A stretch of 64,000 nucleotides of DNA from Candidatus Saccharimonadales bacterium (GTDB lineage: Bacteria; Patescibacteriota; Saccharimonadia; Saccharimonadales; EFPC-124). The position numbers and the translations under genes were made by a program. Of this stretch, positions 1-64,000 are shown one piece after another. The DNA lies in NCBI GenBank assembly GCA_050730875.1, contig JBOHNX010000001.1, forward strand, positions 141,827 to 205,826, written 5' to 3'. The notes under the pieces are model-generated. The model was not told the origin of the DNA, did no database searches, and worked only from the letters and a program-made list of their open reading frames with translations. How positions within the stretch are numbered: position 1 is the first letter of the stretch; the number at the start of each line of letters is the position of its first letter.

Positions 1-578
1 GCTACGATTCGGTTCATATCCCAATTCCACCGTACGACATTGGCATTGGCTGGCTGATACTCCCGTTATTTATCTTTATTGTGGTTGCAACCAGCAATGC
101 GGTAAACATTAGCGATGGCCTGGATGGCTTAGCTGGCGGTTTATCAGCAATGGCATTTGGTTTCTTCGGTGTTATTGCTTTGCTGCAGGGGAATGTTGGC
201 ATCGCTGGTTTCTGCTTTACGGTAGTGGGTGCGCTCTTGGCGTATCTCTGGTTTAACATCTTCCCAGCACGTTTCTTTATGGGCGATGTGGGCTCGTTTG
301 CCCTAGGCACGGCACTGGGCGTCGTGGCCATGCTGACAGACACGGTGTTGCTTTTGCCGGTCATCGGCCTGTTGTTTGTTGTAGAAGCCGGTTCGAGTCT
401 TATCCAAATTGCCAGTAAAAAGATTTTTAAACGTAAGATATTTCTTTCGGCACCGATTCATCACCACCTAGAGGCCATTGGATGGCCCGAAACCAAGGTA
501 ACCATGCGTTTTTGGGTGATTGGGCAAGTATGTGGCGCAATTGGCCTTATTTTAGCGCTCATAGGGGGCTACATTTAG
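1..578 (+). CDS. mraY: phospho-N-acetylmuramoyl-pentapeptide transferase MraY, C-terminal part (5' end outside window)
   Basis: The frame of ORF 81..578 stays open back to the window edge. It carries MraY signatures NAVNISDGLDGLAGG and FMGDVGSFALG. It is followed by ftsW-murG-ftsQ. Confidence 0.9.
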   Translation, partial: YDSVHIPIPPYDIGIGWLILPLFIFIVVATSNAVNISDGLDGLAGGLSAMAFGFFGVIALLQGNVGIAGFCFTVVGALLAYLWFNIFPARFFMGDVGSFALGTALGVVAMLTDTVLLLPVIGLLFVVEAGSSLIQIASKKIFKRKIFLSAPIHHHLEAIGWPETKVTMRFWVIGQVCGAIGLILALIGGYI

Positions 579-579
579 C

Positions 580-1842
580 ATGCGCGAAGCTGGCTCGTTA
601 GCACATGGGGTCCGACGACATCGTCCAGATGTGCTGATGCTGCTGTTTATGGCCATTTTGCTACTGCTTGGCCTGATTGTTATCTACGCGATTAGCCCAG
701 CGCTTACAGCGCGTATTAACGCCGCAGGTAACACCTTAGACCAAAACCACTTTATGTATCGCCAACTCATGTACTTGGCTGCCGGCGTATTGGCTTTTGC
801 CGTAACTGCACTGACGCCCCTTGGATTTTGGCGAAAAATACAGGGGAAGTTGCTGATAGGTGGCATTATTCTTGGCAGCTTGCCGTTTTTATTACAACAA
901 ACGCCTTTAGCGCTGTGTGCGAACGGTGCCTGCCGTTGGATTAACTTAGGCTTTGTTACGTTTCAGCCGGCCGAAGTTATAAAATTTGCGTTGGTTATTT
1001 TTTTGGCAAGCTTTTTAGCGGCGCGTATCCAGCAGGGGAAGCTGAATAATCTCAATCACACCTTAATCCCTGTAGGGCTTATTTTGCTCGCTGTGGCGGT
1101 GATTGTGATTGGGCTGCAAAAAGACCTTGGGACTGGCATTACTATTTTTTCCGTTGTTATGACGATGTTATTTGTTGGCGGGCTCGAGAGGCGATACCTC
1201 ACTCTAGCCGTTGGGGCGAGCTTATTGCTCGGCGTGGTGTTTACTGTTATTGCGCCGCATCGTGTTGAGCGCATTATGACGTTCTTTAACCACCAAAATG
1301 TTACCGATGATGGCATGGGGTACCATATTAACCAAGCGTTAATTGCTATCGGGAGCGGTGGCTTAACAGGGAAGGGCTTGGGGCAGAGTGTGCAGGCCTT
1401 TGGTTATTTGCCAGAAGCCGCGAACGACTCGATTTTTGCAATCCTGGCCGAGAAGTTTGGCTTTTTAGGGACGGTGGCGGTGCTTGCGTTGTTTGCGGCA
1501 CTGTTCTTACGAATCTTGCGTACTATGGATCACACGCCGAGCCCATACTTTAAGCTCATAGTCGCAGGGGTGTTTGGGTGGGTTGTATCGCACACTATTG
1601 TGAATGTTGGCGCTATGCTCGGTATTTTCCCGCTGACCGGTATTACGTTGCCGTTTGTGAGCTTTGGCGGCACAAGTCTTTTATTTATGTTGAGCGCTTT
1701 AGGTCTCGTTTTCCATATTTCCAGGTATACTAGTCATCGTACTGATATCGCTGAAACAGAAGGAGGGAGCGTTTATGACTATCGTGTGCGCGGGCGGCGG
1801 CTCGGGCGGGCACGTGACGCCGGTATTGGCCGTCCTGCATGA
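580..1842 (+). CDS. ftsW: SEDS-family cell-division protein FtsW/RodA
   Basis: 420-aa polytopic membrane ORF with FtsW/RodA motifs (FQPAEVIKF, NDSIFAILAEKFG, GITLPFVSFGGTS). It sits in the dcw position. It overlaps the murG start by 68 nt. Confidence 0.9.
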   Translation: MREAGSLAHGVRRHRPDVLMLLFMAILLLLGLIVIYAISPALTARINAAGNTLDQNHFMYRQLMYLAAGVLAFAVTALTPLGFWRKIQGKLLIGGIILGSLPFLLQQTPLALCANGACRWINLGFVTFQPAEVIKFALVIFLASFLAARIQQGKLNNLNHTLIPVGLILLAVAVIVIGLQKDLGTGITIFSVVMTMLFVGGLERRYLTLAVGASLLLGVVFTVIAPHRVERIMTFFNHQNVTDDGMGYHINQALIAIGSGGLTGKGLGQSVQAFGYLPEAANDSIFAILAEKFGFLGTVAVLALFAALFLRILRTMDHTPSPYFKLIVAGVFGWVVSHTIVNVGAMLGIFPLTGITLPFVSFGGTSLLFMLSALGLVFHISRYTSHRTDIAETEGGSVYDYRVRGRRLGRARDAGIGRPA

Positions 1843-2944
1843 ACTAAAACGCCATGACCCAGATCTAAAATCGTATTTCATAACCGACCGCAAATTTGGT
1901 CCGCAGGCTCATGAAATTATGGCCAAGGCACCATTCGAAGTCGAGCTGAAGCGGATTTACGCTGGTAAACTGCGTCGATACCACCGAGTTGCGTTGTGGC
2001 GGCAGCTTATAGATGTCCGCACAATGGCAAAAAACTTTGGCGATCTATTTCTAGTAGGTCTCGGTATTATGCAGAGCATAAAATTCATTATAAAGGTGAA
2101 GCCGGATGCGGTGTTTACCAAGGGTGGCTTTGTGTGTTTGCCGGTTGGCTTAGCCGCAAGATTATTGGGTATTCCTCTTGTTATTCATGACTCCGATTCG
2201 CACCCTGGCCTGACAAACCGTATTTTAGCCAAGCACGCTAAAGTCATAGGCACTGGTGCGCCGGTTGAACACTACCCGTATCCTAAGGGTCGCACGCATT
2301 ATGTTGGTATTCCGGTTGATCGAGCATTTCGTCCAGCTGACAGCAAAAAACAGCAGCAACTTAAGGCTGAGCTTGGTTTACACGATACAACTAAGCCGCT
2401 TCTTGTGGTTACCGGCGGCGGGCAGGGCGCACGCAACTTAAATCGAGCAGTAGTAAATGTAGCCAGTCAGCTGGTGAACAAACTCGCCATTTTGCACGTT
2501 ACTGGTCAAGGCAACTACAATGAGGTGCTGAAAGCAGCGCCCGAGCATGTCGACTACATTGTGAAGCCGTTTGTACCTGGGCTAGCAACGGCGTTTCGGG
2601 CGGCAGACATGGTTATTACGCGCGCTGGCGCTACTACTATGGTCGAGCTGGCTGCTGCCGCCAAACCTGTCATCATTGTGCCGCACCCTAACCTGGCTGG
2701 CGGCCATCAGCTAAAGAACGCGGCAGTATTTAAGCAAGCTGGTGCGGCAGTGGTGCTTGACGAAGACGAGCTTATTTTGCACCCGCTTCGCCTTAAAAAA
2801 GCAGTGGTAGAGCTCCTGGAGAAGCCAGCAGTGCGCGCAAAGTTGGGTAAGGCGTTGCACCGCTTCGCAAAGCCTTACGCAGCGCTTGACATGGCAGCGT
2901 TGATTGTCGAGGCTGCTTGTGTAAACAAAAAACAACGTGGTTAA
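1775..2944 (+). CDS. murG: UDP-GlcNAc:lipid I N-acetylglucosaminyltransferase MurG
   Basis: N-terminal GGGSGGHVTP loop and C-terminal RAGATTMVELAAAAKPVIIVP...GHQLKNA, both typical of MurG. dcw order supports the call. Confidence 0.93.
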   Translation: MTIVCAGGGSGGHVTPVLAVLHELKRHDPDLKSYFITDRKFGPQAHEIMAKAPFEVELKRIYAGKLRRYHRVALWRQLIDVRTMAKNFGDLFLVGLGIMQSIKFIIKVKPDAVFTKGGFVCLPVGLAARLLGIPLVIHDSDSHPGLTNRILAKHAKVIGTGAPVEHYPYPKGRTHYVGIPVDRAFRPADSKKQQQLKAELGLHDTTKPLLVVTGGGQGARNLNRAVVNVASQLVNKLAILHVTGQGNYNEVLKAAPEHVDYIVKPFVPGLATAFRAADMVITRAGATTMVELAAAAKPVIIVPHPNLAGGHQLKNAAVFKQAGAAVVLDEDELILHPLRLKKAVVELLEKPAVRAKLGKALHRFAKPYAALDMAALIVEAACVNKKQRG

Positions 2945-2958
2945 GCTACACTAGTACT

Positions 2959-3873
2959 ATGTTCTGGCGAAAACAAAAAGAACCCGTTCGACAGCCACGG
3001 CTTATGGCCGGGCAAGATGATTACGTGTTTCGACGGAGCCGGACGCTAACGGGCAGCGTGTCGTCGCAGGTTACTGCAACGGCAGAAAAGCGCGGGCAAC
3101 TGAAGACCGACCGGTTAAAGTTGCACGAGCTAAAGGCGCATCGCCGGCATGTGCTGCGGCTGCTCGGCGTGGTTTTGCTGGCCTTGGGCGTGATGGTGTT
3201 TTTGCTTGCGAATTTTATTGTTTCACCACAGATTGCCAGTGCAGAACCAGGCGTTCGCCAGGCTGATGCTTCGAAGTACCACCAAGCTATTTACACGTAT
3301 TTTGGTGATCATCCGCTGGAGCGTTTTGGGTTTGCACTGAATGCCGAAGAGTTTCAGGAGCATCTTAAGCAGTCGCACGATGAGGTGCGTAGCGTAACGG
3401 TTGAGCGTGATTGGTATGGTGGTGACGTGCGTTTTATTTTGTATTTTCGGCAGCCGCTTTTGGTGTGGCGGAGTGCGGGCCAGCAGTTTTATGTAGATAA
3501 TCAGGGTGTTGCGTTTGACTACAATCATTTTGTTGAGCCGACGGTGGCGGTGGAGGACCAGTCCGGTATTACACCGGATCAAGCTTCGGGGGCAGTGGCG
3601 TCTACCCGATTCCTTGGTTTTTTGGGGCGTACGGTGGGTGCGATTAACTCCTATAACAAGGGTAAGGTCGTTGCGGTTATTATTCCGCGGTCGACTCGGC
3701 AAATTGATATTAAACTGGAGGGTCGCGATTATATTATTAAGACGCATATCGACCGCGATCCCCTGCAACAGGCTGAAGATATTGCTAATGCACTCAAGTA
3801 CTTCGATGTGCATGGTATTAAGCCGCAGTATGTTGATGTGCGGGTGGCGCACAAGGCGTTTTATAAGAATTAA
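2959..3873 (+). CDS. ftsQ: FtsQ/DivIB-like cell-division protein (single TM + POTRA-like domain)
   Basis: ORF 2917..3873; the Met at 2959 (MFWRKQ) is the more likely start. It has a TM helix (LLGVVLLALGVMVFLLANF) followed by a POTRA-like segment (VRSVTVERDWYGGDVRFILYFRQPLLVW...YVDNQGVAF). It lies after murG. Confidence 0.7.
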   Translation: MFWRKQKEPVRQPRLMAGQDDYVFRRSRTLTGSVSSQVTATAEKRGQLKTDRLKLHELKAHRRHVLRLLGVVLLALGVMVFLLANFIVSPQIASAEPGVRQADASKYHQAIYTYFGDHPLERFGFALNAEEFQEHLKQSHDEVRSVTVERDWYGGDVRFILYFRQPLLVWRSAGQQFYVDNQGVAFDYNHFVEPTVAVEDQSGITPDQASGAVASTRFLGFLGRTVGAINSYNKGKVVAVIIPRSTRQIDIKLEGRDYIIKTHIDRDPLQQAEDIANALKYFDVHGIKPQYVDVRVAHKAFYKN

Positions 3874-3888
3874 GCGGATGACCCGACC

Positions 3889-4023
3889 GCTGCTTTTCGT
3901 ACTATTCCTTCACAGAGCAAATGTGCCCGCTCTTCCTTAACCAACTGAAAGCCCTGAACTACAGGGTTTCAGTTGGTTACTCCAGAGCTACGATCCTCTG
4001 TGAAGGAATAGTACGAGCGCAGC
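3889..4023. repeat. 135-nt nested inverted repeat (rod-like hairpin)
   Basis: 3898-3917 is perfectly complementary to 3996-4015 (20 bp). The helix is extended by 3889-3893/4019-4023. An inner helix pairs 3929-3933 with 3984-3988. The innermost helix pairs 3938-3956 with 3962-3979 (18 bp, one bulge, 5-nt loop). Confidence 0.85.
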
Positions 4024-4305
4024 ATATCCTGGGGTATGCGGAAGAGGGTAGGGCGGAGGAGCTTTACTTACTAGGAGTCGCAAAGCTAAAAAGCCTACGG
4101 CATCACCCGCTCGATGGATAACTTATTGCTTGTGTTGATTAGCGGCAGAAGCAGACTACTCCGCTGCTCTCTTTTATGTTCTAATTTTGTTCTTGCTTTA
4201 AGTTATAGACCCACTCCAATATCGAAAAAACTATATAAAAATATTAAATTCAAAAAAAGCAAATAGTGTAGGGCGGAGGGTGGTAGGGAGTCGTGAAAAA
4301 ATATT

Positions 4306-4527
4306 ATGAAAATACAAAAAAGCAAATTTGCAAATGCGACTGTGGAAAAGTCAAATTACGACATGGCACGTTTTATGGGGTGCTGCCAGTCGGCTGGCGA
4401 CCTAAGCCGGTCGACAGTACAATACAAGTTTAAATGTAGCGGTGCGCGTAGTGTAATTACAGCCACATTAACGCCAAACTCCCGGAAAACTCCCCTAGTA
4501 AGACGATGTACCAATCATCTTCAGTAA
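4306..4527 (+). CDS. hypothetical small protein (very uncertain; alternative 46-codon GTG frame at 4293..4433)
   Basis: This is the only ORF of at least 60 aa in the 955-bp gap. GGAGG/GGGAG motifs lie upstream (4276-4290). A perfect 11-bp hairpin (4532-4542/4559-4569) follows the stop. No recognisable family. Confidence 0.2.
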   Translation: MKIQKSKFANATVEKSNYDMARFMGCCQSAGDLSRSTVQYKFKCSGARSVITATLTPNSRKTPLVRRCTNHLQ

Positions 4528-4828
4528 AATAATGTAATGTCGTAAAAGATATATTGTGCGACATTACATCTATATTAAACTATGTACACTTTCATCCATC
4601 TTCAGCCACCAATTTTCTTGTGTTTCGTCTATGATTTTTATGGCTCCTCATTCTTCTACTCGCCCGGGCTGCGTTCTCGCTTTAAACGAGTCATTATGGT
4701 TGTTTGATTACTTTATGTAGATTCATTTTGACTGCTAAACCAATTAACAGGGGTCGACCTCTATTATCGAGTATTCGATAGATTGTGTTCGTATTTTGTT
4801 CGTTTTATTTCTGTATGATTATTACTCC

Positions 4829-7525
4829 CTAGCGTAAGCGAAGTACAAAGTCGTTGTCTTGTTGCTCTTGTTGGGGCTGCGGCTGTTGCTGTTGTGGAGT
4901 GGGGTTTTGAGTCTTAGAACCGCCTCGTTTGCGTCCGCGCGAACGGGAACGCTTGCCGCTACCTGGCGTTGCTTGCTGGCCTGATTGTTGCTGTGGAGCG
5001 GCTGGTGCGGGCTGTGGGGGCTTTTGCGTTTGAGCGGCGGGCGCTGTTGTGGGTTGTTTTGATGGTGGCTGTGTCTGTGGGGCAGTAAATCGACCAGACG
5101 CGGCGGGGATGAGAGTTTGTTTAATCACCTTCTGAATTTCGGCCTCAACTTCTGCCCGAGGTCGCGAGTAATGGCGACGTGTGTTTTCGATAATCTGCGG
5201 CGAGTAGTCATTTTGCGCGGCTGGGAGGGTTAGGGTGGTTGCAGAGAACGCCGGTGCCTTCTCTCCCCTAATGACCATGCTAATGACAAAATGTCGGTTG
5301 TGCATTTGCATGAGGTCAGCGGCTTCAAACTGCGGTTCGAACTGCTTAGAAAGCAGTGGCGCATCGTCGGGGCTGACCCGGAAGGAAATGACAGTACCAA
5401 CGTTCCCGAATACGGCATCGCGTACGGTATCGTTCATCTGTGAAATATATTGGTTGGCTACAGTTAGGTTAAGGCCGTATTTACGTGCCTCACTTAAGAT
5501 AGTTGCAAACGAATCGGTCGCGAAGTTTTGGAATTCGTCCACGTACAGGTAGAACGGCTTGCGATCTTCGATGTGCGGAATATCAGAACGGCTCATGGCG
5601 GCCAGCTGGATTTTGGTTACTAGGAACGAGCCCAGCACGGCGGCGTTGTCTTCCCCTACTAACCCTTTGCTCAGGTTCACGATCAAAATTTTGCCTTCGT
5701 CCATGATTTTACGGATGTTAAAAGTGCTTTTTGGCTGGCCAATGATGTTACGGATGATTGGATTAGCAGTAAAGGCACCCACCTTGTTAAGCACTGGGGC
5801 AATGGCTTCGGCAGCGAATTTATCGTTCCAGCTCGCAAATTCTACCGTCCAGAACTGGCGCACTACGGCGTCATCGACATATGTTAGGACCTCGTTGCGG
5901 AACTTTTTATCGGTGAGCATGCGGGTGATATCGAGTAGTGTTGTGTTTGGATAATCCAAAAGCGCTAAGATTGTGTAGCGCAAGATGTATTCCAAACGTG
6001 GCCCCCAACTTTCGCCGAACATGCGTTTTAGGACACCAATAATTTCAGAACTAATATTGTTCTTCATGGCTGGATTGATGACTTCCATCGGGTTGAAGCC
6101 AATCGGGTATGCTGTGTCTGCTGGGTTAAAGTAGATCACATCCTTGGCGCGCGACTGAGGGATAAACCGCAGGTTGTTAATGGCAAAGTCGCCATGTGGA
6201 TCGATAATGGCGAAACCGTGGTTATGGAAGACGTCGCTGAGTGCAAACAGCTCCAACAGACCAGATTTACCAGTACCGGTTTGGCCAATGATATACACGT
6301 GACGGCCGCGGTCTGAACGGTACAGGCCAAATTGCTGGTTAATCCCGCGGAAGTTCGTTAGACCGAACGCACTTATTTCGGCATCGGCCTCGACACCGAT
6401 GACAACTGGCAGTTTTGCAGGTGGTTCGGCTGTTTTTGAGCTTGCCCAGACGATGTTCGGTGTCTCCACGTTGGTGTGTGGTAAGTGGAAGACACTGGCG
6501 AGCTCTTCGATATTTAAAATGTAGCCGCGATCAATAAAGAACCGCGCACGATATTGCGCCAGGCCGTCGGGCGAGAACGAAGAGTTCTTCATCTGGAAGC
6601 CATTCAGGTTCGTACTGTTGAACTGTTTGAACGTACCAACAATCGCTTGCATGCGCAGTCGGGCGGTTTGTTGGCTGTTACCCAAATACGTCAGCCGTAT
6701 TTTTACTTGGTAGCCTAATTTAATGCTCTTCTTCTCTACTTCGGTGATCCGGCCTTTTTCGCGTTCGCTAATTTCTGCCGGGCCACTGCTGCCTTGATTT
6801 TCTGGTGGTTTCCAGAGAGCTTCAAGCGCACGCAGCAAATAATAGCCAAGACCACCGCCGAGGGCAGCACTACTGCTCCCTCCCCCACTCTTCGCACGGG
6901 CTGTGTAGCGACTGGCTTTGCGGTGCCAGTCATCCGAAATTGGGCGCGCCAATACCTGAATCCACATTTCTTCGCCGGTTTCTTCGAGTTTGGCTAGTGT
7001 AGCGGTCACGGCTGCTAAGGGGTCAACCTCGAAGCTCTGGAATGTTTTAATCGGTAGCACTTCGTTATCGATTAATGAAAGTTCAGCGGTATGCACAACC
7101 TGCTGTTTGATATCGCGAGCTGCGTAATCTTCTTCTGCAACATGAATCTGCACAGTTGGATATTGCGCGTAAATTTGGCCTTCAACAAAGTTTTGCAGGT
7201 ATGTCGGCACCCATACGTAAAAGCGTATGCGTTTGTCGATGGCGGCGATTTCAAAGCTGATGTGTTCCTGCAAGCCGCCCTGCGTGGCAAGCTCACGCTT
7301 CGAGCGCAAAATACCGTGCAAACTGGCGAACATTTGCTCGGCTGCCAGTTCTTGCTTCTCGTTTGTACGAGGGATCTCGAGGATTAATAGGGTGTGGTCA
7401 AGATCACGAACCACCTTAGCTCGACGGTTGTTCCGAAGGGCTAAGTAACCAAGGACTGCGGCGATTGGCAGCCAGATGTACCACTTGCTCAGCAAGCCGA
7501 AAATCAACGAGAGCACCACGTCCAT
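4829..7525 (-). CDS. membrane-anchored VirD4/TraG/TraD-like (FtsK-HerA superfamily) ATPase with P/Q-rich C-terminal tail
   Basis: 898 aa. N-terminal TM helix. Walker A YIIGQTGTGKSG. Walker B-like FYLYVDEFQNF. Coupling-protein-like LNLTVANQYISQ. The last ~110 aa are low-complexity P/Q/G/R. Confidence 0.75.
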   Translation of the reverse strand: MDVVLSLIFGLLSKWYIWLPIAAVLGYLALRNNRRAKVVRDLDHTLLILEIPRTNEKQELAAEQMFASLHGILRSKRELATQGGLQEHISFEIAAIDKRIRFYVWVPTYLQNFVEGQIYAQYPTVQIHVAEEDYAARDIKQQVVHTAELSLIDNEVLPIKTFQSFEVDPLAAVTATLAKLEETGEEMWIQVLARPISDDWHRKASRYTARAKSGGGSSSAALGGGLGYYLLRALEALWKPPENQGSSGPAEISEREKGRITEVEKKSIKLGYQVKIRLTYLGNSQQTARLRMQAIVGTFKQFNSTNLNGFQMKNSSFSPDGLAQYRARFFIDRGYILNIEELASVFHLPHTNVETPNIVWASSKTAEPPAKLPVVIGVEADAEISAFGLTNFRGINQQFGLYRSDRGRHVYIIGQTGTGKSGLLELFALSDVFHNHGFAIIDPHGDFAINNLRFIPQSRAKDVIYFNPADTAYPIGFNPMEVINPAMKNNISSEIIGVLKRMFGESWGPRLEYILRYTILALLDYPNTTLLDITRMLTDKKFRNEVLTYVDDAVVRQFWTVEFASWNDKFAAEAIAPVLNKVGAFTANPIIRNIIGQPKSTFNIRKIMDEGKILIVNLSKGLVGEDNAAVLGSFLVTKIQLAAMSRSDIPHIEDRKPFYLYVDEFQNFATDSFATILSEARKYGLNLTVANQYISQMNDTVRDAVFGNVGTVISFRVSPDDAPLLSKQFEPQFEAADLMQMHNRHFVISMVIRGEKAPAFSATTLTLPAAQNDYSPQIIENTRRHYSRPRAEVEAEIQKVIKQTLIPAASGRFTAPQTQPPSKQPTTAPAAQTQKPPQPAPAAPQQQSGQQATPGSGKRSRSRGRKRGGSKTQNPTPQQQQPQPQQEQQDNDFVLRLR

Positions 7526-7597
7526 ATTGCTTATCCCTTATTGTCGCATGGGAACGGCACCCAGCGCAAACAACTCTTTTGCGATAAGGCGCTCGGG

Positions 7598-8647
7598 CTA
7601 TTCTTTGTCTTCTTCTGCCAGTGCATATGTCGCCTTAGCCACCCGCTTAAAGCGCTGTTTGCCCTGGAGGTTGAGCAAGATAGTCGTTTCTTTCACCTGA
7701 CGGTGCTTGAGGACTCGACGAACAATTTCATCACGGTGCAATGGACCACCCTCTTTTTTGAGGATGTCGGTAATGATGTCGGCAACGGTACCCTTCTTAA
7801 AGCCCCAATCCTTGAGTGCGTAAATACCACGGCCAATCAACACAAAACGGCTGTCTTTAATGAGCTCGTTGTGAATAGCCTGGGTTGTAACATCTTTACG
7901 GCGGAAATCAGACTCTTTAATTGACTTCGCGATGTCGCTAAAGTGCATTGGTTTACCGTTTTCTTGTAGGACAACAAAAATTTTGTCGCGGATGTTTTTA
8001 GGGTTAACGGTTGGCCATTTAGTCAGACCCCAGTGGTCCTTAAGGTTGGCAAGCTCTTTGCTAACCTGTGCGAGCGCGCGGACGTGCGACGGGTGGTCGT
8101 GGTCAAGTTTTTGGTGCAGCTGCTCGATTGTCAGCGGTTCACCTTCTTTTTTGATGGTGCCGACAATGCTATCGACGTGCTTCTTGATTTGTGGTTCGTC
8201 GTGATATTCCTTAATGCCTACCGAGTGGTGGTAGCGGTCGCTTTCCTCGACGACAGTTAGGCGCGGTGCTAGTTCGGCAACAAATGCCACGTGAGCACGG
8301 TCGCGCTCGCTTGGCGCTTTGGCGATACGGGCTGCAAGGTCAGATACTTTGGCAACACGGCCAAGGTCATGCAAGTGACGGATAAGGTGTTTTTCGAGAG
8401 TGGTAATGTGTGGCAAGCTCTCTTCCGCGGCCAGTTTTAGGCGGATCATAATTGCCTTTTCCAGCTGGCGCACACGTTCGCGAGTAATACCAAGAAGCTC
8501 ACCAATTTGCTCGAGTGTTTCTTTGCGGTCGTACAAACCAAAACGACGCGCAATGATTTCGCGCTCTCGCTCTCGTTCTACTGTAATAAGGATATCCTTA
8601 ACAGCTGACTGTAAATCCACCGTCGCCGCTTCAGCGGTATCGCTCAT
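7598..8647 (-). CDS. sigma-70 region-4-like HTH protein fused to two HARE-HTH-like domains
   Basis: The segment REIIARRFGLYDRKETLEQIGELLGITRERVRQLEKAIMIRLK resembles sigma70 region 4. Two C-terminal modules end in DSRFVLIGRGIYALKDWG and QRFKRVAKATYALAEE, like the RpoE-delta HARE-HTH. The Met at 8647 has a GGAAAGG RBS (the ORF track starts at 8689). Confidence 0.6.
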   Translation of the reverse strand: MSDTAEAATVDLQSAVKDILITVEREREREIIARRFGLYDRKETLEQIGELLGITRERVRQLEKAIMIRLKLAAEESLPHITTLEKHLIRHLHDLGRVAKVSDLAARIAKAPSERDRAHVAFVAELAPRLTVVEESDRYHHSVGIKEYHDEPQIKKHVDSIVGTIKKEGEPLTIEQLHQKLDHDHPSHVRALAQVSKELANLKDHWGLTKWPTVNPKNIRDKIFVVLQENGKPMHFSDIAKSIKESDFRRKDVTTQAIHNELIKDSRFVLIGRGIYALKDWGFKKGTVADIITDILKKEGGPLHRDEIVRRVLKHRQVKETTILLNLQGKQRFKRVAKATYALAEEDKE

Positions 8648-8841
8648 ATAACTAACCTTTCCGGGGTTATTTTTTGCCTCAATGTTCATATTACTCTAAC
8701 ACAAATTACTATTGGTGTCAAATAACGAGGGTATAAGTTAATTATAGCATCAACTCGACGTTTTAGGTAGTCTCTGATGTGACAGTTTATAACTGTGGAT
8801 AAATAGTATAAGCGTAAGAGGTATGTAGGAAAATTATATAG

Positions 8842-9253
8842 AAAACGGGCTCTCGCGGTTGCAAGAGCCCTTATGGAGGGATGGCACCGGCCTAGGAAAC
8901 GCAGGCGGGCTCGGTCTCCCGAGGTGCGTACATCTAGGCCGGTGCCTGGCGTCGGCTGCAGTCTCCCTCAAGCCTGCCGACGCCGCGGTTCTCGTCGTCC
9001 CAATGGGCCCGAACATGACGAGAACCAGTGAGGCTGCCCATGAGTCCCCCCAGGCCCCAAGACAACCTCACGAAAGGACCACGCCGCAACGCTCGGGGGT
9101 GCAGCTGCGGCGTGGTCCAGCCTTTAGCCCACCGTAGCGCGCCGCGTCCCTGGGGAGGCCGTGCCTTCCGGATGAAGGTACGTCGCGTACGCTACGGTGG
9201 GGGCTTGTATCATTCGGCTGATTGCAGCCGAACAAGTTCACTATTAAGGTGTA
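8842..9253. ncRNA. unassigned GC-rich highly structured element (candidate ncRNA, strand unresolved)
   Basis: Seven or more long helices: 8883-8895/8934-8946, 8948-8956/8976-8984, 8987-8998/9015-9026, 9028-9033/9066-9071, 9076-9087/9107-9118, 9128-9139/9190-9201 and 9161-9168/9174-9181. A possible pseudoknot pairs 9048-9054 with 9149-9155. Two G.U pairs favour the + strand. A promoter (TTGATG-17-TATTAT, 9260-9288) and a terminator hairpin with U run (8847-8870) favour the - strand. No credible ORF. Confidence 0.55.
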
Positions 9254-9301
9254 CTATAAATAATAACTTAGTTTAGTAATTTCATCAACAGACCACCTCT
9301 G

Positions 9302-11602
9302 TTATTTGCGGGTGCGACGAGAACGAGCACTCTTGGCTGGCGCTTTGGCGAGGAGTTCTTTGCATTGCGCTAATGTGAGTTGCGCTGGTTCGATGTCTTT
9401 TGGCACTTTGACATTCTTTTTGCCATCGGTGATGTAAGGACCAAAGCGGCCGTTGAGGACTCTAATCCCCTCTTCACTGAAGTCGTGGATGGTCATTTTG
9501 GCACGTTTTTCGGCGTCTTCGGCTAAGAGCTGTTTAGCGGTTGCAAGGTCTATGGTCAGAGGGTCGTGCCCCTTAATTGAGACGTAACGTTTAGCGACGC
9601 GAACGTATGGTCCGAAACGACCAATGTTAGCCTCGATTTCTTCGTTGTTGTCGGTCAGGCCAACGACTCGGGGCAATTTAAGCAATTCGAGTGCTTGTTC
9701 GAGCGTAATTGTGTCGAGTGAGATTTCGGGCGGAATGGTAGCGAAGGTTGGTTTTTCTTCCTCCTCAGCTTCCCCTACCTGTACCATGGGGCCGTAGCGG
9801 CCAAAGCGGGCAGATACTTTACGACCGGTTTTGGGATCGGTACCAAGGGTTCGAGATTGCATAGCCTCGGCACGACTGACGCCTTCAGACTTTTCGACTG
9901 TTTTATGGAATGGGTCGTAGAATTCTTTAAGCATTTGCTGCCACGCTAGTTTGCCATCGGCGATGCCATCGAACTCTTCTTCGACTGTTGCGGTGAAGTC
10001 GTAGTCGATGATGTGTGGGAAGTGCAGTACCAAGAAGTCGGTTACGACTTTGCCGATGTCGGTGGGTACTAACTTGCCCTTATCGGTAGGAATTGGCTCC
10101 ATGGCCTGCTTGCGCTCAACTGCGCTAGCAGCTAGTGACAGGCGCACCACTTCCCGCTCGCCGCCAACGACGTCGGCTTTTTCAACATAGCCGCGATCTT
10201 GGATGGTGCTGATAGTTGGCGCGTAGGTACTTGGACGTCCAATGCCGAGTTCTTCGAGTTTGCGTACCAGGCTAGCTTCGGTGTAACGTGCGGGTGCCCT
10301 GGCGTAGGTCTGTTCGGCTTCGGCACTAACCAAATTGAGTTTGTCGCCGGTTTTTACCTCTGGCAATAAGCCTTCTTCTTTGGCTTCTTTACCTTCGGCA
10401 TAGACTTTTAAGAAACCGGGGAATTCGACAATCTCGCCCTTGGCTTCCAGCACGTCTTTGCTTTCGCTTAGGCCAATGGTGATAGTAGTTTTTTCGATCT
10501 TGGCTGGCGCCATTTGCGATGCGACGCTGCGCTTCCAAATAAGTTCGTAGAGTTTTTGTTGCTGGGCGTCATCGCCGGCTTGGCGGACGCTGGCGTTAGT
10601 GGGGCGAATAGCTTCGTGAGCTTCTTGGGCGCCGGCACTTTTGGTCGTGAATTTTCGGGTTTGCAGGTAGTTTTCGCCATACTCTTTTTTAATGAGCTCG
10701 GCCATAGCGCCAATTGCCAGGCTGCTGAGGTTAACCGAGTCGGTACGCATGTAGGTGATGTGACCATTTTCGTACAAGCGCTGTGCGAGCATCATAGTTT
10801 GCTTTGGTGAAAAACCAAGTCGGCGCGATGCTTCTTGTTGCAGTGTGCTGGTGGTAAACGGTGCGCTTGGGCTGCGCGTACCAGGCGTTTTTTCAACGTT
10901 GGCGATGCTGCATTCGCTCTTAACAAGTGCTTCGAGGAATGCCTGAGCTTCTGCCTCGCTTTCGTATTTAACCGGTGCCTCTGCTTTCAATTCCGTGCCG
11001 TCTTCAAGTGTCAGAAGTGCATTTACTTTAAAGCTGGTCTTGGCTTCGAAACCTTCAATCTCGCGTTCGCGCTCAACAATTAAACGCACTGCCACAGATT
11101 GCACACGGCCAGCGCTTAAACCTGTGCGGACTTTTTTCCAGAGGACCGGGCTCAGTTCGTACCCCACAATGCGGTCTAAAATACGACGCGCTTGTTGCGC
11201 GTCTACTAATTTAAGGTCAATGCTGCGAGGATTCTTTACCGCCGCTTCGATTGCCGGTTTGGTAATTTCATGAAAGACAATGCGCTTTGTGTTTTCGGGT
11301 TTGAGCTTCAGCGCTTCGCTTAAATGCCAAGCAATTGCTTCCCCTTCGCGGTCTTCATCGCTTGCGAGCCAGATGATATCGGCAGTTTTAGCTGCAGCGC
11401 GCAGTTCGGCAACCGTTTTCTTTTTATCTGGGCTTACTTCGTACTTTGGTTCGAAATTATTGGCGATATCAACGCTCATCCCCTTTTTAGGAAGGTCGCG
11501 GATGTGCCCAAAGCTGCTTTTAACGACAAAATCCTTGCCTAAATACTTGGCAATGGTTTTGGCTTTGGCCGGTGACTCTACAATGACTAGGTTCTTGCTC
11601 AT
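9302..11602 (-). CDS. topA: DNA topoisomerase I
   Basis: Toprim start MSKNLVIVESPAKAKTI...GHIRDLP. Also has SDEDREGEAI, a catalytic-region YITYMRTDS motif, and a C-terminal repeated RFGPY module. The likely start is 11602 (the ORF track starts at 11656). Confidence 0.95.
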   Translation of the reverse strand: MSKNLVIVESPAKAKTIAKYLGKDFVVKSSFGHIRDLPKKGMSVDIANNFEPKYEVSPDKKKTVAELRAAAKTADIIWLASDEDREGEAIAWHLSEALKLKPENTKRIVFHEITKPAIEAAVKNPRSIDLKLVDAQQARRILDRIVGYELSPVLWKKVRTGLSAGRVQSVAVRLIVEREREIEGFEAKTSFKVNALLTLEDGTELKAEAPVKYESEAEAQAFLEALVKSECSIANVEKTPGTRSPSAPFTTSTLQQEASRRLGFSPKQTMMLAQRLYENGHITYMRTDSVNLSSLAIGAMAELIKKEYGENYLQTRKFTTKSAGAQEAHEAIRPTNASVRQAGDDAQQQKLYELIWKRSVASQMAPAKIEKTTITIGLSESKDVLEAKGEIVEFPGFLKVYAEGKEAKEEGLLPEVKTGDKLNLVSAEAEQTYARAPARYTEASLVRKLEELGIGRPSTYAPTISTIQDRGYVEKADVVGGEREVVRLSLAASAVERKQAMEPIPTDKGKLVPTDIGKVVTDFLVLHFPHIIDYDFTATVEEEFDGIADGKLAWQQMLKEFYDPFHKTVEKSEGVSRAEAMQSRTLGTDPKTGRKVSARFGRYGPMVQVGEAEEEEKPTFATIPPEISLDTITLEQALELLKLPRVVGLTDNNEEIEANIGRFGPYVRVAKRYVSIKGHDPLTIDLATAKQLLAEDAEKRAKMTIHDFSEEGIRVLNGRFGPYITDGKKNVKVPKDIEPAQLTLAQCKELLAKAPAKSARSRRTRK

Positions 11603-11698
11603 GCTTGTTCGTTGGTTTCGATGCCTTATGGTACTGACTGTTCTATAAGAATGCAAGTAAGTTTTTATGAAAACTGTAAGATATTAGCGACATAGGTC

Positions 11699-11727
11699 TT
11701 GACAGCTTATGGTTAAAAGAGTATAAA
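11699..11727 (+). promoter_or_regulatory. near-consensus sigma70 promoter (TTGACA-17 nt-TATAAA)
   Basis: The -35 TTGACA is at 11699-11704 and the -10 TATAAA is at 11722-11727, with a 17-nt spacer. Confidence 0.6.
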
Positions 11728-11733
11728 ACTAAG

Positions 11734-12066
11734 ACAGCCGGAGTATATGTAGGACCTACATACACTCCGCGAACCTCTCGTTTGCGCTCTCCCTCGCGCA
11801 GGCGAAAACAAACATCCTCTCTATGGAAGAAGGCGGTCATGGACCCGGGTTTGGAGGGTTTCCTCCGACAAACAATGAATGGTAGTTGGCTTTTCAACAA
11901 ACCGACTACGCCTTCCCCTACTACTCCCACCGACGAGCCACCCACTCGCCAGCCCACTCGTCCTCAGGATGGGGTTCGGGCGGGCGGCCCACGTCGACTC
12001 ATCGCGTGGTGAGGAGCCCGGTTGGGGTGGAGTTCTTCATTGGACTCCACCCTGCCGGGTTTTTTA
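11734..12066 (+). ncRNA. orphan ~330-nt transcription unit: structured RNA or mRNA for a 57-aa P/T-rich peptide
   Basis: Promoter at 11699-11727. Strong intrinsic terminator at 12017-12059 followed by T6. Hairpins at 11740-11753/11755-11768 and 11882-11889/11902-11909 (the latter has a U.G pair valid only on +). C-rich tract at 11910-11965. A possible ORF at 11839..12012 has a weak AAGG RBS. Confidence 0.5.
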
Positions 12067-12148
12067 TTTGCAAGGATAAGCATTTATTGACACCTTGGCC
12101 AACCAGGAGTAAACCATAGATACTACAGCAGCGACCAGGAGTATACAC

Positions 12149-12415
12149 GTGGAAGAAGACGGCTATAACGGCAACCCAGTTTGGACAGAAGCAACTATTG
12201 AGCCCCCGAAAGGACAAGCGATGTACGATATGGTGGCAGATGCATGCCACGGAAACCGACGCAGCAATGGTGAGGTACGGTTTGACATTTTCGATGAAAA
12301 AGGGTGTGAAGTGAGAGGCTTTTGTTTAAGGGCACTTAAGTCAGCGGCACGATTTATAGATGAGAAACCTAAGGCTCATTCGGAGATTCTCCGGCGAGAG
12401 CATCGCAGATACTAA
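12149..12415 (+). CDS. hypothetical protein (88 aa, GTG start)
   Basis: An AGGAG RBS lies 7 nt upstream of the GTG. No recognisable domain. Its 3' end overlaps the dprA stop by 4 nt (convergent). Confidence 0.4.
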   Translation: MEEDGYNGNPVWTEATIEPPKGQAMYDMVADACHGNRRSNGEVRFDIFDEKGCEVRGFCLRALKSAARFIDEKPKAHSEILRREHRRY

Positions 12416-13272
12416 CGCAGCGTCCACTGGTTGCCACCCAACGCGCGGATTTTGCCAGTTACCTCTAGCATAGTGAGTGTTTGACTGAATGCTGCTGGCG
12501 TGAGTTTGCTTTGCACCTGTAGCTCTATTCCGTCACGTGTGCCGCTGGCAATCAAGGTAAGAATTGCTTGTTCTTCGGCGGTATTGCCTATTGGTAGTGT
12601 CGCCTGATTTTTTGGTTCGGTTAAACCAAGCTCGTGCAAGATGTCGCTGACGTCGGTTATTGGCCGGGCGCCCATTTTTATCAGGTTATTACAGCCTTCG
12701 CTCATGGGATTGGTAATGTTGCCGGGCACGGCCATGACCGGCTTACCCTGTTCTAGTGCAAACCCGGCAGTGTGCATGGTGCCGCTTTTGGCGGCAGCCT
12801 CTACGACAAGTAAACCATCGCTAATGCCAGATACAATGCGATTACGGGCTATGAAGTTAGCAGGATAAGTCGTGGTGCCTGGCTCGTATTCGCTTAAAAG
12901 CGCGCCGCCGCTTTCCATGATGCGCTGAGCCAACTTGCGATGAGATGCGGGGTAAATTTCGGTTACACTGCTTGGTAAAACCGCTATTGTTGTACCGCCG
13001 GCATCGAGCGCTGCTTGGTGGGCAATGGCATCGATACCGAGGGCTAACCCACTGACAACTACGACTCCCCTGCTCGCTAGCTCATACGCTAGCCGGTAGC
13101 CAATCTCTTTGCCGTACGGACTTGGTCTGCGGGTGCCAACAATTGCAATGGTTGGAATTCGGGTTTGAGGTAATTTTCCCAACAACCATAATCTTTTTGG
13201 ATAATTTGCAATATTTTTTGTAATCTGGAGAAATTCACTCTCATCTGGCGTTGTTTTATTGATTTTATGCAT
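12412..13272 (-). CDS. dprA: DNA processing protein DprA (Smf)
   Basis: DprA Rossmann-like core: VVSGLALGIDAIAHQAALDAGGTTIAVLPSS...SGGALLSEY...FIARNRIVSG. Confidence 0.9.
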   Translation of the reverse strand: MHKINKTTPDESEFLQITKNIANYPKRLWLLGKLPQTRIPTIAIVGTRRPSPYGKEIGYRLAYELASRGVVVVSGLALGIDAIAHQAALDAGGTTIAVLPSSVTEIYPASHRKLAQRIMESGGALLSEYEPGTTTYPANFIARNRIVSGISDGLLVVEAAAKSGTMHTAGFALEQGKPVMAVPGNITNPMSEGCNNLIKMGARPITDVSDILHELGLTEPKNQATLPIGNTAEEQAILTLIASGTRDGIELQVQSKLTPAAFSQTLTMLEVTGKIRALGGNQWTLR

Positions 13273-13290
13273 TTTTTATGTAGAAAAGTA

Positions 13291-13319
13291 TTGACACAAA
13301 CGAGCAGAAATGTTAAATT
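13291..13319 (+). promoter_or_regulatory. sigma70-type promoter (TTGACA-17 nt-TAAATT with TGT extended -10)
   Basis: TTGACA at 13291-13296 and TAAATT at 13314-13319. It is divergent from dprA. Confidence 0.55.
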
Positions 13320-13325
13320 ATCGCA

Positions 13326-13618
13326 TGGTGAACCTTTAAGAGGTTTCATCGCACCTTATACCCCCAAATTCTAACATTTACTACTTCGGTAGTGAATAGA
13401 GTTAGATTGCATGCAACGTGCGTCTTAAAGTTTCTACCCTCCACTTTAATCGCATCTTGATCTGAAATAAGATCATCAACATGCGTTGCGTGCAAACTAA
13501 TCCCTTTAACCGGCGGACCTCTTGTATTTTGTGAGGTGGGTCACGCTAATGCCCGAACGGGTGGGTTGAAGGGTAAAACGGCGCCAGGTGATGCCCACCC
13601 TTACCTGGCGCCTTTTTA
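13326..13618 (+). ncRNA. orphan ~290-nt structured RNA, unassigned
   Basis: Bounded by a promoter at 13291-13319 and a terminator at 13580-13589/13603-13612 plus T5. A 13-14 bp helix (13408-13421/13483-13496) has three U.G/G.U pairs that are valid only on +. It encloses two hairpins, giving a 3-way junction. A UUCG-capped hairpin lies at about 13366-13406. No ORF. Confidence 0.6.
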
Positions 13619-13634
13619 TTTGGACTAGTCTTAG

Positions 13635-13663
13635 TTGACAAAAGTGCAATTAATTGATATAGT
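13635..13663 (+). promoter_or_regulatory. consensus-like sigma70 promoter (TTGACA-17 nt-TATAGT)
   Basis: TTGACA at 13635-13640 and TATAGT at 13658-13663. It lies upstream of CDS 13758. Confidence 0.6.
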
Positions 13664-13757
13664 ATTGCTATGTTCTCTTGCAGTTGTTACAAGAAATTGC
13701 ACCATACATCGTCGCCTCGAGCAACCGCTCGGCGACATCGAGACAGAGGAGAATTAG

Positions 13758-14060
13758 ATGTCTGTCCAACTCCAGAAGCTTGCATTCAAGCTGGCCATCG
13801 GTTTTAGCCTGATGGTTTCGATGGCGATCTTCCTGCTGGTCTTCTCCCGCCTTCTGCACTGGAGCGTTGTGTGGGTGATCACTATCTTTGTGACCGTGCT
13901 TTTCGTCGGCGCCTATATTTTCTTCGCCGCCGTGGTGGAGGTTGCAGCTCGCCTGCGCTTCAATCCGGAGATGTTCGAAAAGAGGTCAAAAACTGATCTA
14001 TGCACCGGGTACGGCGGGCGCAGAGCTCATCTCCTCTGTCTCCCGCAACTAGAATTCTGA
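13758..14060 (+). CDS. small membrane protein (2 predicted TM helices)
   Basis: 100-aa ORF with a GAGGAG RBS 7 nt upstream. Two long hydrophobic segments. It has its own promoter. Confidence 0.6.
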   Translation: MSVQLQKLAFKLAIGFSLMVSMAIFLLVFSRLLHWSVVWVITIFVTVLFVGAYIFFAAVVEVAARLRFNPEMFEKRSKTDLCTGYGGRRAHLLCLPQLEF

Positions 14061-14084
14061 AATCTTCAGGCTTGTAGTTGCGGT

Positions 14085-14639
14085 CTAAACTTTATGCGTG
14101 TCGTGCGGGAAATCGCCAGCGGCGAATTTGTGCACGAGCTCGGCTACCTTTGGTGCCAGATCTTTTTGAAGTGTTTCGGATTCTTCTTTGCCTAGTCTAC
14201 TCAACACAAAATCTGCAGCGTCATTTCTAGGTGTGTGTTCGTTTGCAATGCCTATGCGGATGCGCGCGTACTCGCTGCCAATGTGCTGGCTGATGCTTTT
14301 TATGCCGTTGTTACCGGCGTCGCTGCCCCCTACTCGGGTGCGAACGGTGCCAAATGACAGGGCTAGCTCGTCGTGAATAACCAGGACGTCAGCGGCGCTT
14401 AGTTTGTAAAAATCCATGACTGCGCGCACGGTTTCGCCCGAAAGGTTATAGTAGGTTGTTGGTTTTACGAGCAGAATTTTATCGGATTTGAGTTCGGCGA
14501 TGTGCGCCTTAAATTTGTCCTTTTTAGTCCACTCTGCACCATGCACTGTGGCGATGATATCGCACATGGCAAAGCCGACGTTGTGGCGCGTGCCGTCAAA
14601 ATGGGCGCCTAAGTTACCGAGGCCGACGATTAGCTTCAT
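14085..14639 (-). CDS. pth: peptidyl-tRNA hydrolase
   Basis: [11 protein letters not shown]...TRHNVGF...GGSDAGNNGIKSI are typical Pth motifs. Confidence 0.92.
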   Translation of the reverse strand: MKLIVGLGNLGAHFDGTRHNVGFAMCDIIATVHGAEWTKKDKFKAHIAELKSDKILLVKPTTYYNLSGETVRAVMDFYKLSAADVLVIHDELALSFGTVRTRVGGSDAGNNGIKSISQHIGSEYARIRIGIANEHTPRNDAADFVLSRLGKEESETLQKDLAPKVAELVHKFAAGDFPHDTHKV

Positions 14640-15960
14640 CTCGCCTTCCCTTCTCTTCGCGGAAACTGAACTTTATTGTTGTGCCAGTGTAATCGAACCG
14701 TTCGCGCATGGCGCGTTCTAAGTAGCGTTTGTAAGACCAGTGCAAATAGCGCAGGTTGCTGCCAAATACTACAAACCACGGTGGATTTGTGTCGGTTTGC
14801 ACCATGTAACGCAGCTTGGGGTGCGTATTTTTGAGGCCAGCTGGTGGATGGCTGTGGACGCACTGTTGCAGGATTTTGTTGAGCTCGGCAGTTTTGAGTT
14901 CTTGGCGGCGGCGTTCGTCAATTTCGGATGCAAGGTCGAAAATTTTAGCGACGTTTTGTCCGGTCACGGCGCTGGTGAAAATAAGTGGCGCCCATGGCAC
15001 ATGCTGGAAGTCAAAATGCAGTTTCTTGGCGATTTCATCGCGCGAGTACGGCGTTTTGTCGTCGAGTGTGTCCCATTTGCTTATAACGATCACGATACCT
15101 TTGCCGGCTTCTTTAATAATGCCGGCGATTTTTTGGTCGAGGGCGGTGCTGAGCTCGTTCACGTCCATCAAAAGTAAACAAATGTCAGCTTGCTCGATGG
15201 CTTGCAGGCTACGCAGGACGCTGAATTTTTCGATGCCGACTTCAATTTTGCCGCTACGGCGGATACCGGCAGTGTCGAGCAGTTCTACATCGCGTTGATG
15301 GTAGCGCACACGCACGCGGTTTACATCGCGCGTGGTGCCCGCAACATCGGCCACAATTGCTTGCTGCTTGCCAGCCAAAGTGTTAAATAAGTACGATTTA
15401 CCGACGTTTGGGCGGCCGATCAGCGCAATGCGTAGAACATTGTCGTCCGGGATATCTTTTTTAGATGGAACGTCGGCTGCGATAGCTTCTAACAGTTCAT
15501 CTACGCCAGTGCTGTGCTCGGCTGAGGTACGGTAAATGTGCTTAATGCCGAGTTTCAAAAAGTCTTCGGTTGGCAGCGCGTCGGCTTTGTCGGTTTTGTT
15601 AAGCACCAGCTTAACCACCTTTTTAGATTTGAGCGCTTTTTTAGCAACGGTGCGGTCTTGGTCGGTCACCATGGTGGTGGCATCGACCACAACTAAAATA
15701 AGGTCAGCGGCGGCGCTGGCCTCTTCAATCTGTTCTTGAATGGTTGCTTCAAACTGGTCTTCGGGGTCCTTTAGACCCGCGGTGTCGACCAGCCAGAAGT
15801 TACGATCTTTAAAACCAACTTTACCAACCACCGGGTCGCGGGTAGTACCAGCTTCACGCGCAACAATCGCCTGCTGGTAGCCAACAAGGCGGTTAAACAA
15901 GCTAGATTTGCCAACGTTGGTCTGGCCAACAATAGCGACGGTCGGAAGTCGTTTACTCAT
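14614..15960 (-). CDS. der: ribosome-associated GTPase Der/EngA (two GTPase domains + KH-like)
   Basis: Two G-domains: [16 protein letters not shown]...DTAG, and [15 protein letters not shown]...DTAG...SKWD. Confidence 0.95.
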
Positions 15961-16195
15961 TAGGGTACATTATATCAGTTAAACGAGGTGCGAGCGGTTA
16001 GCCCGCACCTCGTTTCTGGTTGAAGGGTAACGAACCGGCTAATTATACCGCAGAAACATAATAAATAAAATAGTAGGCTAGTTAGTCAACTATATTTTGT
16101 AATAAGCAAAATTTGAGATGATCCTCCGGGCGACGCTATGCCGCCCGGAGGATCAAGTCACTCAGGTGGGAGTTGGTACGGGCGCCGGTTGCGAG

Positions 16196-16306
16196 CTACA
16201 CGGTGTCGTCGTCGACCAGAAGGTGCTGGTACGACGGGTGTCGTAGCTTTCGGATGACCGCAACCACTATGAGAGCGGCCACAATACCCGCGACGATCTT
16301 ACCCAT
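16196..16306 (-). CDS. 36-aa single-TM peptide
   Basis: Sequence MGKIVAGIVAALIVVAVIRKLRHPSYQHLLVDDDTV. A GGGAGGTG RBS lies 8 nt upstream. Own promoter (TTGCTA-17-TACAAT, about 16340-16368). A 13-bp hairpin terminator lies at about 16122-16160. GC-rich codons. Confidence 0.5.
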   Translation of the reverse strand: MGKIVAGIVAALIVVAVIRKLRHPSYQHLLVDDDTV

Positions 16307-16383
16307 TTTCTTACACCTCCCTTCAAGGAGATAGTTCCGAGCGAACGGGTGAATTGTACGATGAAATTTGCTTTTTAGCAATC

Positions 16384-17082
16384 TTATGGATTGCTGATTT
16401 CTTTGATTGAGCCCGGCTTCATGTTCTGGATGTGGTAATTGCCAAACTGGATACGGTGTAAACGTGTAACCTCGTAACCGAGTGCGCGGAAGGTGCGGCG
16501 GATTTGGCGGTTGCGGCCCTCACTCATAGTGACGAGCCACTTGGTATCGTCGCCTTCGCGTTGGCGGTCTAACTGCAGCCTACTAGGGCCGTCGTCTAGC
16601 TGCACGCCCATCTCACCTATCATTTGCCGGTGCAGGGGCTGTAGCGGCGCATCCAAGCTAACCTCGTACTTTTTGACCTTTTTAAATTTCGGATGCGTTA
16701 GTTGGTAGGCCAGGTCACCGTCGTTGGTGAGCAACATAATACCCGACGTATCTTTATCGAGCCGGCCAACGGGCTTGAGGTGGTGGTATTTTTCTGATAA
16801 CAAGCTGTAAATTGTCGGTGTGTCACCTTGTTGCCGCCGGCTAGAGACATAACCGGTTGGTTTATGAAAAAGCACATATAAAAACTGGGGTGCCTCAGCG
16901 CTATTTAAGACTTTGCCCTTTACGGCAACTTCGTCGCCGGGCCAAACGCGCGCGCCAAGTTCGGGCTTTTCGCCATTAACGCTGACTTTGCCTTTTTCAA
17001 TAAGCTCATCTGCCGCTCGGCGACCGATGCTTAAACGTTGCGCTAAAAATTTATTCAACCGTACAGGTTCGGGTGTTGTCAT
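16384..17082 (-). CDS. pseudouridine synthase, RsuA/RluB family (S4 + catalytic domain)
   Basis: N-terminal S4-like RLNKFLAQRLSIGRRAADELI. Catalytic GRLDKDTSGIMLLTNDG. Confidence 0.88.
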   Translation of the reverse strand: MTTPEPVRLNKFLAQRLSIGRRAADELIEKGKVSVNGEKPELGARVWPGDEVAVKGKVLNSAEAPQFLYVLFHKPTGYVSSRRQQGDTPTIYSLLSEKYHHLKPVGRLDKDTSGIMLLTNDGDLAYQLTHPKFKKVKKYEVSLDAPLQPLHRQMIGEMGVQLDDGPSRLQLDRQREGDDTKWLVTMSEGRNRQIRRTFRALGYEVTRLHRIQFGNYHIQNMKPGSIKEISNP

Positions 17083-17098
17083 TGAGTACTAGTATACG

Positions 17099-18043
17099 CT
17101 AGCTTGCCGGTGCGGGCGGAGTTGGGCTTGGTCCAGTTGGCGGTGTTGGCGGCACTGGGCGCGGTGGGACTGGCGGGAGAGGCCGAGGCGCAGGTGGTGG
17201 TGCCGGACTTTGTTGTGCTTGCGGTGGCGCACCTGGCGGCGTTGATGGTTTACTTACATTACCCTGCTGATCAATGGCAATGGTTGGTGCCGGACCACCT
17301 TGCTTAAGGGTATCCAGCTGGTTTTGCACGGCTGCCTTTTCCTCTGCAGTTGTAGCAACTTGTGGTTTTGGCGCGTTAGGGTCGTTACCTCCCTCTTTTG
17401 CCATTTCGCGGTCGAGCAGTTCGTTAATGTCTACTTGCTTAGTTGGGTCGCTAATAGGTTGAATGACGCGTTGCCGTGTTGACGGTGCAGCGGGTGCGCT
17501 AGAACGCACAGGAGGCATGCCGTGTGCGGGCATTGCCGGTTGTTGTGGCGCAGTTGCAGCGCTTGCCGGCGGCGGTTGCGGTCGAGGTGGCGCGTTTGGT
17601 GCTGGCGGAGGTGGAGGTGGAGACATGGGTGGCGCTTGTGCTGGTGGCGCGCTTGGGCTAGCTTTGACACCTGGCGAGTCCCCTAGCACTTCGTGCACGA
17701 CACGCACAACATCTTCAATGCCAACCTGTGATTTAACTAAGTAACGGTCGGCTCCCATTTGTTCGCCGCGCATGCGCTGATCTTCTGAACTGAGAGCGGT
17801 CATAACTATGACCTTTATAGTCCTAGTCTCGGTAGTCGAACGCAAGATATCTAACATGTCAAAACCACTGATCTTTGGCATCATAACATCAGTAATAATA
17901 AGCGCCGGGCGCTCTTTAATGGCGATTGCGAGCGCTTCTTCGCCATCACCTGCCGATACGATGTCGTACCCTTCGGCTAAAAGCCGTACGCCGTAAATTT
18001 CGCGTAGGCTCTTGTCATCTTCAACAAGCATTATCTTGGTCAT
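17099..18043 (-). CDS. response regulator: receiver domain + ~190-aa proline-rich tail, no recognisable output domain
   Basis: Receiver sequence MTKIMLVEDDKSL...IITDVMMPKISGFD...VMTAL. An AGGAGG RBS precedes the ATG at 18043. The remainder is P/A/Q-rich low complexity. Confidence 0.8.
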   Translation of the reverse strand: MTKIMLVEDDKSLREIYGVRLLAEGYDIVSAGDGEEALAIAIKERPALIITDVMMPKISGFDMLDILRSTTETRTIKVIVMTALSSEDQRMRGEQMGADRYLVKSQVGIEDVVRVVHEVLGDSPGVKASPSAPPAQAPPMSPPPPPPAPNAPPRPQPPPASAATAPQQPAMPAHGMPPVRSSAPAAPSTRQRVIQPISDPTKQVDINELLDREMAKEGGNDPNAPKPQVATTAEEKAAVQNQLDTLKQGGPAPTIAIDQQGNVSKPSTPPGAPPQAQQSPAPPPAPRPLPPVPPRPVPPTPPTGPSPTPPAPAS

Positions 18044-18079
18044 ATTGCCTCCTATTGTACGGGGTGTGGTCAAAAAAAT

Positions 18080-19705
18080 CTATAGCGCTTGTGGTTGAGT
18101 GGGATTACTAGTATTTTGAAGTGTCGTGGCTTGTTCGTTCGTGATGCGTGGTAGCTGCACCATAAAGGTGCTGCCCTTGCCATAGGTGCTCTTTACGGCA
18201 ATGCGGCCGTTGTTGGCTTCGACAAGGCGACGGCATATGTAAAGCCCTAAGCCGGTACCGCCAATTTCGCGCGTGTCAGTGTTGTCAACGCGATAGAATT
18301 TCTGGAATAAGTGCGGTACGTCTTCGGGCGGGATGCCGAAGCCGGTGTCGGTAACGCTGAGCGTAATGGTGGTGCTATCGCCGGTCACATCGACGGTAAC
18401 TGTTCCTTGCTTCGTGTATTTAATGGCGTTATCGATAAGGTTGTTCATAACCTCGCGTAGGTGGTCTTGGTCGACATTGGCGTAGTACACGGGCATAATT
18501 TGCCGCGGTCCATCGCGCTGTTCGCCGCCGGGCTTAAAGTGGAGGAAGATGTTCTTTTCGCGGGCCTTTGGCTGCAAGCTCTCGGTGAGGTTACGCATGA
18601 AACCAACTACATCTACCGGACCCGGATGGGCAATTAAGCGGGAATCCTCTGCTTTCGATACGGTAAGGAGATCCTGGAAGAGCCGCCCCAAGTGCTGGGT
18701 TGATTCGTGGGCCTTGTGTAAATATGCTTGGGCTTTCTCGTCGATGGTTGCTGTTTGCGGGTTCATGGCGAGCGCCAAGTAACCCTCGATTGCGGCTACT
18801 GGCGTGCGCATTTCGTGGCTGGCGGTGCTAATGAATTCGGCTTTTTGGCGCTCCTCTTGCTTTTCGGCGGTAATATCGCGGAAGACAGCAATGGCGCCTT
18901 TTGCCGGCACCGTATTGCCGACTGGCGAGACAACGAGCGATATATCTATTCTTTTACCACTTTTGGTGGTGAGCGAAAGATCGTTGGTAACGAGCGGCTT
19001 ATTACTTAAAAGTACTTGGCGGACTGGCGAAAAGTCGTCTTCGACCGGCTTGGCGTTTTGGTCGCTCAGCTTAAAAATCGAACGGTAGTCTAGGTTAACA
19101 GCGTCTTGCCTGGGCCAACCAAGCAACGTTTCGGCGGCCGGGTTTACAAGCTGAATGACGCCATTGCCGTCCACCACTAGTACGCCCTCGGCGATAGAAT
19201 TCACCACTATGTCAGACTTGCTGGCAACCTGCGAGAGCTGTTGCTCTAGCGCTGTGACCGCCTTCTGTTCTTTGGCGTCTTCTTGTTTCGACTTTTTATG
19301 CCAAATAAGGTAGCTCACCAAAATAGGCGCTTCGGTTATGAGTGTCATCTCAATAATCTGGTCAGCGCCAAACACCTTGCCGGACAAAAACAGCTCATAA
19401 AGTAAGTGGATGTTTGCAATGCTCAATAGCGCCAGCCATACGCCCCAGCCAAAAATGCCGGCAAACACACCAATGAGCAGCCACAAGGCGATGAACGGTG
19501 AACGCAAGCTGCCAGTTAGTAGAATGAGCAGTCCGGCAGTACTCGACGTCAATAAGTATGCCAGCAGACCAACGGTGTACGATGCGCTGCCTCGGGCAAA
19601 AATGTACGCTATAAGGCTAAAAATGCCGGTGATACCAGCGCCAATGGCCGCAGGCAGCGGCACGAACAGCGCGTAATCGCTTCGGCCAACTATCCAGACA
19701 CTCAC
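18080..19705 (-). CDS. sensor histidine kinase (multi-TM N-terminus, PAS, HisKA, HATPase_c)
   Basis: H-box FISTASHEMRTPVAAI, N-box NLIDNAIKYT and G-boxes DTGFGI...GGTGLGL. It forms an operon with the response regulator at 17099. Confidence 0.88.
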   Translation of the reverse strand: MSVWIVGRSDYALFVPLPAAIGAGITGIFSLIAYIFARGSASYTVGLLAYLLTSSTAGLLILLTGSLRSPFIALWLLIGVFAGIFGWGVWLALLSIANIHLLYELFLSGKVFGADQIIEMTLITEAPILVSYLIWHKKSKQEDAKEQKAVTALEQQLSQVASKSDIVVNSIAEGVLVVDGNGVIQLVNPAAETLLGWPRQDAVNLDYRSIFKLSDQNAKPVEDDFSPVRQVLLSNKPLVTNDLSLTTKSGKRIDISLVVSPVGNTVPAKGAIAVFRDITAEKQEERQKAEFISTASHEMRTPVAAIEGYLALAMNPQTATIDEKAQAYLHKAHESTQHLGRLFQDLLTVSKAEDSRLIAHPGPVDVVGFMRNLTESLQPKAREKNIFLHFKPGGEQRDGPRQIMPVYYANVDQDHLREVMNNLIDNAIKYTKQGTVTVDVTGDSTTITLSVTDTGFGIPPEDVPHLFQKFYRVDNTDTREIGGTGLGLYICRRLVEANNGRIAVKSTYGKGSTFMVQLPRITNEQATTLQNTSNPTQPQAL

Positions 19706-19874
19706 AAAATAAAGCGCAACTACAACAAAAGAGATTAGTAGCGTAATCTCACAAATGCGTCTGTACCAAAACGGCGAAATCGATCTGACCGGAGTTATAG
19801 TGCCCCCCTTACTAACGTTGTTCTAATTATGGCGTTACATAAGGATAAGCGTCAAGCTAGGTTTACAGATGTTA

Positions 19875-19948
19875 CAAATAAAAAAGCCTCCGTGCAGGAG
19901 GAAGATGTGCAGCACCCTTGGGGAGCCCGAAGGCTCGACCCAAGGGTG
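19875..19948 (-). terminator. tandem-hairpin intrinsic terminator
   Basis: Helices 19913-19921/19940-19948 and 19887-19891/19897-19901, followed on the - strand by a U6 run. It lies directly after the stop of the 19956 gene. Confidence 0.55.
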
Positions 19949-19955
19949 TCTTTTG

Positions 19956-20495
19956 TTACTGCTGCGCGGTGTTGTTCTGCTCCCATGGCGGGATCCATGC
20001 GTGCAGACGGAACCAGAACCGTGGCACGTTCTGCAGGTAGAGGGTGTACCGGTCAGGGAACTTCTCTCGAAGCTCAGGTTCCTCCTGGGTGAGGATGAGC
20101 CAGAGCTGGAAGATGATGAAGGCGATCAGCTCAAACACGACCCACAACGAGCCGGTCCAGAGTATCCACCCCAGCAGAATCAGGGCAACACCCGTGATCA
20201 TGGGGTTGCGCGAGTAGCGGTACAACCCCTCACAAACGAACTCTGTGATTGCATCCCACGGACCGAGTGACTCGCCTCGCCTGGTGAACGAAGCGATCGT
20301 CGTGATGAGCAGGAAGATCCCCATGATGAAGCTTGCCACTGTCACGATGCTGAGTACAACCCAGACAAGGCCAGTGGTGCCCCAAAGCCATCCCCACCAC
20401 CCGGCCGTCAGCATGCTTCCCCATGCAAGTAGTGGCGGTACTACACCAGCCACCATGATCGGCAATAGCAGTGCCCGTCTTTGCTTGCTGTTCAT
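19956..20495 (-). CDS. ICMT/PEMT-like membrane methyltransferase family protein
   Basis: C-terminal EGLYRYSRNPMITGVALILLGW matches the isoprenylcysteine/phospholipid methyltransferase fold. A GGAGGG RBS precedes the Met at 20495. Codons are visibly GC3-rich. Confidence 0.6.
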   Translation of the reverse strand: MNSKQRRALLLPIMVAGVVPPLLAWGSMLTAGWWGWLWGTTGLVWVVLSIVTVASFIMGIFLLITTIASFTRRGESLGPWDAITEFVCEGLYRYSRNPMITGVALILLGWILWTGSLWVVFELIAFIIFQLWLILTQEEPELREKFPDRYTLYLQNVPRFWFRLHAWIPPWEQNNTAQQ

Positions 20496-20635
20496 AGCTA
20501 CCCTCCGCAATCGAAAGTTTTGGGCATTGCTAATTATAGCAAAAGGTGTTGAAAATATCCCCCTTGCCACAAAAGAGAAGATTGTTGGCAAGATGTAACA
20601 TTAAAAGATAAATAATTGCAAGTTCGAGCGGCCTA

Positions 20636-21433
20636 CTACTTGCGCCTACCGACGATAGCGCCCATGCCTTCGTAACCGAACTCATCACCATCGGGCCGAG
20701 CCTCGTTTGACGCTGTGACGGAAAACGTTTGGATACTGCTAAGCTCGTATTTTGCTACTCGGAACACGTCTTCTTCGCGGATTGCGACAGCTGGGTAGCG
20801 TTCCCCCGCTGAGCCCCAGCCAGGATTCTGCTTTTTGTCTCTCATGTAAAGCATTGCTACCAAGCCGTTTCTAGCGATGGATTGGAAGAATGTTAAGCTT
20901 GCCTGCTCCCATTCTTGTTCATTACCTGTGAGCGACTCCGGACCGAAGCATGTGATTCCTATATCGTATGCCTTTTTTGGCAGATCGAAAATGCTTTGCT
21001 CGACGACTTCGCCAATCTTGCATGCCTTTAATGATCCGCCCGACCACTCTGGCCTGCATTTGCCGAGGTGCGTCTGGTGCGCTGCCCAGCCGCCCAGGTT
21101 ACCTTTTTTGCCCGCATTAATGACTTCTTGTGCATTTTGTACCTGTGGTTTGCCGTAATCTGACCAGTAGATCACGCTCTCGGCAGCATCGCGCATAAAA
21201 GGGGCTATTAGCGAAGGACCACGCACAACTCCGCCATTGCATGCGTCGATGCCCGTTTGTAACGACTCCAACTTAATGCCAGATTCGTCCCCCAGCTCCA
21301 AAAGAGCACCAATTGTAAAGCGCCCCAGGCAGCGATCTTCCCAGATAACTTTGCCCAGATATTGCTCGTAATATTGCGGGCCGAATTTATTCCAATTGAA
21401 TTGTTCGTTCCTTGTGCCAATAAGTGTGTGCAT
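20636..21433 (-). CDS. hypothetical protein, NNMT/PNMT/TEMT-like methyltransferase fold with degenerate SAM motif (tentative)
   Basis: Collinear by eye with NNMT-type proteins. FNWNKFGPQYYEQYL parallels FNPRDYLEKYY. IDACNGG sits where DIGSGP is expected. GITCFGPESL...LVAMLY parallels LSTLCLDAA...FLVI. Confidence 0.35.
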   Translation of the reverse strand: MHTLIGTRNEQFNWNKFGPQYYEQYLGKVIWEDRCLGRFTIGALLELGDESGIKLESLQTGIDACNGGVVRGPSLIAPFMRDAAESVIYWSDYGKPQVQNAQEVINAGKKGNLGGWAAHQTHLGKCRPEWSGGSLKACKIGEVVEQSIFDLPKKAYDIGITCFGPESLTGNEQEWEQASLTFFQSIARNGLVAMLYMRDKKQNPGWGSAGERYPAVAIREEDVFRVAKYELSSIQTFSVTASNEARPDGDEFGYEGMGAIVGRRK

Positions 21434-21483
21434 TGCTCAACAAATAGTAGGCAAGATCAAGCAAATAGCGTAAACTGTTCACC

Positions 21484-22278
21484 ATGTCGGACAGCACGAA
21501 CGGATTAATCCAGCAGTTGCAGTCACTGGGTTTGGAACCGGACGAAGTCAAAATATATCTAGAACTTTTAAGCGAGCCCAGCACGCATTTGCAGCTGAGC
21601 CGCTCGACTGGAATTAACCGCACCAAGGTGTATCGCGTTGTTGAAGAGCTCGAAAAACAGAGCTTAGTAACTCGCCGTACGGATGATAGGGGGACTTTTT
21701 TAGTGGCGTCGGACCCCGCAACGCTTGAAGTATCACTCGTCACAAAAGAGGAGGAGCTAAAACGCCAGCACGAGTTGCTCCACAGCCTAATCCCCACTCT
21801 GTCGCATTTGCAAAATAAAGATTCACGGGCATTTGTAGTGCGAACTTACGAAGGTCGTGCGGGTCTAAAGCAAATGTGCTGGCACGAACTAAAAGCTAAG
21901 GGCGAAGTTGTGGCGCTGGGGAATGGTACGATCGAACAAATTACTTCTGACGAGCGTTGGGCGCTGAAGCATCGAGAATACCAGATAGCTGCTGGTTATA
22001 AAACCCGTGACCTCGTAAACTTCGACTACACAAAAAATGAATTACCTGAACTCGCCAGCAAACAATTGCTTGCATCCGGTTTGTATAGTTATCGCATATT
22101 GCCAAAAGAAATTCTTACGTTCGATAATCAAACTATCGTCTATAACGACACCGTGGCTATTTACCACTGGAAACATGACCAAAGGGTTGGTGTCGAAATT
22201 ATCAGCCATACTTACGCCCAAATGATGCGCCAAGTGTTTGAGTACTATTGGGCGCTTGGTACAGACGGGCAGCTCTAG
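21484..22278 (+). CDS. TrmB-family transcriptional regulator
   Basis: N-terminal winged HTH: LGLEPDEVKIYLELLSEPSTHLQLSRSTGINRTKVYRVVEELEKQSLV. Confidence 0.7.
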   Translation: MSDSTNGLIQQLQSLGLEPDEVKIYLELLSEPSTHLQLSRSTGINRTKVYRVVEELEKQSLVTRRTDDRGTFLVASDPATLEVSLVTKEEELKRQHELLHSLIPTLSHLQNKDSRAFVVRTYEGRAGLKQMCWHELKAKGEVVALGNGTIEQITSDERWALKHREYQIAAGYKTRDLVNFDYTKNELPELASKQLLASGLYSYRILPKEILTFDNQTIVYNDTVAIYHWKHDQRVGVEIISHTYAQMMRQVFEYYWALGTDGQL

Positions 22279-22394
22279 TCTAGTTGCCAACCGGCAAAAA
22301 TGTTTTGAGGTCGGCGTTGAATTTTATCGAGGGCCACGGTTCGCATCCTTAGTAGCTTATAATGAAGAGTAGCTACATTAACTAGGAGAAAACC

Positions 22395-22808
22395 ATGCAA
22401 ACTCGGCTCAACCCGTACCTTAGTTTTCGCGATAACACTCGCGAGGCGATGGAATTTTATAAGACTGTGTTTGGCGGCGAGCTCACACTGAGCCCATATA
22501 AGGAATTCAACGCGTCGCAGGATCCAAGCGAGGATGACAAAATTATGCACGCTATGTTGGAAGCCAAAAACGGTATTACTTTTATGGCGGCGGACACGCC
22601 AAACGCCATGCAGTACACTCCTGGCACCAACATGAGCATGTCGCTCAGCGGCGACAACGAAGAAGAGCTCCGCGGCTATTGGGACAAGCTTTCCGAAGGT
22701 GCCACTATTACCATGCCGCTCGAAAAAGCTCCTTGGGGCGACACGTTTGGTATGCTAACCGACAAATTCGGTATTCAGTGGATGGTAGACATCGCGCCAA
22801 AAGCTTAG
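22395..22808 (+). CDS. VOC/PhnB-like (glyoxalase-fold) protein
   Basis: The N-terminus LNPYLSFRDNTREAMEFYKTVFGG and the C-terminus WGDTFGMLTDKFGIQWMV are typical of the PhnB/YjdN family. Confidence 0.7.
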   Translation: MQTRLNPYLSFRDNTREAMEFYKTVFGGELTLSPYKEFNASQDPSEDDKIMHAMLEAKNGITFMAADTPNAMQYTPGTNMSMSLSGDNEEELRGYWDKLSEGATITMPLEKAPWGDTFGMLTDKFGIQWMVDIAPKA

Positions 22809-22825
22809 GCACGTATAATTGAGAT

Positions 22826-23407
22826 ATGGCTCAGCCATACCGGCCGATGCAGCCAACCAAAACCGAGAGTCTGCCAGCTGGCAGTGAGTGGGTTTATGAG
22901 CCAAAACTTGATGGATACCGAATGCTCGCCTACACGTCGCTGCGCCGCATAGTACTGAGGACCCGATACGGCAACAACTTCACCGACCGCTATCCGCTAG
23001 TCGTCCAGCAATTGCCAGCTGCGCTGGGTGGACGCGAAGCTGTGTTAGATGGCGAAATGGTCGGATTTGACGAATCTGGCCAGCACAACATCCGGATTTT
23101 ACAGAGAAAAACCGCTCGGGTTGTGTACTTTGTCTTCGATCTTCTAGCGATTGATGACGTACCAGTAATTAATAGGAGATGGGAAGACAGGCATGGTTTG
23201 CTGGAAGAAATGTTTAAACGTCAGCCAAACGTAGATCTTTGCCCATATTTTGACGACCGCGACGCCGTGCTGCAAGCCACCGAGAAGCTAAATATGGAAG
23301 GCGTTGTCGCTAAGAAAACTCAGTCAATTTACAAACCAGGCAAACGTTCAAAAGACTGGCTGAAGTTTAAATTCCAGCCGCACCAAGGCAGAGCCTGGCG
23401 ACGGTAG
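22826..23407 (+). CDS. ATP-dependent DNA ligase adenylation (NTase) domain only, OB-fold domain absent
   Basis: Motif I YEPKLDGYR, motif III FVFDLL, motif IV EGVVAK and motif V DWLKFK are present. The ORF ends about 10 aa after motif V. Confidence 0.65.
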   Translation: MAQPYRPMQPTKTESLPAGSEWVYEPKLDGYRMLAYTSLRRIVLRTRYGNNFTDRYPLVVQQLPAALGGREAVLDGEMVGFDESGQHNIRILQRKTARVVYFVFDLLAIDDVPVINRRWEDRHGLLEEMFKRQPNVDLCPYFDDRDAVLQATEKLNMEGVVAKKTQSIYKPGKRSKDWLKFKFQPHQGRAWRR

Positions 23408-23770
23408 CTATCTTCCTAAGCGTTCCTTTAGCAAAAGCTTGACGACCTTTTCGATTAAATCGTACGGAATTGGTTTATCCAACGGGAACTGCAACGTCCC
23501 CTTCCCTTTTCGATACGGCGCGATCTCTTTTTGAAACACCTCGTCGCCAGCCGGCACCGGATACACGCTTACATGTTTTTCGTACCCCGCAAAATACGCC
23601 ACAGGCTTACCCTTTAGCTTAAACGTTGGAATGCCGTAGCTAATTACCTCCTCCGCCTCTGGTACAACACCGTGCATAACTCGTCGGATTTTTTGGAGAA
23701 TCTCCTGCGTGCTCGGCGGAAAGTTTTGTATGTATTCGTCGATGTTTTTGTATGGTTTCATTTCCACCAT
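23408..23770 (-). CDS. DUF1801 (YdhG-like) protein
   Basis: IDEYIQNFPPSTQEILQKIRRVM...ISYGIPTFKLKGKPVAYFAGYEKHVSVYP is the typical DUF1801 pattern. Confidence 0.7.
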   Translation of the reverse strand: MVEMKPYKNIDEYIQNFPPSTQEILQKIRRVMHGVVPEAEEVISYGIPTFKLKGKPVAYFAGYEKHVSVYPVPAGDEVFQKEIAPYRKGKGTLQFPLDKPIPYDLIEKVVKLLLKERLGR

Positions 23771-23794
23771 GAGTTTTATTGTAGCTAAGATGTG

Positions 23795-24274
23795 CTATCT
23801 TTTCTGTTTTTTGTCTTCGGGGTGAATGTCAACAGCTATCATTTCTACAATATGTGCGCTTCTGTCAATAAAAAAGAAGCCGCGATATGAACCTGCGTCA
23901 AATTCACTTAATTCAGCGTCGGGTGTTAGGCCGGAGGCGTATTTTTTATAGTGATTAGCCACTTTTACTTTTTTAACATCAAACGGAAGGTTGTACACAT
24001 CTTGTTCAGAAGAGCAGCGGCACATATTCTTATAGGCTTCAATCACTTTTCTTAGAGGAGCAGTCTTGGGTATTGTCTTACCTTGGCATAAATCATCTCT
24101 ATAAAATCTATGACCGATAGTAAAATTTTTCTCACCCTCGTCTTGGATGCTGTTTGACTGTGCGACGCTAGCGGGTAGCCTGACTGATGGGTCAGTCGCT
24201 TTGCGAGCGACTTCTTTGATTTCTTTTTGTAGTTTTCTACGTTCAGGCTTTGACAGTTTTGAGTAATCGGGCAT
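23795..24274 (-). CDS. putative toxin partner of Panacea antitoxin; C-terminus RelE/ParE-like
   Basis: It overlaps the upstream DUF4065 gene by 32 nt. The C-terminal GSYRGFFFIDRSAHIVEMIAVDIHPE resembles the RelE/ParE 'GDYRIIY..D....V.I..IGHR' strand pattern. Confidence 0.45.
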   Translation of the reverse strand: MPDYSKLSKPERRKLQKEIKEVARKATDPSVRLPASVAQSNSIQDEGEKNFTIGHRFYRDDLCQGKTIPKTAPLRKVIEAYKNMCRCSSEQDVYNLPFDVKKVKVANHYKKYASGLTPDAELSEFDAGSYRGFFFIDRSAHIVEMIAVDIHPEDKKQKR

Positions 24275-24713
24275 AGAAGCTCTTCATCAGATCAGGGTCA
24301 ATGGTGATACTGGTGCGCTCGTCTGTTTCGGCGTTTCCTCTAGCGGCTAGCCAGGGCTCTTCGTTGTGGGTCAAGGCTTCTAGATAGTCGGCATCAAACT
24401 TCCCATAAATTGCCCAGATATCTTCTAAGACAGCTTGTTCCTTAGCAGCTAGCTTGCCGACTTGCGGCTCTTCTGCGATGGTGTTGTAGCTATATTTTTT
24501 GTATTTGCTATAGAGAGTTCTTATGGCCGGTCCATGTATCCAAGCCTCTATAGGGTCAGTAAACAGGGGGTTGTCGTTAAATACTAAGTTCCACGCTTGG
24601 GCGTAGTAAACGAGTTTCTGTAGCTTTTTATTAGTTATCACCTTGTCTGCATCGTGAGAGGTTGCAATAAAATAATTAGCCACCCTCTGTAATTTTTCGC
24701 TTGGCTCATTCAT
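24243..24713 (-). CDS. DUF4065 / Panacea-domain (SocA/GepA-like) antitoxin
   Basis: ITNKKLQKLVYYAQAWNLVFNDNPLFTDPIEAWIHGPAIRTLYSKYKKY is the hallmark DUF4065 core. Confidence 0.75.
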   Translation of the reverse strand: MNEPSEKLQRVANYFIATSHDADKVITNKKLQKLVYYAQAWNLVFNDNPLFTDPIEAWIHGPAIRTLYSKYKKYSYNTIAEEPQVGKLAAKEQAVLEDIWAIYGKFDADYLEALTHNEEPWLAARGNAETDERTSITIDPDLMKSFYARLLKTVKA

Positions 24714-24886
24714 AGTAATTCAGTGAACTCCACCCTGCCTCCATTTGCAAGCTTAATTACTTTTATTGTACGTTTTACATACCTCTTCGTAAAGCTTATG
24801 CTACGGGCTAGTCCCGCGCTTTTCTTTTATCCTCTATAAGCTCCCGCAGTCGTATTTTGGAAACTGCTCTCGGTATTGTTCCGCTG

Positions 24887-24910
24887 TGGTGACCCATGGG
24901 GGCTCGAACC
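24887..24910 (-). other. degenerate copy of the tRNA-Glu 3' end (att-like remnant)
   Basis: tggtgaccc-atgggggctcgaacc aligns with tRNA-Glu 27561-27585 tggtgaccctatggggaatcgaacc. That is 22/25 matches in the same orientation. No 5' half of a tRNA is present. Confidence 0.6.
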
Positions 24911-24936
24911 GATTATGCGTGGTATAGTTATATTCA

Positions 24937-25260
24937 ATGAACAAAAAATCTTCGCTTATTATTCAACGCATTCTTCAGGTGATTGTCATCATCGCTTCTG
25001 TGGCGATGTTTCTAGCGGTTCTTTCGCCTTTGCTTGCATTTTTTGCCGCTTCCAGCGCAATGGGAGGTCATCCCCCGGGATATCTTAAGCCGCTGGTCTA
25101 CTTAGTGCCTATAACTCCTTATATTCTCCTAGCGGGCGCAGTAGCGTCGATTGTTTTGACTCTCATAAGACCAAAAGATGAGCTCACTACTCCTTTGCGT
25201 ATTTGGGGAGTTGTCATGTGTTTGCTAGCCTTTGGGCTGTTTACTTACTTTAAGTTCTAG
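24937..25260 (+). CDS. small membrane protein (3 predicted TM helices)
   Basis: 107-aa hydrophobic ORF. It is followed by the bidirectional terminator at 25270-25301. Confidence 0.5.
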   Translation: MNKKSSLIIQRILQVIVIIASVAMFLAVLSPLLAFFAASSAMGGHPPGYLKPLVYLVPITPYILLAGAVASIVLTLIRPKDELTTPLRIWGVVMCLLAFGLFTYFKF

Positions 25261-25269
25261 TTGAAGGAT

Positions 25270-25301
25270 CCCCAGGGAGCACATGCTCCCTGGGGATTTT
25301 T
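25270..25301. terminator. bidirectional intrinsic terminator
   Basis: Perfect 11-bp stem 25270-25280/25285-25295, with a T5 run on + and an A/T-rich flank on -. It lies between convergent genes. Confidence 0.7.
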
Positions 25302-25321
25302 GGGTTCTTCGGATCAATCAA

Positions 25322-27382
25322 TTACTGAACGGTCAGCAACCAGTCGGCCGCATGTTTTGTCCAAATGGACGCATACTGATAATGCGCACAGTTAGATCCA
25401 TCCGACAAGAAACATTGCTCGAAACCATCCCACGACGTAAAGTTACATATCGGGTCATTGGCTAGACAGTAGCTGGCTGTTTTTCCTGTCAGAGAGGGAG
25501 GCAGTTCGCGTGGGGGCAACCCCCCTGGCCCGGCCGGAGACGACCAAATACCATACAAGCTGGTATCGTATGTTCCTCGATTGAACGTGGATTGCGGGTT
25601 GAATCGAGGATCACCGAAAAGGACTATTCCGTGTATCTGAGCCTGGATCTCTGTAGGGAGCGCAGACGCTACATCTGCAGCGACGTGAGCTCCCTGACTG
25701 TAGCCGGCCAGAATCACATCCGTGGCTGGGCAGTCTTTGTGCAACTGCGTCAGATAACCCGTCAAGGCGTCCACGCCCGCTTTCACGCTTTCGCTGTAAT
25801 CAGCGGGGTAGCTCCTCTGGTAGGGATCAACTGGAACCGCCGGGTATGCCACTGCAGCAACCTGAAGCCCGCTGAGGCCGCCGGCAACCAGCTGATTCTT
25901 GAGATCCTGGATGGTTCTGCCGACTCCCTCGTATTCGAACGGGTTTTCCCCCGAACCACGCACTCCAACGAGCTGAGTGGTCGGGCATGTTACGGGGGTT
26001 GGCCCTATGCCCAGGGTAGCGCTTCTTGGGTAATCCAACCCCAGTCGTTGCAGCGGCACTGCGTACAAACTCTGAGTGCGACCCTGACAGCTAGAAGTGT
26101 CGGCGTTGGTGCAATATCCGATCGACAAGTACAACTTGTCCTGGGACAGAGCCCAGCTTGCGCCTCGGGCAAACCTCGTCGTCTGTTGAAAGTCGAACCA
26201 GTTCGTGTCGAACTGAGCAACCCTGCTCAAGTCTGGCCGTTGCAGTGTGAATTGCCAGCCACGCAGGATCTTGCTACCGCTCCTCCAGTTGTACTGCCTT
26301 GTGAGCAAGATGTTTCCATTTCCATCCGCTCTCACGATTGCCGGCAGAAAACTATTGGAGGTAGAGCCCAGATCGGTGAAGGTCCGATAATCCTCAGTAG
26401 TGCTCAGCGTCGAGCTGCGAACAGTGTAGCTGCTGTCGTTTGGCGTGTAAGAGAGAAGGACCGGTTGACCCGCGTCGTTGTACGCTACAACTGTTGCTCC
26501 ACCATTCGTGGTTGCAGTGGTGCTCGCGATGTTCCAGCACGACGACCAACTGAACTTGAAGATCCTGCCTGTTGTGGGAGTGTACTCTTGGAAGTTGATC
26601 GTTTTGTATCGGTTGACGCATGTGCCGCTAGAGCTCTGGAAGTCTTCCTGGAACACACGCCCATCGATATTCGCTGCACGAATCCAACCGCCCGAGCCCG
26701 CCTGTGAGAGATTGGTTGGCATGTAGTCGGATCCGTCATGCTTGATGTACCGAATGGTGCGGAGTGTGTTCTGCAGAATGACACCATACTGGTAAGCGCT
26801 GAACCATGTAACAGTTGCCTTGCCGAGGTTTTTCTCGAACAAAATACGACCAGTTGATGGGTCGATTTTGTTGAGGAAGTTGCCCGTCTGGCATTTGTTG
26901 TCGACAGAAACTGCGTACAGGTATCCGTCGACACCAACTGTCATCGATTTGAGTGCGCGGTCGACAAGCCCGTATGTGCTGCAGTACGATCGAAGGCTAA
27001 TCTCCCACGTCAACGTGGTGCCACGATATGCAACTACGGTATAACGCCCGCTCCTGTTGTCGGTATAACCGAATACCGTCCCATCTTTTGCGACGGCGCC
27101 CTGCGACCAGCACACGTATGTGTACTTTCCGGTGACCTGGGGCACAGTTGCGCTGATCGTGCCGTCTGGTGCGAAAGTCTTGAAGGCGGTGGAACCGGAG
27201 CTGGCGCAGTTGGCAGCGACAACGCTACCGTTTGCAGTCGACATGACGTAGTCGCTCTGCAAGTCGCTGGTGTCCTGTGGCCACGCGGGACTTACGGCTT
27301 CCGCAGGACTAATAGCCCAAAACGATTGCAGGAGCATGACGAGCACCGGGATGAGCAATTTGCGGCTTAACCCTTGCATCAC
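25322..27382 (-). CDS. secreted two-domain protein: ~430-aa unknown (beta-rich) N-domain + C-terminal cutinase-family serine esterase
   Basis: Signal peptide MMQGLSRKLLIPVLVMLLQSFWAISPAEA. The cutinase domain spans aa ~466-675 (LVGVRGSGE). The nucleophile elbow is GYSQGA (Ser codon at 25697-25699). Also has NDPIC and CAHYQY. A GGAAGGTGA RBS is present. GC-richer than its neighbours. Confidence 0.75.
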   Translation of the reverse strand: MMQGLSRKLLIPVLVMLLQSFWAISPAEAVSPAWPQDTSDLQSDYVMSTANGSVVAANCASSGSTAFKTFAPDGTISATVPQVTGKYTYVCWSQGAVAKDGTVFGYTDNRSGRYTVVAYRGTTLTWEISLRSYCSTYGLVDRALKSMTVGVDGYLYAVSVDNKCQTGNFLNKIDPSTGRILFEKNLGKATVTWFSAYQYGVILQNTLRTIRYIKHDGSDYMPTNLSQAGSGGWIRAANIDGRVFQEDFQSSSGTCVNRYKTINFQEYTPTTGRIFKFSWSSCWNIASTTATTNGGATVVAYNDAGQPVLLSYTPNDSSYTVRSSTLSTTEDYRTFTDLGSTSNSFLPAIVRADGNGNILLTRQYNWRSGSKILRGWQFTLQRPDLSRVAQFDTNWFDFQQTTRFARGASWALSQDKLYLSIGYCTNADTSSCQGRTQSLYAVPLQRLGLDYPRSATLGIGPTPVTCPTTQLVGVRGSGENPFEYEGVGRTIQDLKNQLVAGGLSGLQVAAVAYPAVPVDPYQRSYPADYSESVKAGVDALTGYLTQLHKDCPATDVILAGYSQGAHVAADVASALPTEIQAQIHGIVLFGDPRFNPQSTFNRGTYDTSLYGIWSSPAGPGGLPPRELPPSLTGKTASYCLANDPICNFTSWDGFEQCFLSDGSNCAHYQYASIWTKHAADWLLTVQ

Positions 27383-27560
27383 TTCACCTTCCGAAGGCTA
27401 GGGGGATGTTAAAGAACGAGCTGTTGTTACAGCCCCTTGCAGATCCGAAGAACCGAGTTAATTATACGTAACTTTGGGTAATGAGCAACAGAGATTAATT
27501 GATCACGTGGCTATTTGCTAGAAATCAAAACCACCCACGAGGGGTGGCTTGGATGTTCTA

Positions 27561-27635
27561 TGGTGACCCTATGGGGAATCGAACCCCAGTTACCAGGATG
27601 AGAACCTGGCGTCCTAACCGCTAGACGATAGGGCC
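27561..27635 (-). tRNA. tRNA-Glu (anticodon CUC), CCA encoded
   Basis: 75-nt cloverleaf GGCCCUA/UAGGGUC. Anticodon loop UUCUCAU. T-arm UGGGGUUCGAUUCCCCA. A terminator hairpin lies at about 27528-27545 on the - strand. Confidence 0.92.
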
Positions 27636-27684
27636 GGATTTAACTCGGGATATCGTACCACAACAGGGGCGGTGTGTCTACGCC

Positions 27685-28140
27685 CTATGCGGAGTATGCG
27701 ATGCCGTCGCGCTCGTAAGCTTCGCGTATTGCTTGGCGGATTTCATCTATTTTGTATTTTGCGAATTGAACACTTGGAGATTCAGTTTGTGGTTCGGGGC
27801 GGTGTACGTTGGTGTATTCTGCCGAGTGTCTTGGTTCGTAGTCGGAATTTGTGAAATAACCTTCTTGGCGCAGGGCAAGTGAACCAAACGAGCGAATATG
27901 GCGGCTAACTTCACCAACCAGTGCTTCACCGAGGTCGTAGCGATGATGTCTGCCTTGTTCTGCAACAACGTGAATACCTCGCAATGCAAGCATTGCAGTA
28001 TCGCGATACTCTTGATCGCGCAACGTTTCTGAAGGTGGATTAATTTCGCCCGCAACTACAGCTGGCTGCAAGCCCTGGACGTGTTCGGGTAGGGCGAACG
28101 GTGAAGATGAACGATAGTTGGCGCTATTTGTTCGGTTCAT
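27685..28140 (-). CDS. hypothetical protein
   Basis: 151-aa ORF with no recognisable motif. Confidence 0.4.
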   Translation of the reverse strand: MNRTNSANYRSSSPFALPEHVQGLQPAVVAGEINPPSETLRDQEYRDTAMLALRGIHVVAEQGRHHRYDLGEALVGEVSRHIRSFGSLALRQEGYFTNSDYEPRHSAEYTNVHRPEPQTESPSVQFAKYKIDEIRQAIREAYERDGIAYSA

Positions 28141-28180
28141 GTTGTGTTTTATTTTAACACAAAACAGTTAATATGACAAA

Positions 28181-28564
28181 CTACTCAGCTTTTTGGAGAG
28201 AGCCGATGATGTCGAGTAGTTTGCTGGGGGTTATATCGGCTTTAATAAGATAGCCGTCGGCTTTACTTTCCATTGCCATGCGCGATTCTTCGTCTTGGCT
28301 GAAGTTGGTTAGTACTAAGATGCGTGAATGCGGCACGAGGTCTTTATCGCCACGCAAGGCTTTTAGGATGTCGCTGCCGTGCTTTTCGGGCAACAAAATG
28401 TCGAGCAAAATTAGGTCGTACTGCTTTTCTAGTGCGGCTTTGAGGCCGGCTTCGCCATTTGTAACTAGATCTACCTGGTACCCAGCGTTGCGCAGGCTCC
28501 GGGCGTACATTTCGCCGATAAATAGGTCGTCTTCGATACAGAGAATTGTTGAAATTTGTGCCAT
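28181..28564 (-). CDS. single-domain (CheY-like) response regulator
   Basis: ILCIEDDLFI...LILLDILLPEKHG...LTNF...KADGYLIK are receiver motifs. Confidence 0.85.
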   Translation of the reverse strand: MAQISTILCIEDDLFIGEMYARSLRNAGYQVDLVTNGEAGLKAALEKQYDLILLDILLPEKHGSDILKALRGDKDLVPHSRILVLTNFSQDEESRMAMESKADGYLIKADITPSKLLDIIGSLQKAE

Positions 28565-28568
28565 AAAT

Positions 28569-30107
28569 CTACCTGCTAATCATCGCGTGGTTTTTAATCC
28601 ACCCTTCCGTGCGCTGGGTAATATCTTTTTCCTCATTATTACCGCTTTTTAGTTTGTCTGCAACGCTTGCGTAGGTTGGAACGGTAAAGCCAAAGGTCGA
28701 GCCCTCCCCTTCCTTAGAGCGTACCCAAATGGTGCCGCCATGGGATTCAACTATGGTTTTACAGATGTAGAGTCCTAGCCCAGTGCCCGAAACGGTCTGT
28801 TTAGAGCGGTGCGAACGGTAAAAACGATTAAACAGATTACTAACGACTGAGGCGGGCATGCCGATGCCGCTATCTTGCACAGTAACTTCGACAAATTTTT
28901 CCTTTGGCGTGGCACTAATGACCACTTCCCCGCCCTCGTGGCTATATTTAATGGCGTTGTCGATAAGGTTAGTCAGCACTTCGCTTAAGCTGCTGCGGTC
29001 GGCTGCAATGGTTGGGATTTCGGGCGGAATGTGGAAGCTGAGGCGGCGGTTTTGGGTTTTGGCGCGTAGGGCGAGGTCTGGGACCAGGGTTTCAATAACA
29101 TCGAGTATCTTTTCTTCGTGCAGGTGCACCTTAAGCGTGTGGCGGTCGTAGCGCGAGACGTTAAGGATGTTGTTAACGTAGCCAGAAAGTCGCTCGGCCG
29201 ATACTTGCAATCGATCGATGAGCGCTTGCTGATCGTCGGTAAGTTGGCTCCCTAACTCCTGCTTGAGCACCTCTAAATAGCCGCGAATGACGGTAATTGG
29301 GCCGCGCAACTCGTGCGCTGCCAGAGCGATAAAGTCCATGTCTTCTTGATCGTCGGCGTACTGCGCGGTGCGGTCGAACGCTACAAGTACGGCTTCGACG
29401 CCGGCGTTGTCATTCTTTTGGTAGTAGCCGGCGACGTCGAAGATGCGGCGACCTTCTTCGCCAGGTACTTTATCGGCCACGCGAATCCATACGTGACTAT
29501 CGCGTACTTTGTTGGCTTGGCAGTCGGCCAGCCATTTGGCGACGTCGTCGTTTTGTTCGAATATAAGGTCGAGCGCGTAGGTGCCATCTGGCGTGGCGCT
29601 GGCTGGTGCGGTTGAGTTAGCGTAGACTACCTTGCCGTCTTGGCCAATGGCTATCACACCGGCTGGGATGCTATCCACAATGTGCCGAAAGAAATCTGTT
29701 TGTGGAGATGTTTTAGCCGGCTGTTTGCCGTCTTCCGGGTATGATGCCACGGCAAGTTCATACACCGTTTGTACCATCTCTTTCAGGCCGGAAGCCGTAA
29801 AACGTTTGGCTCTAATGTCTGGCGGTGGCGTGACCACCGGGTCTTTCGATACATGCGCGATTGCTTGCGACAGCACTTTAAGCGGTTCGCTGGCGCGCTT
29901 AAATAGCATCGGCGCCACAATAGCGTTAATAATTACCAAGGCGCTGAGGCCTAGCGCGAAGGCAAGCAGCGGCTCGAGCCTCAGGACATCCCAGAATACC
30001 CAGGCGACGGTGCCCGCAGCAATTGCGCTTAAAATTTGCACCAGCATAAAAAACGGGAGCGTCGCATGGCGATATCGCTCAAAATACTCGTGGATTTTTA
30101 CTGCCAC
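28569..30107 (-). CDS. sensor histidine kinase
   Basis: H-box FIALAAHELRGPITVI, N-box NLIDNAIKYS and G-boxes DSGIGM...GTGLGLYICK. Confidence 0.88.
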   Translation of the reverse strand: MAVKIHEYFERYRHATLPFFMLVQILSAIAAGTVAWVFWDVLRLEPLLAFALGLSALVIINAIVAPMLFKRASEPLKVLSQAIAHVSKDPVVTPPPDIRAKRFTASGLKEMVQTVYELAVASYPEDGKQPAKTSPQTDFFRHIVDSIPAGVIAIGQDGKVVYANSTAPASATPDGTYALDLIFEQNDDVAKWLADCQANKVRDSHVWIRVADKVPGEEGRRIFDVAGYYQKNDNAGVEAVLVAFDRTAQYADDQEDMDFIALAAHELRGPITVIRGYLEVLKQELGSQLTDDQQALIDRLQVSAERLSGYVNNILNVSRYDRHTLKVHLHEEKILDVIETLVPDLALRAKTQNRRLSFHIPPEIPTIAADRSSLSEVLTNLIDNAIKYSHEGGEVVISATPKEKFVEVTVQDSGIGMPASVVSNLFNRFYRSHRSKQTVSGTGLGLYICKTIVESHGGTIWVRSKEGEGSTFGFTVPTYASVADKLKSGNNEEKDITQRTEGWIKNHAMISR

Positions 30108-31180
30108 TTTACGCTCCTTTCGGGAGTGTTGACGGTAATCCAGGTTTGGCCAGGGTTCAGCGCAACCGGCTTGCCGGATTTGTCATAAAATTGGATTTGG
30201 TCTTTGCGGTCCGTTTTGCGCCAAAAACCTTCGGTTACTGTGCCGTCCTGGAAAATGTAGACTTGGTTGTGGCCAATGGTGGTCATTTGTTCGCGGTAGC
30301 CATCTTCGAAACCGCGGTGCATCGGGACTTTCATGGCGATGACGACCTTCGGCATAACCTGCCCGCCCTCGCGGTCTTTATGCGGTGCGCCGCCAAGGTG
30401 GCGAACGTAGCTGTTAGTGGCTGCATCGTAGTTGTAGCGCACGTTATAGGTGGCGGATGAGACAGTAATGTCGACTGCAGTCGCGTTTGGTGGATTGACT
30501 GCGCCGTCTAACTTGCGTGGAAAGCCCGTGAATTTACTGCTGGTAAAACCTTTGGACTGATTAAGCGCGTCTAGTTTGTCGAAGTTGGTGTACACGTTGT
30601 GTGGTGCCGCGCGGTCGGTGGCACGCCAGTAGTAGCGGCCATTAAAGAACTGGTCGATATCTTTGTAAGTGCCGTTGCGGATTTCATTCAGGGCGTTTTT
30701 GCTGCCGCCGACGTGCGCTACTGCCGCGTCGAACGGCGCCAGCCAGTCAACGTAGTATGGGCGCAAGCTGCGCACTGGGCCGATTAATCCAGGGCGATCT
30801 TCTTGGTATAAGCAGAGCAAACGTGTAATGCCGCCTTCGGCAATGGCTTCGAACACGATGCCGGCGTTTTTGATGCCCGATTGTGGCCGAGCTGATGGGC
30901 TGTTTTCGATCATAATGGCCGTGACCTGGCGCTTGGTGGCGCCCTCGTCGGGCACTTCTACTCCAGTAAGTGGCGAGTAAAATTTTTGGGCAACGGCTAC
31001 CTGCTGTTTTGGCGGCAGTGGCACGCCATTTTCATCGCGCTCGACAGGTGGGAATAACATCGTGGCCGCAAGCAAGCCGCCAGCTACGATAATTAAAAAG
31101 CCGTTGATTGCAATTGCCGTAGTGTGGTGTCGGGCGGTCCAGCCGGTAAATCGTTGCCAGACCCGTTTAATACGTTCCAT
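30098..31180 (-). CDS. DUF3048 (YerB-like) membrane-anchored protein
   Basis: PLTG...VTAIMIENSPSARPQSGIKNAGIVFEAIAEGGITRLLCLY is typical of DUF3048. It overlaps the start of the histidine kinase gene. Confidence 0.7.
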   Translation of the reverse strand: MERIKRVWQRFTGWTARHHTTAIAINGFLIIVAGGLLAATMLFPPVERDENGVPLPPKQQVAVAQKFYSPLTGVEVPDEGATKRQVTAIMIENSPSARPQSGIKNAGIVFEAIAEGGITRLLCLYQEDRPGLIGPVRSLRPYYVDWLAPFDAAVAHVGGSKNALNEIRNGTYKDIDQFFNGRYYWRATDRAAPHNVYTNFDKLDALNQSKGFTSSKFTGFPRKLDGAVNPPNATAVDITVSSATYNVRYNYDAATNSYVRHLGGAPHKDREGGQVMPKVVIAMKVPMHRGFEDGYREQMTTIGHNQVYIFQDGTVTEGFWRKTDRKDQIQFYDKSGKPVALNPGQTWITVNTPERSVKWQ

Positions 31181-31308
31181 TGAGCTCGATTATAGCAAAA
31201 GCGTTATGAATAGATAGCCGTAAACGGTATTGACATAAGCATAATAATGTAGTATTTTGTATCGATTGAGTTAGCACAGTGTTAGCTCAACGGACGAAGG
31301 GTATTTCG

Positions 31309-31455
31309 ATGCTGAAGAAACTTCAGGAGATCATGACGGCTGCGATGGCCGTGTTGCTGACGGAGCCGAAGGTTGCCTATGCGACCACCACAACCGACCA
31401 GCGTCCGCGACGCTACAGTGGCAACCACCGCGCTGGCCGCCAGCTACGGATCTGA
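31309..31455 (+). CDS. hypothetical 48-aa peptide (uncertain)
   Basis: Promoter TTGACA-17-TATTTT at 31230-31258. Weak AAGGG RBS. A perfect 12-bp hairpin (31470-31481/31498-31509) follows the stop. GC-rich. Confidence 0.3.
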   Translation: MLKKLQEIMTAAMAVLLTEPKVAYATTTTDQRPRRYSGNHRAGRQLRI

Positions 31456-31517
31456 CGACACCTCGTCTCGCCGGCTTCCTCTGGGCTTCATGCTCACGAG
31501 GAAGCCGGCTCTTCAAT

Positions 31518-32936
31518 TTAGAGAACTTTTTTAATACGCTGCAGGGTTTTTTCTTTGCCGAGTACGTGCATGGTTTCGAACAGGCCTGGCGCGACATTGC
31601 TGCCGGTTATGACGGCGCGAATTAAGCCGAATAACAAGCCGGTTTTGGTGTCTAATTTTTCTACCAAACCGCGCATGCGCTTTTCGAGGTCGGCTTCGCT
31701 AAAATCGCTGTGCTCTAGCTCGGCAAGAGTAGTTTCTAGCATCTCGCGGCTTTCGACGCTCGAGAGTTTTTTAAGCTGTTTGTTGCTGGCGAATAACTCG
31801 TCGGTTACATCTGGTTCTTCGAAGAAAAAGTTTGTCAGTTGTAGCAATTCTGCCAGGAATTTTAGGCGTTCGTGCACTAGGCGCAGGACGTCTTTTTTGT
31901 AGGTGTCGTCAAATTTAGTCGCGCTTTCTGGCCAAAAGTCTTTGCTGCGCTCAAATAATTCGTCTAGGCTGAGCCGACGAATGTGTGCACCGTTTAGCCA
32001 CGTGAGGCGCTGCTCGTCTAGAATTGCACCACTTTTTTGTACGCGCTCCAGGCTGAATTTCTTGATGAGTTCATCAACTGTATACACTTCTTGCTCGGTG
32101 CCATCGTTCCAGCCGAGTGTGGCGATAAAGTTAATGAGCGCTTCTGGCAAGTAGCCTTCGTCGCGATATTGCAGAATGCTTTTAGCGCCGTGGCGCTTGC
32201 TGAGTTTACGCTTGCCGGTGGTGTCGAGCACGGGTGGCATGGTGGCGTTTATTGGCGCTTTCCAACCGAGCGCTTCGTGCACGGCAATGAATTTAGGGAT
32301 GCTACTGAGGAATTCTTGACTGCGGATGACGTGGGTGATTTCCATCAGATGATCATCGACAATGTGGGCGAAGTTGTAGGTTGCAAAACCATCGCTCTTT
32401 AAAATGATGAAGTCGTCGATCATCTCGGGGCCCATGGTTATCTTGCCCATTACGGCATCGTCCCAAGCATAGGTTTTGGGCTCTAACTTGATGCGCAGTG
32501 GCTGCGTGCCATCCCATTTTGGTGGGTTGGCTGGTCGGTGGTCGCGATACAAGAATGGTCGTTTTTCGGCCTGAGCTTTTTCGCGCAGCGCCTGGAGTTC
32601 GTGTGGGCTGTATGGGTCGGCGTAGGCTAAGCCTTTGTCGTAGAGCTCCTTGGCAAATTTTTTGTAGATGTCGAGGCGCTTGGATTGAACGTATGGTTCG
32701 TGCGGGCCGCCAACATCGGGGCCTTCGTCCCATGTGAGACTGAGCCACTGCAGGCTTTCTTTAATGTTTTGGGTGCCGCCTTCTACCTCGCGGGCTTGGT
32801 CGGTGTCTTCAATGCGCAGCAAAAATTGGCCTTTGCTTTGGCGTGCAAGCAGCCACGCAAATAAAGCGGTGCGCACTGCCCCGCCGTGCAATGCGCCGGT
32901 TGGGCTTGGAGCAAAACGTGTTCGAACGGTTTTCAT
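31518..32936 (-). CDS. gltX: glutamyl-tRNA synthetase
   Basis: The start MKTVRTRFAPSPTGALHGG carries the HIGH-type motif. The KMSKS-type motif is KLSKRHG. The ORF track extends to 33062 through the leader. Confidence 0.93.
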   Translation of the reverse strand: MKTVRTRFAPSPTGALHGGAVRTALFAWLLARQSKGQFLLRIEDTDQAREVEGGTQNIKESLQWLSLTWDEGPDVGGPHEPYVQSKRLDIYKKFAKELYDKGLAYADPYSPHELQALREKAQAEKRPFLYRDHRPANPPKWDGTQPLRIKLEPKTYAWDDAVMGKITMGPEMIDDFIILKSDGFATYNFAHIVDDHLMEITHVIRSQEFLSSIPKFIAVHEALGWKAPINATMPPVLDTTGKRKLSKRHGAKSILQYRDEGYLPEALINFIATLGWNDGTEQEVYTVDELIKKFSLERVQKSGAILDEQRLTWLNGAHIRRLSLDELFERSKDFWPESATKFDDTYKKDVLRLVHERLKFLAELLQLTNFFFEEPDVTDELFASNKQLKKLSSVESREMLETTLAELEHSDFSEADLEKRMRGLVEKLDTKTGLLFGLIRAVITGSNVAPGLFETMHVLGKEKTLQRIKKVL

Positions 32937-33095
32937 TACTGAATTAGTATGCCTAGGTTTTACTGTTCTGGCAAGGAAGGGACCCGCGAGCCTCGTCACC
33001 CGGTATCCCACCATGCTCAGACATCGCTTCGCGAACTCGCGCGGGAGCCCTCCGGGTGCCACTCGCGGCTGACGTAGGCTGGATATTCCGCCGAG
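32937..33095 (-). promoter_or_regulatory. GC-rich structured 5' leader of gltX (possible T-box-like element)
   Basis: 159 nt between the upstream stop and the gltX ATG. It contains AUGGUGGGAUACCGGG, which resembles the T-box core GGGUGGUACCGCG including a UGGU. Alternative pairings are possible (CCCGCGCGAG / CUCGCGGG). Confidence 0.35.
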
Positions 33096-34199
33096 CTACA
33101 AGCTTGTGGCGAGGCGTAGGATTTGGTCGGAGCTGAGGCCAGCTTTGCCCTCGACGGTATAGAGTAAGCCGCCGTTGGTCCAGGCCGCCTTGTTGTCGAA
33201 GGTGTAAACGGTGAGGCCGCGCTCTTGGAATGTCAGGTAGGTGTCGGTTTGCTTCATGACGTAGTTGTCGAGCAGAGCTTGGCTGTCCCACTTGCTGGCT
33301 TTTTGGGTCAGTTTAAAGCCTTCGGTGTTGCTGTTGGACTTGTACGCAACGGTAACTTCACCTGGTGCGTAGGTTATTGGGCCGTTTAGGCTGTAGCCGT
33401 CGGGCTTATAGCTTGGGAAGCTGGCAGCGATGCCGGCGCGTGATGCTGCAACTTTCATAGAGATATTTGGCAGGTTCATGTAGGTGATGTAGCCGCCCAA
33501 AACCAGCAGCGCGAGCGAGCTAGCTAAAATAGTGCCCAGGCGTGGCCGGCGAGCAAAAAAGCCTTTTTTCGCGTCCTTTGGTTCGTCGACTTCGGCTAGG
33601 CGCTCTTTAATAAGCATTTCTTTCAGTTCTTTGCTACTGTGCGCTTTTGGCTGCTCTGCCTGGCGCTTTGCGGCTTGCTTTTGCAGTACTTTGGCTACGG
33701 CAGGATGCAACTGTGTAGCTTTTTCGGCTGGCTCAACGACCTCTGGTTTGGCCGTAGTGGCCATGTCTGCCGCTAAGCGAGCTGGCTTGTTGAATGGCCC
33801 AAACCGACTAATAAGTGGGCTGCGTGCAGAACTCGCAGGTGCGGCTTCTGCTTCTGGCTTTTTGAGCGCTTTGCGGTATAACGTTTGTGATTTTTGTGGC
33901 TGCTGATGAATCGCCCGCGCGACGGCGTGGGATGGGCGCTCTAATGTTGCGGTAGCTGTTTTTGCAACTGGCGCAGCTGCCTGCGCGGTAGTTTTTACGG
34001 GAGGTCGCGTTGGAGTAACTGCACGGCTTGGACCGATATCGCTGAAAGCCTTCACAGGAGGCCGTTTTTGCACGACGGTTGCCTGTGCGGTTTGAGTGCT
34101 TGCTTTGACAATAGGTTTCTGAGCGGACTGCGATACCGGCATGCCAGTACTAGCATCATATAACCGCCCATTGATAGTAATAGTTGTCGCTTTTGTCAT
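33096..34199 (-). CDS. single-pass membrane protein, A/P/K-rich N-terminal region, extracytoplasmic C-domain
   Basis: 367-aa ORF. TM helix LGTILASSLALLVLGGYITYM. No firm family assignment. Confidence 0.5.
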   Translation of the reverse strand: MTKATTITINGRLYDASTGMPVSQSAQKPIVKASTQTAQATVVQKRPPVKAFSDIGPSRAVTPTRPPVKTTAQAAAPVAKTATATLERPSHAVARAIHQQPQKSQTLYRKALKKPEAEAAPASSARSPLISRFGPFNKPARLAADMATTAKPEVVEPAEKATQLHPAVAKVLQKQAAKRQAEQPKAHSSKELKEMLIKERLAEVDEPKDAKKGFFARRPRLGTILASSLALLVLGGYITYMNLPNISMKVAASRAGIAASFPSYKPDGYSLNGPITYAPGEVTVAYKSNSNTEGFKLTQKASKWDSQALLDNYVMKQTDTYLTFQERGLTVYTFDNKAAWTNGGLLYTVEGKAGLSSDQILRLATSL

Positions 34200-34371
34200 A
34201 CCCCTAAAGACGATCCCTCCGCCGCACTGTTTGTTTTGGTGCCCTCGTGTGCGTTGATCTAATTAATAATAGTAAAAGCATTAGGGCATCTAGGCAAGCA
34301 CTTTTCCACTATGTTTTGTTGCCTATTATCGTCAGAATGGTGACTGTGCTATATACTGATCATTAGATTTT

Positions 34372-35838
34372 ATGATCCACATCGATCTTTCTTCAAAACG
34401 CGCCAGGATGGCTCTTCGCTTCTTTACTTATGGCGTTATGACATTTGCCACTGTAACGCTTACCTCGCTCGCGATTCTATTTGCAATGGGTTACCGGTTT
34501 AACCAAGATAGCTTGGCCTTTGAACAAGGCGGTTTGATGCAATTCCGCTCAACGCCCGAAGGCGCGACTATTACGCTCGATGGCAAGGCCCAACGTTTTA
34601 AAACGCCAGGCCGCGCTAATGTACCAGCCGGTACGCATACGGTTGGCATGAGCCTGAATGGCTATCATGCCTGGAATAAAACTGTCTCGTTGCAACCTGG
34701 GCAGTTGCTGTGGCTTAACTATGTTCGATTTATTCCAACTTCGGTTACGACATCGCCCATTCGGTCGTTCGAGGCAATGGCGGGTGCGATGGCTTCGCCG
34801 GACCGCCGCTGGCTCCTGTTGCACGAGAAAGTCGAGCAACCTACATTTGCAATTGTCGATGTTGCCGACGAAAAAAATCCGCAATTTACCAACATCACTA
34901 TCCCCGATTCTCAACTAACTAAAAAAGATGACAAATTTGGTCAGTTCTCAATTGTTGAATGGGACTTGGGGTCGCGCTACATGCTTATCAAGCACCAGAA
35001 TGGAGACGTGACTGAATTTATCCGGATTGATCGCACGCGACCACAAGAAGCAACGAATATTAGCCAGCTTTTCCAGCTAAATATTATTGAGGCGCATTTT
35101 GCGGGTAGCACGCCGAACGTTATATACGCGAAAACAAGTGATGTGCTCCGCCGGCTCGATATTTCGGCAAGCAGTGCATCGGCAGCGCTTGTGACCAACT
35201 TACGCCAATTTGTTGTGTATGGTGACGACACCGTTGCGTTTGTAGCAGAGCAGGAAGAAACTGCAGGCAACCCTGCAAGCAAGCAGCAAGTAGTTGGCAT
35301 CTATGAGCGTGACGAAGCAAAGATTGCGCGTACATTCCCGCTCGATAATCCAATTCGAATTGCGTACGCCGAGTACTTCCAGCACACCTATTTGGCGGTG
35401 AGCGATGAAGCAGGCGTGACGCAACTTATCCGCGACCCTCAAACAAGCTCGAGCAAGCAAGTTACAAAGCTGGAGCTTGGCAAGCGTGCTGACTGGCTAA
35501 AATTCAGTAATAACGGCCGCATGCTTGTCAGCGGTAGTGGCAACTCGCTTTTGACCTACGACCTCGAGCTAAACGAAACCTACACAAAAACCCTCGACTT
35601 TGGTGTGCCAATTACCCAGCCACTTAATTGGCTCGACGATTACTACTTGTGGACTGATGCAGGTGGCCGCTTGCGCGTTGTAGAATTCGACGGCACAAAC
35701 GACCACGAAATTACTACTGTTGCGCCAGGCTACATCGTTAACCTAAGCCAAAACGGCCGTGCGCTGTTTAGTATCGACAAAAATACGGTCACAAACACGT
35801 TTGTGTTGCAGTCATCGAAGCTATTTATCGAAGACTAG
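34372..35838 (+). CDS. PEGA-domain membrane-anchored surface protein
   Basis: An N-terminal TM helix is followed by a PEGA-like segment (PEGATITLDGKAQRFKTPGRANVPAGTHTVGMSLNGYHAW). Confidence 0.65.
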   Translation: MIHIDLSSKRARMALRFFTYGVMTFATVTLTSLAILFAMGYRFNQDSLAFEQGGLMQFRSTPEGATITLDGKAQRFKTPGRANVPAGTHTVGMSLNGYHAWNKTVSLQPGQLLWLNYVRFIPTSVTTSPIRSFEAMAGAMASPDRRWLLLHEKVEQPTFAIVDVADEKNPQFTNITIPDSQLTKKDDKFGQFSIVEWDLGSRYMLIKHQNGDVTEFIRIDRTRPQEATNISQLFQLNIIEAHFAGSTPNVIYAKTSDVLRRLDISASSASAALVTNLRQFVVYGDDTVAFVAEQEETAGNPASKQQVVGIYERDEAKIARTFPLDNPIRIAYAEYFQHTYLAVSDEAGVTQLIRDPQTSSSKQVTKLELGKRADWLKFSNNGRMLVSGSGNSLLTYDLELNETYTKTLDFGVPITQPLNWLDDYYLWTDAGGRLRVVEFDGTNDHEITTVAPGYIVNLSQNGRALFSIDKNTVTNTFVLQSSKLFIED

Positions 35839-35841
35839 AAG

Positions 35842-37038
35842 CTAAAAGAAGAATTGCCACACTTGCTCGAAGAATGATTTACCGTCGCCGGGCAACTGAA
35901 CCTCTTGCTGGCTTGGCTCGCTAGGCTCGGTGGGTTTGCTCGCACCTGCAGGATCCGGGCTAATTTGCTCGGCAAAGACCAAAAGGCGTTTTAGCGCGGT
36001 TCCTGGCGGCGTACAAGTTATCAAGGTGACCATTGGCTTTTCTGCGCCAATTTGCAGGGCGTTAATTTCGTCTGGGTTGATGATTTTCTCTTCTGTTACG
36101 CGGTAAATGTAACGCTTGCCTTCGTAGTGCATGTAAAAGATGTCGCCTGGCTCCAGGCGGTCCAGCAGCACGAACACGAATTTGTATGCACCTTGGTTGA
36201 AAATATCGTTACTCGAGTGCCCAAGCAGCACTGTGTTACCAAACTGGCCAGGGACGGCGTTGGCGCCGGGCAATTTGTAGTGCACTGCCCCATCGCGCAA
36301 GGCAATTTGGATGGTTGCATCGTCGAGGGCGGTTTCGTTGTAGTTAACGGGCAAGTCGACGTTGATTTTAGGGATGATCAGGCGCGGCTCTGGCCCAACC
36401 GCAACGTTAGCGGTCGGGTCAACTAGTACGGCATCACTGCTAATGGCACCAGGGCTTAAGTAGGCCTTTACCTGGGCAACGAGCGTGCCGTTAAATTGCA
36501 AGAAGAGGAAACCTAAGCCGACTACCACGGCGCTCATAATTGGCACAAAGTGGTGGCTTTTACGTAACTGCTGGGCGCGTTGTTCTACTTTATTGCGCAG
36601 GTCGTCCTTCAGCCACTTAATATGCTTGGTTCGGCTCTCTGGCGTTTCCTCACCGCCGGTAATAATGCCATTGGTCTTTTCTTCTATTGGCGCTGCTGCT
36701 TCGGCAGCCTGGGTGTGATGGCTGGTTATTTTTTGACGCTCGGCGTGCAGCTGTTGCCAGTAGTATCGTTGATAATACTGTTGATAGTATTGCTGCCAGG
36801 CTGAATGGTAGTTGCGCCAGTCAAAGTTTTCTTGATGAGTGCGTTGGTAGGGGTTGGTGTGCGCTGCTTCACCCTCTTTTTTCAACTGATTTGGCGGATT
36901 CTGCTCGTAAATATGTTCGACTTGAGCACGCGCAAGCTCAGCGGCCCGCTGCTCTGGGTCGTTTGACGCTGTGTGCCGCTCGGGCACCTGTAAGTGCCTG
37001 TCGTCGGACGGCTGCTGTGCTGGAGTGTCTGTGCTCAT
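35842..37038 (-). CDS. sortase-family transpeptidase with Q/Y-rich N-terminal region
   Basis: Active-site His LLGHSS, catalytic Cys TLITCTP and one TM helix. Confidence 0.8.
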   Translation of the reverse strand: MSTDTPAQQPSDDRHLQVPERHTASNDPEQRAAELARAQVEHIYEQNPPNQLKKEGEAAHTNPYQRTHQENFDWRNYHSAWQQYYQQYYQRYYWQQLHAERQKITSHHTQAAEAAAPIEEKTNGIITGGEETPESRTKHIKWLKDDLRNKVEQRAQQLRKSHHFVPIMSAVVVGLGFLFLQFNGTLVAQVKAYLSPGAISSDAVLVDPTANVAVGPEPRLIIPKINVDLPVNYNETALDDATIQIALRDGAVHYKLPGANAVPGQFGNTVLLGHSSNDIFNQGAYKFVFVLLDRLEPGDIFYMHYEGKRYIYRVTEEKIINPDEINALQIGAEKPMVTLITCTPPGTALKRLLVFAEQISPDPAGASKPTEPSEPSQQEVQLPGDGKSFFEQVWQFFF

Positions 37039-37118
37039 AATTTATAGGTGATTCTACCTTAGAAATAGTATATAATACTCACGTACAATTCGAGCGGTTG
37101 CTCTTTCGTGCAAAATAT

Positions 37119-37205
37119 GCCGCGGTGGCGGAATTGGTAGACGCGCTAGACTCAAAATCTGGTGAGCATCTGCTCGTGCCGGTTCAAGTCCGGCCCGCGG
37201 TACCA
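37119..37205 (+). tRNA. tRNA-Leu (anticodon CAA), long variable arm, CCA encoded
   Basis: GCCGCGGUGGCGGAAUUGGUAGACGC D-arm. Anticodon loop CUCAAAA. T-arm CCGGUUCAAGUCCGG. Confidence 0.92.
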
Positions 37206-37210
37206 CAATA

Positions 37211-37240
37211 AAAAGCCTTACGTTTTTCGTAAGGCTTTTT
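37211..37240. terminator. bidirectional intrinsic terminator
   Basis: AAAAGCCTTACG/CGTAAGGCTTTT stem flanked by A and T runs. Confidence 0.75.
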
Positions 37241-37245
37241 ATTTT

Positions 37246-38148
37246 TTATGCCGCCTCTTCCTTGGGTAGGAGCAGTTGCACGACGAGGCCGCTCGCTGCA
37301 TTCAATACTGCCGTTTCTGCTGGGAGCAGCTGATTGTCGCGTGCTTCGTGGACCATGAGCGGTAGCAGCGCTGCATAGTCCTCTATTGTGATGTCTTGGA
37401 TATCGGGTTGTTTGTAACGCAGCCTTTGCTGGCGCCGCCTTATGTGTGTGACAAGGTCGTGTGCGTAAATGACCTTGATTGGCGGTTCATATTCCTTATT
37501 GGTAGGTGCAGTTTTGACTTCTCTGGGTATTTTGATATCTGGACCTATGGCGTACAGATCGTGATTCTTGGGTTGGATGTGCGACGCTTCCCAGCTGGGT
37601 GATGAGGGATACAACAGATATTTAGATTGCCGCGTGCGGGCCGAAAGTCCCATAAAAGCTATCTCTGCATACTGCGATGGAGGACAGAGCGCATCTGGCC
37701 TGTTGTCACGCTGGCTATATTCAATAACAGCGCCGAGTGTTGTGTATAAATTATCGAGATCCTCGGGGATTATCTCTTCCCTATGCGCTCGTTTTTTAAA
37801 CACTGGCAAATATGCGCACAGGATTGTGGCACCGAGGCGTATTGCCGGAGAAACCTCCCCTGCCCTTGCCTGCATGGGTAGCTGTAATAGCCGCGCCGCA
37901 TCTTCTAGGTGCAAGTCGCGAATTTCGTCAGAAACTCCGTTAGTCTGGCATAGCGCATAATCTACCTGCGCCCAGGCTGAAAGGTATCTGCCGGACGCAT
38001 TGGTGCGAAATTTGTACCGATCCATCGCCTCTAAACAAAAAGCGGCTGGCAAGTGTTCTGCCAGCCGCTGCATTTCGGGCCGAGTCGCGTGCGGGCCCGG
38101 CACTTCACATCCTTTGAATTTGCCGAGTTCTGCTGTCGCGGTAACCAT
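37246..38148 (-). CDS. hypothetical protein, PD-(D/E)xK-like motif, paralog A
   Basis: 300 aa. The core AEIAFM...SSPSWE...NHDLY-x13-REVK...KVIY aligns without gaps to the neighbouring paralog. Confidence 0.5.
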   Translation of the reverse strand: MVTATAELGKFKGCEVPGPHATRPEMQRLAEHLPAAFCLEAMDRYKFRTNASGRYLSAWAQVDYALCQTNGVSDEIRDLHLEDAARLLQLPMQARAGEVSPAIRLGATILCAYLPVFKKRAHREEIIPEDLDNLYTTLGAVIEYSQRDNRPDALCPPSQYAEIAFMGLSARTRQSKYLLYPSSPSWEASHIQPKNHDLYAIGPDIKIPREVKTAPTNKEYEPPIKVIYAHDLVTHIRRRQQRLRYKQPDIQDITIEDYAALLPLMVHEARDNQLLPAETAVLNAASGLVVQLLLPKEEAA

Positions 38149-38177
38149 TAGCGTTATAGTAGAGCATCATCTGGGGT

Positions 38178-39062
38178 CTAGGCAAGGGCTTTGTCTCGTT
38201 TTTGCTGAGTTTCGATCATGACAATAAGCTCGCGACTGGCAAGTGTGAGGATGTTCTGTTTTTTTCGGCTGCCTCTTTCTGAGAGCTCGTTTCGGATGAG
38301 TTTTGGCAAAAAGTCACCGTCACTAGCAGTTTGAGCACCAACGCGACTGCGTACTCTTGCGAGTAGTTCTTGGTAGTATATGACGACAACCGACTTTGCG
38401 TACCTGCGAGTGTTGGGGTGTCGATTGAATTTTACTTGTATGGGCACTTTGTCCATATCTTGAAGTAGATATAAGTCGTGGTTTAGTCGAACTATGCTGC
38501 TCTTCTCTTCCCGAGGAGAGGCTATCCATGGTATGTAGTTAGGGTCGCCGGTTCTAAGCAGGAGATACATTACTTCCAGCTCGGTCCTCTTGCCCTTAAT
38601 ATCTGATTTTTTCTGTGTTTTTTGTGGATCCAGCGCTAAGATTAGTTCGCCTAGGTCTCGAGATATTTCCAGTATATTTCCAGGAGTGATCGGTTCGCGA
38701 CTACAGCGAGCTCTAAAAAGCGGCTCAAAACACTTGATGGTGGCTGCTTCGGTTACGGGGAGTTCATCGAAGGTGTCTTTCGCCCTAAGTACTTCATCAA
38801 CAACCGCAAACGCTTCGTTCATCTGTTTTTCGACGAACCGGCTGTAAAATTCCTGTTCGTTTGCAGACAGCGCAAGGTCCAAGCATGCAAGCGCGTAACG
38901 AGTGCTTTGGTCACGACTGTTTTCGCGCGACTTATCGGCGTATTTACTAAGGCCGAGTACACAAAGTTGTTCAGAGATTCCGAGGGGGCCTAGGTAAGTT
39001 TTCTTATCGGGGCACGCGGCGCCCTGAAGGTCGGCCATGCATACGCCGCAATCACTACGCAC
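38178..39062 (-). CDS. hypothetical protein, PD-(D/E)xK-like motif, paralog B
   Basis: 294 aa with a GTG start and a GGAGGGG RBS. The core is TELEVM...ASPREE...NHDLY-x13-IQVK...VVIY. Confidence 0.5.
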   Translation of the reverse strand: MRSDCGVCMADLQGAACPDKKTYLGPLGISEQLCVLGLSKYADKSRENSRDQSTRYALACLDLALSANEQEFYSRFVEKQMNEAFAVVDEVLRAKDTFDELPVTEAATIKCFEPLFRARCSREPITPGNILEISRDLGELILALDPQKTQKKSDIKGKRTELEVMYLLLRTGDPNYIPWIASPREEKSSIVRLNHDLYLLQDMDKVPIQVKFNRHPNTRRYAKSVVVIYYQELLARVRSRVGAQTASDGDFLPKLIRNELSERGSRKKQNILTLASRELIVMIETQQKRDKALA

Positions 39063-39138
39063 GTCGTTCTACCCCTCCTGCCATTTGGACGAAGTGTAGC
39101 AGACGGAATATTCGTACGGCAAGCTCGGTTTACGAGGT

Positions 39139-39927
39139 TTATAAAAGGCTGGTCGTGAGAGCTTCGAACAATTTTTGCTGGTGCTGCGTGGCATAGACAC
39201 TGGCTTTGGCGGCGACGCTACCGCGCCAGATGAGCATTGGCTCGTCCCACGGCGTGCTACTTACCTCTCCATCTTTGGCGATGAGCAGCTGGTTTTGATG
39301 GAAAACCACCAGCGTACTTTGGTATGTCAGCGTGAATTTGTGCAGCGCCTCTACAAGGTGCAGCAGTTGCATGCTAAAGAGGACGGTTTTGGGATAATAA
39401 ACACTTTGAAAGAGTTTTTGCAGTTGTGCCAGTGTGACGATAAATATCGTTTTTTCATGATGCAGCAACGCAGGCCAAGCGGCTTTAATAAGATCTACTG
39501 CGTCGCGGGTAAAGATTGTGAGTTTATCGGGGAAATCACCAAGTAGCTGCTCGTAAACGATGGCGGTTTCGCTATTGCGGCCAGCATCGCCAATGAATAG
39601 TAACCCGTCCGCCCAAGCCGCGGCAGCTTTGAGTTGCGGCAGGGCGTCTTTGGTAATGCCGCCAGATGCGTTTGTGGGCACAAAGACGCAATCAAGTACA
39701 GTTGGGTCAATAGCTTTTTTGAGCGCGTCCGGCAACACGACGCGACACTCCCCTATGCCGGCTTTGGCGGCATCTTGGTAGGCCTGCGCAACCGCTGCAA
39801 AACCGTGGGCGTTGCCGCCGATGATCAGCAATTTTCCAGCTAGGGCTTTTTGCTCGGGCTTTTGCCACTCAATATCCGGGAAGAGTGGTTTGCCAGGTTC
39901 TTGCCGGTGCCAGTATTCGTGCATCAT
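39139..39927 (-). CDS. YjeF-C/carbohydrate-kinase-like protein (NAD(P)HX dehydratase-like, divergent)
   Basis: GKLLIIGGNAHGFAAVAQAYQDAAKAGIG...VLPDAL resembles the YjeF_C N-terminal pattern. The C-terminal motifs are degenerate. Confidence 0.4.
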   Translation of the reverse strand: MMHEYWHRQEPGKPLFPDIEWQKPEQKALAGKLLIIGGNAHGFAAVAQAYQDAAKAGIGECRVVLPDALKKAIDPTVLDCVFVPTNASGGITKDALPQLKAAAAWADGLLFIGDAGRNSETAIVYEQLLGDFPDKLTIFTRDAVDLIKAAWPALLHHEKTIFIVTLAQLQKLFQSVYYPKTVLFSMQLLHLVEALHKFTLTYQSTLVVFHQNQLLIAKDGEVSSTPWDEPMLIWRGSVAAKASVYATQHQQKLFEALTTSLL

Positions 39928-39929
39928 GG

Positions 39930-40727
39930 CTAAATATCGAGCGTTATGCTCACTGGGCAGTGGTCCGAGCCCATAACATCGGCATGGATTTCGGCTGCTT
40001 TTACTTTATCTTTCAGTGCGTTCGAGACTAAAAAGTAGTCGATGCGCCAACCAACGTTGCGGGCGCGGGCGTTGGCCCAATGGGTCCACCAGCTGTAATG
40101 GCCGTTGCCCTCGGTAAAGATACGGAAGGTGTCAGCGAAGCCGGCGTCAATAAAGTTCTGGAAGCCCTCGCGTTCTTCCTTGGTGTAGCCTTTTTTGCCT
40201 TCGTTCGGCTTTGGTCGAGCGAGGTCATCTGGCGTGTGGGCAACGTTGAGGTCGCCACAAAAAACAACCGGCTTTTTCTTTTCTAGCTGCTTGCAATAGG
40301 CCAAAAAGGCTGGATCCCAATGCTTGTGACGCAGTGGAATTCGGCTAAGGTCGTCCTTAGCGTTCGGCGTGTAAACTGTCACCAAATAAAATTTCTCATA
40401 CTCAGCAGTAATAACGCGGCCTTCTTTGGCGGAATCACGCGTTTGTTCATCTACAAATTTGTATTTTTTTGCGAAATCTTCTGGAAAGCCATTAATAATG
40501 GCCAGCGGTTTGATTTTGGTAAAAATCGCGGTGCCGCTGTAGCCCTTCTTTTCGGCCGAATTCCAATATTCCTCGTAATCAGGCACGTCAATTTCCGCCT
40601 GACCTTTTTCGGCTTTGGTTTCTTGCAGGCATAGAATATCTGGCTTATGTTCTTTTATAAATGGCAAAAAAGTTTCTTTTTTAACGACAGCTCGAATACC
40701 GTTTACATTCCACGAGTAAATCTTCAT
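39930..40727 (-). CDS. xth: exodeoxyribonuclease III
   Basis: MKIYSWNVNGIRA...LCLQETK...GDLNVAH...SDHCPV. Confidence 0.93.
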   Translation of the reverse strand: MKIYSWNVNGIRAVVKKETFLPFIKEHKPDILCLQETKAEKGQAEIDVPDYEEYWNSAEKKGYSGTAIFTKIKPLAIINGFPEDFAKKYKFVDEQTRDSAKEGRVITAEYEKFYLVTVYTPNAKDDLSRIPLRHKHWDPAFLAYCKQLEKKKPVVFCGDLNVAHTPDDLARPKPNEGKKGYTKEEREGFQNFIDAGFADTFRIFTEGNGHYSWWTHWANARARNVGWRIDYFLVSNALKDKVKAAEIHADVMGSDHCPVSITLDI

Positions 40728-40839
40728 GAGTTTAGTATACGATAGTATTGACTAAGCATAACTTCATTACATAATTATAGCAGTCATTTGCACCCGGCTG
40801 TTTTATTTTTAGACGCTTTAGGGTTAGACTAAGCGTGAT

Positions 40840-41553
40840 ATGAAGGTTACCTACAAACGAATTTTATTAAAGCTTTCGGGCGAGCAGTTAGCTGGCGATG
40901 GCGAAAACGGTATCGACACCACATTGGTGGAATGGATTGCACAAGAAATTAAAGAAGCTACGGCGGTTGGTGCCGAAGTTGTCGTCATGGTCGGTGGCGG
41001 TAATTATGTACGCGGCGCGCAAATTACTGGCGGCGGTATCCAGCGCGTTACGGCCGATTATATGGGCATGCTCGGTACGCTCATTAATGCGGTGGCGCTG
41101 ACTGACATCTTCAATGCGAATGATCTGCCGGCGCACGTCCTGACCAGTATTCGTGCTGACCAAGTTGCGGACGATTACACGCAGCGCCGGGCTAACCACC
41201 ACTTGCAAAAAGGTCGCGTGGTGATTATCGGCGGTGGTATTGGCCGGCCTTACCTCACTACTGACACGGCGGCTGTAAGCTTAGCGTTAGATCTTGATTG
41301 CGATGTGGTCTGCAAAATTACTAAAGTCGATGGCGTTTACGACAAAGACCCAGAAAAATTTGACGATGCTAAGCGCTACAAGCAGCTCACCTTCCAGCAA
41401 GCAGTCGAGGACAAGCATGTGCGCGTGATGGATAAAGCCGCGCTCGGTCTGGCCATGGAATATGGCAAGCACATAATTATCTGCGACCTCCACCGCGACG
41501 ATAACATCAAGCGAATCGCCCTGGGCGGATCAGTCGGTACACTTATCTCGTAA
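40840..41553 (+). CDS. pyrH: UMP kinase
   Basis: YKRILLKLSGEQL...VVMVGGGNYVRG...MGMLGTLINA...TKVDGVYDKDP. Confidence 0.93.
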   Translation: MKVTYKRILLKLSGEQLAGDGENGIDTTLVEWIAQEIKEATAVGAEVVVMVGGGNYVRGAQITGGGIQRVTADYMGMLGTLINAVALTDIFNANDLPAHVLTSIRADQVADDYTQRRANHHLQKGRVVIIGGGIGRPYLTTDTAAVSLALDLDCDVVCKITKVDGVYDKDPEKFDDAKRYKQLTFQQAVEDKHVRVMDKAALGLAMEYGKHIIICDLHRDDNIKRIALGGSVGTLIS

Positions 41554-42007
41554 GCGCTTTGCTTTCGCGCTCTTGGTCGCGGCGCTTAATTGCTTCGCGT
41601 TTGTCATAGCGCTTTTTACCTTTGGCGGTAGCGATTTTGAGCTTTATAAAACGCGTACGAGTCGTCATGCTTAAAGGCACAATGGTTAGCCCTTGGTCTT
41701 TCGCGGCCATAATTTGGGCGATTTCTTTTTTCTTTGCCAGCAGTTTACGAGGATGCGTTTCGACAGCACGGGTTGTTTCCCCTGGCTTAGTGTGTAAAAC
41801 CGAAAAAGATGCATTGGTAAGCCACAGCTCGCCATCTTTGAGGGTCACATAGCTGCCCTTTAGGCTCACTTGCCCCGAGCGCGCAGCTTTAACCTCGCGG
41901 CCGCTCAGTACAATCCCCACGTTAAATTCATCGTGCAGTTCATAATCGTACCGCGCGCGTCTATTCAAAATTAACGAATCTGGTTGTTTCTTTGGCTTTT
42001 TTGCCAT
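41543..42007 (-). CDS. smpB: SsrA-binding protein SmpB
   Basis: NRRARYDYELHDEFNVGIVLSGREVK...LHPRKLLAKKKEI. Confidence 0.92.
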   Translation of the reverse strand: MAKKPKKQPDSLILNRRARYDYELHDEFNVGIVLSGREVKAARSGQVSLKGSYVTLKDGELWLTNASFSVLHTKPGETTRAVETHPRKLLAKKKEIAQIMAAKDQGLTIVPLSMTTRTRFIKLKIATAKGKKRYDKREAIKRRDQERESKALTR

Positions 42008-42137
42008 AATGATTCCATTGTACGCTAAAACTAACAGAGGTCATAATAATATTGACTTTATTGTAAAATAATATTATAATTAGTCGATTTCTCAGACAAA
42101 CCTGCCTGGGGAAGTTCTTCACAACCTACGAAGGGGG

Positions 42138-42806
42138 GTGGACCTCGTGTCCACCGCAGAAAAGCTGGGTGCGCTGCCGGGCTTCGGATGGATGGTCAAC
42201 CTCCATCCACTCGTGGGCATTCTGTTCATCGTGGGTCTGACCCACGGTGGCATGTGGGTGATCATGATGTTGGAGGAGGGCTTCATCGTACGCAGCGTCA
42301 TTTGGCGCTGGGCACGGGGTTATCAGGCATGGTTGTACGGCGATGTCGCACTGGCGCTGGCCTTCGGGCTCGCGTTAGTAGGCGTTCGATCGCTACCATC
42401 CTCGACCGACAGGCTGTACCAGAACGTGTGGGTCCATGTAGGAATCCTCGCGCTTTGGCTACTGGTCGGTGCGTGGCGATGGTCATTCAATGACTACAAC
42501 GCCTACACCGTGGAGCAATCCGCCAGCCCCAGCAAGTTGTACCACGACCTGCTGTTCCCGCTCATTGGGTACCTGCTGTCGGCGGCACTTGTGCCTTTGC
42601 TGGCTCCAACCAACTGGTGGAGGGGGCATGCGGTACAGGGTATCGCGACCATGCTTTGCATTGTCTTCATCGGCCTGTGGGTGTGGTTCGGCATCGGTGA
42701 CCAGAGGGACTCCTGGAAGGCGGAACACGCCCACCCCAAGGATTTCACCTGGCCAGTCAGCCGACTCGTCGGGAAGTACATCGATCCGCTGCTGCGCAAG
42801 CCGTAG
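42138..42806 (+). CDS. hypothetical polytopic membrane protein, GC3-rich
   Basis: 222-aa ORF with a GTG start and a GAAGGGGGGTGG RBS. It has 5-6 hydrophobic helices. Its codon usage is clearly GC-richer than the flanking smpB and GT genes. Confidence 0.55.
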   Translation: MDLVSTAEKLGALPGFGWMVNLHPLVGILFIVGLTHGGMWVIMMLEEGFIVRSVIWRWARGYQAWLYGDVALALAFGLALVGVRSLPSSTDRLYQNVWVHVGILALWLLVGAWRWSFNDYNAYTVEQSASPSKLYHDLLFPLIGYLLSAALVPLLAPTNWWRGHAVQGIATMLCIVFIGLWVWFGIGDQRDSWKAEHAHPKDFTWPVSRLVGKYIDPLLRKP

Positions 42807-42885
42807 GTTTGGGGTCGTCCACCAAGGTAGAAATACCTTAGGCGGGCGGCCCCTGTTTTAATTCCGTGCTACAATGTGGGTAATA

Positions 42886-43908
42886 ATGTCCAAGAGACTC
42901 AAGATCAACATGATCTCGGAGAGTGTGTTTACTGTCCAGGGTCATGGGGTGCATACAGCGTTTTTGGAGACGACTCAAGCCTTAAAGAGCAACAAGGCTG
43001 TGAGTGTCGTGGTAAATAAACTGCGCAAACCGGCGGATATTACCCATATTCAGACGGTTGGTTTTTACGCCCTGTTCCATTTGCTGTTTGGTCCTGGCAA
43101 AAAAGTAGTGTCGGCGCACGTGGTGCCGGATTCATTTGTCGGGTCATTTATTGGCGCAGAGCGCTGGTATCCGATTGCGCGGTGGTATCTGCGCTTCTTT
43201 TATAACAAGGCAGATTTACTGCTGGCTGTTTCGCACATGGTGAACGATGTGCTGCTCAATGACCTTAAAGTAAAGCCGCCAATCACGGTGGTCTACAATT
43301 CTATCGACACGAGTCACTATAAATCGACTCGAGCCCAACGTGCTGCGGTGCGTAAAAAGCTCAAAATCAAACCAGAAGACTTTGTTGTTATGGGCAGCGG
43401 CCAGATACAGCCGCGCAAGCGCTTCGGTACGTTTATTGAGACCGCCAAAAAAATGCCACAATTTAAGTTTATTTGGGTTGGCGGTATTCCGTTTAAGCAA
43501 TTGGGCGCCGACTATAAAGAACTCAGTAAACTGATCGAATGCGCACCGGAAAACGTCACAATAACAGGCGTTGTCGACCATAAAAAGATGGCGCGCTATT
43601 ATCAGGCGGCTGACGTGTTTTTCTTCCCATCGGTGCAAGAAACATTTGGGTTATCGGTTGTCGAGGCAGCTGCTAGCGGGCTGCCTATTTTAGTGCGTAA
43701 CATTTCGGATTACGATGATACATTTGGCGATTTAGTGCGCAAAGCCGACGAAGATGAGTTTGTAGCAATCCTCAAGAAGCTCCAAGCAGACAAACAGTTT
43801 TATCAAGATGCTAAGAAAGACGCCCTTAAGCTAGCGCAGCGCTACGACAGCAAAAAAGTCTGCCAGCGCCTGTGTAATTACTACGAAGAGTTGCTTAGAA
43901 AAGATTAA
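42886..43908 (+). CDS. GT4-family glycosyltransferase
   Basis: C-terminal FFFPSVQETFGLSVVEAAASGLPILV (EX7E-type GT4 motif). Confidence 0.8.
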   Translation: MSKRLKINMISESVFTVQGHGVHTAFLETTQALKSNKAVSVVVNKLRKPADITHIQTVGFYALFHLLFGPGKKVVSAHVVPDSFVGSFIGAERWYPIARWYLRFFYNKADLLLAVSHMVNDVLLNDLKVKPPITVVYNSIDTSHYKSTRAQRAAVRKKLKIKPEDFVVMGSGQIQPRKRFGTFIETAKKMPQFKFIWVGGIPFKQLGADYKELSKLIECAPENVTITGVVDHKKMARYYQAADVFFFPSVQETFGLSVVEAAASGLPILVRNISDYDDTFGDLVRKADEDEFVAILKKLQADKQFYQDAKKDALKLAQRYDSKKVCQRLCNYYEELLRKD

Positions 43909-44966
43909 CGATTTTGGTTAAGTTGGTAGCGCACGACTTCCCATATCCGGGGGTCGCCGTTTATTTTGCGCCAATACCACCATTCTGCGCCCCATAGGTC
44001 AATGCGTTGGATATCGAGCTGTCGAGCGAACTTGAAGACTCTTGGTATTTGTGTGATGCTCATCGATTTATCCTGTTCCGCAATGCTCAGCAAGCTAGTG
44101 TCGTATGGCCCCCACGGTTCCATTTGGAGTTCGTGAATCATGATTGGTCGGTTATGCATGGCTTTGATGACCGCAGCCCGCAAACGGTGGTACCAGATTG
44201 GTGTTGGGTAGGTCACGTAACCGGCGGGCGGGACTTTATCGTTCCAGATTATGCGGTACACCGAAAAACCGTATTCGTCAGGCACTGGTTTGCCGAGCGG
44301 CAGGCCGTGTTGGTCGCTGAGGCTCATGATGATCTTGTGGTTTGGATCCCACTGCTTCAGAAGAGCGAATTCTTCAATCAGTCGCTGACGGTCTGGCGGG
44401 TCGCAGGTACCAAACCAGTTGTTCATGCCCTCGTTTTCTAATTGCCAACTGTCGAGTGCCGGATGGTTTTTATATCGCTCGGCCACTATTTCCATGTAGG
44501 CATATAGCGCTTGCTTCCATTCGTGACCGCTGAGCTGATCGGCCCAGGCTGGTTGGTGGCACTCTGGCCAGCGTGGTTGGCGTAGACCCATACCGAGACT
44601 TACTTTTGCGCCGCGCTTGGCGGCTTCGTCCATCTGCCAGTCTAAGCTTTCAAAGTCGAACTCCCCTCGCTCCATTTCGTGCAGGTCCCAGTAACTCATA
44701 AGGCGAAATCGGCGTAGCTGTAAATCGTCGAGCAGCGCTTGAAAGTTTGCCTTCCAATCGATGCCTAATTCCTGGGCGCGTTTTTGTGAAAAGCTTGCGC
44801 CATAATCAGGGTTTTTGATAGGTGTAAACACAAAGGCGTTAAGAAGCGCAATAATCACCAATAGGGCCGCCAGCGTACCACCTGTAAAGATGAGAACACG
44901 GAACCACAGCTGCGACCACAGCGTAGTCAAAAAAGGGGTCTTGAGGTTTTTTGTGTTTTTTGCCAT
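43905..44966 (-). CDS. membrane-anchored clan GH-A (TIM-barrel) glycoside-hydrolase-like protein
   Basis: N-terminal TM helix. WQLENEG is acid/base-type NE. IHELQMEPWG is a candidate nucleophile Glu. Confidence 0.5.
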   Translation of the reverse strand: MAKNTKNLKTPFLTTLWSQLWFRVLIFTGGTLAALLVIIALLNAFVFTPIKNPDYGASFSQKRAQELGIDWKANFQALLDDLQLRRFRLMSYWDLHEMERGEFDFESLDWQMDEAAKRGAKVSLGMGLRQPRWPECHQPAWADQLSGHEWKQALYAYMEIVAERYKNHPALDSWQLENEGMNNWFGTCDPPDRQRLIEEFALLKQWDPNHKIIMSLSDQHGLPLGKPVPDEYGFSVYRIIWNDKVPPAGYVTYPTPIWYHRLRAAVIKAMHNRPIMIHELQMEPWGPYDTSLLSIAEQDKSMSITQIPRVFKFARQLDIQRIDLWGAEWWYWRKINGDPRIWEVVRYQLNQNR

Positions 44967-45046
44967 TTTGCCTTAGTCTACCGTAAGCACTATCAAAACG
45001 CTAGATAGCAGCGTGAAAAGCGTATCTCTGTTATACTCAAAGTAAT

Positions 45047-46333
45047 ATGAAAATTGGCATTTTTACAGATACATATCGGCCGTCAGTCAATGGCGTCGTC
45101 TACGTCACAGAGATCCTGCGGCGTAACTTTGAGGCGCTGGGACACGAAGTATATATTTTTGCGCCCGCCGCAACATTAAGCAGCAAGAGCGACGATGACC
45201 ACATTATTCGCTTCCCCGCCATTTCTGGTGTCGTGTATGAAGAAAGCAATCTCTCGCTCTTCTTTCCGCCAATTGTCCTCAAACGGATTAAAGAGCTGGA
45301 TTTAGATGTCTTTCATTTTATGGTACCAGGCCCAGTTGGTCTAATGGCAATTTACGCCGCGCACAAGCTTAACAAGCCGGTCGTTGCCGAATACTGCACT
45401 GATTACTTTGAATATGTCGAACATTACCCAAGTGCTATCCCAGGTATTATCGCTCTTGGGCTGACGCTTCCCTTCACATTCAAGGTGTCGCCAAGCGAGC
45501 TGCTGAGCATGCTAAAAGCTGGCCGGCCACGTATTGGCCTGGGCAAATGGAGCCAGGGGCTGGTTAAAAACCTGCTGACAGTTATTCATAGCCACTGCGA
45601 CGCCGTTATTGCACATTCGCGTAAAAGCGCCCATCAGTTAGAAAGCTGGCAGAGCGAAAATGATCGTTATCCTATTCATATCATTCCAACCGGCGTCGAT
45701 CCTTTACCGCAACCCAACAAGGCTGAGCTTCTTGCATTTAAACAGCAATGGGGTATCGGGCCGCAAGATGAAGTGGTGGTGTCGATTAGCCGCCTGAGCT
45801 CCGAGAAAAATCTTGATATGTTGATCGATATGATCGCCGAATTGGTGAAAGAGCGCCCCAATGCCAAGCTGATGTACGTGGGCGACTTTGACTACCGCCG
45901 GGTTTTGGAAGAAAAGGCGCAAAAATCGCCTGTAGCTGATCGCATTATCTTTACCGGAAAACTACCGCGCGAAACGCTTGGTGTTGTCCACGCGAGTGCT
46001 AAGGTACTGGCGTTCCCATCTTTAACAGATACCCAGGGGCTGGTTCTACACGAAGCGGCACAATCGGGCTTGCCAATTGTGATGATTGACCAAGAAGTGA
46101 CCGAAGTTGTGCACAATGGCGAAAACGGCTACTTCTGCCAAAACGATCCGGCCGATATGGCTGCAAAAGTCGCGGCAGTTCTAGCCGACGGCGAAAAGTA
46201 CGAGCGCATGAGCAAAGCTAGCCGCAAAATTGCCAAAGAATTCTCAGAACAGAAACAATGTGAAGAAATAATAGAAATTTATGAACGAATTAGCGCCAAA
46301 ACTACATCTGAAGCGGCACAGCTTTCAGTATAA
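45047..46333 (+). CDS. GT4-family glycosyltransferase
   Basis: MKIGIFTDTYRPSVNGV N-terminus. C-terminal FPSLTDTQGLVLHEAAQSGLPIV. Confidence 0.8.
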   Translation: MKIGIFTDTYRPSVNGVVYVTEILRRNFEALGHEVYIFAPAATLSSKSDDDHIIRFPAISGVVYEESNLSLFFPPIVLKRIKELDLDVFHFMVPGPVGLMAIYAAHKLNKPVVAEYCTDYFEYVEHYPSAIPGIIALGLTLPFTFKVSPSELLSMLKAGRPRIGLGKWSQGLVKNLLTVIHSHCDAVIAHSRKSAHQLESWQSENDRYPIHIIPTGVDPLPQPNKAELLAFKQQWGIGPQDEVVVSISRLSSEKNLDMLIDMIAELVKERPNAKLMYVGDFDYRRVLEEKAQKSPVADRIIFTGKLPRETLGVVHASAKVLAFPSLTDTQGLVLHEAAQSGLPIVMIDQEVTEVVHNGENGYFCQNDPADMAAKVAAVLADGEKYERMSKASRKIAKEFSEQKQCEEIIEIYERISAKTTSEAAQLSV

Positions 46334-47153
46334 CGGTTTCACAACTGTTTATTGGCGCGCCGAAAACGGTGCGCCCCCGCTCATTTTGTTGCATGGTCTT
46401 ACGGGTAATCACCTAGGACTTTTGTGGTTGGCGCAGCAGCTCCCACAATATGATGTGATTGTGCCTGACATCCCCGGGCATGGCGAATCACCAGTGCCGG
46501 ACCAGTCAGCTACGATAGACGACTTAGCCGATTGGCTTAAAGTTTTTGTGCAGCAATGGCCAGATGCTGTTATCGTTACTCATTCTTTTAGCGGTGCAAT
46601 TGCGTTGCGGGCGCTGAAGGATAATCCGGATTTGGCTTCACGCTGCGTGCTGCTGAACCCAGTTCCCCAGGTCAGCTTGCTGTCGCGTGCCTACCGCTGG
46701 ATGTTGCAACACTCCCCTGCGTGGGCTAGCCTTCGCATCGAAGCGAGCCCGCTGGTGCAGTTCATAAAGCAGCGCTATATTGTTTTGCGCCGCACGCCGG
46801 AAAACATGGCTATTTACGACTATCTTAAATCTAATGGTACGAATGACGACGAGCATGTTGGCTATTATTTGGCGCTCGGTGCGCACCTGGAAGATCCGAT
46901 ATTTCGCGAACCGCTTGGCGCGTGTGCTTCTAAAGTTTGGTGTGTTGTCGGAAGTAGCGATGCAGCAGTGAGCCGTTCGGGTATTGAGTTACTACGGAGT
47001 ACTTTTGGCGAGAACCATGTGCTCACTTGCCTACAAACCGGCCACCTTATGCCAATCGAGGCGCCAGCTGATACGGCCGGACTTATTGTGCAGGCATTAG
47101 ACGCGTCGACCGAAGAAGCATCCGAACCCGCTACAGAGCATGCTGCGGTTTAA
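46281..47153 (+). CDS. alpha/beta-fold hydrolase
   Basis: PLILLHGLTGNH oxyanion region, HSFSG nucleophile elbow and C-terminal GHLMPIE. Confidence 0.75.
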   Translation: MNELAPKLHLKRHSFQYNGFTTVYWRAENGAPPLILLHGLTGNHLGLLWLAQQLPQYDVIVPDIPGHGESPVPDQSATIDDLADWLKVFVQQWPDAVIVTHSFSGAIALRALKDNPDLASRCVLLNPVPQVSLLSRAYRWMLQHSPAWASLRIEASPLVQFIKQRYIVLRRTPENMAIYDYLKSNGTNDDEHVGYYLALGAHLEDPIFREPLGACASKVWCVVGSSDAAVSRSGIELLRSTFGENHVLTCLQTGHLMPIEAPADTAGLIVQALDASTEEASEPATEHAAV

Positions 47154-47713
47154 AGATCGTTGCTTCGCCAACGCCCATCGTTTAGTTTAGGCTGACATAC
47201 AGCCCAGAGGCCGCGTTTGGCATCCTGCGCATCTGCCTGCGAGGCCGCAAAGTCGGCTTGTTTTTGGAACTGGAATGATAAGTAAGCAAAACCGTAACCT
47301 TCGGTAATTAGCTTTTGGTTCAGAAGCGTACCGTCCGTTAAATAAACATAGCGTAATAACCGGTTGTAGCGGTCGCGGTTGTTGCCGATTGGGTCGGCCT
47401 CCAGCCGCACAGGCTTACCTTCTACCGTGCGTTTTGTGAATTCGCTGGCCTCTGGGCCAAAGCACTGTACGGGCGAACTCGGATGGTGGGTTTCAGGCGT
47501 ATCGACGCCGATAAGGCGGATTCGCTCACTCGCGCCGTTCATATCAACAGTAAACGTGTCGCCATCCGCAACTTCGGTCACGCGGTAGTAACCAGGCTGC
47601 ACCGGTGACTCGGGGATAGGAGGATTCGTGATGGCCTGGTAGCCAAAAACAATGAGCAAAATGATAATGCTGATAAGCGCGCTAACAAGTTTGGTCGCCT
47701 GCCGTTTGGTCAT
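47150..47713 (-). CDS. membrane-anchored thermonuclease (SNase family)
   Basis: VADGDTFTV...RLIGVDTPETHHP...DRYNRLLRYVY. Confidence 0.85.
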   Translation of the reverse strand: MTKRQATKLVSALISIIILLIVFGYQAITNPPIPESPVQPGYYRVTEVADGDTFTVDMNGASERIRLIGVDTPETHHPSSPVQCFGPEASEFTKRTVEGKPVRLEADPIGNNRDRYNRLLRYVYLTDGTLLNQKLITEGYGFAYLSFQFQKQADFAASQADAQDAKRGLWAVCQPKLNDGRWRSNDL

Positions 47714-47756
47714 GTATCTATGGTAACTAAAAAATGCTCCGGGTGGAGCCTTTTTG

Positions 47757-48125
47757 TTAAGACGATGCTGCTAGTCTTTCGGGATCGAATGCAATGCCAC
47801 CGAGCGCGCTGAGCGTTTCAGGTTGTGGTGTACCGTTAGGCTTTTCCGTGCCGTTTAGTTTGAGGACCTCCGAGCCTAGTTTGTGAATTTTACCATTATG
47901 GCCATTTGATTTGGCAAGTTCTGGTACACGATCAGGTATTTTGCTTACGACAAATGCCCCATTCTCCCAGCCGTATGTCACTCGGGGCGCAGTCTTTGTT
48001 TCAGAGCCGGTTACAATGCTTTGGTAGTCAGTAATGACGGATTTGATAGTTTGGCCGTTATACTCGCATTCTGGAAGCCACCCGTATGGCGAATCAGGAT
48101 GCGCAACCCTGCTTGGAAATGCCAT
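47757..48125 (-). CDS. hypothetical protein
   Basis: 122-aa ORF with no recognisable motif. Confidence 0.4.
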   Translation of the reverse strand: MAFPSRVAHPDSPYGWLPECEYNGQTIKSVITDYQSIVTGSETKTAPRVTYGWENGAFVVSKIPDRVPELAKSNGHNGKIHKLGSEVLKLNGTEKPNGTPQPETLSALGGIAFDPERLAASS

Positions 48126-48287
48126 GACAAATAAATGCCCTTTCGTTTATTAGCCCGTCGTGAAAAAGCGCGGCGAGATTTTTATGAAACTGGAGCCTAT
48201 TTTACTCCTCTCGTTTGGACTGTCAACTATAATTATGTTGTAATAATAAAAAAGAGACACATCACAGGTGTCTCTTTGCATAGCAAT

Positions 48288-48857
48288 TTAGTAATCGATG
48301 CCTTCGTTGGCGAGGAATTTTTCGTCGTAGTGGTGTTTTATTTTGGTCATGTTGGTGGCGATATCGACTTTGGGTAGTAAGCTTTGCGGGAAGTGGCGGC
48401 CGGTGAGACAGAGGCTGGTTTTGGGATGACGTTTTGTGAGGAGGTCGTCTAATTCTGGTTCGTCCAGTAGGCCGTCGCGCGCTGCATTGTTGATTTCGTC
48501 GCAAATTACGAGGTCGTAGTCGCCGCTCGTGGCAGCTTCCAGCGCGAATTCGTATGTCTTTTGAGCAGCGTTTTTATGTTCTTCTTCACTAACCTCTTTA
48601 GCGCTGAGCTCGCCAGCGTTAAAGAAACCTTTGCCGCCCTTGTAGAATGTCAGTTTATTTTTAAATACTGGTTCGATCTTGTGGATGAAAGTGTGTTCGC
48701 CGACTTCCCAGTCTTTTATGAATTGTACGTAGGCGACCTTCCAGCCGCGACCTAATGCGCGGCACATCAGGCCGATTGAGGCACTGGTTTTGCCTTTGCT
48801 GTCGCCGGTGTAAACGACAACGACGCTGTCTTTGGTTTTATAATCTTCAAATGCCAT
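48288..48857 (-). CDS. cobA: cob(I)yrinic acid a,c-diamide adenosyltransferase (CobA/BtuR/CobO family)
   Basis: VVVYTGDSKGKTSASIGLMCRALGRGWKVAYVQFIK...DLVICDEIN...LCLTGR...KHHYD. Confidence 0.85.
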   Translation of the reverse strand: MAFEDYKTKDSVVVVYTGDSKGKTSASIGLMCRALGRGWKVAYVQFIKDWEVGEHTFIHKIEPVFKNKLTFYKGGKGFFNAGELSAKEVSEEEHKNAAQKTYEFALEAATSGDYDLVICDEINNAARDGLLDEPELDDLLTKRHPKTSLCLTGRHFPQSLLPKVDIATNMTKIKHHYDEKFLANEGIDY

Positions 48858-48869
48858 GTAACTCTTAGC

Positions 48870-49592
48870 CTAGCGCGGCAGCAGTGATTGTTCAAATTGC
48901 GAAATCGGGTCGTAGATGCCTTGCTCTACCAAATAAGCCTGCACTTGTTTGTCGAGACCGGTGGCTACAAAGATGCCGACTGCGATAAAAATGATACCAA
49001 GCGCGCGGCGGAACCAACCCTTTGGATTGGCGGCCCACTGAAGCTTAGTAACTAATTGTTGCCCTAGGATCGCAATAAGCAGGAGTACGAGCGATAAACC
49101 TATCGCATATGCTGCAAGGTAGCCTAGCCCGACTGCGAACGATGCTGGCAGAATGCTTGCCACCACAAAGGCATAGGTCGGACTGCAGCTACTGAACACT
49201 GGCCCTAACGCAGCACCGGTTAAGATTTCGCCGCCTAAGCCCTTTTTGCGTCCGGCCTGGCCAAGTAATTTGCTTGAGGTGAGGTTAAGCCTGGCGCCAA
49301 TTCTCTCCCATATGCCCGGGATTAAAAATGCTAAACCAAGTAGGACGATGATAACGCCAGATACGATCTGCCACACGTAAGCTGGGATACCAAGTAACGC
49401 AGTACTAGCTTTGAGTAGCAGTGTAAAAGCAACCACTGATACCGCAAGGCTGCCGGTGATAACAAATGGTTTGCGCCAGTTTCGTTCTTCGCTGACAGCC
49501 GCCCCACCAACGACAATTGGTAGCAGGGGCAGAATACACGGTGCTAAAACTGTCAGTGCACCGGCCAAGAACGAAAAGATGAGTAGCTCCAT
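48870..49592 (-). CDS. ccdA: cytochrome-c-biogenesis/thiol-disulfide transporter CcdA (DsbD family)
   Basis: FLAGALTVLAPCILPLLP, a second Cys in FSSCSPTY, and 6 TM helices. Confidence 0.85.
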   Translation of the reverse strand: MELLIFSFLAGALTVLAPCILPLLPIVVGGAAVSEERNWRKPFVITGSLAVSVVAFTLLLKASTALLGIPAYVWQIVSGVIIVLLGLAFLIPGIWERIGARLNLTSSKLLGQAGRKKGLGGEILTGAALGPVFSSCSPTYAFVVASILPASFAVGLGYLAAYAIGLSLVLLLIAILGQQLVTKLQWAANPKGWFRRALGIIFIAVGIFVATGLDKQVQAYLVEQGIYDPISQFEQSLLPR

Positions 49593-50056
49593 TACCTACC
49601 TAGTGCGTCCAGTACGGTATTTAATGAGGGGTCATCGTAGGCAACAAATTTCTTTACTAGGTTACCCTGCGCGTCGACTTCCACAACTGTGGTTTGCAGC
49701 GTGACACCGTATTTCTGTTTGAGTTCGTTCGAGCTGTCGTAGTCTACTTTGAATATTGTCATGCCTGAGGGCACGCCTTGTTGCTCGATGCTCTGTTCAA
49801 GCTGGCGACACTGTGGGCACCAGGCAGCATGGAAGAATAGAATACGGCGTCCTTCGGTTTTTGAAAAATCGGCTTCCGAATAAGTTTTGTAGGCTCCGGC
49901 TTGCTGCGCAGGCTGCTGAGGGTCAGGCGTCGACGTTTCTTGCTTTTGTGGTGTCTGTGGTTGCTGATTTTGCTGGCTGGCAACGAGCGCGTACGCCACG
50001 GCGGCAGCAATTAGGAGAACTATAGCTACTACGACTACCCAAACACGTTTATTCAT
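49592..50056 (-). CDS. membrane-anchored thioredoxin-like protein
   Basis: FHAAWCPQCRQLE (CxxC motif) with an N-terminal TM helix. Confidence 0.8.
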   Translation of the reverse strand: MNKRVWVVVVAIVLLIAAAVAYALVASQQNQQPQTPQKQETSTPDPQQPAQQAGAYKTYSEADFSKTEGRRILFFHAAWCPQCRQLEQSIEQQGVPSGMTIFKVDYDSSNELKQKYGVTLQTTVVEVDAQGNLVKKFVAYDDPSLNTVLDALGR

Positions 50057-50089
50057 ATAAGCATCCTTTTACTGCATTTATTGTAGCAG

Positions 50090-50641
50090 CTACTCAGCGT
50101 TCCGCCTTTCTTTCCAGACGTAGAGCATGGCGCTAAGGGTAAGACCCACTTCCTGCATTTGTGCCCCATTTGCCGATTGGAGCGCTGCCGCCACCGCGCG
50201 GGCAAGGTCGGCACGTTGTTCTTCATAATCATCGAGGAGGAAGAATAATTCGCGCCGTAGCTCTTTGGTTTCTGGATCTATCTGGTCATTCGAGCCCAGG
50301 AGGTTCTGCTTTACCCAATCCTCGCCAGCCGCTTTCAAAGTTTCTAGTGCCAGAAGACGCTTTTTGCGCGCTTTTGCACCTACGACACTTGCTTCGAATG
50401 CCGTCTGCAGTAAGTCGCCTCCGCTAGGTTTTGATTCGAGACCTTGGAGCTTAGCCTTTATGTAGTTATCAATTGCTTCATCACTAAGTTTTGTATCGAA
50501 TAGCGCAGCTTCCCCATGTGTCCTGAGAGCTTGCTCTGCTTTTTCTGTAATCGAAATAACCTCTGCGCCTTTTGGCGGCTCTGGAGCATTAGCAAACTCT
50601 CCCACCCTGTTTTCGTTTTGGTGGTTATGCGGCTGGCTCAT
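50090..50641 (-). CDS. hypothetical protein
   Basis: 183-aa helical ORF with no recognisable motif. Confidence 0.45.
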   Translation of the reverse strand: MSQPHNHQNENRVGEFANAPEPPKGAEVISITEKAEQALRTHGEAALFDTKLSDEAIDNYIKAKLQGLESKPSGGDLLQTAFEASVVGAKARKKRLLALETLKAAGEDWVKQNLLGSNDQIDPETKELRRELFFLLDDYEEQRADLARAVAAALQSANGAQMQEVGLTLSAMLYVWKERRNAE

Positions 50642-50650
50642 GGTTCCCTC

Positions 50651-50935
50651 CTATTGCGCCGTAACTTTGTCGGCTAATGCTTCGTCGATTTTTTGCCTAT
50701 CAAAACCGACAATTACTTTATCGCCAATCGTAATAATAGGTGTTACCGCTTGACCAACGGTGTTCACAATGTACATGAGTGCTTCTTGGTCGACGCTCAC
50801 GTCGCGGTCGGTGTAGCTAATGCCTTTTTGGTCGAAATATTCTTTGGCCATGTGACAAAACGCGCAGGTAGGGCTGGAATAAATAACTACTGCGTGGCCT
50901 GCATTTGCTGGTGATGCTTGTTGTGAGTTCGTCAT
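50651..50935 (-). CDS. glutaredoxin/NrdH-like redoxin
   Basis: VVIYSSPTCAFCHMAKEYFDQKGISY...VTPIITIGDKVIVGF. Confidence 0.85.
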   Translation of the reverse strand: MTNSQQASPANAGHAVVIYSSPTCAFCHMAKEYFDQKGISYTDRDVSVDQEALMYIVNTVGQAVTPIITIGDKVIVGFDRQKIDEALADKVTAQ

Positions 50936-50971
50936 AAAATAACCCTTTATTTAGGTCTTATTAAAAGTATA

Positions 50972-51178
50972 TCAGGTTTGGCGGGTAAGATGCCAGCCGC
51001 GACAGCCCGCCTGACAGCGGTAGACGCGCAGCTCTACTCCTGGGCTTAATAATTCTTGCTCGGTTTTAACAGCTTCGGCTTCAGTTTTTGAATTGTAACG
51101 CCGTTTGCCACCGCACATGCGGGCAGGTTCGGGCATAGTGATATGACGGCGACGGGTCATGATTTTAGTATAGCCCAA
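50972..51178 (-). CDS. small Cys-containing (zinc-finger-like) protein
   Basis: MCGGKRRYNSKTEAEAV...RVYRCQAGCRGWHLT. The start is ambiguous: TTG at 51178 with a GGGGAG RBS, or ATG at 51160. Confidence 0.45.
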   Translation of the reverse strand: MGYTKIMTRRRHITMPEPARMCGGKRRYNSKTEAEAVKTEQELLSPGVELRVYRCQAGCRGWHLTRQT

Positions 51179-51277
51179 ACAGTTGCACTCCCCTAAAGAG
51201 TTGGTATACTAGCTAAAAGAAGATGAAACAGCGTCAGTCACGGCCGGTTATTGTTCAATATGCGTCGGAGGTATCCG

Positions 51278-52138
51278 ATGTTTAATTTTTTTGCGTCCGC
51301 TGAAGGTCCTGGCGTTCCCCTTGCTGCAGAGCCTGTAGTCCATCTTGGCCCGTTAGCTATCACGAATTCAATGTTGTTCGGTATGATTACTGCCGTTGCG
51401 GTACTGGTGTTATTTGCGATGGCCGCTCGCCGTACTAGCCTACGACCGAAGTCTAAATTTGCTTTTACAATCGAAACGGTTGTTGAGTTTCTACTTAATA
51501 TCGCGCAGGAAAACTTTGGTGGCGACCGTAAAAAAGCCCTCAAGCATCTACCACTTCTTTTGACCCTCTTTACCTTTATTTTGATTAGCAACCTCTCGGG
51601 CTTGCTCCCCGGTGTTGGTACGGTTATGACTCAAACACCCGAGGGCGAAGTGCCGCTGCTGCGTGCCTTCACGACTGACCTTAATGCGACGTTGGCGCTT
51701 GCGGTCCTTAGTATTGGCTTGGTGCAGTTCTATGCTATTAAAGAGCTTGGTATCCTCGGCCACCTCAAGCACTACTTTACCGACAAGCCATGGAACCCAA
51801 TGAACCTGTTTATTGGCCTGATTGAGGTTATGGGCGAGTTCATTCGCATCCTAACACTCAGCATGCGGTTGTTTGGTGTTATTTACGCTGGTGAGGTGCT
51901 GCTGCACGTCATTGGCGAGCTGGCCGGCAACTTTGGTTGGGCGGCTACCATTCCTGTATACCTGATGGAGATTTTCTTTAGTGCCATCCAGGCTTACCTA
52001 TTTGTGATGCTCACTACCGTATACCTCAGTATTGCCACGTCGCATACCGACGAGGCGCATCCGGTTGGTGAGGATGAAGCAGAACATTCGCGCGCCCGAG
52101 AACCTAAACTGGCGGCCGCGGATGCTAGCGTTAAGTAA
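51278..52138 (+). CDS. atpB: F0F1 ATP synthase subunit a
   Basis: A GGAGG RBS lies 6 nt before the ATG at 51278. Has the conserved LSMRLFGVIYAGE motif. First gene of the atp operon. Confidence 0.9.
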   Translation: MFNFFASAEGPGVPLAAEPVVHLGPLAITNSMLFGMITAVAVLVLFAMAARRTSLRPKSKFAFTIETVVEFLLNIAQENFGGDRKKALKHLPLLLTLFTFILISNLSGLLPGVGTVMTQTPEGEVPLLRAFTTDLNATLALAVLSIGLVQFYAIKELGILGHLKHYFTDKPWNPMNLFIGLIEVMGEFIRILTLSMRLFGVIYAGEVLLHVIGELAGNFGWAATIPVYLMEIFFSAIQAYLFVMLTTVYLSIATSHTDEAHPVGEDEAEHSRAREPKLAAADASVK

Positions 52139-52158
52139 AAAATAAGGAGTTACATTAA

Positions 52159-52377
52159 ATGCAAGAAATCGATCCGAATCTGATCAAAGGTCTGACCATC
52201 GCCGTTGGTGCTATCGGCCCAGCAATTGGTGTTGGTCTTATCGGTTCTTCGGCTGTGAAGTCGATTGGCCGCAACCCAGAAGTACAAGGTAAGGTGCTCT
52301 CAGCTGCCTTCATTATGGCTGGTTTGGTCGACGCCGTACTCGCCTTCGTGCTATTGATTGTCTTCACCACAAGCTAA
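52159..52377 (+). CDS. atpE: F0F1 ATP synthase subunit c
   Basis: 72-aa hairpin proteolipid: GAIGPAIGVGLIGSSAV...RNPE...MAGLVDAV. Confidence 0.9.
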   Translation: MQEIDPNLIKGLTIAVGAIGPAIGVGLIGSSAVKSIGRNPEVQGKVLSAAFIMAGLVDAVLAFVLLIVFTTS

Positions 52378-52394
52378 GTTTAGGTTTTTAGGAA

Positions 52395-52937
52395 GTGCAA
52401 AACATTCTAGGACAATTTGCAGAAGCTGAAGCCTCTGGCGGTATTGCCGCCTTGGGGCTTAACTGGCAGTCGTTTCTGTTCCAGCTGATCACTTTTGTGA
52501 TTGTACTGTTGATTCTGCGTCAGTTTGTCTTTAAAAAGCTGGTTACCACGCTTGAAGACCGTCGCTTGACGGTCGAAAAAAGCATCGAACACGCCGCCGA
52601 GACCGAAGCAAAGCTGAAGCAGGCCGAAGAGAAAATCGCCAAGATGCTCGCTAGAGCCCGCGACCAGGCCGACGAAGTTGTTGGCGCAAGCCACAAAGAA
52701 GCTGCTGGCATCGTTGAAGCTGCGGAAAGCAAGGCTGTAAAACGTGCCGAGCACATCGTAAAAGAAGCAAAAAGTCAGATGGACGTCGAGATTACCAAAG
52801 CTCGTGCTGCTCTGAAGGCCGAGACAGCTCAACTTGTCATGGTGGCGACCGAGCGCATTATTAAAGAGAAGCTCGATGCCAAAAAAGATGCTGCGTTAAT
52901 TGATGATGCACTCAAGGGTGCAAAGGAGCGCGCGTAA
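52395..52937 (+). CDS. atpF: F0F1 ATP synthase subunit b
   Basis: One N-terminal TM helix followed by a long charged helix. Operon position supports the call. Confidence 0.85.
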   Translation: MQNILGQFAEAEASGGIAALGLNWQSFLFQLITFVIVLLILRQFVFKKLVTTLEDRRLTVEKSIEHAAETEAKLKQAEEKIAKMLARARDQADEVVGASHKEAAGIVEAAESKAVKRAEHIVKEAKSQMDVEITKARAALKAETAQLVMVATERIIKEKLDAKKDAALIDDALKGAKERA

Positions 52938-52940
52938 ACT

Positions 52941-53339
52941 ATGGCTAAAATTTCGCGTCGTCGACTCGCCCGAGAACTCGTCCGTGTACTGAAAGAACAG
53001 CCCGAGCGTCGGCGTGATATTGTGCGCCAAACAGCTGCGTATCTTATCGATACAAAGCAATCTGGTCAAGCGCACTTGTTGGTGAACGACATTGCTGACG
53101 AGTTGATGCAAACAGATGCGCACTTGGCAGCCGAAATCCGTTCGGCCTTCCCGCTTACCCAAAACGCTCGTCAGAACATTACCGCTACCCTGAAGCAGCA
53201 GACTGGAGCTAAAACAGTCGAACTGAGCGAAGAAATAATGCCAGAACTCTTGGGCGGCGTGGTGGTGCGCGCACCAGGATATGAACTCGATGCCAGCGTG
53301 CGTCGTCAGCTTAAGCAAATTACCGGAGGAACAGCATGA
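52941..53339 (+). CDS. atpH: F0F1 ATP synthase subunit delta (short form)
   Basis: The call rests on operon position and the C-terminal [22 protein letters not shown] (OSCP-like). At 132 aa it is shorter than usual. Confidence 0.75.
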
Positions 53340-54859
53340 TATCAGTAAAAGAATTGTCTGCAGAGCTGCAAACAGCCATTGAGCAGCTGCAGGCCGAGCA
53401 AGGTCTCGAAGAAGTCGGCATTATTACCCGCGTTGGCGATGGTGTGGCTTGGGTGTATGGCCTGAAAAATTGTGGCTTTAACGAAGTCCTAGAAATCGAA
53501 GGCTTGAACGGCCAAACCGTTCGTGCGTTCGCATTGAACTTGATGGAAGACGAAATCGGCGCCGTACTCCTTGGCGACGACAGTCTTGTGCAAGCTGGTG
53601 CGCGCGTTCGCTTGAGCGGTTCGGTTCTTAAAGTGCCAGTCGGCCCAGAACTCCTTGGCCGCGTGGTTGACCCGCTTGGTCGTCCGCTCGATGGTGCTGG
53701 TCCGATCAAGGCTAAGGCTGAGGGTGCTGTTGAGCGCTCTGCACCAGGTGTTATGGACCGCAAAAGCGTGCACGAACCACTGATGACCGGTTTAATGGCT
53801 ATCGACACCATGATTCCAGTTGGTCGTGGCCAACGTGAGCTTATTATTGGTGACCGCCAAACTGGTAAGACTGCCATTACTATCGACACCATGATCAACC
53901 AGGCGCGTGGGAAGTCTGGCGTTATCAACGTCTACGTTGCCGTTGGCCAAAAGCTGAGTAAAGTCAGCCGTATTGTTGAGCGCCTCAAGGCAGAAGGCGT
54001 GATGGACCAAACTATTGTGGTTGCTACCAGTCCAGCTGACCCAGCATCACTTCTCTATCTCGCACCATACGCTGGTACTGCTATGGGTGAATACTTCCGC
54101 GACAACAAACAGCATGCTTTGGTGATTTACGACGACCTTACCAAGCACGCTGCGGCGTATCGCCAGATGTCACTCTTGCTTCGCCGCCCACCAGGACGCG
54201 AGGCGTACCCTGGTGATGTTTTCTACCTCCACTCTCGCCTGCTCGAGCGCGCAGCTAAGCTTAGCGACAATCTTGGTGCTGGTAGTCTTACGGCCTTACC
54301 GATCATCGAAACCCAAGCCGGTGACATTTCGGCATACATTCCGACTAACGTGATCTCGATTACCGATGGTCAGATCTTCCTCGAAACCAATCTGTTCTAC
54401 CAGGGTATTCGCCCAGCTATTTCGGTTGGTCTATCGGTTTCTCGTGTGGGTGGTGCCGCCCAAACCAAGGCCGTTAAAAGCGTGAGCGGTAGCTTGCGCC
54501 TTGACCTTGCCCAGTTCCGCGAGCTTGCAGCGTTTACCCAGTTCTCAACCGACCTTGATGCCGAAACCAAGAAGCGCATTAATCGTGGTCAACGCCTGAC
54601 TGAGCTGCTCAAGCAGCCACAATACAGTCCAATGAGCGTTTGGGAACAAGTTGCTGTGCTATTGCCGGCGACCGAAGGTGTGTTCGACACTGTACCAGTA
54701 GAAAAATTGCACGATGTTACCCGTGCCTTGCTTGCTGAATTGTGGGCCGACCACAAGGACGCGATGAAAGAGCTCAGTAAGGGCGACAAGCCAAGTGACG
54801 ACGTTAAGAAACTCGTCCTGGATGCCGCTAAGAAGATTGCAAAGGGGTACGAGAGCTAG
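53336..54859 (+). CDS. atpA: F0F1 ATP synthase subunit alpha
   Basis: [17 protein letters not shown] Walker A. Typical alpha motifs throughout. Confidence 0.96.
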
Positions 54860-54862
54860 CGT

Positions 54863-55725
54863 ATGGCTAATACAACCGCGATTAAGCGCCGCATTGGTTC
54901 GGTTAAGAACACTCGCCAGATTACCAAGGCTATGGAGCTGGTGGCGGCTTCGCGTATGCGCAAAGCGCAGGAAGCAACCCTGAAGAGTCGCTTATTTAGC
55001 CAAATGGCGCGTGAGCTGTTGACTCGTCTAAGCCAGCTGACCGACATCAAGCAGTACGAACTGTTTGCCGAACGACCCGTAAAAGCCCGGCTTATCGTAG
55101 TTATTACAAGTGACCGTGGTTTGGCTGGTGCATACAACTCGAATTCGCTTAAAAAATACTTGGGTGAGCTCAAAAAAGATGGCGACGAAAAGGTAAAAAA
55201 CTACACTATTTGCGTTGGCCAAAAGGCGGCACACCTAGTTGCAAAGCTCAAAGACACCGAGGTCGTTGGCGTGTACCGCGACTTTCCAGATGAGCCGAGC
55301 GCAAATGACCTGCAGCCTATTGTTGGCACCGCGCTCGAAATGTTTATAGACGGCCGTGTGGATGCTGTGGACGTTATCTACACCCACTACTTCTCGAGCA
55401 TTCGCCAAGAGCCAACTGTGCAGCGTTTGCTGCCAGCCGGTTTTAGCGAAGCGCCCGTCAGCCCAGAGCTGCGTCTGGCAACGTTCGAACCATCTGCCGA
55501 AGCGGTGCTAGAAAACGCAACTCGCCGCCTAATTGAAGTGCAATTGCTCCAGGCGTTACTGGAGTCAATCGCCTCAGAGCACTCTATGCGCATGCTCGCC
55601 ATGAAGAATGCCACCGACAACGCGAACGAGCTTGTTGATGACCTAACGCTCGAATATAACAACGCCCGCCAAGCAAGCATCACCCAAGAATTAGCCGAAA
55701 TTACCGGCGGCGCGGAGGCACTGAA

Positions 55726-55729
<4 letters not shown>
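54863..55729 (+). CDS. atpG: F0F1 ATP synthase subunit gamma
   Basis: IKRRIGSVKNTRQITKAMELVAASRMRKAQ N-terminus. C-terminal NARQASITQELAEI. Confidence 0.93.
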
Positions 55730-57346
<1,617 letters not shown>

Positions 57347-57474
57347 GGATGGAAATGGGCGCTCGTATAATTCTTTGGAGGCACCTCGGAAGCACAAAAT
57401 GTGCTATTCAAGCACATTTTGTGACCCGCACGTGCCGAGAAAGAAGTTATACGAAAAGCCCCAACAAATAAACC

Positions 57475-57921
57475 ATGCTAAATCTAGAATTAGTAACACT
57501 ACACGGGCCAAAGTTCCAAGAGGAAGTCTACGAAGTTATTTTGCCGACGGCCGATGGAATGATCGCGGTGTACCCGCACCACATGCCACTAGTTTCGCAG
57601 TTGGTGTCGGGTGTGATAAGTGTGCGCCGCAAAAAGTCCGACGTCAACGAGCAGGTTGAATACTTCGCTACCAACGGCGGTGTCGCCGAGATTGGCAGCG
57701 AAACCGTTCGCGTGCTGGTTGACGAAGCCGACCACGCCGAAGAACTGGTTGAGCAAGAAGAGCAAGCCGCACTCGAGCGTGCCAAGCAGCTCAAGGCTGA
57801 AGCCAAGGACGAAGTCGAGCTGGAACACGCGACGACACTTGTCGACCGCCAGGCAGTCCGCCTAAAAGTTGCTCAACTCCGCCGTCATCGCGGGCAAAAA
57901 CATATTCCATCTTCGCAATAG
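57475..57921 (+). CDS. atpC: F0F1 ATP synthase subunit epsilon
   Basis: The N-terminal beta-sandwich pattern LELVTLHGPKFQEEVYEVILPTADGMIAVYPHHMPL is followed by a helical tail. Confidence 0.88.
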   Translation: MLNLELVTLHGPKFQEEVYEVILPTADGMIAVYPHHMPLVSQLVSGVISVRRKKSDVNEQVEYFATNGGVAEIGSETVRVLVDEADHAEELVEQEEQAALERAKQLKAEAKDEVELEHATTLVDRQAVRLKVAQLRRHRGQKHIPSSQ

Positions 57922-57930
57922 GTCAGGTGG

Positions 57931-58887
57931 CTAACCCGCCAAAATTGCTGCTGGTTGTAAGAGCCGACGTGCTTCGTCGATAGACTTCGTGTCCATTAGC
58001 TCGGCACGGAGTTCGTGCGCGCCTGGGAAGTCGCGGATGTAGATTTTAAAGAAGCGCTTCAGTGGCGCGTACGGACGCGAATCGTCCCAGGTCTTCTCCC
58101 ATAAATCTAAGTGGAAATTGAGCAGCTCGAGCAGTTCTTCCCTGCTGTGCGCTCTCGGTTCTTTTTCGAAACAAAATGGATTATGGAAGATACCGCGGCC
58201 GATCATAATGCCATCGACGCCGGTTTCTTTAGTTTTTTGCAGGCCATCTTGGCGGTCTACGACATCGCCGTTGCCAATGATTAGAGTCTGCGGTGCAATC
58301 TCGTCGCGCAGTTTTACGGCTTTGGCAACCTCTTCCCAGCGGGCTGGTACTTTGCTCATTTCTTTTGCGGTGCGTGCATGAACAGTCAGGGCTACAATAT
58401 CCTGTTTTAGTAAGAAACTAATCCATTCTTCGGTTTTTTGGTATTTAAAACCAACGCGAGTCTTAACGCTAACCGGTAAACCACCTTCTTTGGCAGCGGC
58501 AATTAGCTCAGCTGCGAGTGGTGGGTTTTCAATCAACGCTGCGCAACTACCCTTTTTAGTAATTTGCTTGTCCGGGCAGCCCATGTTGATGTCGATACCG
58601 GCAAAGCCCATTTCTTTCAGACCTTTGGCCATTTGGGCAAAGTTTTCGGGGTTAGTGCCCCAAATTTGTGCCACCATTGGCTGCTCGTCCGGCGTAAATA
58701 GCAGGCGCCCACGTGTACTGTGCTCACCCTTGGGGCTACAATAGCTAGCCGCATTGGTAAATTCAGTAAAAAACACGTCAGGACGAGCTGCATTTGCCAC
58801 GACATGACGAAACACCGTGTCGGTCACGGCTTCCATTGGGGCAAGCACAAAAAATGGTTTGGGCAGATCCTGCCAGAATGATTTCAT
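57931..58887 (-). CDS. dus: tRNA-dihydrouridine synthase
   Basis: FVLAPMEAVTD...GIDINMGCP...VSVKTR...LTVHARTAKE. The likely start is 58887 (MKSFWQ); the ORF track starts at 58926. Confidence 0.88.
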   Translation of the reverse strand: MKSFWQDLPKPFFVLAPMEAVTDTVFRHVVANAARPDVFFTEFTNAASYCSPKGEHSTRGRLLFTPDEQPMVAQIWGTNPENFAQMAKGLKEMGFAGIDINMGCPDKQITKKGSCAALIENPPLAAELIAAAKEGGLPVSVKTRVGFKYQKTEEWISFLLKQDIVALTVHARTAKEMSKVPARWEEVAKAVKLRDEIAPQTLIIGNGDVVDRQDGLQKTKETGVDGIMIGRGIFHNPFCFEKEPRAHSREELLELLNFHLDLWEKTWDDSRPYAPLKRFFKIYIRDFPGAHELRAELMDTKSIDEARRLLQPAAILAG

Positions 58888-58964
58888 CTTATCCTTATTA
58901 TAGAGAAACCCCGCCCGGTTGCACATCGTTGTACAAACCGAGCGGGTGCTTAGTCCCCGAGGGG

Positions 58965-59102
58965 CTAGTTCGTGTTGTTGTTCTGGTTCGTTTCAGTCGA
59001 CGGTTTCTGACCCTGCATTAAATCGCGGGCTCGTGTGGCGGCTTGGGCTTCTTGGGTTGCTACCCTTTTGTCGGGTTTCCCCTGCCCGGTCGACTTTGCC
59101 AT
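58965..59102 (-). CDS. hypothetical hydrophilic 45-aa protein
   Basis: MAKSTGQGKPDKRVATQEAQAATRARDLMQGQKPSTETNQNNNTN. A GGAGGGGTGG RBS lies 5 nt upstream. Promoter-like TTGACT-17-TAACAT at about 59176-59204. Confidence 0.45.
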   Translation of the reverse strand: MAKSTGQGKPDKRVATQEAQAATRARDLMQGQKPSTETNQNNNTN

Positions 59103-59318
59103 TTTTCCACCCCTCCGGTAGGTTTGGGGACAGTGTTTTCTGCCGCGTTCGGTAGTGAACACGACAATTAACCATGTTACACATTATGTATGTATAAGTC
59201 AACCCTCCAACAGATATAAAGCGTCTTCCACAACATACGAATCTCGTACATTCTGAAAGACGGACAGGCGTGAACTGTAGTGCGAGGGGGGAAGCCAACG
59301 ACTTCCCCCCTCGCATCG

Positions 59319-59471
59319 CTACTCGTGCACCTTGCCGCAAGCATGACACTGCCACGGATCGGTGAGCTTGCCTCCGGTGAGGTAGTTGGTTGTACCGCAC
59401 TTGGAGCAAGTTGTCTTGATGGGATTGGTAGATCCCGTTGCTCTGTCCTTGCCGTAACGGCGATTCGTCAT
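59319..59471 (-). CDS. 50-aa zinc-ribbon protein (CxxC...CxxC)
   Basis: MTNRRYGKDRATGSTNPIKTTCSKCGTTNYLTGGKLTDPWQCHACGKVHE. Has a GGGGTGAG RBS. Begins 41 nt after tRNA-Pro. The stop is followed by a 13-bp G/C hairpin (59284-59296/59304-59316). Confidence 0.5.
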   Translation of the reverse strand: MTNRRYGKDRATGSTNPIKTTCSKCGTTNYLTGGKLTDPWQCHACGKVHE

Positions 59472-59512
59472 CGCCAAGTTACTCACCCCTTCGATCGAAT
59501 CTGACGACAACG

Positions 59513-59584
59513 TCGGGCTGGCCGGATTTGAACCGACACCCTTCCCATCCCAAACGGGAGGCTCCACCGTTGAGCTACAGCCCG
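59513..59584 (-). tRNA. tRNA-Pro (anticodon UGG), CCA not encoded
   Basis: CGGGCUG acceptor stem, GCUCAACGGUGGAGC D-arm, anticodon loop UUUGGGA and T-arm GUCGGUUCAAAUCCGGC. Confidence 0.9.
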
Positions 59585-59805
59585 GGTGAGGAGTTGGCGG
59601 ATGATCCTTTGGCGGGGCTCTCGGATGGGCCACCATTTAACGCCGCGGAATTGGTCACGTAAGCGCAGGACATCCTTTAGCGTTAAGGGTTCCGCGTAGC
59701 CAACTCCTCCAGTTACGGGTCGGCTGTGTTAGGCCGAGTACCGTAACTTCCAAAAAAGCTTGTTCACGCCTGTCAATGTGCGGACCTTCTTTGGAGAAAG
59801 CCAGC
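59585..59805 (-). ncRNA. ~220-nt structured leader co-transcribed with tRNA-Pro, unassigned
   Basis: Promoter TTGACA-16-TACAAT (59812-59839, - strand). An 11-bp long-range helix (59588-59598/59700-59710) abuts the tRNA 5' end. Further helices carry G.U pairs that are valid only on the - strand (CCAAAGAAG/CUUUUUUGG, UGGUGG/CCGCCA). Confidence 0.45.
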
Positions 59806-59895
59806 TCATTTATTGTACAACTATTAGCAAAGGTGTCAAGATTTGGCACCCCTGAACAAGCGTCATTGGTTGTTCAGGGGTGGAAGCATTATTGA

Positions 59896-60048
59896 TTACC
59901 CGTTCTTGTCGTGCTGTTTCTTGAGCCTGTCTCTCTTAGCTCTGAGCCTATCGGCCTCCTTTTTGGCGGCCTTGGGGTTCTTGGCTGCCGGACTTTCCAG
60001 GATTTTGATTTGCTGGTCAAGCGCAAAGAGCTTACGCAAAAAACCCAC
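59896..60048 (-). CDS. 50-aa basic helical protein (GTG start)
   Basis: A GAGAGGAG RBS lies 8 nt before the GTG. Sequence MGFLRKLFALDQQIKILESPAAKNPKAAKKEADRLRAKRDRLKKQHDKNG. A hairpin at 59847-59882 follows the stop. Confidence 0.45.
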   Translation of the reverse strand: MGFLRKLFALDQQIKILESPAAKNPKAAKKEADRLRAKRDRLKKQHDKNG

Positions 60049-60115
60049 AGCAAATACTCCTCTCGGACGAGTGAGCACGGATGTCGCTTTGCTTCATTCC
60101 TATGCTAAAAAGCGC

Positions 60116-63100
60116 TTATGCTTTTGTCAATTCCAAAAGTAAGTCTTTTTCGAATTGCTGGATGCCTTTAGAGTTGGGGTCGTACTGACTGGTGTCGGGG
60201 AAACTAAGCTGCTGGATGTGACGCCATACTGCTGTGAGTAGTTGCTTAAATTCGACTAACTCCTCGTCGGTAAATGTTAATTCGAGCTGATGCAGCTGCC
60301 CATCTGGGTCGGCTTCGATAAACTCCAGTACGCCACGCGTGACGGTGTAATTGCTAAAGTCGCGCGAGTTTTCGACCAACAGTTTATAAAGCATGAGCTG
60401 CTGTTTGTATTTGTGCAGTTTAATTTTTTCGAAGTCGGTGCCGGCGCGCCAACTGTTGAAGGCTTTGCCGGTTTTATAGTCGACTACTGTGATGGTTTTA
60501 TTGGTTTCGTCAATTTCCATTACGTCGATGGCACCGGTTAAGCGAACGCCATCGATAACCACGTTTTGGGCAGCAAAACTGCGCTCGGCTTTGTGCTCTG
60601 GCTTAAAGCGGTCGTAGCGGGCACCTAAGTATGTTTGCAAGACGTCGCTTCCTTTTTCGAACAAATACATGAAATCGCGTTCGCTTAGGCGAGCTTGCTG
60701 TAGCTGGACGTCGTAATCGTGTAAGACGTCTTCCATTGGGCGGCGTTCGCCCGTGGCACTTAAGTGCGTTTGTGCGCGGTGCAGCACGGCGTGGATGGCA
60801 TGGCCAAATACCTGATGCGGCGTCATGGCCTGTGGGAAGCGCAGCAGATTTTGCAGTAGGAAGGCTTGTGGCCCGCCGCGAGAAACATCGAGGAAGTTAT
60901 TTAAGTGTGTGGCGCTGAGGCAGTATTTTTCGAGTACTGGTTTTAGGAGGACTTCTTGTTTGACTTTCGGCAGGCTTAAGTGACGTTGCTGCCAGCCGGG
61001 CGTTAAATGCTCGATGTTTGCTGTGCCGTTTTGCTCGTGCAAGCTAGGCTGCAGGCCATGCAAAAATTCGGCCAGGATGCTTTCTTTGCCGTTTGAATCG
61101 TGCGTGTACGCGGTGAGGAGCAGATGGTGCTTGGCGCGCGTCATGGCTACAAAGAACAAGCGTAGGCTGTCATCGAAGCGCTGGCCGGCTGGTTCGATTG
61201 GCATGTTGTATGGGAAGCTCAGCTGCGAGCCTGGCTTGCGGGCGCGCCGTCCCCAAATTTCGTCCTGACAACTCAGTACAAATACGGTGTCGAATTCTAG
61301 TCCCTTGGCTTTGTGGGCGGTCATGAGCTCTACCCCGCTCACATCGTCTACATGCTGGGCGGTGTCAACGATTGGCGTGTTGGTCCGTTTGTGGAGTTCG
61401 ACAAAATCTACAAAGTCGCGTAGGTGCAGTGTTTCGCCCGGGTGGTAATCGGCCAGTGCTTGGCGGATGGTGCGCAGGTTGCTGAGTAGCGTGAGGTACT
61501 CGTTGGGGTTATCCTGCAAGCGCTTGCCGTTAAAGTAATGGGCTCGGTATGGCGAAATGAATTCTTCGGCCGGGCCGTGCTCGCGCGGGGGTTCGGCATC
61601 GACATCGGTTTCGTTGGGTAATTGCGATTCGTTGCTGCCGATCAAAATGTCCAACATGGTTTCCAGTGGTTCGTGCAGTGCCTGGTGAGAGGCTACAATT
61701 AGTAGCTCGGCAATTTGCCGCAATTTGCCGTCGGATTCAATCATGACCTCGAGCCACATGCGTCGCTGCTTGTAGGAGTCAATTGAAAGTTGCCAGAGGT
61801 CCGAAGTTTTGAGATTCCAGAATTCGTAGCTCAAAAGCTCTGGTAGTAATGCTTCTACTAGGTCGTAGCGTTGTTCACTCAGAAATACTATAACGCCCGC
61901 GAGCGTTATGAGTTCGCGGATATGGGGGCTTTCCAAGACGTTGCTGCGGCGTTCGTAATTAACTTTTAGGTTGGCGGCATGTAGGTAAGGCAGCAGCTCA
62001 ACCAGTTGTCTGTGGTGGCGAGCCAAGACTGCGATTTCGTTTGGTAGCGTGCCGGCTTTGATGCGCTCGGCAATTTGCGTGGCAATCCATTCGTATTGGG
62101 CTTCGGGGTCGGCAAATTGGTGGAGTTCTGGGTGACGGTCTACGAGCGTGTTGTGGGCGGTTAGCTCTTTGCTAATGTGCCCAAGTGTGGTTTCTAGCCG
62201 CTGCTCACCCTGCGTAATCACCTCACGGGCTCTTGAAAGAATTGGCTTGGTCGAGCGGTAATTGTCGGTCAGTGTGACAATGGTGGTGCCGCTGTAACGC
62301 ATGGTGAAGTCGAGGATGTTACTGAGCTCTGCACCTTGGAACGCGTAGATTGCTTGGTCGTCATCTCCCACTGCCAGTACATTTGGTCGGCCTTCGTTCA
62401 CCGGATTTTCGGCGAGCGCACTCAACAAGCGCAGCTGGGCGCCGTTGGTGTCTTGAAATTCGTCGACCATGAGGTACAGGTATTGTTCTTGCAGGTTAAA
62501 GCGAAGTTCGGGCGTGGTTTCGAGCGTATGGGCGACCATGCTGACCATGTCGTCGAAATCAAATAATTCGTGCTCGATCAATTTCTCGCGGTAGAGTTTG
62601 TAGATTTTAGCAAGCGCGCGCAGTTTTTTGGCGCGCGTACGGTCTTTAAAAACAAACTCGCCGGCGCGGTTTTTCTCTAACCAGCGATTGCGCCAGGTGG
62701 TTAGCGGTGTGGTTTTGCCTGAGGCCTCGGCGTCGCCTACTGCTTTGGTAAATTCGTGGCTGCAGAGTTCGCCCAATGGTTTTACAAACTCAAGTTCGAG
62801 TGGTTCCGACTTAAACTTTGCAAGCTGCTCGGCGATGCCGCTAAAGCGTGGGAAGTCTTTTTTGCTGAAGCGAGCAGCGAAGGCTTCGGCCAAGTGCGGT
62901 TCGGCGAAATCGCAAAATGCTTGGTTGTGCTCGATGACGGCCAGGAGTTCATCTGGCAGTAAACCGGCACGCTTGAGGTGAGAAATTGCCCTTTGAGTGT
63001 CTTTGAGGGCCGTGAATTCATCGTTCATGGTCTTGGCGAGTGGGTTGTTGTGCGGCAATGTGCGGAAGATTTCGCGCAAAATCTCGTAACTAGCTAGTTC

Positions 63101-63445
63101 GTCGGCTGGCGAAAATCGCGCACCATTATAAAAGTATTCGGGGTAATGATTAATAATTTCGGCGCCAAAACTGTGGAAGGTGTGCACGGCCACCTTGTTG
63201 CCATCTGGACCCATGAGGCTAATCAACCGTTTGCGCATTGCCTGGGCGGCCGATTCGGTAAACGTCAGACACAAAATGTTATTAGGTGCGGTGTCGGTTT
63301 TTTGGACGATGTTAGCCGCACGCATGCTCAGTAGCTGCGTTTTACCGGTACCGGGGCCCGCCACAACGAGCACTGGGCCCTCGATTGTATCGACAGCCTG
63401 ACGCTGTGCAGCGTTTAACTGTTTGTACCCCTCCTTAAAACTCAT
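60116..63445 (-). CDS. UvrD/PcrA-type SF1 helicase fused to C-terminal RecB-like PD-(D/E)xK nuclease
   Basis: Walker A VVAGPGTGKTQLL, motif II MVDEFQDTN, and a C-terminal GAIDVMEID...VVDYKTGK nuclease motif. Confidence 0.88.
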   Translation of the reverse strand: MSFKEGYKQLNAAQRQAVDTIEGPVLVVAGPGTGKTQLLSMRAANIVQKTDTAPNNILCLTFTESAAQAMRKRLISLMGPDGNKVAVHTFHSFGAEIINHYPEYFYNGARFSPADELASYEILREIFRTLPHNNPLAKTMNDEFTALKDTQRAISHLKRAGLLPDELLAVIEHNQAFCDFAEPHLAEAFAARFSKKDFPRFSGIAEQLAKFKSEPLELEFVKPLGELCSHEFTKAVGDAEASGKTTPLTTWRNRWLEKNRAGEFVFKDRTRAKKLRALAKIYKLYREKLIEHELFDFDDMVSMVAHTLETTPELRFNLQEQYLYLMVDEFQDTNGAQLRLLSALAENPVNEGRPNVLAVGDDDQAIYAFQGAELSNILDFTMRYSGTTIVTLTDNYRSTKPILSRAREVITQGEQRLETTLGHISKELTAHNTLVDRHPELHQFADPEAQYEWIATQIAERIKAGTLPNEIAVLARHHRQLVELLPYLHAANLKVNYERRSNVLESPHIRELITLAGVIVFLSEQRYDLVEALLPELLSYEFWNLKTSDLWQLSIDSYKQRRMWLEVMIESDGKLRQIAELLIVASHQALHEPLETMLDILIGSNESQLPNETDVDAEPPREHGPAEEFISPYRAHYFNGKRLQDNPNEYLTLLSNLRTIRQALADYHPGETLHLRDFVDFVELHKRTNTPIVDTAQHVDDVSGVELMTAHKAKGLEFDTVFVLSCQDEIWGRRARKPGSQLSFPYNMPIEPAGQRFDDSLRLFFVAMTRAKHHLLLTAYTHDSNGKESILAEFLHGLQPSLHEQNGTANIEHLTPGWQQRHLSLPKVKQEVLLKPVLEKYCLSATHLNNFLDVSRGGPQAFLLQNLLRFPQAMTPHQVFGHAIHAVLHRAQTHLSATGERRPMEDVLHDYDVQLQQARLSERDFMYLFEKGSDVLQTYLGARYDRFKPEHKAERSFAAQNVVIDGVRLTGAIDVMEIDETNKTITVVDYKTGKAFNSWRAGTDFEKIKLHKYKQQLMLYKLLVENSRDFSNYTVTRGVLEFIEADPDGQLHQLELTFTDEELVEFKQLLTAVWRHIQQLSFPDTSQYDPNSKGIQQFEKDLLLELTKA

Positions 63446-63573
63446 GCATTTATTCTAGCAGTCGCTTCCCATTTTTCACATCTATTTTACAGAGATGGCG
63501 ATGTAAAAAGTACTTGCCTTAGTTGTAACGAGCGCGCTATGCTTAGCTCATAAGACAATTGGAGGGAAACAAT

Positions 63574-64000
63574 ATGGCTTTGCAACAACTAGAAGAAAAA
63601 CTCAACGAGTTTTTCGTAACAAAGGCACCGTTCCAGCTACCAGAGAACGGTAAGAAAGTGCTCGTGCAGCTTTTGCCTTGGCTGACGTTAATTGGTGGTG
63701 TGCTTTCACTGTTTGCTGTTTGGGGTTTGTACCAGCTAGCAACGTGGGCAAACAGCGTTTCGATGTGGGCAAACGAACTTAACCGTGCTTACGGTACGTA
63801 CGGCTATCCAACCACAGCTGCAGCGGTTGGTCCGGTTGTATGGCTAAGCCTTGCGTTAATGTTGGTTGTAGCTGTACTGTACTTTGTTGCTTTCCCGGCG
63901 CTACGCGCCCGCAAGAAGAGCGGTTGGAACATCTTGCTCTGGGTAGCACTGCTTTATGTCGCGGTGGCTATTGTAAACTTGTTCATGGACCAACAGATTG
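63574..64000 (+). CDS. hypothetical membrane protein, 3' end outside window
   Basis: A GGAGGG RBS lies 7 nt before the ATG at 63574. The frame is open to the window end. It has several hydrophobic helices. It is absent from the ORF track because no stop lies within the window. Confidence 0.55.
   Translation, partial: MALQQLEEKLNEFFVTKAPFQLPENGKKVLVQLLPWLTLIGGVLSLFAVWGLYQLATWANSVSMWANELNRAYGTYGYPTTAAAVGPVVWLSLALMLVVAVLYFVAFPALRARKKSGWNILLWVALLYVAVAIVNLFMDQQI

Follow-up and report, generated by a model that had tools for sequence, protein, structure and literature searches.

An orphan promoter-to-terminator cassette beside topA in a Saccharibacteria genome and its candidate non-coding RNA

Saccharibacteria (CPR) are epibionts with reduced genomes. 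Several described systems can be set beside a short transcription unit found between two of their genes. ToxI-like RNAs consist of ~36-nt tandem repeats followed by a terminator and a toxin gene. The C-rich small RNAs (sRNAs) of Gram-positive bacteria, RsaE and RoxS, are stand-alone intergenic genes with C-rich segments that pair with G-rich Shine-Dalgarno regions. In leader-ORF attenuators of the pyrBI type, termination depends on translation: a terminator lying a few base pairs past a translated gene is reported to be strongly repressed (PMC4824070). Clusters of hairpins also occupy inter-operon regions (PMC8355165). For Saccharibacteria, the number of validated sRNAs stood at zero as of a 2022 preprint (10.1101/2022.03.25.485537).

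We analyzed a stretch of 64,000 nt (the window) on a 556-kb contig of a metagenome-assembled genome belonging to Candidatus Saccharimonadales (Saccharibacteria/TM7, CPR); an identical contig is present in Logan. Between topA, whose product is annotated as a type I DNA topoisomerase, and dprA lies an 810-bp spacer that holds an orphan unit and an 88-codon plus-strand ORF (Table 1). The orphan unit is a genuine, autonomous, lineage-specific promoter-to-terminator cassette. Its promoter, hairpins and terminator are plainly there, the statistics support them, and homologues are absent. Lying between genes, with a sigma-70 promoter and a Rho-independent terminator of its own, it has the layout of a generic stand-alone sRNA gene; conservation or covariation in related genomes, also expected of such a gene, was not found. 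It is an intergenic sRNA-like gene of a known kind and defines no new class. Judged from its letters, its product is most likely an ~330-nt non-coding RNA rather than a micro-protein, or is at most weakly translated.

Table 1. Features of the topA-dprA region and its surroundings, in window coordinates.
Feature	Position	Strand	Details
Hairpin array downstream of topA	~9288-8841	-	GC-rich, 370 nt, z -8.3
topA	9302-11602	-	
topA promoter (putative)	11628-11656	-	TTGCAT-17-TACCAT
Sigma-70-type promoter of the orphan unit	11699-11727	+	TTGACA 11699-11704, 17-nt spacer, TATAAA 11722-11727
5'-terminal hairpin H1	11737-11770	+	arms CCGGAGUAUAUGUAGG / CCUACAUACACUCCG; pairing probability ~1
Hairpin H2	11778-11805	+	10-bp stem, C-rich 8-nt loop UCUCCCUC at 11788-11795
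Central domain	11811-12015	+	from MFE and pair probabilities
57-codon ORF, P/T-rich	ATG 11839 to TGA 12010-12012	+	
Hairpin GGAGGGUUUCCUCC	11851-11868	+	in central domain
Hairpin	11882-11909	+	in central domain
Single-stranded C-rich tract CCCUACUACUCCCAC	11916-11930	+	unpaired probability 0.7-0.9; candidate seed
Long imperfect hairpin	11931-11996	+	C-rich 11931-11965 as 5' arm, G-rich 11967-11996
Intrinsic terminator	12016-12065	+	19 pairs (7+12), 6-nt loop, T6 12060-12065
Possible second promoter	12087-12115	+	TTGACA-17-TAAACC, poor -10, ahead of 88-aa ORF
88-aa orphan ORF	12149-12415	+	AGGAG Shine-Dalgarno, GTG start
dprA	12412-13272	-	
Conserved ncRNA candidate, ~300 nt	13291-13625	+	same architecture as orphan unit

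An earlier note on this DNA had called the promoter of the unit textbook. The TTGACA-17-TATAAA arrangement is indeed present; the word textbook goes too far, since the -10 hexamer lacks its near-invariant final T, which is also why a consensus promoter scan skipped the site. The pattern TTGACA-N17-TAWAWW occurs twice in the 64-kb window against 0.08 matches expected, and the second match is the promoter of a conserved ncRNA candidate 1.6 kb away. Transcription of the orphan unit would start at about 11734-11736.

The ~330-nt unit folds with an MFE of -147.7 kcal/mol, which corresponds to z -5.2 against shuffles and to z -6.65 in a separate calibration; 71 same-size windows of the genomic background have a mean z of -0.47 (sd 1.33). 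By segment, the stability signal lies in H1 (z -4.65), H2 (z -4.5) and the terminator (z -8.7). The 5' hairpin that the earlier note had placed at 11740-11768 is a palindrome at 11739-11769 with 15-nt arms that are 93% complementary; it folds with 12 Watson-Crick pairs and one A.C mismatch, and none of 200 shuffles was as stable. The strong terminator claimed at 12017-12059 plus T6 was also recovered, as a stem of 19 pairs at 12016-12060 (-37.1 kcal/mol) running into the T6 at 12060-12065, and the internal hairpin GGAGGGUUUCCUCC is found within the RNA. The plus strand is slightly more stable than the minus strand, with 13 versus 9 G-U pairs.

The middle of the RNA behaves differently. The central 205 nt, which hold the C-rich tract and the ORF, are not significantly structured and rise marginally above shuffles (z -1.96; 8 of 200 shuffles equally stable), and a weak long-range helix (11815-11827 with 12002-12015) closes this domain. 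The C-rich tract had been described as weakly paired from 11910 to 11965. Only 11916-11930 is predicted to be unpaired; 11931-11965 is predicted to pair with 11967-11996. Together, the H2 loop and the C-rich tract are unpaired at a probability of 0.7-1.0. The proposal of a structured C-rich RNA therefore survives for the 5' hairpins and the terminator, and as a reading better supported than the micro-protein, and fails for the C-rich middle. The sole tandem repeat in the unit has a 12-nt period and 2.1 copies.

Database searches placed the unit outside known families, as the earlier note had expected. Rfam 15 gave zero matches at gathering thresholds, so that membership in its families (riboswitches, T-box, 6S, RNase P, SRP, RsaE and RybB included) was not found; at E<=10 the sole match was RybB, to the terminator part only (16.4 bits against a threshold of 40, E 3.7). 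Pfam, PHROGs, NCBIfam and PADLOC returned nothing for any ORF of the spacer. A homologue check of both the RNA and the ORF in related genomes likewise found none: (i) blastn and nhmmer searches with the RNA against 80 TopA-anchored genome loci detected zero similarity, the best species-level genome representatives having 55-61% TopA identity; (ii) the loci of six close relatives, fetched via TopA, showed zero similarity to the unit; (iii) BLAST against phages and plasmids and two pattern scans of viral contigs gave zero matches; and (iv) a JGI metagenome scan with a 19-nt C-rich seed returned one match only, a 20-nt stretch that has unrelated flanks and that we ascribe to chance. The closest TopA proteins in a large protein collection are 78-82% identical. 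For the RNA conservation test it matters that the closest relatives are past synonymous-site saturation: third codon positions are 59% identical between two relatives whose TopA proteins are 92% identical, and at that distance weakly constrained DNA would be unalignable.

Our preferred explanation, held tentatively, is that the cassette is an autonomous lineage-specific unit that yields a mostly non-coding RNA of ~330 nt, possibly a C-rich base-pairing sRNA. We infer transcription, non-coding status and the pairing mechanism from the features listed above. A strong sigma-70-type promoter would start the RNA and a very strong intrinsic terminator would end it. Two stable hairpins would cap the 5' end and may protect it against 5'-end-dependent decay, and the loosely folded middle and H2 would expose C-rich segments, namely the loop UCUCCCUC and the tract CCCUACUACUCCCAC. 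Should the RNA be functional, these could base-pair in trans with G-rich, Shine-Dalgarno-like sequences, by analogy with RsaE and RoxS. Rapid turnover of the slot that adjoins the topA promoter would leave such an RNA without kin. Target predictions were not above chance: the best C-rich-tract duplexes in the 64-kb window reach -31.4 kcal/mol, where shuffled seeds reach -27.6 to -34.5, and the whole RNA paired with neighboring translation-initiation regions no better than shuffles did. Also against this explanation, the positional counterparts in relatives are protein-coding.

Comparison with relatives bears on what, if anything, is selected here. The putative topA promoter has a conserved equivalent in relatives (TTGCAA-17-TACGAT), and in the window it stands back to back with the orphan-unit promoter, with 42 bp between the two -35 hexamers. 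A promoter of the form TTGAC(A/G)-17/18-TAnnnn divergent from PtopA recurs in the relatives' loci L082, L084, L085 and L089 as well as in the window, at -35 distances of 7-45 bp in these five lineages. What lies beyond that promoter is not shared. The topA-dprA slot of relatives holds unrelated 105-187-aa ORFs divergent from topA or a spacer of 66-226 nt, and the slot proteins of L082 and L084 share 40% aa identity. The slot next to the topA promoter thus turns over very quickly, which accounts for an orphan unit that lacks recognizable relatives. Fold z scores of the relatives' slot sequences range from +1.2 to -3.0 (-4.2 where the folded segment includes a 3' terminator); these slots are therefore not unusually structured, and the orphan unit of the window differs from them in kind.

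There are at least three possibilities other than a functional RNA. The first, which we regard as a substantial possibility, if less likely than the RNA, is that the product is irrelevant, the unit being either neutral turnover debris in a duplicating hypervariable spacer or divergent transcription beside PtopA that is itself selected and is confined by the terminator. Slot content that differs wholly among relatives (105-187-aa ORFs, a 226-nt spacer, a 66-nt spacer) is what it would predict, as is the recurrence of the strong divergent promoter. The spacer itself also looks like the outcome of repeated local duplication and insertion, to go by its repeats. Several short direct repeats suggest growth by duplication: a 13-nt repeat is shared by the region just 5' of ATG 11839 and the beginning of the 88-aa ORF, and the extended alignment of 11824-11906 with 12150-12260 is a marginal, weak paralogy (p ~0.04). 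On either side of a 289-bp segment with the 88-aa ORF stands a 20-bp direct repeat of the dprA 3' end (12118-12137 and 12407-12426); on the dprA strand the two copies read WSLL and WTLR, each followed by a stop. Other hairpin-rich, gene-free spacers flank topA in the clade, again with sequence not conserved. Against an irrelevant product, it is improbable that a near-consensus promoter, two near-perfect 5' hairpins and a 19-bp terminator would arise or be kept in the absence of selection, and L081 and L090 are entirely without a divergent unit, so that such a unit is dispensable for topA.

One form of this idea deserves mention as a long shot: what the clade conserves would be the promoter back to back with PtopA and not the product, the cassette acting as a disposable "transcription load" that feeds negative supercoils to the topA promoter. 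PtopA would be supercoiling-sensitive and the strong terminator would bound the domain; the transcribed bodies are unrelated to one another. The RNA could then drift unhindered, and the extreme turnover would be accounted for.

The second possibility is that the orphan unit is a small protein gene, i.e., an mRNA with an ~100-nt structured 5' UTR that encodes a 57-aa P/T-rich protein. We consider this improbable, and improbable too that the protein is the local version of a very fast-evolving slot gene of the relatives. The order of elements is canonical: promoter, UTR, an SD-like GAAGG (-7.1 kcal/mol, top quartile of genes), ATG, and, as the earlier note had observed for an ORF at 11839-12012, a stop just before the terminator, 3 nt ahead of its stem. 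The same note had stated that the unit holds no annotated gene. This holds only in part: one public gene call (Logan) lists the 57-aa ORF together with the neighboring 88-aa ORF. In five of seven relatives, a promoter-driven ORF of 105-187 aa occupies the same position in the same orientation, and these ORFs also score low under the coding model of this genome (-0.10 to +0.05). Since slot ORFs are 40% identical where TopA is 92% identical, they evolve extremely fast, and a lack of detectable homology is expected. A word-indexed search of 5.8 billion proteins with the 76-aa ORF, the open frame from TTG 11782 in which the 57 codons sit, returned itself only; that search also missed a true homologue of a relative's slot protein at 40% identity.

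The coding evidence itself argues against the 57-aa micro-protein that the earlier note had offered as an alternative. At this position none of the three plus-strand frames meets a stop for 66-77 codons, the stretch being C-rich and poor in A and T; the length of the ORF is therefore uninformative. Of the three frames, that of the ORF has the best coding scores, which favors translation. A 3-periodic Markov model gives it -0.118, a value to which only 2.9% of real-gene windows sink and which 25% of spurious ORFs reach. The codon log-odds of -0.07 per codon fall below the 5th percentile of real-gene windows, and GC at codon position 2 is 0.61 versus 0.40 in genes. Opening the initiation region (-15 to +12) costs 11.7 kcal/mol; in a set of 44 real genes the median is 6.7, and 98% need less. 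AlphaFold predicts a disordered peptide, with a single short helix and otherwise coil (pTM 0.18). Thus, of the marks of a small protein-coding gene, the SD-like sequence is present, and coding statistics, an accessible ribosome-binding site, homologues and a foldable product are not, a test that is not absolute. A profile comparison with a relative's slot protein gave a probability below 1%. Decay of the relatives' slot gene (162-178-aa ORFs) into a pseudogene was rejected on the same ground: tblastn, blastp and hhalign found nothing significant (hhalign probability < 1%). The best local match is NGSWLF versus NGSLWFGS, at a similar N-terminal position.

The third possibility is that the orphan unit is a cis-acting leader, an attenuator of the 88-aa ORF with a conditional terminator, which we judge very doubtful. 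Read-through would follow if a ribosome at the end of the 57-codon upstream ORF masked the base of the terminator, or if an antiterminator formed. As in translation-coupled or leader-ORF attenuators (pyrBI-like; PMC4824070), the stop of the upstream ORF is 3 nt short of the terminator stem, the 5' arm of the terminator has an alternative partner, and an ORF on the same strand comes next. With a ribosome at the stop codon (12010-12012), the base of the stem would be covered, which is reported to suppress termination (PMC4824070). In transcripts that lack the 3' arm of the terminator, the C-rich tract is predicted to pair with 12020-12034 in a duplex of -18 kcal/mol, the portion engaged being 11921-11932, and in this model the tract (11916-11930) could serve as an antiterminator. 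The 88-aa ORF lies 83 nt downstream with a good Shine-Dalgarno sequence in an accessible site (5.4 kcal/mol to open) and, ahead of it, a weak -10 (TAAACC).

Several observations speak against a leader. The terminator (-37 kcal/mol, 19 bp, T6) is about twice as stable as the -18 kcal/mol alternative. A perfect TTGACA with 17-nt spacing stands between it and the 88-aa ORF, which thus has a promoter-like site of its own, so that the terminator can be argued to separate two units. The ribosome-binding site of the upstream ORF is occluded, and known riboswitch and leader families gave zero matches. The 88-aa ORF itself, which overlaps the dprA stop by 4 nt, shows strong frame discrimination; its product has a low-confidence structure model, a full HMMER search of 1.84 billion representatives found itself plus one low-complexity match only, and viral contigs gave zero matches. 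Its segment resembles a later insertion between the dprA 3'-end repeats, so its linkage to the orphan unit may be recent. Unlike pyrBI-like attenuators, then, the orphan unit combines an alternative pairing that is weak relative to the terminator with a promoter-like site past that terminator, lacks regulatory codon logic and has a layout that is not conserved.

The remaining candidates were rejected outright: (i) tmRNA, since ARAGORN finds three tRNAs in the window and none in the orphan unit; (ii) a type III toxin-antitoxin (ToxI-like) system, since ~36-nt tandem repeats are absent and PADLOC and Pfam gave no match for the 88-aa ORF; (iii) a REP/MITE-like element, of which no second copy was found in the 64-kb window; (iv) paralogy with the structured units at 8845-9215, 3880-4110 and 13291-13625, for which alignment scores were no better than those of shuffles; and (v) similarity of the terminator to 24714-24739 (26 nt), where there is no hairpin and the BLAST E value is 0.019.

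If transcribed as predicted, the orphan unit would give Saccharibacteria (CPR) an sRNA candidate specific to one lineage. As a single-genome orphan without comparative support, it is of limited value on its own; its interest is modest because one sequence stands by itself and nothing further backs a function. Its context outweighs it. The unit marks the hypervariable slot adjoining the topA promoter, and it led us to a covarying, conserved RNA of ~300 nt and to hairpin arrays downstream of topA, which are more interesting than the orphan unit and better entry points to the RNA biology of this phylum. The conserved RNA at 13291-13625 is 75-94% identical across Saccharibacteria relatives, with compensatory changes, and has zero Rfam matches. 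This RNA likewise presents an invariant CCCUCC loop. Counterparts of the topA-downstream array were found in every relative examined (600-1750 nt, z -3.6 to -10.6); their position is conserved and their sequence is not.

How the orphan unit relates to these neighbors and to described systems can be stated as follows. With the RNA at 13291-13625 it shares a TTGACA-17-TAWAWW promoter, a similar length, an intrinsic terminator, a C-rich loop, and a second promoter and small ORF that come next; it differs in having no similarity to that RNA or to anything else. As in the hairpin clusters of inter-operon regions (PMC8355165), consecutive stable hairpins fill a gene-free spacer, and the topA-downstream arrays of the window and of relatives resemble this run of hairpins. 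Unlike those clusters, the orphan unit has its own promoter, three strong hairpins only and a weakly structured middle. Set against RsaE and RoxS, the orphan RNA is roughly three times longer at ~330 nt, is not homologous to any Rfam family in sequence or structure, and carries motif copies and predicted targets that are not above chance in the 64-kb window. It resembles them in being a stand-alone intergenic unit with its own promoter and intrinsic terminator, and in unpaired C-rich segments, UCUCCCUC and CCCUACUACUCCCAC, that could pair with G-rich Shine-Dalgarno regions.

The element that looks of greater interest than the orphan promoter-to-terminator unit at 11699-12066 (in the spacer between topA and dprA) is a candidate stand-alone RNA on the other side of dprA. 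Across relatives with saturated synonymous sites, this RNA retains 75-94% identity, and more distant copies are present in L001, L002, L004, L005, L046 and L051. Among the close relatives, compensatory double changes occur in 12 of the 96 predicted pairs, and covariation of the core helices extends to distant Saccharibacteria (e.g., CG<->UA in 6/13). Four motifs are invariant: GUUAGAUUG, UACCCUCCAC (within a hairpin loop), ACUAACCCCUUUAAC and GGGUGGGUUGAAGGGU. In addition, GCCCACCC in the terminator loop is complementary to GGGUGGGU, a pairing that may form a pseudoknot. Rfam returned no family for this RNA at E ≤ 10, and a tmRNA identity was ruled out. The order of elements on the + strand at 13291-14060 (RNA unit, terminator, promoter, small ORF) is mirrored at the orphan unit.

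Features in the window and in the relatives' loci fetched through TopA (L081, L082, L084, L085, L089 and L090)
Feature	Location	Strand	Remarks
Conserved stand-alone ncRNA candidate, ~300 nt	window 13291-13625	+	divergent from dprA; promoter TTGACA-17-TAAATT
Terminator of the ncRNA candidate	window 13574-13618		
Counterparts of the ncRNA candidate	L081 2740-3062, L082 2028-2350, L084 2010-2330, L085 2010-2330, L090 1575-1895, L089 1195-1515	-	
Promoter TTGACA-17-TATAGT	window 13635-13663	+	directly after the ncRNA terminator
Orphan ORF, 100 aa	window 13758-14060	+	downstream of promoter 13635-13663
Gene-free hairpin array	window ~9288-8841	-	between topA stop (9302) and sigma-70 gene (7598-8689)
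Counterpart arrays	L081 6308-7065, L082 6305-7793, L085 6302-8046, L089 5302-5980, L090 5293-6263		
Promoter-driven orphan ORFs	L082 3290-3811, L084 3267-3803, L085 3298-3786, L089 2513-2830	-	divergent from topA
Direct repeat of dprA 3' end, 20 bp	window 12118-12137 and 12407-12426		17/20 identical
Gene-free spacer, ~950 nt	window 3873-4829		precedes TraG/VirD4-like ATPase gene
Genes with TAnnnT box and no Shine-Dalgarno (examples)	window starts 15960, 31180, 40727, 23770, 8689	-	

Downstream of topA, the array consists of about seven abutting hairpins with a GC content of 64-71%, an MFE of -220 kcal/mol and a z of -8.3. Of the two strands, the topA-sense one is the more stable, by 22 kcal/mol, and contains twice as many G-U pairs; a possible promoter (TTGATG-17-TATTAT) is present, as is a terminator at the end of the array. 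All relatives examined carry a hairpin array at the same position, ranging in length from 600 to 1750 nt, with z of -3.6 to -10.6 compared to about -1 in topA coding controls. Apart from the 110-150 nt adjoining the sigma gene, the array sequence is not conserved. What the arrays have kept is their structure and their position. The L085 array contains an internal duplication of ~740 nt in which the stems are retained while the loops differ. Rfam gave no match for the topA-downstream array.

In the relatives, the spacer between dprA and topA holds orphan ORFs that evolve extremely fast, such that those of L082 and L084 share 40% amino acid identity while their TopA proteins are 92% identical. 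These ORFs carry no Pfam domain, and L081 and L090 lack them; the sole recurring element of the spacer among relatives is a strong divergent promoter adjoining that of topA. In the window, the two copies of the direct repeat bracket a 289-bp segment with an 88-aa ORF, and on the dprA strand they translate as WSLL* and WTLR*. The repeat looks like the footprint of an insertion or duplication at the dprA end. A 19-nt seed from the C-rich tract of the orphan unit had a single metagenome match (L088 705-724, JGI contig Ga0308195_1001278; 20-nt identity), which was rejected as a chance match with unrelated flanks.

The spacer preceding the TraG/VirD4-like gene contains a near-perfect, very long inverted repeat at about 3889-4025 (z -6.65 for a 334-nt window) and two copies of the G-rich GTAGGGCGGAGG (about 4050-4061 and 4270-4281) adjoining A/T-rich repeats. 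Rfam had no match in this spacer.

Across ~44 start regions throughout the window, a strong Shine-Dalgarno sequence precedes only about a quarter of the genes. Many genes carry a -10-like TAnnnT box just 4-10 nt before the ATG and lack a Shine-Dalgarno sequence, a pattern which suggests that leaderless mRNAs are widespread in this Saccharimonadales genome.

What the first reader, a model, noticed from the sequence alone, without database searches (positions are those of the whole stretch)
13291..13618. Second orphan structured RNA (~290 nt) between dprA and a small membrane-protein gene
The unit is bounded by a promoter (TTGACA-17-TAAATT with a TG-extended -10) and a 10-bp-stem terminator with T5. 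Inside, a 13-14 bp helix (13408-13421/13483-13496) holds three wobble pairs that exist only on the + strand. It closes a three-way junction with hairpins UUAAAGU...ACUUUAA and UGAUCU-GAAAUA-AGAUCA. A UUCG-capped hairpin precedes it. The terminator loop CCCACCCUU is complementary to the upstream GGGUGGG/AAGGGU (13564-13574), suggesting a pseudoknot or alternative fold. The downstream gene has its own consensus promoter, so this does not look like a simple riboswitch. Three such units (8.8, 11.7 and 13.3 kb) cluster around topA/dprA.
Basis: seen in the sequence. Interest (0 to 1): 0.65.

Follow-up and report, generated by a model that had tools for sequence, protein, structure and literature searches.

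The report
New conserved noncoding RNA of Saccharibacteria
The flagged stretch is a real, separately transcribed gene for a folded RNA of about 290 bases that matches no catalogued RNA family, is kept next to dprA/topA in almost all Saccharibacteria examined, and displays a loop that looks like the ribosome's mRNA-docking sequence; its function is unknown.

Summary
Window 13326-13617 (+) is a stand-alone ncRNA gene in a Candidatus Saccharimonadales genome. It has a near-consensus sigma-70 promoter (13291-13319) and an intrinsic terminator (13580-13617). The fold is far more stable than shuffles (z -7.5). Rfam 15 gives no credible match for the window or for 30 homologous loci. Homologues lie immediately upstream of dprA on the opposite strand in about 51 of 54 Saccharibacteria-type genome loci. 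They also occur on at least 120 metagenome contigs, and on none of the 26 non-Saccharibacteria-type DprA loci or the viral contigs. Covariation supports helices P3, P4 and P7 (92-98% paired; 0 of 500 shuffles reach the observed score). The downstream gene is not conserved, so this is not a leader or riboswitch. Three C-rich elements are near-invariant. Two are predicted to be exposed: the P3a loop UACCCUCC (CACCCUCCUUU in divergent clades, a near copy of the 16S anti-Shine-Dalgarno tail) and the terminator loop UGCCCACCC. My best guess (about 0.4) is a trans-acting RNA that pairs through these loops with G-rich, SD-like sites, as RNAIII and RsaE do. A decoy or RNP role is the main rival. The proposed pseudoknot is unproven. 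The two neighbouring "units" are unrelated and not conserved.

The parts
13291..13319 (+). Sigma-70-type promoter: -35 TTGACA (13291-96), 17-nt spacer, TG-extended -10 TAAATT (13314-19). The inferred start is near 13326.
   Evidence: 10/12 match, TG present. An equivalent promoter (>=9/12, 16-18 nt spacer) lies at a fixed distance in 110 of 111 distinct homologous upstream regions; the -35 is exactly TTGACA in 89.
13327..13350 (+). P1, the 5' hairpin (GGUGAACCUU-UAA-GAGGUUUCAUC). Its sequence varies between homologues but a hairpin is always present.
   Evidence: MFE. In 110 homologues the segment from the start site to S1 folds at a mean of -8.8 kcal/mol against -3.2 for shuffles; all 110 are more stable than their own shuffles.
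13350..13365 (+). S1, a conserved single-stranded C-rich segment, CGCACCUUAUACCCCC.
   Evidence: G[C/U]ACCUU.UA(C/U)CCCC is kept in 141 of 166 homologues. CGCACCU is kept in the mammal-associated clade. It is not kept in the most divergent clades. Mean predicted unpaired probability is 0.56.
13370..13406 (+). P2: UCUAAC (13370-75) pairs with GUUAGA (13401-06). It encloses a variable UUCG-capped insertion hairpin (13376-13399).
   Evidence: 98% of cells are paired but there are no double changes within the main clade. The mammal-associated clade has AAUUUC:GAAAUU at the same place. GUUAG could alternatively pair with the linker ACUAAU; this is unresolved.
13407..13495 (+). P3, the long helix: 13407-13420 pairs with 13482-13495 (14 bp, 3 G-U pairs). 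It closes the P3a/P3b junction.
   Evidence: In 31 sequences, 10 of 11 pairs show changes on both sides and 97.6% of cells are paired.
13425..13449 (+). P3a hairpin. Its 11-nt loop UUCUACCCUCC (13432-42) carries S2, UACCCUCCAC (13435-44), an anti-Shine-Dalgarno-like CCUCC.
   Evidence: ACCCUCC or UACCUCC is present in all 166 homologues. The loop reads G/UCACCCUCCUUU in divergent clades. Unpaired probability is 0.92 in 128 RNAs. It has no internal complementary partner beyond chance. All 8 stem pairs show double changes but only 76% of cells pair.
13458..13475 (+). P3b, an optional hairpin UGAUCU-GAAAUA-AGAUCA.
   Evidence: It is absent in short-form homologues such as L008, L003 and L006.
13496..13501 (+). 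Conserved linker ACUAAU between P3 and P4.
   Evidence: ACUAA(C/U) occurs in 145 of 153 sequences. It is absent in the mammal-associated clade.
13502..13573 (+). P4: CCCUUUAACC (13502-11) pairs with GGGUUGAAGGG (13563-73). It closes a three-way junction that holds P5 (13512-20 with 13538-47) and P6 (13551-54 with 13559-62).
   Evidence: P4 is 99.7% paired, and 4 of 10 pairs show double changes (for example U-A to C-G or A-U). Divergent clades keep it as CCCUUCAAUU:GAUUGAAGGG and CCCUUUCAUG:CAUGAAAGGG. In P5, 2 of 9 pairs or 5 of 9 pairs show double changes. P6 comes from the MFE only.
13559..13565 (+). S4, a G-rich heptamer GGGUGGG that is complementary to the terminator loop.
   Evidence: GGUGGG lies within the P4 domain in 156 of 161 homologues. 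The longest complement to the S5 loop averages 6.7 nt against 4.6 nt in shuffles. There is no covariation.
13580..13617 (+). P7, the intrinsic terminator. The stem is 13580-89 with 13603-12. The loop is GAUGCCCACCCUU (13590-13602) and carries the invariant S5, UGCCCACCC (13592-13600). The U5 tail is 13613-17.
   Evidence: 14 of 15 stem pairs, or 11 of 12 in the main P7 helix, show double changes. GCCCACCC is found in 161 of 166 homologues. Unpaired probability is 0.85. The 9-mer occurs only once in the 64-kb window.

Best explanation
Window 13326-13617 (+) is a stand-alone gene for a structured non-coding RNA of about 290 nt. It is the local member of an undescribed RNA family, 244-502 nt long with a median of 354, that is specific to Saccharibacteria (Saccharimonadia, Patescibacteria/CPR).

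Shown:
- It has its own near-consensus promoter and its own intrinsic terminator.
- It has a conserved multi-helix fold in the order P1, S1, P2, P3 (with P3a and an optional P3b), linker, P4 (with P5 and P6), P7.
- Covariation supports P3, P4 and P7.
- It holds a fixed place in the sigma-like/topA/dprA/RNA/pth/der block.
- It has no conserved downstream gene.

Inferred mechanism: the RNA acts in trans through its invariant C-rich elements. The P3a loop (UACCCUCC, or CACCCUCCUUU in divergent clades, which resembles the 16S rRNA 3' anti-Shine-Dalgarno tail) and the terminator loop (UGCCCACCC) are both predicted to be exposed. The 5' segment CGCACCUUAUACCCCC may contribute. These elements would pair with G-rich, Shine-Dalgarno-like sequences of mRNAs and so modulate translation or stability. 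This is how the C-rich loops of S. aureus RNAIII, RsaE/RoxS and streptococcal csRNAs work.

My confidence that this is a real, conserved, structured ncRNA gene of a new family is about 0.95. My confidence in the base-pairing mechanism is about 0.4, and that is the figure given below.
For: - Organism: DprA is 100% identical to a protein of a Candidatus Saccharimonadales MAG.
- Transcription unit: the promoter is found and the terminator. The promoter is conserved in 110 of 111 distinct homologous upstream regions.
- Fold: z -7.54 on the + strand against -3.44 on the - strand.
- Homologues: the nhmmer profile finds 45 loci, all just upstream of dprA on the opposite strand. Model R1 adds 3 more. 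Three more are recognisable by eye. Of these, 89 have a divergent dprA directly upstream.
- Covariation, 3' domain: 97.7% of cells paired, 20 of 34 pairs with double changes, and 0 of 500 shuffles reach the observed score. An independent metagenome set gives 96.6%, 20 of 34 and 0 of 500.
- Covariation, 5' domain: 92.5% of cells paired, 18 of 25 pairs with double changes; P3 has 10 of 11.
- No known family.
- Not a leader: the small downstream ORF has no tblastn hit in any locus. In L001, L004 and L006 the RNA terminator faces the 3' end of pth. In the mammal-associated clade topA lies downstream instead.
- C-rich elements: S2 is present in all 166 homologues and S5 in 161. Their predicted unpaired probabilities are 0.92 and 0.85, against 0.36 for the whole RNA. 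S2 has no internal partner beyond chance (4.47 nt against 4.50 nt in shuffles).
- Divergent clades keep the P3a loop as CACCCUCCUUU.
- GGAGG, AGGAG and GAGGG are among the commonest 5-mers upstream of start codons in this window, so SD-led mRNAs complementary to the loop exist.
- Established knowledge: the 16S rRNA 3' tail contains CACCUCCU. RNAIII hairpins H7, H13 and H14 and the C-rich regions of RsaE/RoxS pair with SD regions.
Against: - No expression data and no target data are available.
- No target was identified. Within the 64-kb window only one ribosome-binding site (the PEMT-family gene 19956-20495, - strand) matches the S2 loop at 9 of 10 positions, which is not significant.
- Many genes here look leaderless, which limits the pool of SD targets.
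- The RNA is much larger and more elaborately structured than typical base-pairing sRNAs. Its junction sequences (CCCUUUAACC/GGUUGAAGGG) are as conserved as the loops. This fits an RNP or a tertiary-folded RNA at least as well.
- Saccharibacteria are not known, to my knowledge, to encode Hfq-type chaperones.
- The resemblance to the anti-SD is short, includes one extra C, and was noticed post hoc.
- The S5 loop has a conserved internal complement. It may therefore be engaged in a tertiary or intermolecular contact rather than in target pairing.
Confidence: 0.4

Rival explanations
1. Decoy or scaffold RNP. The RNA binds a conserved protein or ribosomal component that recognises C-rich single strands or the 16S 3' tail, for example Era's KH domain, 16S 3'-end maturation factors, or KhpA/B-type KH proteins. 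It would titrate that factor or deliver it. The conserved junctions would provide the protein-binding architecture.
For: - The P3a loop resembles the 16S 3' tail, most closely in divergent clades (CACCCUCCUUU).
- There are three YACC(C/U)-type exposed motifs.
- The helical junction sequences are highly conserved and the size is 244-502 nt.
- The RNA is retained across reduced genomes.
- The neighbours der/engA, pth and a pseudouridine synthase are translation-related.
- Established knowledge: Era's KH domain binds GAUCACCUCC.
Against: - No protein gene co-varies or co-localises specifically with the RNA in the loci examined.
- The neighbourhood may simply reflect conserved synteny.
- The motif sits in a closed hairpin loop, not at a free 3' end as in 16S rRNA.
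Confidence: 0.25
2. A self-contained 'ornate' RNA whose function depends on its tertiary or quaternary structure, such as a ribozyme, a ligand-binding RNA or a homo-oligomer. In this reading the terminator loop CCCACCC pairs with GGGUGGG, either within the molecule (pseudoknot) or between molecules (kissing dimer).
For: - The 7-nt complementarity between loop and junction is retained far above chance: 156 of 161 homologues carry GGUGGG in the P4 domain, and the longest match averages 6.7 nt against 4.6 nt in shuffles.
- When S4 degenerates in the mammal-associated clade, a GGUGGG remains in P5.
- Conserved nucleotides concentrate at junctions.
- Inference from geometry: a rigid 10-12-bp P7 stem joined by a short linker makes an intramolecular contact awkward, which would favour an intermolecular one.
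Against: - There is no covariation. The loop never varies, and the S4 side changes without compensation at 3-4 of 7 positions in 12-15 of 30 sequences.
- GGGUGGG is largely consumed by P6 and P4 in the predicted fold.
- L037 and L041 lack the C-rich terminator loop altogether.
- There is no similarity to any known ribozyme or riboswitch model.
Confidence: 0.12
3. A locus-bound regulator of dprA/topA (competence or topology). Its role would come from back-to-back promoter overlap with dprA, or from read-through into topA in some clades, rather than from the RNA acting in trans.
For: - The RNA's -35 box lies about 20 nt from the dprA start codon, on the opposite strand.
- The adjacency holds in 89 of 120 metagenome contigs and in about 51 of 54 genome loci.
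- It survives the rearrangement that places topA downstream of the RNA in the mammal-associated clade.
Against: - Several contigs keep the RNA next to topA with no dprA nearby (L149, L159, L172, L197).
- Promoter interference would not need a 250-500-nt RNA with covarying helices and invariant loops.
- The strong terminator argues against read-through.
Confidence: 0.08
4. A highly diverged copy of a universal housekeeping RNA (6S, RNase P RNA, SRP RNA or tmRNA) that Rfam models miss. This has been reported for some CPR RNase P RNAs.
For: Ten of 35 circularised CPR genomes needed sub-threshold searches to find RNase P RNA (PMC8172020, read). The RNA here is abundant across the clade and has a strong promoter.
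Against: - Even at E<=10 on a 581-nt query, no RNase P, 6S, SRP or tmRNA model appears. The same holds for 13 homologous loci at E<=5.
- ARAGORN finds no tmRNA.
- The consensus fold has separate 5' and 3' hairpins and no end-to-end rod with a central bubble.
- There is no GAGGAAAGUCC-type P4 motif and no GGAA/AGCA SRP motif in the sequence.
Confidence: 0.03
5. A cis-acting leader or riboswitch that controls the downstream gene through the terminator.
For: The RNA ends in an intrinsic terminator, and a G-rich segment is complementary to the terminator loop.
Against: - The downstream 100-aa ORF has its own consensus promoter and no homologue in any related locus.
- In many relatives nothing lies downstream on the same strand, because pth is convergent.
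- The complementary segment pairs with the loop, not with a terminator arm, so it could not act as an antiterminator.
Confidence: 0.02

Closest known systems
Staphylococcus aureus RNAIII (3' domain hairpins H7, H13, H14)
   Same: Both are large multi-hairpin regulatory RNAs with several C-rich loops, and in both one of these loops sits on the terminator hairpin. In RNAIII these loops pair with Shine-Dalgarno regions of target mRNAs. Both are stand-alone genes with their own promoter and terminator.
   Different: There is no sequence or structural homology and no Rfam match. RNAIII also encodes delta-haemolysin and is quorum-sensing controlled; no ORF is conserved here. The phylum differs. Targets are unknown here.
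RsaE/RoxS (Bacillota) and other UCCC/CCCC-motif sRNAs
   Same: Conserved unpaired C-rich motifs lie in loops and linkers. In RsaE/RoxS these motifs act as seeds against G-rich ribosome-binding sites.
   Different: RsaE/RoxS are about 100-115 nt with two or three hairpins. This RNA is 244-502 nt with a covarying multi-junction core. The Rfam model does not match.
Streptococcal csRNAs (cia-dependent small RNAs)
   Same: Both carry an anti-SD-like sequence, and both have a link to competence: csRNAs target comC, and this RNA sits beside dprA.
   Different: csRNAs are about 90-100 nt, carry an anti-AUG next to the anti-SD, and are CiaR-dependent. The link to competence here is only positional, and it is broken in some contigs.
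6S RNA
   Same: Both are abundant-looking, clade-wide housekeeping-type ncRNAs. Conceptually both mimic a nucleic acid partner of a core machine: 6S mimics open promoter DNA, and this RNA's loop mimics the 16S anti-SD tail.
   Different: There is no rod-with-central-bubble architecture, no Rfam hit, and the ends do not pair.
Large orphan ncRNAs of Gram-positive bacteria (raiA motif, OLE)
   Same: Both are RNAs of several hundred nucleotides, discovered by comparative genomics, with conserved junction nucleotides and unknown biochemical function. The raiA motif often lies near the competence gene comFC.
   Different: No model of either family matches. The taxon, architecture and conserved motifs all differ.

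Membership tests
6S RNA (Rfam RF00013 and relatives) | The family covariance model matches. | tested here: not met
   No 6S hit at the gathering threshold, none at E<=10 on 13200-13780, and none at E<=5 in 13 homologous loci.
6S RNA (Rfam RF00013 and relatives) | The 5' and 3' ends pair into a closing stem, giving a long rod interrupted by a large central bubble. | tested here: not met
   The consensus fold has an independent 5' hairpin (P1) and 3' terminator (P7), with three separate helical domains between them.
6S RNA (Rfam RF00013 and relatives) | Binds the sigma-70 RNA polymerase holoenzyme and templates pRNA synthesis. | not testable with these tools
   This needs biochemistry.
RNase P RNA (bacterial type A/B) | The covariance model matches, even below threshold as reported for diverged CPR forms, and the conserved P4 core (GAGGAAAGUCC...ACAGAA) is present. 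| tested here: not met
   No RNase P model appears at E<=10 or E<=5. The motifs are absent from the sequence. The CPR precedent comes from PMC8172020.
tmRNA / SRP RNA | A tRNA-like domain with a tag ORF (tmRNA), or the domain IV GGAA/AGCA motif (SRP RNA). | tested here: not met
   ARAGORN finds only 3 tRNAs in the window. There are no Rfam hits.
Riboswitch / cis-regulatory leader (including T-box) | Lies in the 5' UTR of a conserved downstream gene or gene class on the same strand. | tested here: not met
   The downstream ORF has its own promoter and no homologue in any locus. pth is convergent in L001, L004 and L006. topA lies downstream in another clade.
Riboswitch / cis-regulatory leader (including T-box) | A known aptamer or T-box model matches. 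| tested here: not met
RsaE/RoxS-type C-rich sRNA | The family model matches, the RNA is about 100-115 nt, and it occurs in Bacillota. | tested here: not met
   No Rfam hit. Length is 244-502 nt. The family is restricted to Saccharibacteria.
RsaE/RoxS-type C-rich sRNA | Conserved C-rich motifs are exposed in loops or linkers. This is a test of functional likeness, not of membership. | tested here: met
   S2 and S5 are near-invariant, with predicted unpaired probabilities of 0.92 and 0.85.
RsaE/RoxS-type C-rich sRNA | Pairs with the SD regions of defined target mRNAs. | tested here: inconclusive
   Only one near-complementary ribosome-binding site was found in 64 kb. A genome-wide comparative target prediction was not possible.
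raiA motif / OLE / other large orphan ncRNAs in Rfam | The family covariance model matches. | tested here: not met
Protein-coding small gene | A conserved ORF with codon-like substitution patterns. | tested here: not met
   The longest ORF has a median of 39 aa on either strand, as expected for sequence of this length. Homologues differ by whole inserted hairpins and by compensatory base-pair changes.

The most novel reading that the evidence does not exclude
The RNA is a mimic of the ribosome's anti-Shine-Dalgarno tail. From a long helix it displays a near copy of the 16S 3' end (CACCCUCCUUU or UACCUCC). It would titrate either SD-led mRNAs or a factor that reads the 16S tail. That would shift translation between SD-led and the many apparently leaderless mRNAs of Saccharibacteria. 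In effect it would be a translational counterpart of 6S RNA, possibly regulated by self-masking or dimerisation through the CCCACCC/GGGUGGG pair.
Probability: 0.12. Interest if true: 0.9.

Novelty: new variant of a known kind. Interest (0 to 1): 0.68.

Why it matters
Saccharibacteria and other Patescibacteria have genomes below 1 Mb with few regulators, and I found no ncRNA specific to them described in the literature I could search. This RNA is a 250-500-nt gene kept across the class. It has a near-consensus promoter, covarying helices and invariant exposed loops, so it is very likely important to these epibionts.

It is directly testable. Relatives of the carriers (N. lyticus, S. epibionticum) can now be cultivated and transformed. 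The loop that resembles the anti-Shine-Dalgarno sequence gives a concrete hypothesis about translation control in organisms that mix leaderless and SD-led mRNAs. The family also deserves an Rfam entry, which would improve annotation of CPR genomes.

Tried and rejected
1. Rfam at the gathering threshold on the window and on 17 homologous loci. Rfam in E-value mode on the region, on 13 further loci and on the neighbouring units. Only chance-level miRNA or leader hits turned up.
2. tmRNA, checked with ARAGORN: none.
3. Riboswitch or leader: rejected on genomic context.
4. Coding potential: rejected.
5. Diverged RNase P RNA, prompted by PMC8172020: rejected, because there is no sub-threshold hit and no P4 motifs.
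6. Intramolecular partner for the S2 loop: none beyond chance.
7. S4:S5 pseudoknot. The complementarity is conserved but there is no covariation and the pairing is broken in one clade. I left it open.
8. P2 (a:b) against an extended P3 (b:c). Both CUAAC copies are nearly invariant. One exception argues in each direction (L002 and L016), and L088 lacks the 'a' element. Unresolved.
9. Target search in the window: one weak hit, not informative.
10. Homology of the 8.8-kb, 11.7-kb and 12.1-kb intergenic units and of the downstream spacer to any of 200 related loci: none.
11. Viral contigs: no match.
12. Literature searches and paper look-ups for any ncRNA of Saccharibacteria or CPR near dprA: nothing found.
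13. MAFFT/RNAalifold on the 5' domain alone gave a poor consensus. A hand-specified structure and model R2 were needed.
Full report
**What is at the site**

The window comes from a Candidatus Saccharimonadales (Saccharibacteria/TM7, Patescibacteria) genome. The DprA encoded at 12412-13272 (-) is 100% identical to a protein of such a MAG on a 556-kb contig. The neighbours are:
- topA, 9302-11656 (-)
- dprA, 12412-13272 (-)
- a 100-aa ORF without a Pfam match, 13758-14060 (+)
- pth, 14085-14639 (-)
- der/engA, 14614-15960 (-)

The promoter is TTGACA-17-TAAATT with TG at 13291-13319. A 14-bp helix (13407-13420 with 13482-13495) contains three G-U pairs. It encloses the two hairpins described. A UUCG-capped hairpin lies upstream. 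The terminator has a 10-bp stem plus U5 at 13580-13617, and its loop CCCACCCUU is complementary to GGGUGGG (13559-65) and AAGGGU (13569-74).

The + strand folds at -111.7 kcal/mol, against -75.4 +/- 4.8 for dinucleotide shuffles (z -7.54; 0 of 200 shuffles fold as well). The - strand gives z -3.44.

**Not a known family**

- Rfam 15 at gathering thresholds finds only three tRNAs in the 64-kb window.
- With permissive E-value thresholds on 13200-13780, only chance-level matches appear, the best being a plant miRNA model at E = 0.23.
- Seventeen homologous loci give nothing at the gathering threshold.
- Thirteen more loci at E<=5 give only scattered miRNA or leader-type noise with no recurring family.
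- ARAGORN finds no tmRNA.

CPR genomes are reported to carry RNase P RNAs that fall below Rfam cut-offs (PMC8172020), so I looked for this specifically. No RNase P model appears even at E<=10, and the P4 core motifs are absent.

**Conservation**

Using an alignment of DprA relatives, I fetched 80 DprA loci from species-representative genomes.
- A single-sequence nhmmer search found the RNA in about 38 loci and a profile search in 45. It always lies immediately upstream of dprA on the opposite strand.
- A covariance model of the 3' domain (R1) added L033, L041 and L045.
- Inspection showed recognisable homologues in L035 and L037, and a truncated one in L032.
- In total about 51 of 54 Saccharibacteria-type loci carry it. 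L053 and L063 lack it. L040 is cut off at the contig end.
- None of the 26 non-Saccharibacteria-type DprA loci (Chloroflexota, Bacillota and a few other lineages) has it.

Of these, 89 have a divergent dprA directly upstream. Most of the rest are too short to tell. A few (L149, L159, L172, L197) have the RNA next to topA with no dprA, so the linkage is to the syntenic block rather than strictly to dprA.

There is no match in viral contigs. The window holds a single copy, and the signature motifs occur nowhere else in its 64 kb.

**An independent gene, not a leader**

- The downstream small ORF has its own TTGACA-17-TATAGT promoter and no tblastn homologue in any related locus.
- In L001, L004 and L006 the RNA's terminator faces the 3' end of a convergent pth.
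- In a mammal-associated clade (L019-L024, L052 and others) the block is rearranged so that topA lies downstream.
- In 110 of 111 distinct upstream regions a sigma-70-type promoter scoring at least 9/12 lies at a fixed distance (29-45 nt, mostly 30-36) before the first conserved segment. The -35 box is exactly TTGACA in 89 of them.
- No ORF is conserved. The longest ORF has a median of 39 aa on both strands.
- Full-length homologues are 244-502 nt, with a median of 354. The length differences are whole inserted hairpins.

**Structure**

From 5' to 3' the consensus architecture is:
- P1, a hairpin that varies in sequence but is always present (mean -8.8 kcal/mol against -3.2 for shuffles).
- S1, the single-stranded segment CGCACCUUAUACCCCC.
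- P2, UCUAAC:GUUAGA, with an optional insertion hairpin.
- P3, the long helix, capped by P3a. The P3a loop carries S2 (UACCCUCC). An optional P3b may follow.
- The linker ACUAA(C/U).
- P4, CCCUUUAACC:GGUUGAAGGG, which closes a junction containing P5 and P6.
- P7, the terminator, with the S5 loop UGCCCACCC.

The covariation results are:

| Set | Sequences | Cells paired | Pairs with changes on both sides | Shuffles reaching the score | Partner slid by 1-3 columns |
|---|---|---|---|---|---|
| 3' domain, genomes | 30 | 97.7% | 20 of 34 | 0 of 500 | 39-57% paired |
| 3' domain, metagenomes | 60 distinct | 96.6% | 20 of 34 | 0 of 500 | 39-59% paired |
| 5' domain (model R2, hand-specified structure) | 31 | 92.5% | 18 of 25 | 0 of 500 | 27-43% paired |

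Within the 5' domain, P3 is 97.6% paired with double changes at 10 of 11 pairs. P3a has double changes at all 8 pairs but only 76% pairing. P2 is 98% paired with no double changes.

These alignments were fitted to the models and the sequences are related, so the figures are support rather than probabilities. The frequent G-U pairs and the orientation of promoter and terminator fix the strand.

P2 is supported across clades: the mammal-associated clade has AAUUUC:GAAAUU at the same place. GUUAG could instead pair with the linker ACUAAC, and I could not resolve this.

**The conserved single-stranded elements**

- S2 (ACCCUCC or UACCUCC) is present in all 166 homologues.
- S5 (GCCCACCC) is present in 161.
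- S1 is present in 141.

Across 128 distinct full-length RNAs, predicted unpaired probabilities are 0.92 for S2, 0.85 for S5 and 0.56 for S1, against 0.36 overall.

In the most divergent homologues (L033, L035, L037, L041, L045) only P3/P3a and P4 are clearly retained. There the P3a loop reads G/UCACCCUCCUUU. That is the textbook 16S 3' tail CACCUCCUUU with one extra C.

S2 has no internal complementary partner beyond chance: the longest match is 4.47 nt against 4.50 nt in shuffles. GGAGG, AGGAG and GAGGG are among the commonest 5-mers upstream of start codons in the window. Many other genes appear leaderless, with a -10-like box 6-8 nt before the ATG.

**The proposed pseudoknot**

A GGUGGG complementary to the S5 loop lies in the P4 domain in 156 of 161 homologues. 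The longest loop complement averages 6.7 nt against 4.6 nt in shuffles. The complementarity is therefore conserved.

Three points argue against a proven pseudoknot:
- The loop never varies. In the mammal-associated clade the S4 side changes at 3-4 of 7 positions without compensation, although that clade keeps a GGUGGG in P5.
- In the predicted fold, GGGUGGG is largely used by P6 and P4.
- L037 and L041 lack the C-rich loop.

The contact, whether intramolecular or between molecules, remains a hypothesis.

**Mechanism**

What is shown is a conserved, independently transcribed, structured RNA with invariant exposed C-rich loops and no cis target.

What is inferred is that it acts in trans, by pairing of these loops with G-rich, SD-like sequences. 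The precedent is the C-rich loops of RNAIII (including the one on its terminator hairpin), RsaE/RoxS and csRNAs. This rests on established knowledge of those systems and was not tested here. I put it at about 0.4.

The main rival, at about 0.25, is a decoy or scaffold for a factor that reads C-rich RNA or the 16S tail. The size of the RNA and its conserved junctions fit that at least as well. A structure-dependent function with an S5/S4 contact gets about 0.12. A locus-bound role at dprA/topA gets about 0.08. A diverged housekeeping RNA gets about 0.03 and a leader about 0.02. A search for targets within the window was uninformative.

**Neighbouring 'units'**

The 8.8-kb region is 8845-9245, probably on the - strand, 60-64% GC against about 50% locally. 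It folds into seven long hairpins at -233 kcal/mol (z -9.85). The 11.7-kb region (11728-12064, +) gives z -6.5. Both are strongly structured. Neither has an Rfam match or a homologue in any of 200 related loci. They are not related to this RNA and are not conserved like it.

**Novelty and verdict**

Full-text searches and paper look-ups found no description of an ncRNA of Saccharibacteria or CPR at this locus. The library is incomplete, so prior description elsewhere cannot be excluded.

I class this as a new RNA family of a familiar general kind, a stand-alone bacterial ncRNA with C-rich loops. Its size, clade-wide retention in minimal genomes and anti-SD-like loop are unusual. Interest is 0.68.

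Noticed in passing
window 8845-9245 (probably - strand; promoter-like site 9288-9260, terminator-like hairpin 8870-8847): A GC-rich intergenic block of 401 nt (60-64% GC against about 50% around it) between the sigma-r4/HARE-HTH gene and topA. It folds into about seven long near-perfect hairpins (MFE -233 kcal/mol, z -9.85). It has no Rfam match even at E<=1 and no nucleotide homologue in any of 200 related loci.
   Followed up: partly
window 11728-12064 (+), with a further 350-nt spacer at 12061-12411: A second structured intergenic unit between topA and dprA. It has a TTGACA...TATAAA promoter-like site and a 13-bp terminator (12023-12054 plus a T-run), and folds with z -6.5. It has no Rfam match and no homologue in related loci. 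Many relatives have only 40-100 nt between dprA and topA.
   Followed up: partly
window-wide, for example upstream of der (15960), of the genes ending at 17082, 40727 and 42007 (- strand), and of 45047 (+): Many genes have a -10-like box (TATAAT, TATACT or TACAAT) only 6-8 nt before the ATG and no Shine-Dalgarno sequence, which suggests widespread leaderless mRNAs. Others have GGAGG-type SDs. dprA itself looks leaderless, and its upstream region overlaps the RNA's -35 box.
   Followed up: no
L026 about 3570-3762 (- strand): This homologue carries two tandem copies of the terminator-type hairpin with the GAUGCCCACCCUU loop.
   Followed up: no
L149, L159, L172, L197 (metagenome contigs): The RNA lies next to topA with no dprA detectable between them or nearby. 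dprA has therefore been lost or moved in some lineages while the RNA stayed.
   Followed up: no
L088 (metagenome contig), 5' domain: This homologue lacks the UCUAAC arm and loop of P2 but keeps GUUAG and the ACUAAC linker. That would favour the alternative pairing that extends P3.
   Followed up: no
window 4829-7525 (-) and 7598-8689 (-): An 898-aa TrwB/TraG-like type IV coupling protein and a 363-aa protein combining sigma-70 region 4 with a HARE-HTH domain lie just beyond topA. The latter is syntenic with the RNA block in most relatives.
   Followed up: no
L018 (record labelled 'Bacillota bacterium'): This locus has the full Saccharibacteria synteny and the RNA, so the record's taxonomic label is probably wrong.
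   Followed up: no

Follow-up and report, generated by a model that had tools for sequence, protein, structure and literature searches.

Downstream of tRNA-Glu(CTC) in the 64,000-nucleotide stretch of Candidatus Saccharimonadales DNA analysed here (in the following, the window), a 24-nt sequence repeats the 3′ end of the tRNA gene. This 24-mer is probably a decayed attR-type scar that bounds an integrase-less, CIME-like cassette (CIME: cis-mobilizable element), which forms the module next to the tRNA in a variable region of 7.85 kb. As judged from the comparison of orthologous sequences, recombination has recurred at the 3′ end of tRNA-Glu(CTC) in Saccharimonadales, which suggests that a single tRNA-Glu repeatedly serves as docking point for small cassettes, none of which encodes its own recombinase and whose genes belong to host interaction, defence, and nucleotide housekeeping. 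To our knowledge, the acquisition of accessory genes in the host-dependent Saccharibacteria/CPR bacteria with their tiny genomes is poorly understood, and a literature search for tRNA-linked islands in this phylum (Saccharibacteria) found nothing. The recombination system, if identified, could furthermore give genetic tools a naturally occurring site for integration in this phylum, which is difficult to manipulate.

The tRNA-Glu gene and the copy of its 3′ end

The tRNA-Glu(CTC) gene with its encoded CCA end is located at 27561-27635 on the minus strand (ARAGORN; 61.7 bits with the Rfam tRNA model) and forms the proximal, attL-side boundary, the repeated segment being its final 25 nt (27561-27585, TGGTGACCCTATGGGGAATCGAACC). 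The distal, attR-type boundary of the cassette is the degenerate copy at 24887-24910, also on the minus strand (TGGTGACCC-ATGGGGGCTCGAACC; GGTTCGAGCCCCCATGGGTCACCA in tRNA sense), which begins exactly at the encoded CCA end, spans the T-loop through CCA only, and lies in the orientation of tRNA-Glu 2.65 kb away on its 3′ side. Local alignment of the two segments yields 22/25 identical positions and a single 1-nt gap. When 20 Mb of first-order Markov sequence were generated with the composition of the window, no position reached at least 20/25 with at most one gap and ten positions reached 19/25; the null expectation for the match is far below 1e-3 per window. In the window itself, only tRNA-Glu and the sequence at 24887 exceed 19/25 on either strand, and an nhmmer profile made from 12 Saccharibacteria tRNA-Glu 3′ ends matches just these two. 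The same-orientation match on the 3′ side of the tRNA, which an earlier note on this DNA had described, is hence borne out by local alignment, Markov control, and nhmmer alike, and the attL/attR-like geometry that it had pointed to is real and far beyond chance.

The T-stem strand CCCCA of the copy is the lineage-specific form of the window's own tRNA and differs from that of most relatives, which argues for a derivation from this very tRNA-Glu lineage. As an att site, it would be an old one and probably no longer active, since three of the 25 positions differ from the tRNA. The nhmmer profile detected no second fragment across the 7.85-kb variable region; a candidate at 19905-19945 (CACCCTTGGGGAGCC...) was rejected, being a perfect terminator-type hairpin that is devoid of a CCA end and unmatched by the profile. 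Directly after the tRNA, a terminator-like hairpin (AAGCCACCCCTCGTGGGTGGTTT followed by a T-run; 27528-27550, minus strand) was found by a terminator scan. It is part of a "leader" of about 65 nt that separates the CCA end from the start of the cassette homology described below, and the alignment with L070, the contig carrying the closest cutinase homolog, revealed no counterpart of this stretch there.

The cassette and its cargo

Between tRNA-Glu and the fragment there are only two genes, which encode a cutinase fusion and a 107-aa membrane protein, and ORF list and Pfam agree with the earlier note on this point. The cutinase gene (25322-27382, minus strand; 685/686 aa) is preceded by a promoter-like region (TTGCTC ... 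TATAAT) and 5′ UTR at 27383-27490 (minus strand), which is the left end of the segment common to L070. Its product is a secreted fusion in which a Sec-type signal peptide and an all-beta, propeller-like N-terminal domain are joined to a cutinase/CE5 esterase domain at the C-terminus (aa 466-683; Pfam Cutinase PF01083, E = 1.7e-26, 93.6 bits at a cutoff of 25.9). It matches PHROG 102 "endolysin" (E = 3e-15), its sequence matches in the PDB include cutinases and Rv3802c of M. tuberculosis, and a Foldseek search with an AlphaFold2 model retrieved cutinases (TM-scores of 0.6-0.7), Rv3802c, beta-propeller lectins, and oligopeptidases. Merely seven full-length homologs with 44-51% identity were found among 5.8 billion proteins, and the GYSQG nucleophile elbow (Y560 S561 Q562 G563) is invariant in 8/8 homologs. 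Due to its resemblance to mycobacterial Culp and phage LysB esterases, the cutinase fusion is a plausible weapon against mycolic-acid-containing actinobacterial hosts; the cargo may thus be a LysB/Culp-like esterase that is possibly aimed at such hosts.

The second cargo gene (24937-25260, plus strand) codes for a multi-pass membrane protein and, according to the ORF list, is convergent with the cutinase gene. A repeat search located a perfect 14-bp inverted repeat between the two (25268-25297), which probably serves both as bidirectional terminator. Every cutinase homolog is followed by a small gene on the opposite strand; partner genes of 90-120 aa occupy the equivalent position in L065-L072, and tblastn showed 30-37% identity of the 107-aa protein to the partners in L065, L069, and L072.

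The cutinase gene had also been described as GC-richer. At 55.1% GC, where the genes of the window average 51.0 +/- 3.7% (z = +1.1; GC3 z = +1.2), it is within the normal range of the window, and GC content was consequently rejected as a sign of transfer. The islet as a whole has 52.8% GC versus 50.8% for the window, and the compositional outlier is instead the adjacent SocA pair (z = -1.6 and -2.7).

The cassette also occurs in other contigs. Homology between window and L070 begins about 110 nt upstream of the cutinase start codon in the alignment, takes in the cutinase promoter, continues to a point some 25 nt before the start codon of the membrane protein gene, and ends about 10 nt short of the fragment at 24887-24910; the shared cassette therefore abuts the fragment. 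In L070 itself, the cassette resides on the 5′ side of the tRNA, between the regulator gene and the tRNA, and no tRNA-Glu fragment is detectable beside it. In L068, the cutinase and membrane protein genes are found between a truncated and a full tRNA-Glu-3′-like motif in direct orientation. The cassettes of L065, L066, and L072 abut an oppositely oriented tRNA-Met with no detectable repeat, and a search of the sequences that flank the cassette in L065, L066, and L069 gave no tRNA-Met repeat with a score of at least 12.

The variable region and its backbone

The cassette is only one part of a variable region that extends over 7.85 kb (19706-27560) and is flanked by conserved backbone genes. The remainder, from the fragment to the backbone of PAS-kinase, regulator, and RluB (19706-24886), is outside the 2.65-kb cassette and within the same hotspot. 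It encodes, as assigned by Pfam, SocA/Panacea and a 159-aa partner, DUF1801, a ligase fragment, a glyoxalase, TrmB, a 265-aa ORF, and PEMT, and in relatives, the sequence downstream of tRNA-Glu contained no homologs of these genes. For SocA, the best homolog (71%) is situated in an unrelated context adjoining ClpP and trigger factor; the SocA toxin-antitoxin pair is itself mobile. In L172, the orthologs of tRNA-Glu on one side and of the PAS-kinase, regulator, and RluB genes on the other enclose a different gene set of 5.75 kb, so that the two loci have the backbone on both sides in common and wholly different genes between. The earlier prediction of an empty site in which the tRNA is directly followed by the DUF4065 pair was accordingly a wrong expectation: the SocA/DUF4065 pair lies inside the region that L172 replaces wholesale.

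Orthologous loci in other Saccharimonadales

A scan of GTDB returned one relative (59%) and a scan of JGI data 61 loci (at most 64%). In about 30 orthologous Saccharimonadales loci, the order of kinase, regulator, small gene, and tRNA-Glu(CTC) is kept, after which similarity is lost entirely. For the locus of the window, neither an empty site nor presence-absence variation was found, as there is no close relative (the closest kinase homolog among 5.8 billion proteins is 67% identical); the only other contig with the locus, identified by an exact-protein look-up of the regulator, has the same arrangement.

At least ten other loci contain T-loop-to-CCA copies downstream of the orthologous tRNA and in its orientation. 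These copies are located, for example, at a distance of 245 nt in L018, 170 and 2094 nt in L022, 177 nt in L026, and 726 nt in L041, and farther away in L001 (853 nt), L171 (1668 nt), L034 (5748 nt), L021 (7796 nt), and L046 (7747 nt, 15/15 exact). The fragments in ten loci all start in the T-arm and stop at CCA. With true tRNAs left out, six copies with a score of at least 12 were counted in 222 kb of same-strand downstream sequence, compared to two in the other three compartments combined (810 kb). Repeats in series are present in L012, L022, and L068.

An insertion is seen in the comparison of L034 and L038, two contigs of 98.8% identity that differ by 5.7 kb, one being occupied and one empty. 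The insert is placed exactly between the tRNA (...GGTCACCA) and a degenerate copy (...GGCTCACCA), and an identical flank (TGACATTATCC...) follows both. A precise empty site at the orthologous tRNA is thus seen for L034 relative to L038 and L036.

Search for a recombinase

The earlier note had reported that no integrase is present, which holds for every ORF scanned with Pfam (all ORFs of 81-31180 and nine further ORFs of 290-400 aa in the window); an integrase HMM likewise had no match among all ORFs of at least 100 aa. Pfam found neither recombinase nor transfer genes inside the islet. No recombinase was detected in the islets of the about 30 orthologous loci, so that cassettes devoid of an integrase seem to be the rule here; nor was an ICE, IME, or integrase found at the orthologous site in these loci. 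Pfam scans and an HMM took the place of a regex screen for tyrosine recombinases, which had missed the genuine integrase of L122. Elements from IMG/VR that encode a tyrosine integrase (L087, L122, and L139) carry 48-nt repeats of the tRNA-Glu(CTC) 3′ end, which indicates that this tRNA is used as integrase target elsewhere. As kin of the Saccharibacteria loci they were rejected, the only match being one DUF2726.

Origin of the copy

Taken together, the data are best explained by entry of the cassette through site-specific recombination at the 3′ end of tRNA-Glu, with a crossover in or near the T-loop, by which a functional tRNA would have been restored at one end while a partial copy stayed behind at the opposite end. 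The unit brought in would comprise the promoter, the secreted beta-propeller-cutinase gene, the shared terminator, and the small membrane protein gene on 2.65 kb, and as tRNA-proximal module it would probably be the one added most recently. In Saccharimonadales generally, the interval acts as a hotspot for accretion and replacement of small accessory cassettes. The recombinase, which is absent from the cassette, could be supplied in trans by another part of the genome or by a transient element, or could have been lost; since it is not encoded by the cassette, the islet is best described as CIME-like (cis-mobilizable or fixed). We infer that the cutinase cassette was the integrating unit, that crossover occurs in the T-loop, and that the recombinase acts in trans. 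The earlier proposal of integration into the tRNA 3′ end, with a decayed or minimal island as outcome, consequently stands in part: the geometry, the recurrent recombination point, L034/L038, L068, and the limit of homology with L070 speak for it, while loss of an integrase is only one option and the cassette of L070 is found 5′ of the tRNA with no repeat.

An explanation that we consider unlikely is that the fragment is the relic of a second complete tRNA-Glu gene and thus a pseudogene rather than an att core. Two full copies, generated by local duplication or by an element carrying a whole tRNA gene, would once have flanked the cassette; the distal copy would have been cut to its last 24 nt in the lineage of the window and the proximal copy wholly lost in that of L070. 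In line with such a history, the L070 cassette has the same orientation with respect to the kinase-regulator pair and its sole tRNA-Glu is distal, roughly at the position of the window's fragment, and by eye, weak similarity may reach a few nt 5′ of the fragment (TAATCGGTTCGA vs. TAACTGGGGTTCGA). However, two tRNA-Glu genes occur in none of about 35 loci examined, and the uniform T-arm-to-CCA extent of the fragments in ten loci is expected of att identity blocks and would not result from random decay of whole genes. Moreover, the position of the would-be tRNA body is occupied by the conserved promoter region of the membrane protein gene that is common to L070, and Rfam (E of at most 5) detected neither a partial tRNA nor any tRNA remnant longer than the fragment there. 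Chance resemblance or an assembly artefact is hardly credible: the simple local score of the fragment (18) is little above those of the next matches in the window (16 and 15), yet nothing in the 20 Mb of random sequence equals its full-length, end-anchored match, relatives repeatedly contain equivalent fragments, and an independent Logan assembly has the same arrangement.

It also appears improbable, and slightly more so than a lost second tRNA, that the locus is a hotspot of homologous or illegitimate recombination operating with no site-specific recombinase, in which the cutinase cassette has never been a discrete integrating unit. Turnover would then proceed by natural transformation with the tRNA and backbone genes as homology anchors, and the fragments would be by-products of imprecise joining. 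That a recombinase gene is found in no islet fits this scenario, as does the DprA encoded in the window, which agrees with competence; homology arms could be provided by the conserved backbone on both sides, and a tRNA-like motif of relatives (see below) has a 40-nt core, 91-100% identical between divergent genomes, that would be long enough for RecA-dependent exchange. On the other hand, the junction of L034/L038 is exactly at the CCA end, where the partners share only TCACCA and scattered matches, which is too little for RecA-dependent recombination. Strand-specific, end-anchored copies in many loci are furthermore the signature of a fixed crossover site, and in L032, an inverted copy adjoins an inverted tRNA, as site-specific inversion predicts. 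Site-specific integration of an integrase-less cassette is the reading that we prefer.

A tRNA-like motif in relatives

In relatives, a tRNA-like motif of about 80 nt overlaps an ORF of 27-40 aa. A pattern scan of IMG/VR gave no match to the motif, and tblastn found neither motif nor peptide in phages and plasmids. One might speculate, with considerable doubt, that soil Saccharimonadales use the DNA following tRNA-Glu(CTC) as a dedicated gene-capture platform, where a trans-acting recombinase would insert, excise, and shuffle small, self-contained cassettes at the tRNA 3′ end. The cassette-borne site of about 80 nt would mimic the 3′ half of tRNA-Glu and encode the first 13 codons of the 27-40-aa peptide, and the cutinase cassette of the window would be one decayed member. 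If true, ultra-small epibiotic bacteria would have an integron-like system for accessory genes that has a tRNA mimic as its basis.

Comparison with known systems

Islands that target tRNA genes have an intact tRNA at one edge, a same-strand copy from the T-loop to the 3′ end at the other, and accessory cargo between. Williams reportedly described in 2002 how islands targeting tRNA and tmRNA genes are flanked by attL/attR repeats and how tyrosine or serine integrases use the T-loop sublocation. The locus of the window shares the intact tRNA, the same-strand partial copy, the accessory cargo, and the break of synteny at the tRNA in relatives with these islands, but has no integrase gene, comprises just two genes on 2.65 kb, has an imperfect repeat (22/25), and shows no compositional signature. 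An analogy can also be drawn to integron arrays, in that L012, L022, and L068 contain short, promoter-bearing cassettes of one to three genes in series, split by a conserved repeat resembling a recombination site. In contrast to integrons, there is no integrase of the IntI type, the repeat mimics the 3′ end of a tRNA instead of forming an attC hairpin, and the cassettes carry their own promoters and terminators; that of the window has a promoter-like sequence and terminators.

CIMEs were defined for the ICE/IME sites of Streptococcus, together with tandem accretion (PMC5704250). As in CIMEs, att-flanked cargo devoid of integration and transfer genes is here in series with other variable DNA at one tRNA. 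However, CIMEs are recognised beside, or as derivatives of, ICEs or IMEs, whereas no parent element was seen in any locus here, the att copy is degenerate, and mobilisation of the islet is putative.

A precedent is provided by Dehalococcoides, where tandem islands are bounded by 20-bp repeats of the ssrA 3′ end with crossover in the T-loop, and where 15 islands lacking integration modules were read as CIMEs (PMC3146451). Their target is a tmRNA and not a tRNA-Glu, many of them contain a serine-recombinase (DsiB) module that has no equivalent here, and the window has a single detectable repeat instead of a series. Both systems concern a small-genome bacterium with islands downstream of one small-RNA gene, 3′-end copies of about 20 bp, and a T-loop crossover, which for the window is the predicted one. 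About half of the Dehalococcoides islands have no integration module, like the islet described here, and an ORF encoded on the complementary strand overlaps their repeat, a situation similar to that of the 27-40-aa ORF and the tRNA-like motif in the relatives of the window.

A partial tRNA-Glu copy beyond the cutinase islet

The tRNA-Glu(CTC) gene of the window, which encodes its CCA, lies on the minus strand (27561-27635), and a partial copy of its 3′ end (24887-24910) is found 2,651 nt away on its 3′ side, beginning precisely at the CCA end. On the plus strand this fragment reads TGGTGACCC-ATGGGGGCTCGAACC and its counterpart (27561-27585) TGGTGACCCTATGGGGAATCGAACC; 22 of 25 positions are identical in the same orientation, with one single-base gap. 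Read in the tRNA sense (GGTTCGAGCCCCCATGGGTCACCA), it runs from the T-loop through the 3′ strands of the T-stem and the acceptor stem to ACCA; relative to the tRNA, two T-loop bases are changed and the acceptor strand lacks one base. Both the fragment and the window's own tRNA have the lineage-specific T-stem strand CCCCA. Beyond the T-loop-to-CCA part, further tRNA sequence is not detectable at this site, and the 7.85-kb variable interval of the window holds no other fragment, that is, only this single copy.

The plain local score of the fragment is unimpressive (18, with the next best in the window at 16 and 15). Its end-anchored full-length match is extreme, as 20/25 was reached nowhere in 20 Mb of composition-matched random sequence and 19/25 at only ten positions. 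Furthermore, a profile of twelve Saccharibacteria tRNA-Glu 3′ ends matches, window-wide, the tRNA and the fragment only. Alignment, random-sequence test and profile together confirm the same-orientation 22/25 repeat on the 3′ side of the tRNA that an earlier note had described.

In the tRNA sense, the CCA end is followed by a leader of ~65 nt with a terminator-like hairpin (27528-27550), a promoter-like TTGCTC...TATAAT with the cutinase 5′ UTR (27383-27490), the cutinase-fusion gene (685/686 aa, 25322-27382), a perfect inverted repeat of 14 bp (25268-25297), the convergent gene of a 107-aa membrane protein (24937-25260), a spacer of ~26 nt and finally the fragment. The fusion protein carries a Sec-type signal peptide as judged from sequence (MMQGLSRKLLIPVLVMLLQSFWAISPAEA), an all-beta N-terminal half and a C-terminal cutinase domain (Pfam E = 1.7e-26). 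This domain, in which a GYSQG motif is invariant, also matches PHROG 102 ('endolysin'). Its AlphaFold2 model is of moderate confidence (mean pLDDT 64; 70-90 across most of residues 100-330 and 530-600), and Foldseek matches of this model include cutinases, Mycobacterium tuberculosis Rv3802c, beta-propeller lectins and oligopeptidases. Among 5.8 billion sequences, only seven full-length homologs were found (44-51% identity). Since a small opposite-strand gene (90-120 aa) follows the cutinase gene in all of them and three of these partner proteins have detectable similarity to the 107-aa protein, the cutinase and membrane-protein genes form a conserved module.

tRNA 3′-end copies and islets in relatives

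The collections searched contain no close relative of the window's organism (best histidine-kinase homologs 59-67% identical); an identical arrangement occurs in an independent Logan contig. About 30 Saccharimonadales loci (denoted by L numbers) retain DUF3048, kinase, regulator, small variable gene(s) and tRNA-Glu(CTC) in this order; the similarity among them ends entirely at the tRNA, and in the first set of loci no homologs of window genes from 1-27500 lie downstream of it. Several of these relatives likewise have T-arm-to-CCA copies on the strand of the orthologous tRNA, which lie downstream of it at distances of 245 nt (L018, ATTCTCCATAGGGTCACCA), 170 nt and 2,094 nt (L022), 177 nt (L026), 726 nt (L041), 853 nt (L001), 1,668 nt (L171, the closest relative by kinase identity), 5,748 nt (L034), 7,747 nt (L046, 15/15 exact) and 7,796 nt (L021). 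Every fragment starts in the T-arm and finishes at CCA. At a score of at least 12 and with true tRNAs excluded, six copies fall into 222 kb of downstream same-strand sequence as compared to two in the 810 kb of the other three compartments, one of the two being an inverted copy right after the L032 tRNA.

This inverted copy (TGGTGACGCCTACGGCGAGTCGAACCTGGA, L032 ~15040-15136) is located 30-60 nt past tRNA-Glu (15137-15211, minus strand). With respect to the kinase, the tRNA of both L032 and L050 is inverted, an arrangement that might be the trace of a site-specific inversion. Another tRNA-like fragment, of greater degeneracy (CCTCTGTTATT..GAGTTCGATTC), recurs ~85 nt past the CCA end of tRNA-Glu, beyond a terminator hairpin (L001 12600-12640; L012 13187-13204; ~85-100 nt after the tRNA in L033, L034, L038 and L046), at occupied and empty sites alike.

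A direct comparison of occupied and empty sites is offered by L034 and L038, which are 98.8% identical. L034 is longer by 5.7 kb (12174-17921, against 12173/12174 in L038), and the extra DNA sits exactly between the tRNA end ...CCCGGTAAGGTCACCA and the degenerate copy ...GGTCCCCGCAGGCTCACCA; the flank that adjoins this copy in L034, TGACATTATCCAGCTC..., adjoins the tRNA itself in L038 and L036. The insert encodes a NUDIX protein, small ORFs and a class I aminoacyl-tRNA synthetase paralog, while L046 (87-89% identity) bears yet another islet, with Ham1 and a polyprenyl synthase. Cargo of the other islets is varied and includes a YcaO protein with a nitroreductase, TehB, an OLD/DUF4435-type ATPase, an esterase, a P-type ATPase, a low-molecular-weight phosphatase, a cupin and an ABC-F protein.

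In six relatives, the distal repeat belongs to a conserved ~80-nt element at the islets' far edge (L034 17844-17923; L012 16766-16846; L013 13504-13582; L011 16600-16681; L004 17901-17979; and twice in L068, 3827-3906 and 10534-10612). Its final ~30 nt resemble the tRNA-Glu 3′ half (GCGG-AAGGTCC-CCGC, then AGGCTC-A-CCA), and its 40-nt core is 91-100% identical across genomes whose kinases are just 44-60% identical to that of the window. The opposite strand opens an ORF of 27-40 aa (MVSLRGPSAKHFWDGLERLDExL...), and the element covers its codons 1-13, which are nearly fixed in nucleotides, whereas codons 14-21 change mostly synonymously; this pattern suggests a real peptide, the start of which would overlap a DNA site. 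The element was not found in the window, IMG/VR, phage or plasmid collections.

A larger replaceable region

L172 (GCA_964405095.1) reveals the far edge of the variable region. Its genes for a PAS-kinase, a regulator and RluB are orthologs of those at window 19516-16417, in collinear order and with 57-78% amino-acid identity. Between the tRNA and these genes, L172 holds 5.75 kb unlike the window (a 537-aa ORF, an M20 peptidase, a NUDIX gene and an ABC transporter), for which the window's counterpart is the 7.85-kb interval. As these differing genes lie between a shared backbone, a larger stretch of DNA is replaceable here, and the islet is its part nearest the tRNA. The replaceable stretch also includes the SocA (DUF4065) pair, previously taken as a stable flank; the best homolog of the latter (71%) occurs in an unrelated context, and the pair is thus probably a separately acquired toxin-antitoxin module. 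Nor does the supposed GC-richness of the cutinase gene point to foreign origin, as its 55.1% GC (z = +1.1) is inside the window's normal range; the real outliers are the SocA/Panacea pair just past the fragment, the window's most AT-rich gene pair (45% and 41% GC, z = -1.6 and -2.7).

Within this pair (23795-24713), the SocA/Panacea antitoxin-like gene (156 aa) overlaps that of a 159-aa partner with no Pfam match. Nearby, a 193-aa ORF (22826-23407) comprises nothing but an ATP-dependent DNA/RNA ligase adenylation domain and may be a truncated ligase or a stand-alone nucleotidyltransferase. Conjugation or type IV secretion-like components are encoded some 20 kb away (4829-8689), namely a TrwB/VirD4-type coupling protein (898 aa) next to a sigma70_r4/HARE-HTH protein (363 aa).

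The cutinase cassette in other genomes

By its sequence relationships, the cutinase cassette acts as a single unit. L070, in which kinase (73%) and regulator (70%) are orthologous, has the cutinase homolog closest to the window's (51%). The stretch shared with the window starts at the cutinase promoter, ~110 nt upstream of the start codon, and stops ~25 nt upstream of that of the membrane-protein gene, abutting the fragment. Contrary to the window, the L070 cassette is situated between the regulator gene and the tRNA, i.e., on the 5′ side of the latter, in an interval that also holds a 398-aa nucleoside-deoxyribosyltransferase/NUDIX-like gene. This arrangement could stem from reciprocal loss of two tRNA copies, the main rival explanation, or from independent insertion; a tRNA-like fragment was not found after the L070 regulator gene. 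In L068, a truncated tRNA-Glu-like end with leader (7686-7790) precedes the homologous cassette and a full copy (10534-10612) follows it in direct orientation. L065, L066 and L072 have the cassette directly next to the 3′ end of a tRNA-Met(CAT) (10491-10567, 3261-3337 and 3135-3211, respectively), oriented oppositely to the window, and no tRNA-Met repeat was detected on its far side.

The cutinase 5′ UTR (CGGTTCYTCGGA...GGGC...CACATC; window 27383-27490, L070 691-799) is conserved at the nucleotide level though the proteins are 51% identical. It may constitute a regulatory leader; an Rfam search gave no match.

Proposed integration at tRNA-Glu and relation to known systems

The simplest account of these loci is site-specific recombination at the tRNA-Glu 3′ end, which would rebuild the tRNA and leave a partial copy at the far edge, with repeated events causing modules to accrete or replace each other. 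On this account, the window's cutinase cassette would have been the last module to arrive and would have left the 24-mer as an attR-type scar, which bears three changes of decay. Pfam and HMM scans found no recombinase in the islet or adjoining genes, in line with the earlier note, nor was one found in the islets of relatives, including the L034 insert; as no islet encodes the enzyme, it would have to act in trans or be quickly lost. Four results sit less easily with site-specific integration: the 5′-side cassette of L070, the tRNA-Met neighbors in L065, L066 and L072, the failure to find any recombinase, and the single fragment in 7.85 kb of the window. Overall, the proposed att island is partly upheld in that an att scar is the best explanation of the fragment, one that we consider somewhat favored yet unproven for this locus, whereas the larger hotspot has the islet as just one of its modules and base composition lends the proposal no support.

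That tRNA-Glu(CTC) is a bona fide integrase target elsewhere is illustrated by three IMG/VR elements of 9-11 kb (L087, L122 and L139), the ends of which are 48-nt direct repeats spanning anticodon loop to CCA. In L122, Pfam confirms the ORF beside the att site as a tyrosine integrase; L087 and L139 have a similar-sized ORF (~360 aa) in its position, with Pfam confirmation for L122 only. These elements are unrelated to the Saccharibacteria loci.

The window islet is an integrase-less, CIME-like tRNA islet of an already known sort, and the lineage-wide cassette system at tRNA-Glu behind it is possibly more interesting. The two closest categories described so far for such islets are cis-mobilizable elements (CIMEs; PMC5704250) and the tandem ssrA islands of Dehalococcoides, about half of which lack integration modules and in which the repeat overlaps an opposite-strand ORF (PMC3146451). 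Similarly, the islets described here carry no integration module, and the repeat in relatives overlaps an opposite-strand ORF.
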